This document shows positions 1 through 24,000 of a stretch of DNA of 24,000 bases, piece by piece. The notes beneath the pieces were generated by a model. The model made no database searches and was not told where the DNA came from. It saw only the letters and a list, made by a program, of their open reading frames with translations. This DNA comes from an uncultured Roseobacter sp. (GTDB lineage Bacteria; Pseudomonadota; Alphaproteobacteria; Rhodobacterales; Rhodobacteraceae): assembly GCF_947496515.1 (NCBI RefSeq), contig NZ_CANMDB010000012.1, positions 93,934-117,933 of the forward strand. The letters run 5' to 3'. Within the stretch, counting starts at the first letter, position 1. Each line of letters starts with the position of its first letter. The position numbers were made by a program, and so were the translations under genes.

Positions 1-2400
1 GGCGCTGATCGCATGAACGGCGGCGAGGGCAACGACGTGTATATCTGGTCCCGGGGAGACGGCAACGATACAATCAACGATACATCGACATCACTGAGTG
101 AGGTTGACGTCCTGAAACTGGAGAATGTGGACGTCAAGGATGCAGATCTATCGCAGGTCGGTAGCAATCTGGTCATTACCATCGTCCCAACCGGCGAAAG
201 CCTGACTGATACCAATCGCTTCCAGTCTGCTACACTCGGGTATGGCCTCGAAGTTCTGGCGTTTGCGGATGGATCCCTGGTTGAAGTTCTCAACCAGCCG
301 GTGGCTGAAACGGTCATCACTGGGACCAGTGCTTCGAATACGCTGGTCGGATGGGGCTTCAAAGACCGGATCTTTGGGCTTGAAGGCAATGACACGCTGG
401 ACGGCAAAGGCGGAGACGATCGGCTCGAAGGCGGCGAAGGCGTGGATCTGCTCAAAGGAGGCGGTGGGAACGACCGCTACATATGGACAACAGGAGATGG
501 CAGCGACACCATCGATGACAGTGCAACGTCTTTAAGTGACATCGATACGCTGGTGCTTACTGATGTGTCCTCGACAGAGGTGACGCTCACCCGACCTAAT
601 GACGCTACGTTTAACTTGCTCATTACAATGGACGGAAGCCCCGAAGTACTCACGATCAAAAAGCACTTCGCCTACTACGACACGCGGGGTACGGGCATCG
701 AAGCCATTGAGTTCAGCGACGGCGTTATCTGGACCAAAGATGAGATCGAGGCAAAGACTAAGATTTACGGTACCGCTGCCAATGATACGTCGATCCAGAT
801 CAGTTGGGCGGATGACCATATCTACGGGCTTGCGGGCAACGATACGCTGCGCGGCGACAAGGGTGACGATCACCTTTTTGGTGGTGAGGGCGTCGATCAC
901 CTGGACGGCGGCGTTGGCAATGACCGCTACGTCTGGACCCCCGGCGATGGCAATGACACGATCCACGACACGGCGACGTCTCTGAGTGAGGTAGATCGGC
1001 TTGTCCTGAAAAATGTGACGTCGGAAGATGTCACGCTTACCCGCCCTAACGACGCCACATTCGCTCTGCAAGTGAGGGTCGATACCACAGGTGAAATGAT
1101 CACCGTCCATCGACACTTTGCGTTCTACGATACCGAAGGGGTCGGCATCGAAGCCATTGAGTTCAGCGACGGCGTCATCTGGACCAAGGATGAGATCGAG
1201 GCAAAGACTAAGATTTACGGTACCGCTGCCAATGATACGTCGATCCAGATCAGTTGGGCGGATGACCATATCTACGGGCTTGCGGGCAACGATACGCTGC
1301 GCGGCGACAAGGGTGACGATCACCTTTTTGGTGGTGAGGGCGTCGATCACCTGGACGGCGGCGTTGGCAATGACCGCTACGTCTGGACCCCCGGCGATGG
1401 CAATGACACGATCCACGACACGGCGAGGTCTCTGAGTGAGGTAGATCGGCTTGTCCTGAAAAATGTGACGTCGGAAGATGTCACGCTTACCCGCCCTAAC
1501 GACGCCACATTCGCTCTGCAAGTGAGGGTCGATACCACAGGTGAAATGATCACCGTCCATCGACACTTTGCGTTCTACGATACCGAAGGGGTCGGCATCG
1601 AAGCCATTGAGTTCAGCGACGGCGTCATCTGGACCAAGGATGAGATCGAGGCAAAGACCACCATATCACTCACCAGTGGCAATGATGGATCCTTCTTCTA
1701 CAGCTTTGCTGGGGACAATGTCTACGGTCTCGATGGCAATGACACGCTGAAGACCCACGAAGGGGATGACACTCTTGTCGGTGGCCTTGGCGCGGATCAT
1801 CTGGACGGCCAAGACGGGATCGACACGGCGAGCTATCATCTCTCCGGGCAAGGGGTCATCGTCGATCTTGACATCTCTGGCGGACAGATCGGTGCTAATG
1901 GTGGCGAAGAGGTGGGTGATGTGCTTGTCAACATCGAGGCGCTGGAAGGCTCACTGTTCGATGATCAGCTGACGGCCGGATCCGCAGGTAGCATCCTCCG
2001 GGGGCTTTCGGGAGACGATGATCTGACAGGTGGGGCAGGTGCCGACCAAATGGATGGTGGAGAAGGCAGCGATACGCTGGTCGGCAACGACGGCTTTGAT
2101 ACCCTCGTGGGCGGAGCGGCAGACGATAGCCTGTTTGGTGGTGCCGGGAACGACCTGCTAACCGGTGGGATCGGCGCAGACGTCTTCATATTTGAGCTGA
2201 AGGATGGCAGTGATACGATCACTGACTTCGAGGATGGCATCGATCAGATTCGACTCTCCGGAACTGGGCTGAGCTTCACAGATCTTACAATCATCGGACA
2301 GAGCGGCGATGCCATGATCTCCTTTGGCACGGATAATGTGATTGTTGTCACGAACATCGACCATACCATCCTGACAGAAGCCGACTTTCAGTTCGTCTAG
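1..2400 (+). CDS. RTX-type (hemolysin-type Ca2+-binding repeat) large secreted protein, 5'-partial; probable type I secretion substrate
   Basis: The frame is open from nt 1, so the listed ATG at 13 is internal. Many GGxGxDxL/I nonapeptides, e.g. GGAGADQMDGGEGSDTLVGNDGFDTLVGGAADDSLFGGAGNDLLTGGIGADVFIF. A roughly 150-aa module recurs (GNDTLxGxxGDDxLxGGEGVDxLxGGxGNDRYxWxxGDGxDTIxD...IEAIEFSDG). No Cys-rich or TM region. The acidic, unstructured-looking C-terminus is typical of T1SS substrates. Confidence 0.9.
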   Translation, partial: GADRMNGGEGNDVYIWSRGDGNDTINDTSTSLSEVDVLKLENVDVKDADLSQVGSNLVITIVPTGESLTDTNRFQSATLGYGLEVLAFADGSLVEVLNQPVAETVITGTSASNTLVGWGFKDRIFGLEGNDTLDGKGGDDRLEGGEGVDLLKGGGGNDRYIWTTGDGSDTIDDSATSLSDIDTLVLTDVSSTEVTLTRPNDATFNLLITMDGSPEVLTIKKHFAYYDTRGTGIEAIEFSDGVIWTKDEIEAKTKIYGTAANDTSIQISWADDHIYGLAGNDTLRGDKGDDHLFGGEGVDHLDGGVGNDRYVWTPGDGNDTIHDTATSLSEVDRLVLKNVTSEDVTLTRPNDATFALQVRVDTTGEMITVHRHFAFYDTEGVGIEAIEFSDGVIWTKDEIEAKTKIYGTAANDTSIQISWADDHIYGLAGNDTLRGDKGDDHLFGGEGVDHLDGGVGNDRYVWTPGDGNDTIHDTARSLSEVDRLVLKNVTSEDVTLTRPNDATFALQVRVDTTGEMITVHRHFAFYDTEGVGIEAIEFSDGVIWTKDEIEAKTTISLTSGNDGSFFYSFAGDNVYGLDGNDTLKTHEGDDTLVGGLGADHLDGQDGIDTASYHLSGQGVIVDLDISGGQIGANGGEEVGDVLVNIEALEGSLFDDQLTAGSAGSILRGLSGDDDLTGGAGADQMDGGEGSDTLVGNDGFDTLVGGAADDSLFGGAGNDLLTGGIGADVFIFELKDGSDTITDFEDGIDQIRLSGTGLSFTDLTIIGQSGDAMISFGTDNVIVVTNIDHTILTEADFQFV
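694..1658. repeat. Tandem duplication with 450-bp (150-aa) period inside the RTX gene, about 2.1 near-identical copies
   Basis: ggcatcgaagccattgagttcagcgac occurs at 694, 1144 and 1594. By direct comparison, 721-1208 versus 1171-1658 differ at only 3 positions (t/c at 726/1176, a/g at 738/1188, c/g at 977/1427, the last giving T->R). Older diverged copies of the same module lie upstream (13-690). Confidence 0.92.
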
Positions 2401-2409
2401 TTGTCAGTT

Positions 2410-2911
2410 GGCACCGTGTTGCGCGACGGCAGTGCTTATTGACCGAACCTGGACGGTTCTGTCGCGTTAGCCAAGCTATTGGTGCGATCCTGTCTGCAAG
2501 CAGGAGCCGCCATGCCGCGTCGTGACCCGTTCAAAGGCCATCGATTTCCGAAATTATGTGATCCTGTTCGCCGTTCAGTGGTATTGCCGGTTTCCACTTT
2601 CATATCGTGAAGTTCGTGATCTTGTTGCCGAGGGTGGGATCACCGCGTCGGATCTGGATCCATAGGTCGAAGTATCTCAACAACATCGTCAAGCAGGACC
2701 ACCGGGGCGTGAAACGACGAACGCGACCAATGATCGGCTTCAAATCACTCGGATCAGCAGTGGCGACTTTGAGCGGGATTGAAACGGCGCACCTGATCAG
2801 GAAGGGGTAACTGGGCCGAGGATGCCCGTTTGACATCTTCGAAAGCCTTGCGGCGTGACGCATTCCAAACGTTCCTTTTCGGATAGCGTTCGATATCTGT
2901 GCAACAGAGCC
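2410..2911 (+). mobile_element. IS6-family insertion sequence remnant (about 0.5 kb, internally deleted) retaining both terminal inverted repeats
   Basis: Left end is GGCACCGTGTTGCG (2410-2423). Right end is tgtgcaacagagcc (2898-2911), whose reverse complement GGCTCTGTTGCACA matches the IS6/IS26/IS6100-type IR GGC(A/T)CTGTTGCA recalled from memory. The interior encodes only N- and C-terminal transposase fragments. Confidence 0.7.
2512..2810 (+). pseudogene. IS6-family transposase, frameshifted and lacking the central DDE catalytic region
   Basis: N-terminal piece MPRRDPFKGHRFP, then in the next frame NYVILFAVQWYCRFPLSYREVRDLVAEGGITASDLDP* (IS6 HTH region). It is joined directly to the C-terminal piece SKYLNNIVKQDHRGVKRRTRPMIGFKSLGSAVATLSGIETAHLIRKG (IS6 signature YLNNxxEQDHRxxKRR...GFKS). 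About 130 central residues are missing. Confidence 0.8.
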
Positions 2912-3005
2912 GTTCATCTTCAGTGATAGTCTGGAAATTGATCCGGCCTTGCTTCTTGTCAATTTATCGGCGAGAGGTGTCGAAAATCAGAAATGGAAAA
3001 GACCC

Positions 3006-3341
3006 ATGGCGAAGATAAACCTTGAAAAGATGACAATGGCGCAATTGCAGGCTCACCAAAAAGCCGTCGCAAAAGCGATTGCAAAGCTGGAAAAGCAGCA
3101 AAAGACCGAAGCTCTCAAAGCGGCCAAGACAGCTGCGAGCAAATACGGCTATTCCTTGAATGAGCTTCTTGAGTCAGCGCCGGACCCAAGTCGCGTTCGC
3201 AAAACGACCAAAGCACCAGCCAAGTATCGGCATCCGGAGAACCCCGAGGTGACCTGGACAGGTCGTGGAAGGCAGCCAGGTTGGATCAAAGAAGCCATCC
3301 AATCTGGCAAATCAGTAGACGATTTCCTGATCGCAGATTGA
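3006..3341 (+). CDS. H-NS family nucleoid-associated / xenogeneic-silencing protein
   Basis: 111 aa starting at ATG 3006 (MAKINLEKMTMAQL...) behind ggaaaag. N-terminal coiled-coil-like, Lys/Ala-rich segment. The C-terminus carries the H-NS DNA-binding signature KYRHPENPEVTWTGRGRQPGWIKEAI (TWxGRGRxPxW). Confidence 0.85.
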   Translation: MAKINLEKMTMAQLQAHQKAVAKAIAKLEKQQKTEALKAAKTAASKYGYSLNELLESAPDPSRVRKTTKAPAKYRHPENPEVTWTGRGRQPGWIKEAIQSGKSVDDFLIAD

Positions 3342-3974
3342 ATTCCTAGCACTTCCCCGCAGCCAGCGGCAGCTTAAATTCAGAAGCGTTCTTCCACGAC
3401 AAGGCGGAGTTTTTGGGCTCCTCGACGAGTGTTGTCTTCACGAGACCTAACTCATGATGTTTACGGCGCGGTTGCTATCACGTCTTCACCAAGGATCCGC
3501 GGTCGATGCGCCCAGCGAGTAAATCGCTTGGAGAAGAGTGTGGGCAGTTAATCGCCGGTAGTTTGGCAATGATCCGCTCAGTCATCTCGCTTGTTTCTTC
3601 TAGATCTTGGAGATCAATTGGACACGAGCGGGCGGGAAGCCAGGTAAAAGGTTGGTCTTTGCTGACTAAAGCGCAGGTATTTGGGCGCATGAGAGAAAGG
3701 AAATCTGCCTTTCCGATGAGCCTTTGATGCGGCCTTACGGGATGGTATCAATCGCAATTCCCTGCAACTGAATACCGACGCTCTTCGCGTGAGGATCTTG
3801 CCATATCTGACCAATTCTAATGAGAATTTCGGACCGACAGAACAATTCCCTAAAGCGCCTCGCGACGCTGCATCTGGCGATTTGTGCCACTTGATCACCA
3901 AGTGCAGGATCTGAGTTCTTGAGGCTTAATCTACGCACGCTCGGGCACTCCATCCCCGCAAAGAAACGCCCGGA

Positions 3975-4286
3975 TCAACGCTCGCTAAACAGCAGCTCAA
4001 ATACTGGCGATTTTGGCGTGATGTATGATTTATCACCCATTGATGTATGAGAAAAAATACGGTGCCATAGATTCAACCAGTGCGAGAAGTATCGATGACT
4101 GACATGGCAAGTGAAGTCGACGTGTTCGACGTCTTGAGGCTGCGAATAAACCCCCGCAAACGGGTAATTGCTCGAACGGTTCAATATGTCCTCGAGAAAC
4201 AAGATGAGGTCGTTTGGATCATCGTTGGCTTCGTGCTCGAATGGAACAATGGCGATGTCACCGAACATGTTGAACTTGATTTGCAC
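3975..4286 (-). CDS. Hypothetical protein; probably one fragment of a larger decayed minus-strand gene
   Basis: 103-aa ORF with protein-like composition (IAIVPFEHEANDDPNDLILFLEDILNR). ORF 3735..3953 follows in the same frame after a single stop. Further ORF pieces lie at 4258..4497 and 3478..3690 in other frames. No family recognised. Confidence 0.3.
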   Translation of the reverse strand: MQIKFNMFGDIAIVPFEHEANDDPNDLILFLEDILNRSSNYPFAGVYSQPQDVEHVDFTCHVSHRYFSHWLNLWHRIFSHTSMGDKSYITPKSPVFELLFSER

Positions 4287-4842
4287 GGATCAGATTGCGC
4301 GACGCGACGGTACGCCCCCGCGCGTCAAGACGCCCATCCATCCATCGGGGATCAGGTTGACGAGTGCATGTCGTCACAGATGGTGGATCATCGCTATCAA
4401 ACAAAAATAGGTGAAGATCTAGAAGCCCATTTTCCTGAGGCTGCAAGATCCGCTGAGCAGACGCCATCGGAGGATCGCAGTTGTCGGCCTTCTGCATCTC
4501 CCTGACACCGCAAAGCCGAGAACTAAGAGATCAGGGTGTTCGGTCTAGGCATTGCGAACAAAGCTGAGTCGACTATTGGCAACTTGGCAGAACTTGCAAA
4601 ACACCGGCCAGGATAGATCTCGCGACGAACGCGTTCTTTGGGCTTCGAAGGTGGAACTTTCGCCTAAGATCGAAGGTAGTGTCCTCAACCATCAGACCCC
4701 CTAGACCCGATTTCTAGTGGAGCGTATCCACGACGTGTGTAAGCGCAGACAGTCCTGACGCAGTGCCGTCCTGTGCCTCTTCCGCAGCAGCCACCGGCTC
4801 GGGCGCAAACGGTCCGTACCTGTCCGGTCGTCTCGACGGAAG

Positions 4843-5220
4843 AGGAAAGGCGGCTTCCACGCCGTTGGCGCGGACCCACCGCCTTTCCTCTTTCGTCCAT
4901 CCGTCAAGGGCCAGGTAAGTCCTTCTTGCGCGACCGATCCGACGGCTGACGAGCAAGTCAGACCTCACCGCCCCTGTCCACCGTCGGAATTGCAGAGACC
5001 GCTGCGCGGTCACGGGTTTTCTGGGCCCGCCAAAGCGGGCCGTGCGCTCCCTCACCTCCGGCATCAAAGCAAGCCGGATTTCAGGACTTCTGGCAAAGAG
5101 AATATTTGCATTTATGTCAAATATATCAGTATTTTAGATCGCCACGGCATGATAAAAAAGAGGAGTGGACTAGCCGACGACGACTGCCATCCGCAATCAC
5201 AGGTTTTGACCATGACAGCC
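4843..5220 (+). repeat. Structured leader module, copy A (two-tier hairpin, conserved blocks, RBS, start codon), upstream of the PAPS-reductase-like gene
   Basis: Collinear with copy B. Shared elements are an outer and inner hairpin, then these blocks: cttgcgcgaccga(t)ccgacggctgacgagcaag, gcccgccaaRgcgggc(c)gtgcgctccctc.c.tccggcatcaaagcaag, tgtcaaataWatcagta, aaagaggaRKggac, accatgacagcc. Confidence 0.8.
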
Positions 5221-6123
5221 GCACCACCAAAGAGCATTGAGGCGAGCATGGGGGACCATGCCCAACCTGCTTGCCAAGTCTACGTTCACCCAAGCTGGCC
5301 GCGTGTCAGCGAACCCCTCGAAGGGGCAGATCTGCGCGTGCTGTCGCTTGGTGCAGGTGTCCAGAGCACCACACTCGCCCTAATGGCCGTGCATGGCGAA
5401 ATTGGCCCAATGCCAGATGTAGCAGTCTTTGCCGATACTGAATGGGAACCCGAACCGGTCTACGAGCACCTCAGATGGCTCATGAGTGGCAACATCCTGC
5501 CGTTTCCTGTGCACCGCGTCAGTGCTGTCAATCTGCGCCAGCAAGTGATCGACAGGGGAGGGGGCAGGGCGTTTCATTTCGCTCCCCTTCTTTCTCGACA
5601 GCGGGGGCATGGGTCGCAGACAGTGTACGCGGGAAGCGAAGATCGCACCTATCCGCGCAGAAGTTCAGCGCCTACTAGGGCTCGCTAAGGGCGAACGCAC
5701 GACCAGGTTTCGCATCGAGTAGTGAATCGGTATCTCCACGGACGAAATGGGACACATGAAGGATGCGCGCGAGGCCTGGGTGACACATCGCTGGTCACTT
5801 ATCGAGGCGCGTATGTCGCGTGGCGACTGCTACGCATGACTGCAACGCCACGGATACCCAACACCCCCCAAGTCTTCCTGCATCGGCTGTCCTTACCATA
5901 GCGATGCCTTCTGGCAGCGGATGCAGTGCGAAGATCCCGTGGCTTTCAGGGATGCCGTCGCAGTTGATGCAGCTCTTCGGCAAAACGGTCGGGCGCGGGG
6001 CATGCGGCCAGGAGAATACATGTACAGATCCTATCAGCCTTTGGGAGAGGTCGACTTCGAGGCGAGGGCAGGGGGGCGTAGATGCCATTTGCGGATGAGT
6101 GCGATGGTGTTTGTGGCACCTGA
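5212..6123 (+). pseudogene. PAPS reductase / PP-loop ATPase-like protein (plasmid and phage-associated family), decayed
   Basis: N-terminus LRVLSLGAGVQSTTLALMAVHGEIGPMPDVAVFADTEWEPEPVYEHLRWL (PP-loop SxGxxS). It continues in another frame as GRFISLPFFLDSGGMGRRQCTREAKIAPIRAEVQRLLG...IE**IGISTDEMGHMKDAR...RGDCYA*LQRHGYPTPPKSSCIGCPYHSDAFW. It ends in a third frame as DECDGVCGT*. Two frameshifts sit in G-runs (about 5555-5564 and 6071-6076). Three in-frame stops: TAG 5720, TGA 5723, TGA 5837. Confidence 0.75.
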
Positions 6124-6577
6124 ACTGCAAGAGCCGGTCTGGTGGCTCACCAAGGATGGCGACCGAACCCGTTTGAGGATGTATGAGAGACACTACTCTG
6201 CCTATCGATACCGCGATGGTAGAAAGGGAAGGCTCTTTGTTGGCCCGGGTGAAAAGACTGTCCTGCGCACCAGGCGCCGAGATGCGTTCTTTGTCTGGCG
6301 AAATTTCAGCGAAGCCTCCGGTCAGACAGGCGTCAACTGCGCTGTCTTCCGTAACGAGAGCGCTCACCGATCCTCAGGCCTTATCCGACAGGCGGACCAT
6401 GTCGCTTATCACGTCTGGCCTGATGCGCGGCATTACATATACTTGGGTCCGCACGCTGTCGCCTCCCCGATAGCAGGTGTGGAACGTCGCCCATCACTTA
6501 CTCGATGTGCTGATTTTTCTGAATCGGATCAATGGGCCGCGTCACGCAACACTGATCTAAACGTCAAGCATTGCTGA
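6104..6577 (+). CDS. Hypothetical protein, start overlapping the end of the PAPS-reductase-like pseudogene
   Basis: Open frame with protein-like sequence WWLTKDGDRTRLRMYERHYSAYRYRDGRKGRLFVGPGEKTVLRTRRRDAFFVWRNFSEASGQTGVNCAVFRNES. The start is uncertain (ATG 6095/6104 or GTG 6107/6113). The C-terminal part looks less protein-like and may also be damaged. Confidence 0.45.
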   Translation: MVFVAPELQEPVWWLTKDGDRTRLRMYERHYSAYRYRDGRKGRLFVGPGEKTVLRTRRRDAFFVWRNFSEASGQTGVNCAVFRNESAHRSSGLIRQADHVAYHVWPDARHYIYLGPHAVASPIAGVERRPSLTRCADFSESDQWAASRNTDLNVKHC

Positions 6578-7054
6578 CCCAGACCGTCCATCCAGCATGG
6601 AGCTGGCTATGCCTGCCATGCGGACTCTGCCGCCATTGCCGTACCAAAAACGGATGGCCGCTGTGCGCGCTTCGCCCGGGTAACGAAAAGCTGCAACGGC
6701 GGAAAGTAGGCGTTTGCGGCGGGTGGAACCGACCACTACGGAGGGCATAAGCAGATCCACTGAACGCTACATTGAACCGCCTATAAGGGCGACAGTCGTC
6801 CTTAGGAGAGACCATTTTCCAACCTCATGTGACCGGCCTGCGGCAGATCACGACAATCATCTGGTGCGAGGCGGACGACGAAGAACATTGTAAGGTGCGA
6901 GGCCATGACAGTGGAGCGCAAGAGCCTGCACCGTCGTCTTCCGTCCCCGGTCAAGAAGGTCAATCCGTTCCGCTATTGTTCTTCTCTTCTAGATGGGCGA
7001 CAATTTGCCTATTGGCCGACATTCGTACCATCGGTGATTTGCAATGGAGATTTC

Positions 7055-10000
7055 ATGGACGCGACCATCGTTCACCTGAGCGACCTACATTTCAAGAATG
7101 ATGCTGAGAACCGCCTCCGTCTGCGCTGCTTGCGGACCGATCTGAAGAAGTTGGAGGCGGAGGGAACGATATACACGGTTCTTACCGGTGATCTCGTGAA
7201 TGCAGGCGATGACAACACGTTCGACCTGCTACTCGACGAGCTAGTCGGACCTTTGCTCGAAATGGGGCACGAGGTCTTCGTCGTCCCCGGAAACCACGAT
7301 GTTCAGCGCGCTGTTGCCGATCGATCCTTCTGCGATCGCATCCTCGCCGATCGTGCGAGCGGCTATTTGTTCACGGGAGAGCCCATCCTCGGGACGATCA
7401 CCCCGATCCCGTGTTTGACGTGCTGGCGAACTACCGCGACTTCGAAGAACTGTTTGGTCCCTACGATCAGCAGAGCTATTGGGGGTACACTGCCACTAGG
7501 GGATCGGTATCTTTCGTCGGGCTTAACTCCGCTTGGTTATGCTGCGCGCGCCCCAAGGGCGAAACCGATCGTGGCGCTTTGCGTGTCGAACCCGCCGTCT
7601 TGGAGAAGCTCGTCCAGAACCTGCCGGACGACACGCTTCGCGTGGCGCTGCTTCACCATCCGTTGGACTGGTTGGAAGAGACCACCCGCAGCGCTGTCAG
7701 CGACCTGCTTATCAACAACGCCGACCTCGTTCTCTTCGGTCACGTTCATGCTAACGATGTCGTTGGACAGATCAAGGGGAACGCGAAAAGCGTATTCCTC
7801 CAAGCGCCACCTCTCCGCGCTGATTGGTCCAAGGGGACAAATGGGTACGCGATCGTGCGGACTGATACCGAACACAAGAAGTTCGAGGTTCAATACCGGT
7901 CATACTCGAAGTCTCAGCGCACCTTCGTTTCTGGCGAGGATTTTGCGCCCACTGGCCGCATGTATCCTCGCCCTGAGGACGCAGACTTCTTTCGGAACTC
8001 GCCCCCGCTTTCCGCCCTCCTTCGCCGGTTTGCCGAAACCGAGTCCGTCGACTACCTCGACTGGTATCGGACCCACATCCGCTCTAAGTCGAAGGTGACG
8101 GGGTCGTTCGTGATTCCCAAGGTTCATCACGTTACTGCATCGCAGGAAGGACCTTTTCTCGATCCGCCGCAGTCTTTGACCCACGTCGTCGCCCAATCGG
8201 CATGCGACCAGTTTTTCGTTGCGCCGCTTGACGCGGGCTCCACGACGGCCGCATACCTCACATTCAAGCATCTCTCCGAGACGTTCTCGGTTCATCGCCA
8301 GGTGCCGGCGTACTTCGACGCCGGTCGAGAATCTATCAACAAGGCATCGATCCTTCGCAAGATCAGCCAGACGACCCCCATCCGCTACTCCCACATGGAA
8401 GCTGAGCAGCTGGTCGATGAGGCTGCTGTTGTCGTGGTCGTCGATGGGCTGTGTCTAGGTGATGTCGAACAGTTCAACTTGTTCCGTGACACCGTCGACC
8501 GGCATTTACCGAACATCCGTTTTCTCTACTTCCTAAGCACGGAGCGGCGCGGCCTGTCGCCCACCGGCGTGGGCGAACCGCGCCTCTATTCCAGTGAAGA
8601 CGAGATATACGAGTTTGCCCAACTCGATGTTGACGGCATTCGATCCATGATTGCGATCCGGATTCCCGACAAGGCCGAGGCGGTGCGAGAGGGCGTCGTC
8701 AGCCACGTCGTCGAAAGCTTTCGACAGATGGACGAGCCGATCTTCGCAAGCACCGTCGCTGTGGTGATCGACACCATAACCCAAGATCCGGAATTCAAGC
8801 CACTTAACAAGGCCCGGCTGATCGAGCGATACGTCGAATGCCTCTTGGGACGGTTCGATCTGGAAGACGTGCGAGAGGGGGCGTTCTCGTCGAGCGACAA
8901 GATCAACTTCCTCGCATTCGTGGCGCGTCAGTTGCTGGAGGAGAACCGAGTGGGAATGGACGAGGGTCGATGGCATGGGCTGGTCTCGACTTATCAGGCC
9001 CGTTTCCTTATCGAGCTTCCCCGCCAGCTGCTGAAGGAATTTTTGGACAAAGGCCTTCTGACGATGGAAGGAGGCGAGATCACCTTCCGAGGTGACCATC
9101 TGTTCTCGTTCTTCGTGGCGCAAGAAATGAAGCGTGACGCCGATTTTGCTGCATCCCTTGTCGAGGGTCCGGGTCTGTTTCGGCATTACAGGGAGATCAC
9201 GGTCTACGGTGAACTGGAAGGCACAAATGTCGCCAAGGTGCTCAATGGTGTTTTCCAGGAACTCTGCGCCATAGAAGAGACCCTTCTTGAAAATTATTCG
9301 CGTATCGGCGTCGACCTGACGGCAGAATGGGTGGCCGCGTGCAACGAGGCTGAGGCTAAGGCCGTCTCGGAGTCCCTCGACGAAGCGGCCGCGGGTCTAG
9401 GCACGGCGGATGCCACCGCTGAAGGAGCCGATCGACACGACAACGCGGAGCTTGCGAAGATCGACCGTCGTCGTGGCGTCTCCGAGCGTCAGGAAGTTCG
9501 GGAATCGGAAGCCAGACTCTTGGTCGGCATGCGGCTCTACGGACTACTGCTGAAGAACGCGCTGCACCTCGAGGCTCCATACAAGTTGCGTCATTTAAAA
9601 AAGCTCTATGAAGCGGCGGAACTGTGGGTCGGATTCATGTGCGCCGGCCGCGAAGCCATCGGTCGTCATCCGATCGTCATCGCAGGCGGCGTGCGCTTCA
9701 TAAATCTCGGGGCCATGGTGGACAAGGAACGATCCTACAGAGACTTCAAGTTCAACGCACCGAACACGGTGTCCCGACTGATCGCCGGCACGATGCGTAA
9801 TCCTCAGCTTTCCATCGCGATCAGGAACCTGATTGGCGATCTTGATCCGATGAGTCAGTTGTTTGCCCGTGATGTGCTGCTGGAGATGCCGGGTGATCAG
9901 AACAGGGACGCGTATCTCGGGTCGCTCAAGAGCGAGGAGGACATCAACCTTGTCATCTGCGCATTGCGAACGCTACGAATCCGATACCTTTCCGCCGGAC

Positions 10001-10149
10001 GAAATCAGGATCGCAGGAACTATCTGGAGAGTATCGTGAATGCGATTGCTAAAGACCCGCGCGTCGCAAGACGCGTCGACTTCTCAAAGCTCCGAAAGGC
10101 TCGCCTTGTTCAGGACTTGCGCGGAAAGGCAGCTCAAGGTATCGAATAG
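7055..10149 (+). CDS. Calcineurin-like metallophosphoesterase fused to a NACHT/STAND-type NTPase and a helical C-terminal domain; reading frame broken once near 7401 (ORF pieces 7055..about 7405 and 7411..10149)
   Basis: ATG 7055 lies behind GGAGA. All metallophosphoesterase (MPE) motifs are present, and they span the frame break: VHLSDLHF, TGDLVNAGD, VPGNHD | LLHHPL, FGHVHAN. STAND features follow: Walker A-like APLDAGSTTAAY (8221-8256), Walker B VVVVVDGL, STERRG, and the winged-helix signature KGLLTMEGGEITFRGDHLFSFFVAQEM. After that come about 400 aa of helical sequence with no obvious repeats. Adding one C to the C4 run at 7401-7404 gives the continuous reading GEPILGTITPDPVFDVLANYRDF. Confidence 0.8.
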
Positions 10150-10531
10150 CTTCTTCTCAAATTCCGCGACTAGTCCGTTATACAAACGTCTGTCTTGGGG
10201 AAGCTGCGCAGCGGCGTTGGCCATTGTGACGAACGGCCTCTGTGGGTGGCTCCTGCATTGCAAGTGTTTTCTGGTGATATTCGCGGTCATTTTTGTCAGT
10301 ACTGTCGTCTGTCCGGCCTGTTTATGTTTTGGCATTGCCTCCACTGGCCCTCCTTCTCGGGACATTGCTCCGCAATGCCCTGCCAGGCGGTGGATGAATT
10401 CCGCGAGCGAGGTTCCAATCGGCTTATCGACCTCAGAGGGCCGCTGCCATTCCCGGAGTGTCCTTGCTCTTGGTTGACTTAGTTCCGCATCATCACTTCA
10501 ACGTCTTGCATCGCGTGGGCAGTTGGCGTGG

Positions 10532-11524
10532 TTAGAACGCTGGCTGCCGGTATTCTTGTTTCTTGGTCAGTATCGCCCAGATGGTCCGGGCTGCCTTGTT
10601 TGCCATGGCGACCGTTGCCAGCCGGAACGGTTTGTCGGCGATAATCTTAGCGGTCCAAAGATCAACCTTCTCCGGCGAACGTTTCGCCATCACTGCGCGA
10701 GACGTCATGCCCACGACCAACAGTTTACGAATGTAGCGATCACCCTGCTTCGTGATCTTGCCAAGACGTTCCTTGCCGCCACTGGACTTGTTGAGCGGGG
10801 TCAGGCCCAACCAGGCCACCAAATCGCGCCCGGTGCGGAACTGTTTTGCGTCCCCGATCGTGGCGACAATCGCTGAGGCCGTGATCGGCCCAATCCCCGG
10901 CATGCGCATCAGCCAGCGCACATCTGAGCTCAGCAGGACATGTTGTTCGATCATCTTCGAATAGCCGTCGATACGTTCGTTTAGCCCGATGAATTGGTAG
11001 CACTGTATGCCAAGCATGCCGGTTGCGATCTCGGGCATGTCCGGGTGATCGCCATCAAGGTGACGCTTTGCAAAAGCCGTCACCGCTTCGATCCCGATGG
11101 GCAAGATATGCCCAAACTCGCGCAACAGGCTGCGGATCATATTGGCCAACTGAGTGCGCTGCCGGACGGCCAGATCTCGCGTGCGGTGGATTGACAGAAT
11201 GGCCTGCTGATTTTCCGTTTTGATATCGACAAAACGCATGGTCGGACGGCGGACCGCCTCGCAAATCGCTTCTGCGTCGACAGCATCGTTCTTTCCGCGC
11301 TTCACATAGGCTTTGACATATCCGGCAGGCATGAGCTTCACATCATGCCCGAGCTTGCGTAGTTGACGGCCCCAATGATGGGATGAACCGCAGGCTTCCA
11401 TGCCAACCGTGCACGGTGGCAACGTCTCAAAAAACGCCAGCAGCTTCGCGCGTTTGATCGCCTTGTTGAAGATCACACGGCCATTCTCCGAAATGCCGTG
11501 TACTTGAAAAACATCCTTGGCCAT
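10532..11524 (-). CDS. IS110-family transposase (DEDD/RuvC-like), N-terminus disrupted
   Basis: MAKDVFQVHGISENGRVIF...VGMEACGSSHHWGRQLRKLGHDVKLMPAGYVKAYVKRGKNDAVDAEAICEAV...MPGIGPITASAIVATIGDAKQFRTGRDLVAWLGLTPLNKSSGGKERLGKITKQGDRYIRKLLV is classic IS110 family. The ancestral start MTVKTVGVDL (ATG 11591, SD GGAG) lies 40 nt further upstream and out of frame. Confidence 0.88.
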   Translation of the reverse strand: MAKDVFQVHGISENGRVIFNKAIKRAKLLAFFETLPPCTVGMEACGSSHHWGRQLRKLGHDVKLMPAGYVKAYVKRGKNDAVDAEAICEAVRRPTMRFVDIKTENQQAILSIHRTRDLAVRQRTQLANMIRSLLREFGHILPIGIEAVTAFAKRHLDGDHPDMPEIATGMLGIQCYQFIGLNERIDGYSKMIEQHVLLSSDVRWLMRMPGIGPITASAIVATIGDAKQFRTGRDLVAWLGLTPLNKSSGGKERLGKITKQGDRYIRKLLVVGMTSRAVMAKRSPEKVDLWTAKIIADKPFRLATVAMANKAARTIWAILTKKQEYRQPAF

Positions 11525-11591
11525 CCCTCTCATTGACTGCTGCGCAATCAACTGCCGGTCAAAGATCCACGCCTACGGTCTTTACTGTCAT

Positions 11592-11800
11592 TGGGTGGCT
11601 CCTTTCCTAGCAGTCGTTGATAACTGCACTTTGGCACATTCGATGCCGGTGGAGCAGGAGCCACCCACCTCATCCGGAATGGGCCGCCCTTACATGCGCC
11701 AGTGTCGGCAGTCGGCGCTTTGCGGCTACTCGTGCAAGGTGCAGCATTCGGAGCTGTGGGCTCTCTTGAGACCTTCGCCGCAGGGTGCGTCAAGAAACGC
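11592..11800 (-). ncRNA. Candidate IS110 bridge (seeker) RNA region in the 5' non-coding end
   Basis: A perfect 10-bp inverted repeat, GGGTGGCTCC (11593-11602) / GGAGCCACCC (11657-11666), lies immediately upstream of the ancestral transposase start. IS110-group elements are known to encode a structured guide RNA in this position. The extent is a guess. Confidence 0.25.
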
Positions 11801-12083
11801 AGCGCGGACCAAGCCGTCATCCGATTTTGGCGCTTTGCTGACGCAGCATCCCTGCGCGCACGCGGCAAGTCTTTTGTTGCAGCGCGGCGCAAGTCATCGT
11901 TGCGGTCATTCGCGGGGATCGATTTTGCCCGAACCGACACCGCCCCTTCGCCGCAGCCAGGTCCGACAGGAACGGTTCGGACCTTGCCGACTTTCACTAG
12001 GATTGCCCGAATGGACGGTCCCAGGAACGCTGGTGGCAATGCTTCGAAACGGCCGCGCCTCAAAGAAAGCGGGTTCTGGTGCA

Positions 12084-12115
12084 CTTAAAAAGAAAGCGGC
12101 CTGACGCAGGGCCGC
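12084..12115 (-). terminator. Rho-independent terminator (minus strand)
   Basis: The minus strand reads GCGGCC-ctgcgtca-GGCCGC followed by TTTCTTTTT. It lies about 30 nt downstream of the small minus-strand ORF 12147..12329, at the transition between the GC-rich and AT-richer regions. Confidence 0.5.
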
Positions 12116-12146
12116 CAATCGGCACCCTACGTCATTTCTCCTAACA

Positions 12147-12329
12147 TCAGCCTTTCAAGGACAGCGCTGCATAGAGGATGGCCAACGAACCGTAGAGTTC
12201 TGGTTTGTCAGTTAAAATGCAACCAGAGCTGCGGCAGATACAAAGGCCAGCGTAAATTATGCGATGTGTCATAGCCTTCGCAATGGCAGCAGACGCTCTA
12301 GTCACGGTATTTTTTATTCGCTCATACAT
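12147..12329 (-). CDS. Small hydrophobic hypothetical protein (60 aa)
   Basis: MYERIKNTVTRASAAIAKAMTHRIIYAGLCICRSSGCILTDKPELYGSLAILYAALSLKG has two hydrophobic stretches. It is divergent from the HTH-TPR gene and is followed by a terminator. No recognisable SD and no family match. Confidence 0.3.
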   Translation of the reverse strand: MYERIKNTVTRASAAIAKAMTHRIIYAGLCICRSSGCILTDKPELYGSLAILYAALSLKG

Positions 12330-12448
12330 GATGTTTGACTTTCAAAGTTGAGCCAGGCCTGACAGTGTTTCGGGTAACCGGTTCTTAGGTGTTACCTACA
12401 ATCGCCTCGAAAAGAGTTCCGGAAAGTTCGGTCTTTCGGCGGGGTGCC

Positions 12449-13255
12449 ATGAATTCTTTTGGAGCAAGATTCGGCGTTTTGGTAAAAGACCGAAGGGGAG
12501 TCGAAGGGCTCACACAACAAGCTCTTTCTGTTCTGGCGTTCGGCGAAGAAGCAAAAAAAGCGCGCATCTCCGAGCTGGAAAACGGACGGATTAAGAACCC
12601 ACAGCAGCGGGTGATTGACGCTCTATCTGTTGCTCTGAATTTGTCAGATGACGATATCGCTTCTTGTCGAAAGCCGAGGGTTCCGGAACTACCCAGTGGG
12701 TATCCCGCAGAAATCGGCATGACCGATGAATTGGTTGAAGCCCTGTCATGGCGTTTCGGTTTTGAAAACCCAAAGGCTTCTTCAGAACAATATCAGCAGT
12801 TCCTCAGCGACAAGTCTGAGGAGCTAACAAACCTTCGTTCTCGTATAGGTACGATTGGCAAAACGAGTAAGAGTATCGCCAAAATGATGGCAGCTGCGAA
12901 CCATGAAATCGAACAAGGTCATTTCGAAGCGGCCGACGATATTCTTCGCGACGCAGAGGAGCTTCAGCAAAAAGAACACACTTTGACCCAGGTGAGAAAG
13001 CAGGCGGAAATCCGTATAGTACGCGCAGAAGGCGCGCTACTTAAAGGTGACGATGGGCTCGCGTATTCTCACTACAAAGTCGCTGCAGAATTCTTCACTC
13101 CGTTTGATCCAATCGAAGGAGCACGCCATAGGCGTAGCCATTATACAGCATTGTACGATCACGCTATGCGGTTTGGCGGCTCAGGACTAATATATGCAAC
13201 TGAACTCGCAGAGATTAATGTATCTTTATACGCGGCCTTGGATCAAAAGCCCTAA
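12449..13255 (+). CDS. XRE-family helix-turn-helix protein with helical/TPR-like extension; N-terminal part of an HTH-TPR gene ended by in-frame TAA 13253
   Basis: ATG 12449. MNSFGARFGVLVKDRRGVEGLTQQALSVLAFGEEAKKARISELENGRIKNPQQRVIDALSVALNLSDDDI is an XRE/Cro-type HTH (LTQxxLS...IsxlEnGr...P). The remainder is helical. Confidence 0.75.
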   Translation: MNSFGARFGVLVKDRRGVEGLTQQALSVLAFGEEAKKARISELENGRIKNPQQRVIDALSVALNLSDDDIASCRKPRVPELPSGYPAEIGMTDELVEALSWRFGFENPKASSEQYQQFLSDKSEELTNLRSRIGTIGKTSKSIAKMMAAANHEIEQGHFEAADDILRDAEELQQKEHTLTQVRKQAEIRIVRAEGALLKGDDGLAYSHYKVAAEFFTPFDPIEGARHRRSHYTALYDHAMRFGGSGLIYATELAEINVSLYAALDQKP

Positions 13256-13327
13256 CATGGCCGCGCGCTGAGCAATGTTGCTGTTTTTAAACAGCAGCGA
13301 GCACAAAGAGCTTCAGATGAGCGCAGC

Positions 13328-14062
13328 ATGGAGCTTTTCGTTGAGACGATTGCCGCTCACCGCGAAGCACTCGAACAATTGTCTAGTAAATCCCAAGTAA
13401 TTGAATGGGCTCAGGAGCAGGACAATCTCGGCATCACGTTGGTTAATCAGTCGTATCGGGTCTCTGCGGATCAGCGTCCTGAACTCGTTTCAAAGGCTGT
13501 TGCAGCTCACAAAGCGGCGATCTCGGTTCTATCGAGTGAAACTCATCCACTTGAATGGGCGAAGACACAAAACAACCTGGGTTCAAGCTTGCAAGCAAAA
13601 GCAGGTCTGGAGGAAGCGGTCGATTGCTCCAGATCCCTTGACCTTGCGATAAAAGCCCACAAAGCGGCCCTCAGTATTTTAGATTCCGGTTCTTCTTCAG
13701 ATGATCGGGTGCGCACGCTGAACAACCTTGCGACTGCTTTACTTCACCTTGGATCAATCACACATGGCCAGAAGGGACTTGAGTTACTGAATGAGGCAGT
13801 CAGGAGTTTTGAAGCTCTCTTGGATATCTGTACGCGCGAAACTCACCCCTTGGTTTGGGCTGTCGTTCAAGAGAACATTGCTCAGACTACTGAGGCGATA
13901 GTTGAGCGAGGAAACGCCGATTATCGTAGAAGCGGGTTACAGAGAGTCCTCGAATTATTGGACAATGCAATAACAATCTACGCAGAAGTCTCTGATGAAC
14001 ACCGTTTGAAGGAATGTTCCGAGCACCGGACGCTCGTGACGCAAAAGCTTGATAATGCTTAG
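13328..14062 (+). CDS. Tetratricopeptide-repeat (TPR_10/12-like) protein; same frame as 12449..13255 and open from 13256
   Basis: Repeats of about 42-44 aa: AHREALEQLS..VIEWAQEQDNLGITL, AHKAAISVLSSETHPLEWAKTQNNLGSSL, AHKAALSIL...RVRTLNNLATAL, SFEALLDICTRETHPLVWAVVQENIAQT. The codons between the TAA and ATG 13328 read HGRALSNVAVFKQQRAQRASDERS, which continues the repeat pattern. Confidence 0.75.
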   Translation: MELFVETIAAHREALEQLSSKSQVIEWAQEQDNLGITLVNQSYRVSADQRPELVSKAVAAHKAAISVLSSETHPLEWAKTQNNLGSSLQAKAGLEEAVDCSRSLDLAIKAHKAALSILDSGSSSDDRVRTLNNLATALLHLGSITHGQKGLELLNEAVRSFEALLDICTRETHPLVWAVVQENIAQTTEAIVERGNADYRRSGLQRVLELLDNAITIYAEVSDEHRLKECSEHRTLVTQKLDNA

Positions 14063-14389
14063 TTCAGATCGATTAGAAACGGCAGCCCAAAAAAACTGAC
14101 TTGTTTTAGCCGTACCCCGGAGATCAGACATTCGCGCAAGGCGCAGCAACCGACAATTTGGGCTCTCAATCAGCTTCCGCTGCTGCTAGGGCAAGTTTCC
14201 CCTCTTCGGGTGCTAACGGCAGCTCATTGCTAGGGACGCAACAAGATCAGTTACCGAGAGGCTTCACCGATGGTCGCTTATGGTTCATAGCTCCAATAGC
14301 CTTTCGGCAAGTGCGTTCTAAAGCAGTAAGCCCGCGGCAGTTATGCTGCCCGTTTCACAGGGAGTGGCCTCTTTTCCCTATCGGCTTGT

Positions 14390-15046
14390 TCAGCCGGATG
14401 TGGGACCAATGATACCTTCAATGCCGTCTAACAGCATGTCGAGTGTCGTATCGAAGGCGCTGTTTGGGGCTTTGGTCGCTTCACGCCCGAGAAGTGCCTT
14501 CACACGGGGGTACATATCTTCGGACAGGGCATCGATCTCGTTCAATATGTCCTGCGAAGGCGACCGGATCAGTCCACTGACCTCGGCCATCGCCAACCCA
14601 AGGACGCTGGCATATAGGCCGAAGCCCAGATCTCGAATGCGCTCTCGTGCAACGCCCGCAGTCGCCAGGGCTTCGAACACCAGCTCGATGTTTCTGTAAT
14701 CGGCGGAACCGGTTGCTGTGAACCGCATCAAAAGCGGCATCGTATTTGGATAATCAAGCGCGAGGTCTCGATATTGATGGCTTAGGTCTACAAGGCATTC
14801 CCGCCATGAAAGCCCAGTAGCAGGCGCACGCACCCTTGCGTTCAGCGCTTCCGCCATTGCCCGTTCCAAATCACGCTTTGATTTGAAGTGATAGAGGATC
14901 GCCATTGGATCGCACCCGACCCGTGCAGCCACCTTTCGGACGCTGAACTTATCTGCGCCGACCTCTTCCATCAGCGCAAGCGCAGCCTCAAGCATCGCGT
15001 CGACACCGAGGCCTCTTGGACCAGTCCGAGTAAATTTTTTCTGCAT
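14390..15046 (-). CDS. TetR/AcrR-family transcriptional regulator
   Basis: MQKKFTRTGPRGLGVDAMLEAALALMEEVGADKFSVRKVAARVGCDPMAILYHFKSKRDL is a TetR N-terminal HTH. The gene is divergent from an MFS transporter. The start (ATG 15046) has no clear SD, so it is moderately uncertain. Confidence 0.88.
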   Translation of the reverse strand: MQKKFTRTGPRGLGVDAMLEAALALMEEVGADKFSVRKVAARVGCDPMAILYHFKSKRDLERAMAEALNARVRAPATGLSWRECLVDLSHQYRDLALDYPNTMPLLMRFTATGSADYRNIELVFEALATAGVARERIRDLGFGLYASVLGLAMAEVSGLIRSPSQDILNEIDALSEDMYPRVKALLGREATKAPNSAFDTTLDMLLDGIEGIIGPTSG

Positions 15047-15047
15047 T

Positions 15048-15080
15048 GTAGAATTTCTACTTGCCCCTCTACGATGTAGA
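15048..15080. promoter_or_regulatory. Candidate TetR operator: two palindromes sharing GTAGA/TCTAC half-sites
   Basis: GTAGAAtTTCTAC (15048-15060) and TCTACgatGTAGA (15068-15080) lie in the 107-bp tetR-MFS intergenic region. Confidence 0.5.
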
Positions 15081-15153
15081 AATACATCCAGTTCCATCGA
15101 ACACAACCATAAACCGACGGCCACCTAGCTGCGGTCGAAGACTGGAGACTACG

Positions 15154-16374
15154 ATGTCACATCAAGGAACAATGGAGCTGACGCCGCGCCAGAGGATGCT
15201 CAGTGTCGCGGCCGTGATCCTGTCCACCATTGGGGTGGGCGTGTCATACGGTGTGGGCTATCCCTTGACGTCGCTGACGTTTGAAGCCTGGGCACAACCT
15301 GCCTGGCTCACCGGATTGGCGGGGAGCATGCCAGCACTTGCTATTTTGCTCTGTTTGCCGTTCTTTCCGGCGATCGTCGCGCGACTGAACACGGTTGGTG
15401 CCATGTCGCTCGGCTGCGTTCTCGTCGGGCTCAGCTTTCTTTTGATGCCGGTGTTCCCATCGCCAGAGGCTTGGCTGGTCCTGCGATTCATCATGGGCGC
15501 GGGTCTGGCCCTGCCATGGCTTGTTGGTGAAACGTGGATCAACACTGTTGCCACCAACAGGAACCGGGGGCAGCTACTGGCACTTTACGCGATTGCTCTA
15601 TTCTCGGGATTTGTTGTCGGTCCCTACGTGCTGCAGTGGGTTGGTATCACCGGATGGGCTCCATTCCTGTTCGGTGCGGCCGGCATCTTTCTTGCTGTGC
15701 TCCCGCTTGTAGCTGCGCTCAAACTGGCCCCCAAGATGCCATCGCACCCTCAAACCGGGGTATTTGGTGCAATCAAGCTGGCGCCCATCGCGATGATCGG
15801 AGGCCTGGTTGGTGGCTTCCTCGAACTCGGCAATGTCTCGATGCTGCCAGTATATGGGGTCGCCATCGGCATGAGCGAGGCGGAGGCTCTGCGGATCGTC
15901 ACCATGTTCATGCTCGGGGGTCTTGTGTTGATCTTCCCGATCGGGGTCCTGGCCGATAAGCTTTCTGCCCGCACCATGTTGATCGGCGTTGGCTTGATCT
16001 TTGCGGTGACAACGACGCTCGTGCCGTTTGCGCCCTCGCCGCTTTTGATGACAGTCTTGGTATTCGTCATGGGGGGCATCGGGGTTGGTTTTTATGCGCT
16101 GTCGCTGACCTTCATTGGGCAAACGGTACGCCTGGCCGATCTCGCCGTCGCAAACGCGGCGTTTCTCATCGCGTATCAGCTTGGCGCAATGGTTGCCCCA
16201 ACCGCACTCGGCGTCGCGATGGAAGTGTCGTATCCCAGTGGCTACATCGTGGTACTGGTGGCCGCTGCACTGATCGGTGTGCTGGGTTTCATTACAATCG
16301 GTCGCCAGAAGGCGGGTAGCACCGTCCGGGTCACGATTGTCGATGAGAAGATCGGCGCAGGCAAGTCTGATTGA
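15154..16374 (+). CDS. Major facilitator superfamily transporter
   Basis: 406 aa. ATG 15154 lies behind GGAGA. There are about 12 hydrophobic helices with a central loop. The gene is paired divergently with the TetR regulator. Confidence 0.88.
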   Translation: MSHQGTMELTPRQRMLSVAAVILSTIGVGVSYGVGYPLTSLTFEAWAQPAWLTGLAGSMPALAILLCLPFFPAIVARLNTVGAMSLGCVLVGLSFLLMPVFPSPEAWLVLRFIMGAGLALPWLVGETWINTVATNRNRGQLLALYAIALFSGFVVGPYVLQWVGITGWAPFLFGAAGIFLAVLPLVAALKLAPKMPSHPQTGVFGAIKLAPIAMIGGLVGGFLELGNVSMLPVYGVAIGMSEAEALRIVTMFMLGGLVLIFPIGVLADKLSARTMLIGVGLIFAVTTTLVPFAPSPLLMTVLVFVMGGIGVGFYALSLTFIGQTVRLADLAVANAAFLIAYQLGAMVAPTALGVAMEVSYPSGYIVVLVAAALIGVLGFITIGRQKAGSTVRVTIVDEKIGAGKSD

Positions 16375-16455
16375 TTTGCGACAGCGGACCCTACCGGCCA
16401 CTGGTTGTGTGCCAAAACCCCCCACCTTTACCCTGTCATCGACCGCGTAAGTGTA

Positions 16456-16530
16456 GCAATTTTCGTGCTGCGTTCCTGCGCAGCACAAATTCGAGACTTC
16501 CGCTGTGGGCTCACAGGCAGATTTCGCCGC
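16456..16530. repeat. Short dispersed repeat, copy 1 (about 75 nt, hairpin-containing)
   Basis: gcaattttcgtgctgcgttcctgcgcagcacaaattcgagacttccgctgtgggctcacaggcagatttcgccgc aligns at roughly three-quarters identity with 17262-17340. It contains the hairpin GTGCTGCG-ttcctg-CGCAGCAC. Confidence 0.6.
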
Positions 16531-16768
16531 TCGGAGCGCGAACGACAGCTGCTGATCTTCCAACGAGTACTCATCGCAGGACCAGCTGCGATTTCAGTGG
16601 CTTGGCCAAACAATCAGATGGCCGGTCTTCGTCGGCCTGCCGCACCGGGATTGCCGCGTCAGCATTAGGCGGCTCTGAGCCCATAGTGCAGGATGCTACG
16701 GGCTTGTCGAATGTCCGGTCGCAGACTGCCCCGTGGCATCTGCAAGCTGGTAAGTGTAGTCGTTTAAT

Positions 16769-17107
16769 ATGAGCACTTTCGAATTAATCGTTTTCGCGAT
16801 CTGTCTCTTGATCTTGGGTTTTCTTGCCGGTGCCATCGAGGCATCCAAAGGACTCCCGTTCAAAAAGAAACTAATATTTTGGTTCGGTTACCTTTGCCTG
16901 GCCGCAGCGCCGACTTTCTTTCTTGTGCAGGTCTGGCCCGATGGGAAAAGCACGGTATCGATTTACAGCTCCTCAGATGAGGAAAACTCGCTTATGGGAC
17001 CAATCACCGCTTTGGCGTTATTTGCTGGTGTCGTCGCTGTCACTTGGTTTGGAAGACTGGCAGGCAATATCCTCAAGAAAAGAATATTCGGTACTGATCT
17101 TCAGTGA
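16769..17107 (+). CDS. Small integral membrane protein (112 aa, about 3 TM helices), hypothetical
   Basis: MSTFELIVFAICLLILGFLAGAI..., LIFWFGYLCLAAAPTFFLV..., GPITALALFAGVVAVTWFG. This is an AT-richer ORF flanked by the 75-nt repeats. Confidence 0.6.
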   Translation: MSTFELIVFAICLLILGFLAGAIEASKGLPFKKKLIFWFGYLCLAAAPTFFLVQVWPDGKSTVSIYSSSDEENSLMGPITALALFAGVVAVTWFGRLAGNILKKRIFGTDLQ

Positions 17108-17261
17108 TTGCCGAACTCTATGATCGATTGCAGACATTGGCGCAGCCGCAGCGAAAGCTCACTTCGTCCCAAGACCTGTGAGTTGCCCTGACAAATCTCG
17201 CTGCGCGATGTTCGAATGGCCGAATTTGCAGCCGCGCTGCGGCACGCCAGACTGAGCATTT

Positions 17262-17340
17262 GCAGAATTTTCCGCGCTGCGAGCGCATGCAGCAAAAAAT
17301 GAAGACTTCCGGTGTGGGCTCATCCGGTGTTTTCGCCACC
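17262..17340. repeat. Short dispersed repeat, copy 2
   Basis: gcagaattttccgcgctgcgagcgcatgcagcaaaaaatgaagacttccggtgtgggctcatccggtgttttcgccac is a direct repeat of 16456-16530. Confidence 0.6.
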
Positions 17341-17454
17341 CTGTAAGTCTACGTCTGCTTCTAACACGCTGACCCTTTGGCAGAACGGATCAAATCGGGG
17401 AGGAGACGCAAATGAGCAACTTTGAAGATGCGGCAAGCGATAGAATGACGTGGT

Positions 17455-17634
17455 TCATTTCTTCGAAAGTGCGTCTAAACGCTGTCGGCAGAAAGCGACC
17501 AGTGCTTCCGCATCATTCAGGGCATCGACCGGATCTCTGAGAAGCAACGTGGTCTTTGCGTTCCGTAGCCAGTCCGATTTAGTGATAGCGATATGCCTGG
17601 GATCGTGATCGGGTTGCTTCGAAGGATCACTCAT
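17455..17634 (-). CDS. Small hypothetical protein (59 aa), second gene of a coupled pair
   Basis: MSDPSKQPDHDPRHIAITKSDWLRNAKTTLLLRDPVDALNDAEALVAFCRQRLDALSKK. Its ATG overlaps the upstream stop as ATGA (17634-17631). Confidence 0.5.
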   Translation of the reverse strand: MSDPSKQPDHDPRHIAITKSDWLRNAKTTLLLRDPVDALNDAEALVAFCRQRLDALSKK

Positions 17635-17858
17635 ATGATGATATCCTTGCGGTGCGACCGCAGTAACGGGGTGCCAGTCCACGTGCCAGCCTCGATGCTT
17701 AAGATGTCATCGTTGCTCAGCGCAACTCCGCTACGCTCCATGCCTGCGAAAAGGATAACAACCCGCCCATCGTCGGAGCGCTGCAAGACCCGGCCACCAA
17801 TCACGTCGCCGGTCAAATCGCTGATGATGCTTGCAGTATCAATCTTCGCTTGGGTCAT
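17631..17858 (-). CDS. Small hypothetical protein (75 aa), first gene of a coupled pair
   Basis: MTQAKIDTASIISDLTGDVIGGRVLQRSDDGRVVILFAGMERSGVALSNDDILSIEAGTWTGTPLL. It is divergent from the antitoxin gene. No family recognised. Confidence 0.5.
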   Translation of the reverse strand: MTQAKIDTASIISDLTGDVIGGRVLQRSDDGRVVILFAGMERSGVALSNDDILSIEAGTWTGTPLLRSHRKDIII

Positions 17859-17918
17859 CGTAATTACCCGCCTTTTTTGGGATGGCTCCTGACATTTCTA
17901 TTGAAGCGGATTCTCATA

Positions 17919-17936
17919 TGTAGTAACGTAACTACA
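17919..17936. promoter_or_regulatory. Near-perfect 18-bp palindrome, candidate antitoxin operator
   Basis: TGTAGTAAC|GTAACTACA (one mismatch) lies 14 nt upstream of the antitoxin ATG, next to the SD GGAGGG. Type II TA operons are normally autoregulated through such sites. Confidence 0.5.
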
Positions 17937-17949
17937 ATGGAGGGTTCGC

Positions 17950-18198
17950 ATGAAACACCTTACAAGCCGAGAGTTTAACCAAAACGTCAGCAAGGCAAAG
18001 AGAGATGCCTTGTCCGGTCCTGTTTTTGTGACGGATAGGGGCCAGCCTTCGCATGTATTGCTTAGCTATGACGAGTACAGGCGGCTGACATCTGAGCCGA
18101 CCAACATTGTCGAAGCTCTGTCAATGAAGGGACTGTCCTCGGTCGACTTTGAGACGGAGAAGGTGTCGCCTTCCATCAAACCAGTTGATCTTTCGTGA
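17950..18198 (+). CDS. Type II antitoxin, Phd/YefM family
   Basis: MKHLTSREFNQNVSKAKRDALSGPVFVTDRGQPSHVLLSYDEYRRLT matches the Phd/YefM N-terminal pattern. The stop overlaps the toxin GTG start (GTGA). Confidence 0.85.
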   Translation: MKHLTSREFNQNVSKAKRDALSGPVFVTDRGQPSHVLLSYDEYRRLTSEPTNIVEALSMKGLSSVDFETEKVSPSIKPVDLS

Positions 18199-18635
18199 TC
18201 TACCTTCTGGACACAAATGTCGTTTCAGAGCTTCGCAAGGCAGGGGATGGAAAAGCGGATGCCAATGTTGCGGAGTGGGCCTCCCTGCGAGACCCCGAAG
18301 AGCTATACATATCTGTAATTACTCTTCTGGAACTAGAAGTGGGTGTTCTCAGGATTGAGCGAAGAGACGACAAGCAAGGTCAGATGCTTCGCATTTGGCT
18401 TGAACACCATGTCATCCCCTTCTTCCAAGATCGTATTCTGCCGGTAGACGAGCATGTCGCGATTGGTTGTGCGAGGCTGCATGTTCCGAACAAGAGCCCT
18501 GAGCGTGATGCGCTGATCGCCGCAACGGCAAACGAACTCAATATGACCATCGCCACGCGTGATGAAAAAGACTTTCGAGATCTGGCTAGGAAAACCTTCA
18601 ACCCCTGGAGTTCAATGAAAGGTACCCGCGGATGA
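18195..18635 (+). CDS. vapC: Type II toxin, VapC (PIN-domain ribonuclease)
   Basis: MIYLLDTNVVSEL...YISVITLLELEVG...ERDALIAATANELNMTIATRDEKDF...NPW carries the PIN acidic residues in their canonical positions. Confidence 0.9.
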   Translation: MIYLLDTNVVSELRKAGDGKADANVAEWASLRDPEELYISVITLLELEVGVLRIERRDDKQGQMLRIWLEHHVIPFFQDRILPVDEHVAIGCARLHVPNKSPERDALIAATANELNMTIATRDEKDFRDLARKTFNPWSSMKGTRG

Positions 18636-18937
18636 ACTTCGATAGATCCACGATCTTTTCTCTGAAAGCTCAGCTTGAAGAGATAGGTTACGCCAACGAC
18701 GAGCAGTTTCTTGGTGCCTTTGCCTTCGAGCATCGAAGAGAGGAAGTAATCTCTGATCTTGGCGAGGCCGGATACCATCAAGACCTGGGTCATGGCGGCG
18801 CATACATCGAAGATCTCGGCGCTATTTATTGGTACTACGATCCCGAATTGACCAGCCGAGATGAAGCGAAGAAGTTGTCCGAAGAGTGGGCACGACGCGC
18901 TTACGACAAACCACCAGAGTTGGGAGGGCGCACATGA
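18632..18937 (+). CDS. Acidic hypothetical protein (101 aa)
   Basis: The ATG overlaps the vapC stop (ATGA). By count there are 21 Asp/Glu versus 11 Lys/Arg. No family recognised. Confidence 0.6.
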   Translation: MNFDRSTIFSLKAQLEEIGYANDEQFLGAFAFEHRREEVISDLGEAGYHQDLGHGGAYIEDLGAIYWYYDPELTSRDEAKKLSEEWARRAYDKPPELGGRT

Positions 18938-19443
18938 CAACGCCGAGCACCGAACGCGAAGTCTGGAGCCACGCGGAGCTGTTCTTGCTCTATCACCGGG
19001 ATCGGCGCGGCAAGAAACATGCAGAGCCTAAACGCTTCGTGCCGACTGACGCCGCAGCCAGACTCAGCGAGAAGTCCCAGGATCGAGAAACCTGCGTCAA
19101 ACTGCTCGGACACGCAGTTGAGGACGACGTGGATATGCGGCTCATGCCGAACCGGATCATGCTTGTGCGCGAAACGCCCCATGAAGGCTGGGATGCTGTG
19201 GTCGTTGAACAGGACGTGCTGCGTGTCCGTTTCGGCGCATCGGTGATCCGGGTCAACCCGGACGGCGGCATCGTGCTCGAGCAGGAGAGCGGGACCACCT
19301 TCATCGAGGCGGACGGCACAATTCTCAAGAAGACCCACGACACGGATTTGGTGGTCGCAGGAGACGGGAGCAAGATGTCCCGTCGGACCGAGGACCAGGT
19401 CGACGCCTTTACGCTGGACGGGTTCGTCTCGCGGAGGAAATGA
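18934..19443 (+). CDS. Hypothetical protein (169 aa)
   Basis: ATG 18934 overlaps the preceding stop (ATGA). MTTPSTEREVWSHAELFLLYHRDRRGKKHAEPKRF... No family recognised. Confidence 0.6.
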   Translation: MTTPSTEREVWSHAELFLLYHRDRRGKKHAEPKRFVPTDAAARLSEKSQDRETCVKLLGHAVEDDVDMRLMPNRIMLVRETPHEGWDAVVVEQDVLRVRFGASVIRVNPDGGIVLEQESGTTFIEADGTILKKTHDTDLVVAGDGSKMSRRTEDQVDAFTLDGFVSRRK

Positions 19444-19495
19444 GCAATGGGGCAGGGTCCAAACCCGCAGCCACAGACGATAGGAGTAGAGGACC

Positions 19496-19843
19496 ATGCG
19501 AGATAAACCCACGCCACGGCACGATCTACCTGCGCGCCGTCTGACAGAAACCCGCAAAGTGACAACACGAGATGGCCACACCGTCCATCTTTCGGTCGGC
19601 TTCGACCCTCATGAAGACGGGCGCCCGCGCGAGGTCTTCTATTCGGCAGGCTTCAAATCGGGCTCGGCGCTCGAGTTCCAGATCCAGGACTCCTGCGTTC
19701 TCATCTCGCTTCTCCTGCAGCACGGGTTCAGGCCGGAGCAGATCTCTAAGTCGCTTGCCCGAGTTGAACTGCCCGACGGCGGGTTGTCCTATGCAAGCAC
19801 GACCGGTCTCATCGCCGATGAGCTGGTCTCGTCGACGCGATAG
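19496..19843 (+). CDS. TSCPD-domain-like small protein (resembles the ribonucleotide reductase class II C-terminal module)
   Basis: SD aggag lies 9 nt upstream. HLSVGFDPHEDGRPREVFYSAGFKSGSALEFQIQDSCVLISLLLQHGFRPEQISKSL...ASTTGLIADEL follows the TSCPD-family pattern as I recall it (EvFi..gKaGs......a..rliSlaLrhGv). The Cys/Pro of the TSCPD motif itself are replaced. Confidence 0.5.
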   Translation: MRDKPTPRHDLPARRLTETRKVTTRDGHTVHLSVGFDPHEDGRPREVFYSAGFKSGSALEFQIQDSCVLISLLLQHGFRPEQISKSLARVELPDGGLSYASTTGLIADELVSSTR

Positions 19844-19898
19844 AAGCTCAGAAGATGGTGAGAGAGCAAAACGGCTACGTTCTAATCAGGAGGTAATT

Positions 19899-20087
19899 AT
19901 GGAGTTCGTGATTTTGATCTTTGGTGTCGTGGCCCTCTATCTCGGGATAAATGGCAGGATGACCAGTCCTGGCCTGTATATGTTCGGTGGCGTACTCTTG
20001 ATCCTATCCTTTATGGCCCACGACGGTGAGCTTTACGACCTGCCTCTTGCCATTGCTGAGCGACCAGTGCTTCCTGATATTTTTTAA
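19899..20087 (+). CDS. Small membrane protein (62 aa, 2 TM)
   Basis: A strong SD, AGGAGG, lies 5 nt upstream of the ATG. MEFVILIFGVVALYLGINGRMTSPGLYMFGGVLLILSFMAHDG... Confidence 0.6.
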   Translation: MEFVILIFGVVALYLGINGRMTSPGLYMFGGVLLILSFMAHDGELYDLPLAIAERPVLPDIF

Positions 20088-20778
20088 AGCCAGCACATGA
20101 CTTCATCGAGCTCTGCGAGGGTCTTGTGCTGAGGTGCTACCGATCGGGATCGTAAACGCCATTTCCAGTTTATGAAGTCATTCATGACGGCCGAACTCTT
20201 ATAGCTGTCCGCACCGAATAGATGGCCCTCTCGATTGATGCTGCGGGCTCACCAGCTCGGCTTCGCGTGTCGCTGGTGAGTATTGGCCCGTGGCCAATCG
20301 CACAGTCGGGCATGCGCCCTCCGTGCAGATGTTGGCGCTGGATGTCCCGGTCCGCCCGCCTCGCGAGCGCAGCCCACCTCGGCCGCTCCGCCGGATTGCG
20401 CTCTGGTCTGTTTTGCCAGGGCAAAACGATCCCGCCACTCCATCCGTCTCCCGCGTCCGGTCAGGCTGCTTGCCTGCTCAGGTCGGGCTGACCTCGCGAA
20501 ACCACACACACACATGACTGTGGAAGCATATCCTCCGGATGGCCACCGAAGCAGCCCGCGTCAAGGATCGCTAGAATTTTCGGAGAGGACCTTCTTAATC
20601 GTCAGAGGACCCGCGCGCTTGAGAGGGCAGGGACATGCGAAGCCGCCTACCATGAAAATTCGAGCGCCCAGCAAGCTGGCGGCTTCGCCGTCCCTGACCC
20701 GAACAGCTTCGGAAACCAGACATTCGGCCATGCAGCCACACTCACGTGGTGCAGATCAGAAACTCTGGAGAACACATC

Positions 20779-21708
20779 ATGCCATACGATCAAGCAACCA
20801 CATACGAGACCATCGAACTCTTCGGCCTCACCGAGAAGGACGCAGCTATGCCGATCCCGACCGACGAGATGCTGAAGGACGCCATCATCCGGGAAACCTT
20901 CGAGACGCTGCTCGGGCAGCTGCGTGCCACCGGGCTTGAGGCAGAAATCGAGCCGCTTGCCCACGGGTTGGCGACGATCCTGCAGCGGCGCAAGATCGCC
21001 CTCACCAAGGAGATCGACCGGACCACCGACAAGATCCGGGCACTGGCGAAGAGCCACGACGGATCGGAGATCGCCGAGACCGCCATGGAGGAAGCACAAG
21101 CCCGCTTCCTGCAACTCCGCGACATCACCGGCGCCATTGAGACGATGAGCGAAGCGGCTGCCGAGTGCTACGAAACCGAGACCGGCCACGCCTTCATCCC
21201 TGCAGCCGGCTCTCGCGCCAGCGCACGTGCGCAGGAGACAGGCGCCATCTTCGAAGCGCGCCAGCTCCTCGAGCAGCATGACCGAGAGACCGCCGAGAAG
21301 TCGAAGGTCGAGGGCGTCCCCCTGATCGTCTCCGGCGCCACCGACTGGACTGACGTCGACGCGATCTTCTCGACGCTCGACAAAGTCCGGGCGCGCATCC
21401 GGCAGAACCGCAATCAGGAGATCTTCGTCTGCCACAAAGGCGGCAAGCACGGTGCCGAGATGATCGCTGCCCGTTGGGCGCGCGCTCGTGGGATCCCGCA
21501 AGCCCGATTCGATCCACGTTGGTCCGCCCATGGCCGCTCGGCACCCTTCAAGTGCAACGATGAGATGCTCGACGACAAGTTCGCTGCAGCCGGGGTCGTT
21601 CTCTTTGGCGGCAACGGTGTCGCGCTCAATCTCGGGCAAAAGGCTGAGGCGAAAGGGATCACCGTCATGCGGGTCGCAGATCCGGCGAGGGCGCGCGACG
21701 GGAAGTGA
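20779..21708 (+). CDS. DUF2493 (SLOG-superfamily) domain protein with an N-terminal helical extension of about 190 aa
   Basis: ATG 20779 lies behind GGAGA. The C-terminus PLIVSGATDWTDVDAIFSTLDKV...IFVCHKGGKHGAEMIAARWARARGIPQARFDPRWSAHGRSAPFKCNDEMLDD...GVVLFGGNGVALNLGQKAEAKGITVMRV matches the DUF2493 pattern (GsRdw.d...vhGg..GaD.iAa.WA...gv....f.adW...G..Ag..RN..Ml). Confidence 0.8.
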   Translation: MPYDQATTYETIELFGLTEKDAAMPIPTDEMLKDAIIRETFETLLGQLRATGLEAEIEPLAHGLATILQRRKIALTKEIDRTTDKIRALAKSHDGSEIAETAMEEAQARFLQLRDITGAIETMSEAAAECYETETGHAFIPAAGSRASARAQETGAIFEARQLLEQHDRETAEKSKVEGVPLIVSGATDWTDVDAIFSTLDKVRARIRQNRNQEIFVCHKGGKHGAEMIAARWARARGIPQARFDPRWSAHGRSAPFKCNDEMLDDKFAAAGVVLFGGNGVALNLGQKAEAKGITVMRVADPARARDGK

Positions 21709-21714
21709 ATAAGA

Positions 21715-21748
21715 AGGGCCACCCTCGGGTGGCCCTCTTGTCGTTTTC
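21715..21748 (+). terminator. Rho-independent terminator
   Basis: AGGGCCACC-ctcg-GGTGGCCCT followed by cttgtcgtttt, 7 nt after the stop codon. Confidence 0.65.
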
Positions 21749-22205
21749 ATCCGGCGTGAGAGTCACTCTGAGTGCAGTAGCATCGCCTCCGCGCCGAACA
21801 GGCTCCGCCGGGAGGCATCCCCTCCAGTCTGGCATCATCAGCAGCCGCAGTGAAACGCGCGACAGACCAGCTCATGGACGGCGACGGCGAAGAGCGCTCC
21901 CCGCGATCACGACACGCGGGCAGGGCGTGCGTTTTGGAACATGCCTCCGACATTCTCCTCGCAGTTGCACGCGGTTTTGCTGTGCATCAGGGAAGATGCC
22001 GTTCAACGCTGAGCCATTCGGCTCTCTCCTTTTTCCTCAGTCATACGCTTCGCACGGCGGCGGCCCGGCCGTTCCCGCCGCTAAGCGTCGGCAAGCACAA
22101 ATACGGCTTCCACACGCTTTGCGCGCGGACCCTCCGCATTTGCGCTTGCGCCCGGTCCTGACACCGCCGTGCTTCCGATGCCCATCGAAAAAAGGAGAAA
22201 CCCAA

Positions 22206-22412
22206 ATGTCCAACCACTTCACAGCAACCGTTCCCGTCAAATACACCGACAGCGACAACCGCGATCGCACCCGCTTCCAGCGCGTCGGCGTCATGTTCCA
22301 AAACGCCCGCCGCGACACCGGCGAGGTCTTCTACACCCTCAAGCTCGACTTCCCCGTCGCCGTCCACGAGCTGGTGATGTTCCCGCCCAACTCAAACGCG
22401 CCCGAGGACTGA
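22206..22412 (+). CDS. Small conserved-looking hypothetical protein (68 aa)
   Basis: A very good SD (aaaGGAGAaacccaaATG) and a strong terminator downstream. MSNHFTATVPVKYTDSDNRDRTRFQRVGVMFQNARRDTGEVFYTLKLDFPVAVHELVMFPPNS. Small beta-rich proteins of this kind accompany DUF2493 genes in conjugative elements, but I cannot name a family. Confidence 0.65.
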   Translation: MSNHFTATVPVKYTDSDNRDRTRFQRVGVMFQNARRDTGEVFYTLKLDFPVAVHELVMFPPNSNAPED

Positions 22413-22426
22413 TCCCGACAAGACAG

Positions 22427-22462
22427 AAAAAGGGGGGCCGCCTGCCGGCGGCCCCCCTTTTT
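22427..22462. terminator. Strong (potentially bidirectional) Rho-independent terminator
   Basis: AAAAA-GGGGGGCCGCC-tgcc-GGCGGCCCCCC-TTTTT: a perfect 11-bp GC stem flanked by A and T runs. Confidence 0.85.
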
Positions 22463-22956
22463 CTGCGCGTCCAACGACCGCCAAATAGGCGGGGCGTGCA
22501 GATCTCCGATGTCGTTCTCGACGTTCAGTCGATTGCGCAGCAGCGTGATGGAGATGCTGACGACGATGGGAATGATTTTCCGTTGGGCCCCTGCCACGGC
22601 TCAGGGCCGTGGCACCAGGCTCTAGGTTCCGTCCGCGATGCGGCCTCCACCCAGAACCACCAGGCCTCTTCCTCCCTGCCGCAATAGCCCTGTCACTGTC
22701 TCCACAGGAGCCAGTGAAAGGGCTTTGCGCCATGGTCGGCGAGACCTGCCGTTTCTGCCCTCCGGGTAACGATCCTTGGGGCGGCGCTCTACGGGCAAGT
22801 TCAGGGTAGGACGGTAGGCCGGGCATCCCACTCCGGGGATTCGTCGCTGCGCTCCGAACGCCCATCGTGGTTTCTGGCCTCTCCAGAGTTCCGCGGGCCT
22901 GCACGCCAGCCTCTGGTCAGTCGCGGGCCTTTCGCTACGAGATCTGCGCGTCCCGC

Positions 22957-23315
22957 CCAAGGGCTAATTTCCCCTGGCCCGTTGGGCCATTCATCGCGAA
23001 ACAAATTAGCCCTTGGCCGCGCCACCCATATCCCGCAGACGAGGCCTTGCGCGACCGACCGACGGCTGACGAGCAAGCCAGCAGACGAAGCACCTGTGAT
23101 CGACCGGCTTAAATCGAGGCCGCGGTGCGGCCAAGGTTATTATTGCCCGCCAAGGCGGGCGTGCGCTCCCTCTCTCCGGCATCAAAGCAAGACCATCAAG
23201 CGCCTGATTGCAAACGGTTTATTCGTCATTTTGTCAAATAAATCAGTAGGTTGAGAGGCGCTTGTAATGTAGTATGGGAGCAGCAGAAAGAGGAAGGGAC
23301 AGCACCATGACAGCC
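22957..23315 (+). repeat. Structured leader module, copy B, upstream of the 23307 gene cluster
   Basis: Outer IR CCAAGGGCTAATTT (22957-22970) / AAATTAGCCCTTGG (23003-23016) with inner hairpin GGCCC-gtt-GGGCC. The same ordered conserved blocks as copy A follow (23046, 23145, 23232, 23288), through accatgacagcc (23304-23315). Confidence 0.8.
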
Positions 23316-23654
23316 CAAGTTGAGGTCCTGAATGCCAACACACCCGAGTACTGGATCGACGTCAAAGAAAGGGCCAGAACACGGAAGGTAGATGCGTTGA
23401 TTGCAGACGGTCTGCGGAGATTGCGGGTCAGTTCCGTCTATGAGCAGTACGTCATGGATCAGCTTGAGGTCATCCGAGGCGCAGCGCAGAAGACCGGTAT
23501 TCTGAACGAGCCCGATGCTTATCTTGCGCTGAAACAGCGGTACGCCAAGACGCTCGGCCTGCCTGAGCTTCTGGAAGACGAACAGACCACGGCGCGGTTT
23601 TGCGAGGAAGCGGTCGCAGACGCCTACACAGCTCTCTACGGAGAAGCCCTATGA
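23307..23654 (+). CDS. Hypothetical protein (115 aa)
   Basis: ATG 23307 lies behind gaggaaggg (the alternative start is 23274). MTAQVEVLNANTPEYWIDVKERARTRKVDALIADGLRRL... No family recognised. Confidence 0.6.
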   Translation: MTAQVEVLNANTPEYWIDVKERARTRKVDALIADGLRRLRVSSVYEQYVMDQLEVIRGAAQKTGILNEPDAYLALKQRYAKTLGLPELLEDEQTTARFCEEAVADAYTALYGEAL

Positions 23655-23848
23655 CCTCTTGGGAAAAGAACGCAACCGAGCACCACTCACAAGCCTGCCC
23701 TCAATGCGACGGATACGGTGAAGGGCTAGATGGGCTTTCGATGTGCCTACACTGCGACGGGACAGGATACGTCACAAAGGCAACCCGCTTGCGGATGGAT
23801 AGGACGTTAACTGCTTCAGGCTTCAACTGTTGCGAGACAGCGAAGTGA
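23651..23848 (+). CDS. Small zinc-ribbon protein with two CxxCxGxG (DnaJ CR-type) motifs
   Basis: The ATG overlaps the preceding stop (ATGA). Motifs are CPQCDGYG and CLHCDGTG in MTSWEKNATEHHSQACPQCDGYGEGLDGLSMCLHCDGTGYV. Confidence 0.6.
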   Translation: MTSWEKNATEHHSQACPQCDGYGEGLDGLSMCLHCDGTGYVTKATRLRMDRTLTASGFNCCETAK

Positions 23849-24000
23849 TGACCATCCAGAGAGCCACAAAGGCGGGCGGATGTCGATCCGGCAGTGACGC
23901 ACACGGTGCCGTCATCCATCTGATCGAGGCCGACGAACACCCCTATGAGACCGGAAGCACGAGACCGGCACTCTGCGGGACCTCACCGGCCATCATGTGG
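23848..24000 (+). CDS. Hypothetical protein, 3'-partial (runs off the window)
   Basis: ATG 23848 overlaps the preceding TGA by 1 nt. The frame is open to nt 24000: MTIQRATKAGGCRSGSDAHGAVIHLIEADEHPYETGSTRPALCGTSPAIMW. Confidence 0.4.
   Translation, partial: MTIQRATKAGGCRSGSDAHGAVIHLIEADEHPYETGSTRPALCGTSPAIMW

Follow-up and report, generated by a model that had tools for sequence, protein, structure and literature searches.

Two diverged copies of one non-coding unit, each ~420 nt long and each leading an unrelated gene, are present in the window, i.e., the whole 24,000-nt stretch of DNA that was analysed. On balance, this cassette may well be an establishment-gene leader of conjugative or mobilizable plasmids of Roseobacteraceae, in which a hairpin part acting on the transferred strand (T-strand) would be joined to a promoter/5'UTR part. 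The evidence consists of the anatomy of the cassette, the distribution and genomic context of its copies, compensatory pairing in its hairpins and a strand bias in their folding. Single-strand promoters and establishment leaders are known almost solely from enterobacterial (F, ColIb, pKM101) and Bacillus plasmids, and the cassette family is a sequence-defined, covariation-supported candidate for the timing of anti-restriction genes in marine Alphaproteobacteria.

Extent of the cassette and the genes behind it

In a local blastn alignment of 211 nt, the two copies, A and B, are 73.9% identical (E = 8e-25), and a profile of the core gives exactly two matches over the window (E 2e-36 and 2e-31). 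The preliminary description had claimed a duplicated module with the same ordered blocks, and all five blocks were located in both copies with their order kept: block 1 on the plus strand (A 4925-4957, with the sequence CTTGCGCGACCGATCCGACGGCTGACGAGCAAG; B 23046-23077); a GC hairpin followed by GTGCGCTCCCTC..GGCATCAAAGCAAG (A 5024-5073; B 23145-23191); the AT-rich motif tgtcaaataWatcagta (A 5116-5132; B 23232-23248); the GA-rich block aaagaggaRKggac (A 5157-5170; B 23287-23300); and accATGacagcc (A 5209-5220; B 23304-23315). The extent of ~370 bp given there needs correction, because block 1 is the 3' arm of an imperfect hairpin of 160-200 nt and the cassette begins farther upstream, at ~4788 in copy A and ~22890 in copy B; the unit bounds are ~4788-5211 and ~22890-23306, and the length is ~420 nt in the window and ~520 nt in relatives. 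Near-identical spacing of the blocks holds as far as the AT-rich block, but beyond it indels of 14 nt and 38 nt set the two copies apart. Similarly, the label of ribosome-binding site suits the GA-rich block of copy B only, where the block and leader end (23287-23306, plus strand) adjoin the ATG and serve as the Shine-Dalgarno region ~7 nt before it; in copy A, where the block and the remaining leader to the start codon occupy 5157-5211 on the plus strand, the block lies 42 nt upstream of the ATG and is homologous to the GA-rich block of relatives that precedes a separate Shine-Dalgarno sequence, CACCACAAAGGA. No coding frame runs across the cassette, because 1-nt indels between copies A and B break every reading frame.

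Gene A (5212-5688, plus strand) encodes 158 aa and starts at 5212. It had been called PAPS-reductase-like, a label for which sequence searches of Pfam, NCBIfam and PDB gave no match. Its tblastn matches cover only aa 7-129 of the query, and the homologue on pP80_h has 286 aa; from these alignments, gene A probably derives, by truncation or frameshift, from a ~286-aa gene that neighbours ParB-like genes on alphaproteobacterial plasmids. Gene B (23307-23654, plus strand) encodes 115 aa and is followed by a 65-aa CxxC zinc-ribbon ORF (23651-23848), the start of which overlaps the stop of gene B (ATGA); a comparable small zinc-ribbon gene stands behind a module copy in L004. The two downstream proteins are unrelated, as had been stated (BLASTP E = 7.4).

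Carriers and genomic setting

In PLSDB, searched by blastn (word 11) with module variants as queries, the cassette occurs in 7 of 72,556 plasmids at 18 places, every one intergenic, and the carriers are Phaeobacter and Leisingera plasmids only. Plasmids bearing the module include P. piscinae pP36_f and Leisingera sp. M658 unnamed5. Outside PLSDB, there are four genome carriers (contigs of Marivita, Cognatiyoonia, Loktanella, and Sulfitobacter) and six metagenome contigs. The plasmid BLASTN check proposed earlier thus yielded further copies and a catalogue of downstream genes, and the host group proves to be Rhodobacterales (Roseobacteraceae) instead of the suggested Rhizobiales. Pattern-scan matches in a Thermoleophilaceae MAG and nine metagenome contigs were attributed to chance by alignment. 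Each replicon carries 2-5 copies, and the orientation of a copy follows the strand of its gene without exception. The genes behind the copies encode ArdC-like proteins (four copies), DUF3768 (three copies, in DUF3768-ParB operons), DUF932, and DUF3560 together with a methyltransferase. It can be seen that a reusable non-coding cassette leads directly into the start codons of genes unrelated to one another, in the window as in further replicons.

In relatives, the module-led operons point toward the MOBP nick site on the opposite strand; the modules sit 4-15 kb into the leading region and are directed at oriT. In L001, L002, and L013, the MOBP nick motif TATCCTGC (consensus from PMC3772185) lies on the minus strand, directly upstream of mobC/relaxase, and therefore the minus strand is the T-strand there. 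No MOBP nick motif is found inside the 24,000-nt window, and the nick site of its own plasmid lies outside it. The window is syntenic with L013 through the DUF2493 gene; by this synteny with relatives, the minus strand of the window would likewise be the transferred strand. The suggested likeness to regulatory units of conjugative leading regions is partly supported, as copies in relatives head leading-region operons and the long hairpin, H1, is biased to the transferred strand. The cassette could be used as a marker that orients the leading region and the T-strand in Roseobacter plasmids. Transfer can do without it, because related T4SS plasmids such as L013 lack the module.

The same setting bears on the idea that the unit is the remnant of a mobile element (a MITE or the end of an IS), a piece of a gene or a repeat that arose by chance, which we consider hardly probable at all. 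The unit is multi-copy, ~0.4-0.5 kb long and rich in inverted repeats, and an IS110 element is present in the window; however, its ends are without terminal inverted repeats (the inverted repeats are internal, in H1), no transposase is linked to it, its distance and orientation to start codons are fixed, with its 3' end being the start codon, and its occurrence is confined to leading regions. The broken reading frames argue against a gene fragment, and chance is excluded by E = 8e-25. Neither an IS/MITE end nor a gene fragment was recognised, and the unit is conserved in other replicons.

Hairpins, strand bias and the AT-rich half

The upstream half of the cassette is structured. H1 of copy A (4788-4948, minus strand) is a 161-nt imperfect hairpin with a 19-bp inner hairpin at 4835-4897, and H1 of copy B (22890-23085, minus strand) is a 196-nt, almost continuous imperfect hairpin; in both, the 3' arm in plus orientation is block 1. 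As DNA, H1 of copy A folds at -54.6 kcal/mol on the minus strand (z = -5.8) and -46.9 kcal/mol on the plus strand (z = -4.3), and that of copy B at -73.7 kcal/mol (z = -10.2) and -53.4 kcal/mol (z = -4.8), respectively. The interiors of the two hairpins are unlike: that of copy B shares homology with the "type II" interior seen in the Cognatiyoonia copies, while the inner hairpin of copy A is homologous to the apex of another hairpin in the window, at 21866-22375, and copy A is a chimera. This other hairpin, of 510 nt, encloses the start of a 68-aa gene. No sequence of the family is better conserved than block 1, which is near-invariant across 13 distinct copies; its single variable base (CCGAnGG) changes together with the left arm of H1.

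Downstream of H1 lie two smaller hairpins. P2 has the form GACCGC-TGC-GCGGTC in copy A (4997-5011), where a T-rich run follows at 5017-5022, and GGCCGC-GGT-GCGGCC in copy B (23118-23132); across the family, four of its six pairs are changed on both sides, for instance GGCCGC/GCGGCC, CACCGC/GCGGTG, and GATCGT/ACGATC. P3 is GGCCCGC-CAAA-GCGGGCC in copy A (5024-5041) and GCCCGCC-AA-GGCGGGC in copy B (23145-23160); it is predicted in all copies with varying stems (GGCCCC/GGGGCC, GGCCCCCC/GGGGGGCC, GCCCGCC/GGCGGGC). The several stem variants of P2 and P3 are all Watson-Crick. Next to P3 stands block 2, on the plus strand at 5042-5073 in copy A (GTGCGCTCCCTCACCTCCGGCATCAAAGCAAG, unpaired, with GCGCTCCCTC and GGCATCAA invariant) and at 23161-23191 in copy B. 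For H1, a consensus of 48 pairs was obtained, in which 94.4% of cells are paired, compared with 83.6 +/- 1.1% in shuffles (0/500 reach it); two-sided changes occur in 13 pairs, the covariation score is 0.252 versus 0.080 in shuffles (0/500), and slid controls pair only at 34-42%. The pairing of H1, P2, and P3 is thus kept via compensatory changes. A natural copy in L004 (2272-2388) lacks H1 entirely and retains P2, P3, and block 2, and H1 may therefore be dispensable. RNAalifold suggested that block 2 pairs with block 1 or with the variable segment; these pairings were rejected since they rest on invariant bases and compete with H1.

Folding is better on the minus strand in 18/18 copies, and the gap between minus and plus is 7-20 kcal/mol compared with 2-5 kcal/mol expected from dinucleotide shuffles, in 8/8 lineages; the corresponding alifold values are -68.6 and -51.4. 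In a strand-neutral hairpin alignment, G.T pairs on the minus strand outnumber those on the plus strand by 43 to 23, and the mismatches left in H1 on the plus strand are A.C and pyrimidine-pyrimidine. Local GC skew is -0.06 to -0.15, with a background of about +0.02, and the strand bias of the long hairpin exceeds the effect of base composition; part of it could stem from C-to-T damage of an often single-stranded strand and not from selection. An antisense-RNA reading of the bias was discarded, as neither a leftward promoter nor a minus-strand terminator was seen by eye.

Compensatory changes in hairpins suit RNA equally with DNA, and it is conceivable, though unlikely, that the cassette is a structured sense-strand RNA leader transcribed from upstream, with H1, P2, and P3 acting in the mRNA through antitermination, stability or translational control, for example by pairing of the C-rich block 2 with the GA-rich block. 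In its composition, block 2 (CUCCCUCnCCUCC) complements the GGAGAGG block farther downstream, and EGeRS1 of pLS20, for which RNA is not excluded, offers a precedent (PMC8708921). Against such a leader, the folding of H1 is consistently weaker on the plus (mRNA-sense) strand, where its A.C and pyrimidine-pyrimidine mismatches lie, no conserved pairing of block 2 with the GA-rich block is predicted, and Rfam gives no match in the window at the gathering score and, in permissive scans at E <= 1, only chance microRNA/sRNA hits (E 0.4-0.75).

The downstream half is AT-rich and unstructured. In copy A (5090-5158, plus strand), this segment carries CTGGCA, a palindrome ATATTTGCAT-TT-ATGTCAAATAT and GATAAAAA, and it includes the tgtcaaataWatcagta motif described above; in copy B (23207-23286, plus strand), it carries ATTGCA, a palindrome TTTATTCGTCA-TTT-TGTCAAATAAA and TAGTAT. 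When 11 copies are aligned, TTGnCA, (TTGCAC)N4-8(GTGCAA)ATAWAT, and TAATAT/TAAAAA boxes are conserved, and the segment has the look of a promoter or operator. Block 2 ends 138 nt before the ATG in copy A, 134-145 nt before it in relatives and 115-145 nt before it over all copies, and the same alignment gives no consensus structure for this interval on either strand. Consensus scans found no sigma-70 promoter or terminator in the cassette and no sigma-70-type -35/-10 pair in either H1 arm on either strand; likewise, no positionally conserved -35/-10 pair exists in 11-12 copies, in stems or linear part, whether or not -7T is required. Promoters of Rhodobacterales deviate from the E. coli consensus, which limits such scans. 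A sigma-54 promoter (TGGCA..TTGCA, by eye) was dismissed because the spacing is 15 nt and 11 nt is needed.

These boxes give substance to a further possible but less probable reading, in which the cassette is a purely double-strand promoter/operator. A putative plasmid repressor would bind the palindrome and/or the repeated RAGnAAG motifs, genes would be switched on by zygotic induction with the repressor initially absent in the recipient, and the hairpins would be insulators, terminators or functionless. The TTGCAC-N4-GTGCAA/ATAWAT palindrome and the -10-like box are conserved within the unstructured AT-rich segment; in addition, the direct repeats GAGnAAG and AAGnAAG switch the same base in concert, which suggests one sequence-specific partner. 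Relatives carry an upstream hairpin, H0, followed by a terminator-like T-run (H0-bearing leaders occur in ~45 plasmids), and repressor-based zygotic induction has precedents in CUP/ArdK (IncN) and Reg576 (p576) (PMC6294495, PMC6289460). However, a double-strand operator leaves unexplained both the compensatory changes along the 160-200 nt of H1 and the minus-strand bias beyond composition, and P2 and P3 are not terminators because no T-runs follow them.

Proposed role and relation to known leader systems

For the establishment-gene leader, a working model with two parts can be proposed, and we infer from the features above the biochemical activities and the timing of expression. The first part, comprising H1 (160-200 nt), P2 and P3 flanking a T-rich run, and two invariant unpaired blocks, would be selected for single-stranded DNA folding on the transferred strand, which would be the template strand of the downstream gene; folding there, it would therefore act in the recipient before synthesis of the complementary strand or while this is under way. 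It may serve as an entry for RNA polymerase or primase (a single-stranded DNA promoter or primer site, cf. Frpo/ssi/sso) and, alone or in addition, as a roadblock that delays double-strand conversion. The second part, the ~140 nt of unstructured, AT-rich sequence that holds the small palindrome and the -10-like box and runs through the GA-rich leader to the start codon, would act as promoter/operator and 5'UTR. Jointly, they would give early, transient expression of any gene fused downstream. Natural variants are at hand, namely the H1-deleted copy, chimeric hairpins and ArdC-heading copies; the cassette offers a test case of whether elements acting on single-stranded DNA require promoter hexamers, and it could be used as a portable cassette for early expression in conjugative delivery.

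More speculatively, the structured half could represent a new class of T-strand-acting DNA elements with a mechanism of its own, a proposal that we regard as tentative: a hexamer-less long hairpin whose invariant unpaired blocks, GCGACCGAyCCGAnGGCTGACGAGnAAG and GTGCGCTCCCTC..GGCATCAAAGnAAG, with same-base changes in concert, would be read by a dedicated protein that starts synthesis or stalls conversion on the incoming single-stranded DNA. Candidate readers would be a primase of the plasmid or the host, an RNA polymerase that is assisted by CarD or uses an alternative sigma factor, or an HUH enzyme. Such elements would be part of a larger, exchangeable group of hairpins with strand bias in the leading regions of Rhodobacterales, including the H0-bearing leaders and the 510-nt hairpin.

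An origin-type function has also to be weighed. P3 directly precedes the invariant unpaired GTGCGC..CCTC, in a manner resembling the MOBQ consensus NWACCNNTAAGTGCGCCCTYNN (nick consensus taken from PMC3832669), the units bound unrelated genes cassette-fashion, and copy A is chimeric; P3 and GTGCGCTCCCTC would then form an oriT-like nick or recombination site for a relaxase or HUH nuclease on the plus strand, and repeated direct sites would let gene cassettes shuffle or mobilise. This we consider very unlikely. The MOBQ oriT nick has TAAGTGCG|CCCTY after an inverted repeat, whereas block 2 reads GTGCGC-TC-CCTC, with a 2-nt insertion precisely at the nick position and TAA absent, and lies on the non-transferred strand; the plasmids have relaxases typed as MOBP, with their own ATCCTG nick elsewhere on the opposite strand; the units are without a linked HUH gene; and functional nick sites in direct repeat would fragment transfer.

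Single-strand origins and priming signals also resemble the cassette. The ssoA/ssoU origins of rolling-circle plasmids and the G4/phiX-type ssi are long, imperfect hairpins that are specific to one strand and carry conserved unpaired motifs; they function solely on single-stranded DNA and start complementary-strand synthesis after conjugative entry. H1 is also long, imperfect and strand-biased, with conserved unpaired motifs, but sso occurs singly per plasmid and is not gene-fused, whereas the cassette is multi-copy and gene-fused, and the conserved sso motifs RSB and CS-6 were not seen in it.

The preliminary description knew of no account of such units for this type of element; the leader class has already been described (CUP, Frpo/ssi, EGeRS1), while none was found for this plasmid group, and the cassette constitutes a new sequence family among the modules that control establishment genes, a kind known from plasmids of E. 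coli and Bacillus. Masai and Arai in 1997 and Nasim et al. in 2004 are said to have described Frpo/ssi/ssp single-stranded DNA promoters of IncF and IncI1 plasmids. In F, the Frpo/ssp hairpins lie upstream of leading-region genes and are transcribed from the T-strand, and they prime and stall DNA synthesis (PMC11541004; bioRxiv 10.64898/2026.01.09.698686). The cassette likewise occurs in multiple leading-region copies, each ahead of an establishment or anti-defence operon, its genes are templated by the T-strand (for the window, by synteny), and a long imperfect hairpin on the transferred strand is followed by anti-restriction or ssDNA-handling genes. Unlike Frpo/ssi, it is hosted by Alphaproteobacteria and has further components, namely the GC hairpins P2 and P3, a pair of invariant blocks that stay unpaired, and an unstructured, AT-rich leader of 140 nt that runs into the ATG; sequence similarity is lacking, as PLSDB, with thousands of IncF/IncI plasmids, gave only Roseobacteraceae matches. 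Its stem is without -35/-10 boxes (of the E. coli consensus, which may not be that of the host), and the defining feature of the Frpo type is absent because no such pair occurs in stems or at conserved positions.

As far as the CUP (conserved upstream) repeats of the IncN pKM101 leading region (Delver & Belogurov 1997) are presented in PMC6289460 and PMC6294495, they are alike in being a ~0.4-kb direct repeat that heads several unrelated leading-region transcription units, with operator-like sequences, as a portable leader; in those accounts, CUP is a double-strand promoter/ArdK-binding element, whereas the cassette is largely a strand-biased hairpin. The two are without sequence homology, IncN plasmids being absent from the PLSDB blastn matches. 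Similarly, EGeRS1 of pLS20-family Bacillus plasmids is a conserved, inverted-repeat-rich region of 400-600 bp with no recognisable strong promoter, directly before the RBS of ardC and other establishment operons (PMC8708921). It shares no sequence homology with the cassette, as Bacillus plasmids are absent from the PLSDB blastn matches, and the hosts of the cassette are Gram-negative marine bacteria. The strand that pLS20 transfers is the non-template one (PMC8708921), and transcription of single-stranded DNA is therefore disfavoured for EGeRS1, whereas the putative T-strand of the cassette is the template.

Organization and distribution of the leader unit

The two leader units of the window, copy A (about 4788–5211) and copy B (about 22890–23306), precede gene A (5212–5688, 158 aa) and gene B (23307–23654, 115 aa), respectively. 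Reading and alignment of both regions recovered all five ordered blocks of the preliminary description, and local blastn aligned 4925–5131 with 23046–23248 at 73.9% identity over 211 nt (E = 8e-25); in the alignment, one-nucleotide indels break every reading frame. An nhmmer profile of the family core (13 distinct members), run over the whole window, found exactly two copies, at 4923–5075 and 23045–23193, and no third. The downstream proteins are indeed unrelated (BLASTP E = 7.4). The spacing, described as nearly identical, diverges past the AT-rich block through indels of 14 and 38 nt, and the ATG directly adjoins the "RBS block" aaagaggaRKggac in copy B only; in copy A the block lies 42 nt upstream.

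The start of gene A is corrected to 5212, and its "PAPS-reductase-like" label found no support in sequence searches of Pfam, NCBIfam and PDB, which returned no family, domain or solved-structure match. Only aa 7–129 align, to the first ~130 aa of 286-aa homologues, which adjoin ParB-like genes on many alphaproteobacterial plasmids; homologues of gene A occur in 171 PLSDB records, 110 of them Agrobacterium. Gene A is probably truncated or frameshifted, the site comprising 5212–5688 and 5921–6577.

The anticipated copies outside the window are present. As queries for blastn, four module variants each retrieved the identical set of 7 of 72,556 PLSDB plasmids, from Phaeobacter piscinae/inhibens and Leisingera, typed mobilizable and MOBP; the module occupies 18 places on them, none under an annotated feature. 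Exact-pattern scans added contigs of Marivita, Cognatiyoonia (at least four copies inside 8 kb), Loktanella and Sulfitobacter as well as six metagenome contigs; the remaining matches were chance, ruled out by alignment. The next gene is co-oriented with the module in all copies; a MITE was rejected on this orientation, on the internal inverted repeats and on a 3' end that is the start codon. The distance from the end of block 2 to the start codon is 134–145 nt in ten relatives, 138 nt in copy A and 115 nt in copy B. ArdC-like zincin proteins follow four copies, DUF3768 and then ParB follow three, and DUF932, DUF3560 with a methyltransferase, and small zinc-ribbon proteins are also found downstream. 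In pP36_f, each of the three copies heads an operon, and their distances from the nick are about 4.3, 9.4 and 14.8 kb. Copies within a plasmid are near-identical and those of different plasmids differ by about 25%; copies A and B have diverged as far as the latter, and their hairpin interiors differ.

Hairpins and sequence motifs of the unit

Folding of the 230 nt upstream reveals a long imperfect hairpin, H1, whose 3' arm is block 1 in every copy; it is predicted at 4788–4948 in copy A and 22890–23085 in copy B. It is followed by a variable stretch, the GC hairpin P2 (6–8 bp), a T-rich run, the GC hairpin P3 (5–8 bp) and block 2, which is invariant and unpaired. H1 interiors fall into three types: type I reads CAAGnnG-CTTTCGCGGCATA-apex-GTTATTCCACGG-TCnnCTTG, type II is shared by copy B and some Cognatiyoonia copies, and that of copy A is unique. 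Relatives begin with an extra hairpin, H0 (GGGGGGATTCGGACAAGCCGAACGCCCCC), whose outer stem co-varies and which is often followed by a T-run; H0 is absent from the window. The final ~140 nt are AT-rich, with a TTGnCA box, a small palindrome (the tgtcaaataWat motif described earlier is its right half), a TAATAT/TAAAAA box and a GA-rich block; neither strand of this part shows conserved structure, and the two fold with equal energy. In a natural Cognatiyoonia copy (L004 2272–2388), H1 is precisely deleted, the left flank being joined to ..TCAGAC with P2, P3 and block 2 intact, so the two parts of the unit are separable.

Base pairing of H1 is conserved beyond chance. Among nine type-I sequences with a 48-pair consensus, 94.4% of cells are paired compared with 83.6 ± 1.1% in 500 shuffles, none of which reaches the observed value; 13 pairs have changed on both sides (reached by 7 of 500 shuffles), and the covariation score is 0.252 versus 0.080 (0 of 500). 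When the partners were slid by 1–3 columns as a control, pairing was 34–42%. The lone variable base of block 1 (CCGAnGG) pairs with the left arm as T:A, G:C or C:G, and A.C and C.A intermediates also occur. Similarly, P2 stems take the forms GACCGC/GCGGTC, GGCCGC/GCGGCC, GACCGCGC/GCGCGGTC, GTCGGC/GCCGAC, CACCGC/GCGGTG and GATCGT/ACGATC, P3 has six forms, and all P2 and P3 variants are Watson–Crick.

Direct repeats end both blocks, GAGnAAG in block 1 (4950–4957) and AAGnAAG in block 2 (5066–5073), at the same positions in all relatives. Their n changes in concert (C/C, A/A in two lineages, G/G), and one copy has G-to-A at the base before this n in both repeats. Pairing does not explain this concerted change, which suggests that one sequence-specific partner reads both sites.

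The unit matches no Rfam family, and consensus scans found in it neither a sigma-70 promoter nor an intrinsic terminator. No positionally conserved −35/−10 pair occurs in any part of 11–12 copies, whether or not −7T is required; Rhodobacterales promoters often do without −7T, and thus a missing E. coli-type match is weak evidence.

Transferred strand, plasmid setting and strand bias of folding

Just upstream of mobC and the relaxase, the plus strand carries GGCAGGATATGCC in the related locus L002 and in P. inhibens pP88_c, and TGCAGGATAGGC in L001; the minus strand there reads TATCCTGC, which fits the MOBP nick consensus (C/T)ATCCTG(C/T) (PMC3772185). On this match the minus strand is the transferred strand (T-strand), exiting 5'-first toward lower coordinates, which places the modules in the leading region. 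Plus-strand genes thereby have the T-strand as template; leading-region anti-defence genes are reported to do so in general (PMC11541004).

Window 20242–22396 matches about 150 Roseobacter-group plasmids at 77–83% identity, the majority typed conjugative, and pP88_c carries DUF2493, thermonuclease, the 68-aa gene, MobC-like, relaxase and T4CP genes in this order on a single strand. These matches and this gene order place the window on the leading side of such a plasmid, next to oriT, with the relaxase expected just past base 24000; the MOBP nick motif is absent from the 24-kb window, where synteny suggests that the minus strand is likewise the T-strand. A MOBQ oriT-like nick site formed by P3 and GTGCGCTCCCTC has a low probability: the GC hairpin followed directly by GTGCGCTCCCTC (5024–5053, 23145–23172) resembles the MOBQ nick consensus NWACCNNTAAGTGCGCCCTYNN (PMC3832669) / TAAGTGCGCCCTY, but two extra nucleotides are inserted where the nick would fall, TAA is missing, the site lies on the non-transferred strand, and the host plasmids are MOBP.

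The minus strand folds more stably in 18 of 18 copies with DNA parameters. For H1 alone it is favored by 7–20 kcal/mol, compared with 2–5 kcal/mol in dinucleotide shuffles of the same sequences, an excess found in 8 of 8 lineages (difference z −1.5 to −5.7). Energies are −54.6 (minus) versus −46.9 (plus) kcal/mol for H1 of copy A, −73.7 versus −53.4 kcal/mol for H1 of copy B and −68.6 versus −51.4 for the alifold consensus. When each left arm is aligned, strand-neutrally, with its reverse-complemented right arm, the transition mismatches across eight lineages comprise 43 G.T on minus and 23 on plus; the other H1 mismatches on plus are C.T, T.C and C.C, hence purine–purine on minus. The plus strand of the unit is locally rich in C (GC skew −0.06 to −0.15, surroundings about +0.01 to +0.04). 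These strand differences speak for a folded T-strand and against a structured sense mRNA. Formally, the minus-strand bias would also suit an antisense RNA, but neither a leftward promoter nor a minus-strand terminator was seen by eye; C-to-T damage of an often single-stranded strand could contribute to the pattern.

Strand-biased hairpins are found beyond the family. A 510-nt nested inverted repeat (I3, I4, I19) at 21866–22375 encloses the start of the 68-aa gene (22206–22412, "YTLKLDFPVAV"): the Shine–Dalgarno plus the first ~56 codons make up its right arm, which the left arm repeats in degenerate, inverted form. It folds at −171.4 kcal/mol on minus (z = −12.5) versus −132.2 on plus (z = −6.8), its apex (22099–22153) and the inner hairpin of H1 in copy A (4846–4898) are homologous, and hairpin and gene are kept in pP88_c (L013 14780–15345). 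P. inhibens pP80_h has a different, 240-nt duplicated leader, before VbhA/Fic and DUF3768-ParB (L029 1388–1630, 3407–3643), which shares only H0 (TTCGGACAAGCCGAAC) and the CACCACAAAGGA Shine–Dalgarno with the family. The H0 motif occurs intergenically on about 45 Rhodobacterales plasmids, often several times and up to five per plasmid (L001 3436, L002 3606, L003 21, L015 1073 and others), and H0-bearing leaders may form a superfamily. From these H0 and 510-nt hairpin findings, strand-biased hairpins seem to be a general and exchangeable feature of Rhodobacterales leading regions.

The window also holds a large ORF at 13–2400 that enters across its edge; a 450-nt unit repeated in tandem three to four times and nonapeptide DNA repeats of the GGxGxD-like kind make it look like an RTX-type calcium-binding protein. 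Other genes are H-NS-like (2949–3341), TetR/MFS (14390–16374), Phd/PIN toxin–antitoxin (17950–18635), TSCPD (19496–19843) and DUF2493/YAcAr (20746–21708). Two long ORFs overlap in different frames at 6905–10149, a metallophosphoesterase (6905–8098) and an ORF of 912 aa that weakly matches an nSTAND NTPase (7411–10149), and may represent a defence-type gene, frameshifted or fused, within the leading region; IS110 follows (10532–11551, minus strand). A perfect 19-bp palindrome with flanking A/T runs (CAGAAAAAGGGGGGCCGCC/GGCGGCCCCCCTTTTTCTG) 3' of the 68-aa gene (22424–22465) looks like a bidirectional terminator, and a second terminator-like hairpin lies 3' of DUF2493 (21714–21745). The start of a 65-aa ORF (23651–23848) with two CxxCxGxG zinc-ribbon motifs and weak DnaJ zinc-finger/RtpA matches overlaps the gene B stop (ATGA); a similar 70-aa protein lies downstream of a Cognatiyoonia module copy (L004, 7013).

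Proposed mechanism and comparison with known systems

The leading-region position, the recurrence before establishment genes, the T-strand fold bias and the AT-rich leader to the ATG are consistent with a cassette of two parts. Of these, the structured one would work on ssDNA as it enters: a primer or transcript begun at H1/P2/P3, with the minus strand as template, would extend rightward across the AT-rich promoter and then the gene, and a polymerase coming from later-entering DNA would meet H1 first. It has been reported that F hairpins are ssDNA promoters whose transcripts prime complementary-strand synthesis, and that one of them stalls this synthesis and so prolongs expression (PMC11541004; bioRxiv 10.64898/2026.01.09.698686); their geometry is the same as in the Roseobacter-group unit. 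The structured part may equally well prime synthesis, form a roadblock or be an ssDNA site that a protein recognises, and the AT-rich part with its palindrome is likely a conventional promoter/operator that would bring in shut-off by a repressor.

The systems closest in context and strand logic are Frpo/ssi/ssp of IncF and IncI, and to this extent the proposed likeness to single-strand promoters stands; however, the Roseobacter-group stem lacks promoter hexamers, and the unit is therefore not filed as a Frpo-type promoter. The CUP repeats of pKM101 are similar in being ~0.4-kb conserved upstream repeats before seven leading-region units, with ArdK sites, but are understood as a double-strand element (PMC6294495, PMC6289460), whereas the present unit has a strand-biased hairpin. 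EGeRS1 of the pLS20 family is also comparable (400–600 bp, many inverted repeats, extending to the RBS of several operons including ardC); it has no strong promoter, its mechanism is not known, and it differs in that the transferred strand of pLS20 is the non-template strand (PMC8708921). No sequence is shared with Frpo/ssi/ssp, CUP or EGeRS1, and a full-text literature search on the "leading region" and oriT of Roseobacter plasmids yielded nothing beyond one general review. The family is new in sequence and host clade, and its architecture mixes features of these known systems.

Follow-up and report, generated by a model that had tools for sequence, protein, structure and literature searches.

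Introduction

A single polypeptide that joins a metallophosphoesterase (MPE) to a NACHT domain is already known to defend bacteria against phages. Escherichia coli DS-8 (WP_032203427.1; DefensePredictor, Science 2026) is the one such MPE-NACHT protein that has been tested and has validated anti-phage activity, its D52A, N84A and K375A mutants lose defence in E. coli, the last of these being the NACHT ATPase mutant, and its authors named SMPDL3A, a cGAMP phosphodiesterase, as a relative of the DS-8 MPE domain (PMC13092281). I take K375 to be the Walker A lysine. PADLOC also lists PDC-S60, itself a candidate system only, and searches of a literature library found no paper for 'PDC-S60' and none on a bNACHT with a metallophosphoesterase. 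A calcineurin-like MPE is likewise the defence effector of the Calcineurin-CE systems (PUA-Cal-HAD and DS-9A), and the Calcineurin-CE of PUA-Cal-HAD converts dNDP to dNMP and also cleaves NAD+ (bioRxiv 10.64898/2026.01.15.699771), and it offers a precedent for an effector that drains nucleotide pools and that is activated by assembly. However, these systems differ in carrying a PUA-like sensor rather than a STAND core and in consisting of two genes, with a HAD partner. Calcineurin phosphoesterase effectors were also mentioned in a 2020 eLife paper on conflict systems, which did not name nSTAND4.

In this article, I will discuss a gene at positions 7055-10149 of a 24,000-nucleotide stretch of an uncultured Roseobacter sp. 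contig (hereafter the window; coordinates are on the + strand unless stated otherwise). The original prediction, made from the letters alone, saw here a phosphoesterase-STAND defence protein for which no experimentally characterised member with an MPE effector was known, and DS-8 and the PADLOC entry for PDC-S60 have overtaken that last point: since one is validated and the other is listed, the architecture is, at the superfamily level, largely assigned already to a named, characterised family. The reading that I favour, at a probability of roughly 60%, is that the window holds one frameshift-broken copy of a mobile, standalone gene for an NLR-like (STAND) protein of about 1031 aa with an MPE effector, belonging to the PDC-S60/DS-8 superfamily of single-protein anti-phage systems. 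The MPE-NACHT architecture is thus known from DS-8, and the clade of the window protein, which lacks the Walker A lysine, is its unusual branch.

A broken copy with intact relatives

The gene begins with an ATG at 7055, a start that homologues share (MDATIVHLSD), and 5 nt upstream of it the sequence reads as a Shine-Dalgarno-like GGAG (7046-7049); scans for promoter and terminator consensus sequences gave no match, an uninformative result. From the ATG, frame 2 encodes residues 1-108 (7055-7377), the N-terminal part of the MPE domain with motifs I (DxH, within VHLSDLHF, 7070-7093), II (GDxxD, within GDLVNAGD, 7187-7210) and III (GNHD, 7289-7300). At 7377/7378, following ACGGG, the sequence is one base short of the intact relative, which has ACGGGCCGAGCC here, and from this point to the stop codon TAG at 10147-10149 the gene continues in frame 1. 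That exactly one base is missing follows from the DNA alignment with an 89%-identical intact locus (L004), and the protein alignment agrees. The single reading unit of about 1030 codons that had been predicted is therefore not one open reading frame, although its length stands, as the repaired coding sequence has 1031 codons (1031 aa) and zero internal stops. A survey of intact versus frameshifted alleles, as had been proposed at the outset, found the open reading frame intact in 21 of 23 comparison loci, the other two being truncated by contig ends.

Because the 912-aa open reading frame of the window copy is without MPE motifs I-III, the full protein cannot be made from the sequence as read; what has been deposited as a 912-aa "hypothetical protein" corresponds to the 3' portion of the frameshifted 1031-codon gene. 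The copy in the window is a pseudogene of very recent origin or else the product of an assembly indel error, and, broken as it is, this allele may do nothing, whatever the role of the family.

I would give about an even chance to an indel miscall, in assembly or sequencing, at a short G run, with the organism's real gene intact and functional. The lesion adjoins GGG and is the sole one in 3.1 kb, the repaired frame being free of internal stops; dN/dS is 0.14, with no acceleration in the window lineage; and a nearby gene (5314-5935) is likewise split by one frameshift at a G5 run, the usual signature of a homopolymer miscall, in what is an assembly from an uncultured Roseobacter. However, real frameshift mutations favour homopolymer runs too, inactivation is common among defence genes on mobile islands, and other long genes of the window run uninterrupted, namely RTX (795 aa), the IS110 transposase, the PIN toxin and a 437-aa membrane-protein-like open reading frame. 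Programmed ribosomal frameshifting in vivo could in principle also link two overlapping open reading frames in different frames, an explanation that comes close to impossible and that I reject because the slippery heptamer is absent at CACGGGAGAG and every complete homologue locus holds a single open reading frame, the closest relative having one extra base at the site.

A STAND fold without its lysine

Once repaired, the protein is predicted by AlphaFold with a pLDDT of 87 and resolves into the order that had been proposed, an MPE, a STAND/NACHT-like core with a winged helix, and a non-repetitive helical C-terminal domain, an order borne out by Pfam, AlphaFold, Foldseek and the fold search with the C-terminal domain. 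Residues 109-300 (7378-7953) complete the MPE domain with motifs IV (HH, within LLHHP, 7648-7662) and V (GHxH, as GHVH, 7738-7749), and a helical bridge in the secondary structure of the model, residues 301-355 (7954-8118), leads to the NTPase-like domain. The AlphaFold model and hhalign place a STAND nucleotide-binding-domain fold at residues 356-535 (8119-8658), a sub-threshold Pfam match and Foldseek place a helical domain and winged helix at residues 536-695 (8659-9138), and the models close with an all-helical domain at residues 696-1031 (9139-10146). Considering the Pfam score of the MPE (given below), about 70 full-length homologues, the model and the Foldseek matches together, this three-part protein is far beyond chance.

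In the AlphaFold model and by Foldseek, the P-loop NTPase domain, the helical domain and the winged helix of the core are all present, and NOD2, NLRP3, NAIP5, NLRC4 and Avs3 match the STAND core with E-values of 3e-7 to 1e-5. Of the Pfam families that the original prediction had named for checking, Metallophos scores above its threshold, but NACHT, NB-ARC and AAA_16 have no match at E <= 1, and nSTAND_NTPase4 reaches 18.3 bits, below its 27-bit cut-off, over residues 655-688, the winged helix only; PF24406 appears in the precomputed annotation of many homologues.

The motifs named in the original prediction are all present at the positions it gave, and the one that it called Walker A-like does not look functional. 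This motif, APLDAGSTT (8221-8247), is a lysine-less P-loop that departs from the Walker A consensus GxxxxGK[ST]; the model has a strand (386-390) here, then a loop and a helix (396-409), and hhalign sets residue 396, Ser or Leu in the clade, against the lysine of GK[ST] in PDC-S60 and DS-8. In that column the 50 aligned members of the clade have Leu (30), Ser (17), Val (2) or Ala (1), and Lys in none. P-loop variants reading GRTT, GSTT, GAT and GQT were observed, which may stem from independent losses of the lysine. The Walker B motif, VVVVVDG (8428-8448), sits on strand 459-467 of the model and retains an invariant D464, and the next acidic residue of the relatives (DD, DN or DxxD/E) is replaced in the clade by G at +1 and by N, C or S at +3. 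STERRG (8536-8553) and a NACHT-type winged-helix signature, GLLTMEGGEITFRGDHLFSFFVAQE (9052-9126), follow. Invariant in the clade are D393, G395, T398, D464 and R679 across the P-loop, Walker B and winged helix, together with F678 and D681, which with R679 mark the winged helix. I rejected D393 as a novelty of this clade, since its counterpart in the P-loop of the sister group (GxxExGK) is a conserved Glu.

Now considering that every member has other residues in place of the Walker A lysine and of the second acidic residue of Walker B, the STAND switch of this clade very probably works without NTP hydrolysis, and its pocket may hold a nucleotide statically, accept a different ligand, or leave the switch to be driven by trigger binding alone. 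My tentative suggestion, a minority bet, is that this Rhodobacterales-centred clade is an NLR-like immune receptor working without the Walker A lysine, which would have abandoned NTP hydrolysis, and perhaps NTP binding of the canonical sort as well, while remaining under strong selection, and would be either purely trigger-driven or equipped with a pocket repurposed for another small molecule.

How the protein relates to DS-8 and PDC-S60

Judged by its sequence, the clade is a branch of the PDC-S60/DS-8 superfamily set apart by the lost Walker A lysine. In hhalign comparisons, PDC-S60-type proteins match residues 2-948 at 100% (E 2.8e-71, 894 columns) and true DS-8 members match at 99.8% (E 2.6e-30, 653 columns). 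The direct profile matches are partial. The NCBIfam model DS8_antiphage (NF053861) scores 136.2 bits (E 9e-40), under its 790-bit curated cut-off, with residues 7-464 aligned to model positions 1-450 of 994; the PADLOC search, which had also been proposed, finds PDC-S60 (PDLC05051, PDLC05050) at 157.6 bits (E 1e-46), but in two stretches, the better covering model positions 3-304 of 1027. Among the relatives, P0116 and P0119 pass the DS-8 cut-off with 881 and 803 bits and P0090 is a full PDC-S60 member with 964 bits, and an exhaustive search found hundreds of relatives of about 1030-1080 aa. At E <= 1e-30 there are 1,847 representatives.

Like DS-8, the window protein is one chain of about 1000 aa encoded by a standalone gene; the MPE catalytic residues are the same, and a NACHT-like STAND core and winged helix occupy the centre of both. 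The two differ in that DS-8 keeps K375, needed for its defence, where Ser or Leu occupies the aligned position in the clade, in Walker B (DG[LI]x[LF] in the clade, D[DN]F[DN] in DS-8), and in that an anti-phage phenotype has been shown for DS-8, whereas the window protein is a candidate on the grounds of its sequence. PDC-S60 shares length, domain order and near-full-length homology with the window protein, but the canonical GxxExGK[ST]T and DD/DN that the clade is without are still present in this sister group. Avs proteins, bNACHT proteins and eukaryotic NLRs share the order of effector, STAND switch and C-terminal domain, as well as the NACHT fold, and the winged-helix signature aligns with the F-x-H...EF/Y-h-A-A type motif; in contrast to them, the window protein has an MPE effector, no P-loop lysine, and a C-terminal domain that is not a TPR, LRR or WD40 repeat, and the PADLOC models for Avs and bNACHT do not match it. 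In Avs, the C-terminal sensor is TPR-like and binds the phage terminase or portal.

The C-terminal domain comprises about 335 aa, all helical in the models, with a disordered, acidic, Ala-rich linker inside it (9346-9477). Up to residue 948 it is homologous by hhalign to the C-terminal region of PDC-S60, and no sequence alignment of these 335 aa to DS-8 was obtained by the same method. The structural search with the isolated domain, another of the checks initially suggested, returned no significant match in the PDB (best E 0.076, TM about 0.2). It is presumed to serve as a sensor or oligomerisation domain, and since no solved fold resembles it, the label 'sensor' is an analogy only.

What the phosphoesterase may cleave

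The MPE is supported by profile, Pfam Metallophos (PF00149) scoring 56.4 bits against a gathering threshold of 21.5 over residues 4-233. All five metal-ligand motifs (DxH, GDxxD, GNH[DE], HH, GHxH) are present, and their residues are invariant in the alignment of 50 homologues, bar one gapped sequence at motif I, and conserved superfamily-wide. The MPE fold and all five motifs are shared with the class III phosphodiesterases (Rv0805, GpdQ, Lmo2642) and with SbcD/Mre11, but these enzymes stand alone in housekeeping roles, are not fused to a STAND core, and show a sequence identity of only 13-18%. Among defence models, DS9_1_antiphage (NCBIfam) matches the window MPE with E 9e-8, in the N-terminal 90 or so MPE residues only.

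The identity of the substrate is where a second reading of the same architecture and role arises, in which the MPE is an SbcD/Mre11-type nuclease that, once active, destroys DNA, both the phage's and the host's, instead of depleting nucleotide pools. Among STAND/Avs effectors, nucleases are the most frequent kind, SbcD is among the PDB sequence matches (E 3e-5) and Mre11 among the Foldseek matches, and the PADLOC 'Effector / Endonuclease' model PDLC00736 matches residues 5-287 with E 3e-18. However, the top structural matches, Rv0805 (TM 0.74) and GpdQ, are small-molecule diesterases, the best PDB sequence match is Lmo2642 (Rv0805 appearing there too), and the AlphaFold model shows no evident Mre11-type capping or DNA-binding domain. 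Also, the DS-8 authors liken their MPE to a cGAMP phosphodiesterase, and the related defence MPE Calcineurin-CE uses dNDP and NAD+. I find the nuclease possible but rather doubtful.

Under the favoured reading, the C-terminal domain and STAND core would sense an infection cue and undergo a conformational change or oligomerisation, as NLR and Avs proteins do, which would bring the MPE domains together or release them. The MPE might then hydrolyse nucleotide pyrophosphate or phosphodiester linkages, with depletion of NAD+ or of the (d)NDP/(d)NTP pool as the favoured outcome, after the Calcineurin-CE precedent, and cleavage of DNA or RNA as the second choice, so that abortive infection would halt phage replication.

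A mobile cassette under selection

The clade is mainly found in Rhodobacterales and is rare, with 20 loci only among about 185,000 species genomes. A search of phage genomes found no homologue, and the plasmid database gave one full-length match only, on a 1.74-Mb replicon of Paracoccus versutus. All-against-all BLASTP of the neighbours at 24 loci found no conserved partner gene or operon, the sole recurring family being a resolvase at 3 loci, and I accordingly rejected a partner-gene or operon reading; the single-polypeptide unit first proposed holds. Furthermore, two loci (L014 and L015) share 93% DNA identity that is limited to the gene itself. The gene is a standalone, single-gene cassette that is horizontally mobile.

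Its surroundings agree with the mobile and defence-island setting proposed at first. The window itself contains an IS110 element, an H-NS gene and a Phd/PIN pair. The IS110-family element, which is context and not part of the gene, lies on the - strand at 10242-11668, starting 93 nt after the stop codon; a perfect inverted repeat of 15 nt (10242-10256 and 11654-11668) marks its two ends, and its transposase is at 10532-11551 (-; Pfam DEDD_Tnp_IS110 and Transposase_20). Near homologues there are integrases, transposases, resolvases and a T4SS plasmid, along with defence genes such as a directly adjacent type I R-M with Abi_C, pAgo-SIR2, Tmn and type IIG R-M; in one of six annotated neighbourhoods (P0037), mobile or defence markers are absent. 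Purifying selection acts on each of the three domains, dN/dS being close to 0.14 in every one (0.148 in the NTPase-like domain, 0.136 in the C-terminal domain).

DS-8 needs K375, so a clade without that lysine might work differently, or outside defence altogether. It could be a degenerate or repurposed relative that does not act against phages, for instance in plasmid/ICE addiction, in competition between elements, or as a regulated phosphodiesterase in nucleotide signalling, with the STAND core as a scaffold only. I consider this unlikely. It would suit the loss, in 50 of 50 aligned members, of the Walker A lysine together with the second acidic residue of Walker B, the abolition of defence by the equivalent DS-8 mutation, the presence of several homologues on plasmids or conjugative elements beside resolvases and TA pairs, and the cyclic-nucleotide phosphodiesterases Rv0805 and Lmo2642 among the closest MPE structures. 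Yet selection on the NTPase-like domain is as strong as on the other domains, homology to PDC-S60 extends over nearly the whole protein, the neighbourhoods contain defence genes such as type I R-M with Abi_C, pAgo-SIR2 and Tmn, and a rare, patchy spread combined with single-gene cassette mobility is typical of defence genes.

Outlook

Read as a lysine-less branch of an anti-phage superfamily, the clade extends the little-studied MPE ("calcineurin-like") effector class into marine Alphaproteobacteria. In STAND/NLR receptors, from bacteria to humans, nucleotide binding and exchange are thought to be the on/off switch; since dozens of sequence clusters of this clade are all without the Walker A lysine and under purifying selection, they provide a natural experiment to ask whether signalling by an NLR-like receptor is possible in the absence of a nucleotide switch.

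Architecture and family membership

The gene at 7055-10149 was originally predicted to encode a conflict system in a single polypeptide, a metallophosphoesterase (MPE) followed by a STAND core, and this reading is supported in substance: the motifs named were all found where they had been placed, the MPE is recognized by Pfam, and a NACHT-type fold is recovered by structure modeling and Foldseek. Of the Pfam models that had been proposed as a check, Metallophos matched far above its cut-off (56 versus 21.5 bits), but the NACHT, NB-ARC and AAA_16 models all failed to match the STAND core, whose sole Pfam match was a sub-threshold one to nSTAND_NTPase4 on the winged helix (18 versus 27 bits), a domain present in the precomputed annotation of many homologues. 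The structure model, which was based on the intact relative P0001 and an alignment of 51 sequences, is a confident one (pLDDT 87, pTM 0.76), and Foldseek against the PDB returned an MPE group of matches (Rv0805, GpdQ, Mre11) and a NACHT group (NOD2, NLRP3, NAIP5, NLRC4, NLRP9 and the bacterial Avs3); sequence relatives among solved structures were generic MPEs only. The C-terminal ~335 aa are predicted to be all-helical with a disordered, acidic Ala-rich linker, and a separate model of this part had no significant match among solved folds (lowest E 0.076; TM about 0.2).

The accompanying statement that no member with an MPE effector has been characterized is out of date, as DS-8, from the DefensePredictor study, combines a metallophosphatase and a NACHT domain in one E. 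coli protein (WP_032203427.1, 1014 aa), which protects against phages and is inactivated by D52A, N84A or K375A (PMC13092281). The window protein partially matches the profiles of PDC-S60, a PADLOC candidate system (E 1e-46), and of NCBIfam DS8_antiphage (E 9e-40, 136 bits versus a 790-bit cut-off); the distant matches P0116 and P0119 exceed the DS-8 cut-off, another, P0090, is a full-length PDC-S60 member, and DS-8 members also match a second PDC-S60 model. Profile-profile comparison aligned the window's clade with PDC-S60-type proteins at 100% probability (E 2.8e-71, 894 columns, residues 2-948) and with DS-8 members at 99.8% (E 2.6e-30, 653 columns, residues 4-696). Together these matches place the window protein in a divergent branch of an already named superfamily with one experimentally validated member, outside the DS-8 equivalog family itself. 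The superfamily is large, with 1,847 cluster representatives (50% identity) at E <= 1e-30 in an exhaustive search, the best 150 of which are mostly full-length matches of ~1030-1080 aa, with a few fragments.

A P-loop without its lysine

Across 230 superfamily members, the window's clade is defined by a lysine-less P-loop, [AG]PxD[SA]G[LSV][ST]T, together with a DG[LI]x[LF] Walker B, whereas a large sister group retains GxxExGK[ST]T and DD/DN; the MPE metal ligands are kept throughout. In an alignment of 50 clade members, Lys never occurs at the Walker A lysine position, which is Leu in 30, Ser in 17, Val in 2 and Ala in 1; D393, G395, T398 and D464 of Walker B do not vary, and the second acidic residue that relatives have after the Walker B Asp is missing. 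hhalign puts the Leu/Ser position onto the lysine of GK[ST] in PDC-S60 and DS-8. A few other lineages have R, A, Q or S there, and since several sister-group lineages (P0072, P0085, P0132, P0135, P0139, P0193, P0210, P0214, P0234, P0245) are independently non-lysine (GRTT, GSTT, GAT, GQT), the lysine may have been lost or replaced repeatedly in the superfamily. According to the DS-8 paper (PMC13092281), the ATPase activity of NACHT depends critically on K375, and defense is lost with K375A; K375 is presumably the Walker A lysine, judging from the GK[ST] position in DS-8 family members, which is K388 in P0116 (1044 aa).

The gene is nevertheless under purifying selection: comparing the repaired window gene with L004, the locus encoding P0001, gives a dN/dS of 0.14 overall, and the similar values for the MPE (0.154), NTPase-winged helix (0.148) and C-terminal domain (0.136) mean that the degenerate NTPase domain is constrained as strongly as the rest. 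NTP hydrolysis by the STAND core of this clade would be unlikely, because both the Walker A lysine and the second Walker B acidic residue are absent. Some plant NLRs act independently of their own P-loop, and by this analogy function without the lysine is plausible.

A single frameshift in the window copy

As the window sequence reads, it cannot yield the full protein, which is spread over overlapping ORFs in frame 2 (6905-8098) and frame 1 (7411-10149). Frame 2, from an ATG at 7055 with GGAG five bases upstream, encodes MDATIVHLSDLHF... and MPE motifs I-III, frame 1 encodes motifs IV-V and all downstream parts, and the annotated 912-aa product P0002 is without motifs I-III. Aligning the protein with full-length homologues and the DNA with the intact L004 (89% DNA identity; its product 91% identical in amino acids) located the lesion to a single base absent after ACGGG at 7377/7378, where L004 reads ACGGGCCGAGCC; restoring it gives 1031 codons with no internal stop, the length of P0001. 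Programmed frameshifting is ruled out by the absence of a slippery heptamer and by a single ~1030-aa ORF in 21 of 23 comparison loci, the other two being truncated by contig ends.

Because there is only one lesion and relaxed constraint is not seen in the window lineage, the inactivation either happened very recently or is an assembly error. A single frameshift likewise interrupts the gene just upstream at 5314-5935 (an uncharacterized family with 521 homologues, the motif 'SLGAGVQSTTLALM' and no Pfam domain), where reading passes from frame 1 to frame 2 at a G5 run (5560-5564). It is about an even bet that homopolymer miscalls rather than true mutations explain the two, since both lie at G runs as miscalls would, but true mutations prefer the same sites and the remaining window genes are uninterrupted. 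The copy is thus either broken or mis-assembled.

Distribution, mobility and surroundings

The clade is rare and patchy, with only 20 loci in ~185,000 species genomes, nearly all Rhodobacterales plus one Sphingopyxis MAG, one Rhizobiaceae MAG and an Aquamicrobium plasmid; no conserved neighbor was found among homologue loci, and the gene was not found in any phage genome. Between L014 and L015 (Rhodobacteraceae/Roseovarius; 7974-11142), a DNA identity of 93% is confined to the MPE-STAND gene and the flanks are unrelated, so it moves as a single-gene cassette. Loci L016 (Silicimonas MAG), L019 (Sphingopyxis MAG) and L026 (Logan contig) share the same 19 kb at 99.93% identity over the whole loci, comprising the gene, a TraG-like protein, a relaxase, an integrase and a serine recombinase, which is either a very recently exchanged mobile element or a binning artefact.

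The annotated neighborhoods range from a repABC/T4SS plasmid that carries a resolvase, Phd/PIN and an integrase to integrase islets and a TraG/relaxase element; a type I R-M system with Abi_C also occurs directly beside the gene, and one neighborhood shows no mobile-element or defense markers. Integrases, transposases and resolvases predominate among 133 neighbor ORFs from 18 loci, which also include Tmn, short pAgo with SIR2-APAZ, type IIG R-M, DISARM-like proteins and CapP; in L006 (Paracoccus versutus) a 1201-aa YobI-like P-loop NTPase (2959-6561, minus strand; PADLOC Tmn E 3e-75) lies ~1.4 kb upstream of the MPE-STAND gene.

In the window, an IS110 element (10242-11668; perfect 15-nt inverted repeat at 10242-10256 and 11654-11668; transposase 10532-11551, minus strand) starts 93 nt downstream of the MPE-STAND stop codon. 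In L009 (Actibacterium), a gene copy only 54% identical is followed, in matching position and orientation, by a truncated IS110 transposase remnant (5387-5734; 78% identity across residues 222-337), and L015 has an IS110-family ORF (12219-13232, 31% identical) 1.1 kb downstream, so these elements may recurrently target this site or travel with the gene. The window also holds an H-NS gene; the C-terminal part of an RTX/haemolysin-type calcium-binding protein (13-2400) with long, nearly identical internal repeats of ~150 aa each; a 288-aa HTH_31 (XRE-type) protein followed by a 244-aa helical TPR-like ORF for which no Pfam match was found (12389-14062, ~50% GC, below its surroundings); and, at 20746-21708 on the plus strand, a YAcAr (YspA/cpYpsA-related SLOG) domain ORF in the most GC-rich part (~63%), with long spurious ORFs on the opposite strand. 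At 17950-18635, the ORFs of a Phd/YefM-like antitoxin (82 aa) and a PIN-domain toxin overlap by 4 nt; a Phd/PIN pair also lies immediately upstream of the MPE-STAND gene in L001 (the Aquamicrobium plasmid), with no similarity to the window pair detectable by BLASTP (E <= 1e-6).

Mechanism and meaning

With its catalytic residues intact, the MPE would be activated by oligomerization or conformational change once the C-terminal domain and STAND core sense a trigger, and would probably act on nucleotide pyrophosphate or diester substrates to deplete the nucleotide pool. Such substrates are favored because the best structural and sequence matches of the MPE are small-molecule diesterases, because the authors of DS-8 liken its MPE domain to SMPDL3A (PMC13092281), and because Calcineurin-CE, a related defense MPE, converts dNDP to dNMP and cleaves NAD+ (bioRxiv 10.64898/2026.01.15.699771). 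The main alternative, an SbcD/Mre11-like nuclease, draws on SbcD matches to the window MPE and on its match to the PADLOC 'Endonuclease' effector model. Whichever the substrate, the MPE-NACHT architecture is already known from PDC-S60 and DS-8, the window gene is a lysine-less P-loop branch of that kind, and it is this lysine-less clade that is new.

Follow-up and report, generated by a model that had tools for sequence, protein, structure and literature searches.

Two-tier hairpins heading leading-region operons in a Roseobacter are probably counterparts of the ssDNA promoters or priming sites of E. coli plasmids

What does a large hairpin do at the head of a gene module when a second module begins with a hairpin of similar outline and different sequence? 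Hairpins A and B raise this question in the window, the whole stretch of 24,000 nucleotides from an uncultured Roseobacter sp. that was analysed here. The initial annotation regarded them as one fold, conserved in shape but not in sequence, and listed an ssDNA promoter or priming (ssi) site, a terminator or attenuator, and a protein recognition hairpin as candidate roles. The present analysis indicates that A and B are probably the marine-bacterial counterparts of the ssDNA promoters or priming sites of E. coli plasmids.

The letters originally quoted for both hairpins agree with the window sequence, which contains three two-tier hairpins:

22957-23016, minus strand: two-tier hairpin B with a B-type apex, outer stem 22957-22970 pairing with 23003-23016
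4836-4896, minus strand: two-tier hairpin A with an A-type apex, 4836-4853 pairing with 4879-4896
22091-22149, minus strand: third two-tier hairpin, A-type and stand-alone, 53 nt upstream of the small ORF 22203-22412

The last of these was absent from the earlier list. Hairpin B has a perfect outer stem of 14 bp, as first described, an inner stem with a 3-nt loop (GGCCC-GTT-GGGCC) and, in plus sense, the internal loops CCCCT and ATTCATCGCGAAAC. For hairpin A, the 11 bp first reported was an underestimate: the outer stem measures 18-19 bp, and the inner stem, CGCC-GTT-GGCG, is 8 bp long on the minus strand. In minus-strand order, hairpin A consists of outer stem, TGGG, TCCGCGCC-AAC-GGCGTGGA, AG and outer stem. 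Folding of both strands, as RNA and as ssDNA, had been proposed as a check, and it places A and B far below dinucleotide shuffles (z -3.9 to -7.7), with 0 of 200 shuffles equalling the stability of either. Hairpins A and B are real and non-random.

Structurally, each two-tier hairpin belongs to a larger fold. Folding and helix maps identify A and B as the apexes of imperfect hairpins of ~190 nt, since a conserved block lying 3' of each has, for its first ~35 nt, an imperfect reverse complement ~130 nt upstream (4788-4808 for A, 22896-22930 for B). The parts of these long hairpins are as follows:

22890-23085, minus strand: long imperfect hairpin B, ~196 nt, left arm 22890-22946 and right arm 23027-23085
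4774-4955, minus strand: long imperfect hairpin A, basal helices 4788-4808 pairing with 4926-4948
23042-23085, minus strand: conserved right arm B, CCTTGCGCGACCGACCGACGGCTGACGAGCAAGCCAG in plus sense, the invariant 5' arm of the minus-strand hairpin
4925-4961, minus strand: conserved right arm A, CTTGCGCGACCGATCCGACGGCTGACGAGCAAGTCAG in plus sense

Weak pairing carries long hairpin A out to 4762-4969. Long hairpin B folds to -73.7 kcal/mol on the minus strand (z -9.5) versus -53.4 on the plus strand (z -5.4). The values for A are -58.5 kcal/mol (z -4.5) and -50.7 (z -4.0), a slight minus-strand advantage once composition is controlled. In an alignment of 17 sequences, 91.7% of the cells of the consensus long hairpin are paired versus 82.2% in shuffles, none of 500 shuffles reaching the observed value, and slid-partner controls give 30-44%. 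Fifteen pairs in this alignment have changed on both sides. On the minus strand the 5' arm is invariant; drift in the 3' arm takes the form of transitions, which preserve wobble pairing.

The right arm of the long hairpin is also the invariant start of a dispersed repeat of ~500 nt. A block of ~250 nt common to both loci begins ~30 nt 3' of each hairpin (A 4925-5175, B 23045-23290). It opens with CTTGCGCGACCGA.CCGACGGCTGACGAGCAAG, a small covarying hairpin, a T-rich tract and a GC hairpin, and continues with an invariant box, an AT-rich box, an SD-like sequence and an ATG. In the window, the block and its surroundings comprise these features:

4997-5073, no strand assigned: downstream block copy A, covarying hairpin 4997-5011 and GC hairpin 5024-5041
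5042-5073, no strand assigned: invariant box of copy A, GTGCGCTCCCTC..CTCCGGCATCAAAGCAAG
23118-23191, no strand assigned: downstream block copy B, hairpin 23118-23132, GC hairpin 23145-23160 and invariant box 23161-23191
5103-5214, plus strand: module A gene start, AT-rich box 5103-5131, SD-like AAAAAAGAGGAG 5154-5165 and ATG 5212
23219-23309, plus strand: module B gene start, AT-rich box 23219-23248, SD-like box 23285-23298 and ATG 23307
22835-22863, no strand assigned: degenerate remnant of an upstream GC hairpin, GGGGATTCG..CCGAACGCCC, whose version in relatives carries a T run

Module A begins with a PAPS-reductase-like gene that is apparently frameshifted. In the MOBQ nick region, the consensus is TAAGTGCGCCCTY on the nicked strand, preceded by an inverted repeat (PMC3832669). 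Compared with MOBQ oriT, the invariant box, GTGCGCTCCCT(C), stands on the plus strand directly after the covarying GC hairpin, with a 1-nt insertion and without TAA. The relaxase-proximal nick motif of the related plasmids is RP4-like. Two readings of short motifs were set aside: a hammerhead-like reading of CTGACGAG, for which the rest of the core is absent and Rfam gives no match, and a sigma-54 reading of TGGCAA..TTGCAT, which has the wrong spacing and is missing from copy B. A retron reading was also considered and not adopted.

The block recurs in Phaeobacter and Leisingera plasmids, in Cognatiyoonia, Marivita, Sulfitobacter and Loktanella genomes, and in ~15 metagenome contigs. Searches with blastn using the blocks match only 7 Roseobacteraceae plasmids, and both BLAST and nhmmer pick up a ~185-nt palindrome in relatives. 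Replicons carry from 2 to 6 or more copies, all co-oriented, and within one plasmid the copies are 95-100% identical across 530-920 nt. In annotated plasmids they stand 5' of plus-strand DUF3768+ParB, DUF932+methylase, ArdC, DUF3560, toxin-antitoxin or ssb genes, with VapBC or Phd/PIN loci between copies, and the genes behind them all point toward the mobC/relaxase operon. This gene content and layout is that of a conjugative leading region, as in F and pESBL. Almost every copy precedes an operon, in the same orientation and at a fixed distance; two of them, L012 and L025, have no co-oriented downstream gene yet retain both long hairpin and invariant box.

The two strands of the element are not equivalent. 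The minus strand is more stable in all 27 true distinct copies, by 7.6-21.8 kcal/mol, a count that leaves out L028, a lone chance pattern match inside a coding region that shows no strand difference. With dinucleotide shuffles controlling for composition, the minus-strand z lies below the plus-strand z in 13 of 13 lineages. The pairing register of the basal stem is identical for either strand, and its G·T cells number 33 on the minus strand versus 1 on the plus strand, which has conserved A·C mismatches; a strand-neutral alignment of the palindrome from seven lineages gives 48 versus 26. As a positive control, the same folding test was applied to Frpo1 and Frpo2 of F, whose T-strand z values are -7.2 versus -5.1 and -7.9 versus -4.9, respectively.

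The favoured strand is the template of the downstream genes. In three plasmid lineages, the minus strand carries an RP4/MOBP-type nick core, TATCCTGC, 39-43 nt 5' of the gene that opens the relaxase operon, which marks minus as the strand transferred in these related plasmids. The element-bearing region would then be among the first parts to enter the recipient, as minus-strand DNA, as in F and IncI1 plasmids. The window contains neither a relaxase nor an oriT. Its segment 20243-22400, with DUF2493 and the small ORF, shares synteny with 149 Roseobacter plasmids, of which 141 are typed as conjugative, and in the related plasmids examined this gene pair sits just upstream of the relaxase operon and is co-oriented with it. 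For the window itself, minus would be the T-strand by synteny only.

The apexes are exchangeable modules of three kinds: A-type, B-type and type 1. Hairpins A and B belong to different families and are not homologous, so comparing them is not a test of covariation, and the original contrast of shape against sequence is invalid in that form. Collecting homologues, which had also been recommended, reveals compensatory changes within both the A-type and the B-type family, with the hairpin kept. Selection on the fold draws its support from these changes rather than from the contrast between A and B. The GTT triloop is indeed shared by the two hairpins but is not conserved in their homologues, where B-type loops read TAAA, CAAA or TTT and A-type loops, on the minus strand, AAA, ATA, ACAA or TCC. 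Within the apexes, sequence is conserved in the internal loops and, for the A-type, also in the inner stem.

B-type homologues occur in Cognatiyoonia and on Phaeobacter, Leisingera, Paracoccus and Maritalea plasmids. Both of their stems covary while the loops CCCCT and ATTNNTCGCG stay conserved: the outer stem shows compensatory changes at five positions, and the inner stem appears as GGCCC/GGGCC around GTT, GCGCCGC/GCGGCGC around TAAA or CAAA, and GGGCC/GGCCC around TTT. A-type homologues are present in 57 plasmid records. Five relatives have one ~50 nt 5' of a homologous 68-aa gene, the first gene beside the relaxase operon, and Paracoccus pTAV1 has one 5' of ssb. Along the minus strand, the A-type runs outer stem, (A/T)GGG, TCCGCG..loop..CGTGGA, A(G/A), outer stem, with an invariant G·T in the inner stem and compensatory changes at six positions of the outer stem; 125 of 128 cells pair on the minus strand versus 114 on the plus strand.

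Type 1, the apex of most sister elements (Leisingera, Phaeobacter, Marivita, Loktanella and metagenomes), follows the motif CAAG-NNN-CTTTCGCGGCATAT..variable inner hairpin..GGTATTCCACGG-NNN-CTTG. The element profile matches F at this motif (nhmmer E 1.4e-5), and more than 5000 plasmid records contain it. A type-1 hairpin lies ~107 nt 5' of DNA methylase genes in F, pESBL (M.EcoGIX) and Burkholderia pRF23, and two further plasmids, one of 3 kb from Providencia and one from Parageobacillus, contain the motif as well. Such conservation across phyla suggests a host factor common to very different bacteria. A regular-expression search of the window for CTTTCGCGGCATA..TATTCCACG within a CAAG..CTTG stem gave no match, and a literature search on type-1 motif strings and Roseobacter leading-region elements found nothing relevant. 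The window's apexes share only short resemblances with type 1, CGTGGAA and TTTCGCG. The B-type could be viewed as an inverted type-1 apex, with TTTCGCG on the opposite strand, a short similarity that partly fits both orientations.

Work by Masai and Arai from 1997 reportedly deals with Frpo/ssi ssDNA promoters, the known system to which the elements come closest. These 'class 1' ssDNA promoters are found in F and ColIb-P9 (PMC9849209; PMC11541004), and in F a toxin-antitoxin locus separates Frpo1 from Frpo2, which are near-identical dispersed repeats (PMC9849209). The elements resemble them as large, stable, imperfect stem-loops on the transferred strand, which folds better than its complement. 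They are likewise dispersed near-identical leading-region repeats, 5' of and co-oriented with establishment and anti-defence operons, with toxin-antitoxin loci between. In related plasmids, as at Frpo/ssi sites, leading-region location and co-orientation go together with a template that is the transferred strand; for the window this holds through synteny.

Several distinctions are also clear. Sequence homology to Frpo/ssi is undetectable, the nhmmer element profile missing Frpo1 and Frpo2 on the F leading region, and no reconstituted canonical -35/-10, the hallmark of Frpo-type promoters, was found in the elements. The host clade is Rhodobacterales, with ~60% G+C. The architecture also departs from Frpo/ssi: an exchangeable two-tier apex caps a 190-nt hairpin, one arm of which is invariant, and further conserved hairpins and an invariant box come after it.

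A second parallel comes from pESBL. M.EcoGIX is reported to be driven by a 'class 3' ssDNA promoter hairpin whose start was mapped by 5' RACE (PMC12672017). The type-1 apex of the sister elements is homologous to the hairpin at this class 3 promoter locus of M.EcoGIX and F, which would be a candidate for the published promoter structure. The hairpin at the M.EcoGIX and F methylase genes has the same two-tier design as the sister apex and is better paired on the T-strand. The window's A-type and B-type apexes do not contain the type-1 motif.

Strand asymmetry, leading-region position and orientation, dispersed copies, the match with F and the type-1 link to the M.EcoGIX locus together argue for an ssDNA element of the Frpo/ssi kind. 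With somewhat better than even confidence, A and B are the apical modules of minus-strand hairpins in a repeat that heads leading-region operons and acts as an ssDNA signal of that kind. Under this proposal, the T-strand would reach the recipient as single-stranded DNA. The invariant arm, 5'-CTTGCTCGTCAGCCGTCGG.TCGGTCGCGCAAG on the T-strand, would pair with its wobble-tolerant partner arm, and the two-tier apex would fold. A host or plasmid factor, most likely RNA polymerase, would then recognise the folded DNA, as at Frpo/ssi ssDNA promoters. This could yield early, transient transcription of establishment and anti-defence genes, primer RNA for the complementary strand, or both, and the signal would be lost on conversion to double-stranded DNA. 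Recognition by RNA polymerase and promoter activity are what we infer for this mechanism.

The promoter half of the proposal is where the evidence thins. A scan for the sigma-70 -35/-10 consensus over 4650-5300 and 22400-23400 on both strands found none, the host promoter consensus being poorly defined. Inspection by eye of both arms and orientations in the three apex types yielded a CTTG that recurs at the apex's 3' base and an A at position 2 of a possible -10, and nothing further; neither is convincing. With no promoter hexamers found, a promoter specifically is unproven. The ssDNA promoter or ssi role first suggested is nevertheless the best fit to the template-strand asymmetry, the leading-operon position and the F parallel. 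The suggested protein recognition hairpin also stays compatible with the data, given the sequence conservation of the unpaired loops and of one arm. Against the ssDNA reading as a whole stand the slight minus-strand advantage of element A and its downstream genes, which look frameshifted.

An ssDNA signal without promoter activity is a serious alternative, though on balance an unlikely one. It would be an ssi priming site, used by PriA, primase or a plasmid protein, or a roadblock that delays duplexing of the leading region. The single-strand origins (sso) of rolling-circle plasmids and the minus-strand origin of M13 are imperfect palindromes, 150-300 nt long and specific for strand and orientation; they function only as ssDNA and conserve structure above sequence, with short conserved loop motifs. 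The elements share the strand-specific imperfect palindrome, the primacy of structure and the conserved loop motifs. They differ in that sso and M13 origins serve small rolling-circle replicons, not operon heads, and have no sequence relation to them. Strand specificity, covariation and leading-region placement count equally for a non-promoter signal, and the missing -35/-10 suits it. L012 and L025, with hairpin and box but no co-oriented gene downstream, fit a priming or structural role better than a promoter. One arm invariant in sequence and the other merely selected for pairing is likewise the pattern expected of a protein-recognised ssDNA site, and an F ssDNA promoter hairpin is reportedly a roadblock to complementary-strand synthesis (bioRxiv 10.64898/2026.01.09.698686). 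The near-universal placement at a fixed distance from a co-oriented operon is typical of promoters, however, and the A-type hairpins lie ~50 nt from start codons, that of ssb included.

An element acting as RNA is improbable, whether as a minus-strand antisense RNA across the hairpins or as a structured 5' leader of plus-strand mRNA. RNA accepts G·U wobbles just as readily, and an antisense transcript would therefore also account for the minus-strand asymmetry; the small covarying hairpins and CCUCC-like stretches of the downstream block could be parts of a leader. The asymmetry itself contradicts a plus-strand leader, which would carry the conserved A·C mismatches, while an antisense RNA lacks both a T tract after the hairpins on the minus strand and a promoter-like site facing that way. 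Established F ssDNA promoters show the same asymmetry. Rfam was searched with the window, with F and with a sister element under both gathering and permissive thresholds; no family was assigned at threshold, and only hairpin-shaped miRNA noise came back, far below it.

Slightly less probable again is an operator or cruciform in double-stranded DNA, bound by a plasmid global regulator that co-ordinates the leading-region operons. The repeat does precede many operons and has invariant boxes, and HTH and ParB-family genes lie nearby. A duplex site, however, offers no reason for G·T over A·C on one strand (33 versus 1), nor for compensatory pairing between arms 130 nt apart.

Mobile or recombining sequences were weighed too. 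Integron attC sites fold on one strand, have a variable terminal structure, conserve shape above sequence and mark module boundaries, and the elements resemble them on all four counts. Selfish MITE-like palindromic repeats, or folded sites of the attC kind that shuffle gene modules, would account for multiple near-identical copies per plasmid and for an imperfect palindrome with a variable apex. Both are very doubtful: all copies are co-oriented with genes, and conservation runs well past the palindrome. Unlike attC, the elements are far longer, have extensive conserved flanks and lack core boxes and integrase. Their stem ends, CCAAGGG..CCCTTGG and GACGGAAG..CTTTCGTC, show no RYYYAAC/GTTRRRY-type cores, and the scanned window ORFs include no integron integrase.

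Ordinary intrinsic terminators or insulators ending upstream transcription, a role offered at the outset for these strong, GC-rich, intergenic hairpins, are hardly credible: neither hairpin has a T tract beside it on either strand, a terminator scanner calls none, internal loops of 5-14 nt break the stems, the gene preceding B comes with a perfect 19-bp hairpin of its own (22424-22465), relatives have a separate GC stem and T run further upstream, and the weaker fold is that of the plus strand. The data are a poor fit to the terminator, plus-strand leader, duplex operator, MITE and attC readings alike.

Returning to the ssDNA signal of the Frpo/ssi kind, a more far-reaching version can be offered tentatively. 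Leading regions would draw on a limited set of two-tier hairpin modules read only on the transferred strand, with type 1 conserved among F/IncI, Burkholderia and Roseobacter plasmids and perhaps a Firmicute one. A and B would be undescribed alphaproteobacterial equivalents, and in Rhodobacterales the modules would be swapped freely into the apex of the 190-nt hairpin, whose invariant arm would provide a second recognition site. Together they would form a composite promoter or priming signal without -35/-10.

The elements are explained in outline: they are of a known kind, in a clade from which none had been described before, and we infer their function. Early expression from the incoming single strand is now viewed as central to how conjugative plasmids evade host defence. 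The ssDNA promoter signals behind it have so far been established for enterobacterial IncF and IncI plasmids alone, and they are thought inactive in distant hosts (PMC12672017). If the present reading is true, a family of transferred-strand hairpins in marine Alphaproteobacteria would supply candidate signals for another clade, with clear covariation and multiple copies per plasmid. The asymmetry of G·T versus A·C would then allow leading region and transferred strand to be annotated from sequence alone. Moreover, the family would make it possible to test concretely whether canonical hexamers are required at ssDNA promoters.

A third two-tier hairpin lies in the window, and it is of the A-type, one of the two apex families found in elements A and B, the long imperfect hairpins of the dispersed repeat. 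Its surroundings are as follows.

22091-22149: A-type two-tier hairpin, stand-alone, outside any long hairpin
22203-22412: small ORF, starting 53 nt downstream of the hairpin
22424-22465: perfect palindrome of 19 bp with a 4-nt loop (CAGAAAAAGGGGGGCCGCC/GGCGGCCCCCCTTTTTCTG), just 3' of the ORF and probably a bidirectional terminator

In many Roseobacter plasmids, the same A-type hairpin stands 5' of a homologous gene that adjoins the relaxase operon, and in Paracoccus pTAV1 it stands 5' of ssb.

A further family of two-tier hairpins, type 1, has the form CTTTCGCGGCATA..TATTCCACG enclosed by a CAAG..CTTG stem. Its conservation spans over 5000 plasmid records (Enterobacterales, Burkholderia, Pseudomonas and Roseobacter) and reaches a Parageobacillus plasmid, and a DNA methylase gene often follows about 107 nt to its 3' side. 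The type-1 hairpin has no entry in Rfam, and its motif strings gave no match in the searchable literature. Examples among the retrieved sequences are listed here.

L037 (F), 2009-2060: type-1 hairpin
L048 (pESBL), 4624-4675: type-1 hairpin
L040, 2833-2879 and 8011-8061: type-1 hairpin, two copies
L038, 2177-2238: type-1 hairpin
L039, 6001-6055: type-1 hairpin

Compared with type 1, the B-type apex (window 22957-23016) carries TTTCGCG on the opposite strand, and its CGATGAAT, comparable to CGTGGAAT of the type-1 apex, lies on the same strand. Recombination between the arms of the long hairpin may have flipped the B-type apex.

Downstream, both elements and all sister copies share an invariant box that directly follows a covarying GC hairpin, itself preceded by a T-rich tract.

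5042-5053, plus strand: invariant box GTGCGCTCCCT(C), element A
23161-23172, plus strand: the same box, element B

The box resembles the MOBQ nick consensus TAAGTGCGCCCTY apart from a 1-nt insertion and its plus-strand location. Within it are CCUCC-like stretches similar to the anti-Shine-Dalgarno sequence.

Several other genes occupy the regions around the two elements.

13-2400: RTX-type calcium-binding repeat protein gene, with 450-nt tandem repeats of 65-92% identity
2949-3341: H-NS-like gene, upstream of element A
10532-11551, minus strand: IS110-family transposase, between elements A and B
17950-18635: Phd/YefM-PIN toxin-antitoxin pair, between elements A and B

The genes downstream of element A (5212-6577 and 6905-10149) appear damaged: a PAPS-reductase-like reading frame is broken after about 5688, and a gene encoding a metallophosphoesterase plus a STAND-like NTPase changes frame near 7400, so that it is divided over ORFs 6905-8098 and 7411-10149. 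Pseudogene decay or errors in sequencing may account for this.

Repeated segments and truncated element copies also occur among the relatives. In Leisingera plasmids, oriT-proximal segments containing a recurring motif, AAATATCCTCGGGG, reappear about 300 nt upstream of dispersed elements.

L001 (Leisingera plasmid), 11445-11707 with 17057-17319, and 5232-5309: repeated oriT-proximal segments
L012, 635-960: truncated element copy, with L025 of the same family

Both truncated copies retain the invariant box along with the long and small hairpins, but in place of the AT-rich/SD half they carry the 3' part of a small membrane-protein gene that runs convergently; in L012, a gene for an RseP-like M50 peptidase lies alongside. 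In many copies (L015, L016, L023 and others), a GC-rich stem (..GGGGGGTTCGGACAAGCCGAAC..CCCCC..) with a T run after it stands on the upstream side of the long hairpin, at -225 to -175 relative to the right arm, and element B has a degenerate copy of this stem at window 22835-22863. The stem and T run are likely a terminator on the plus strand, which would insulate each module (the operon headed by one repeat copy).
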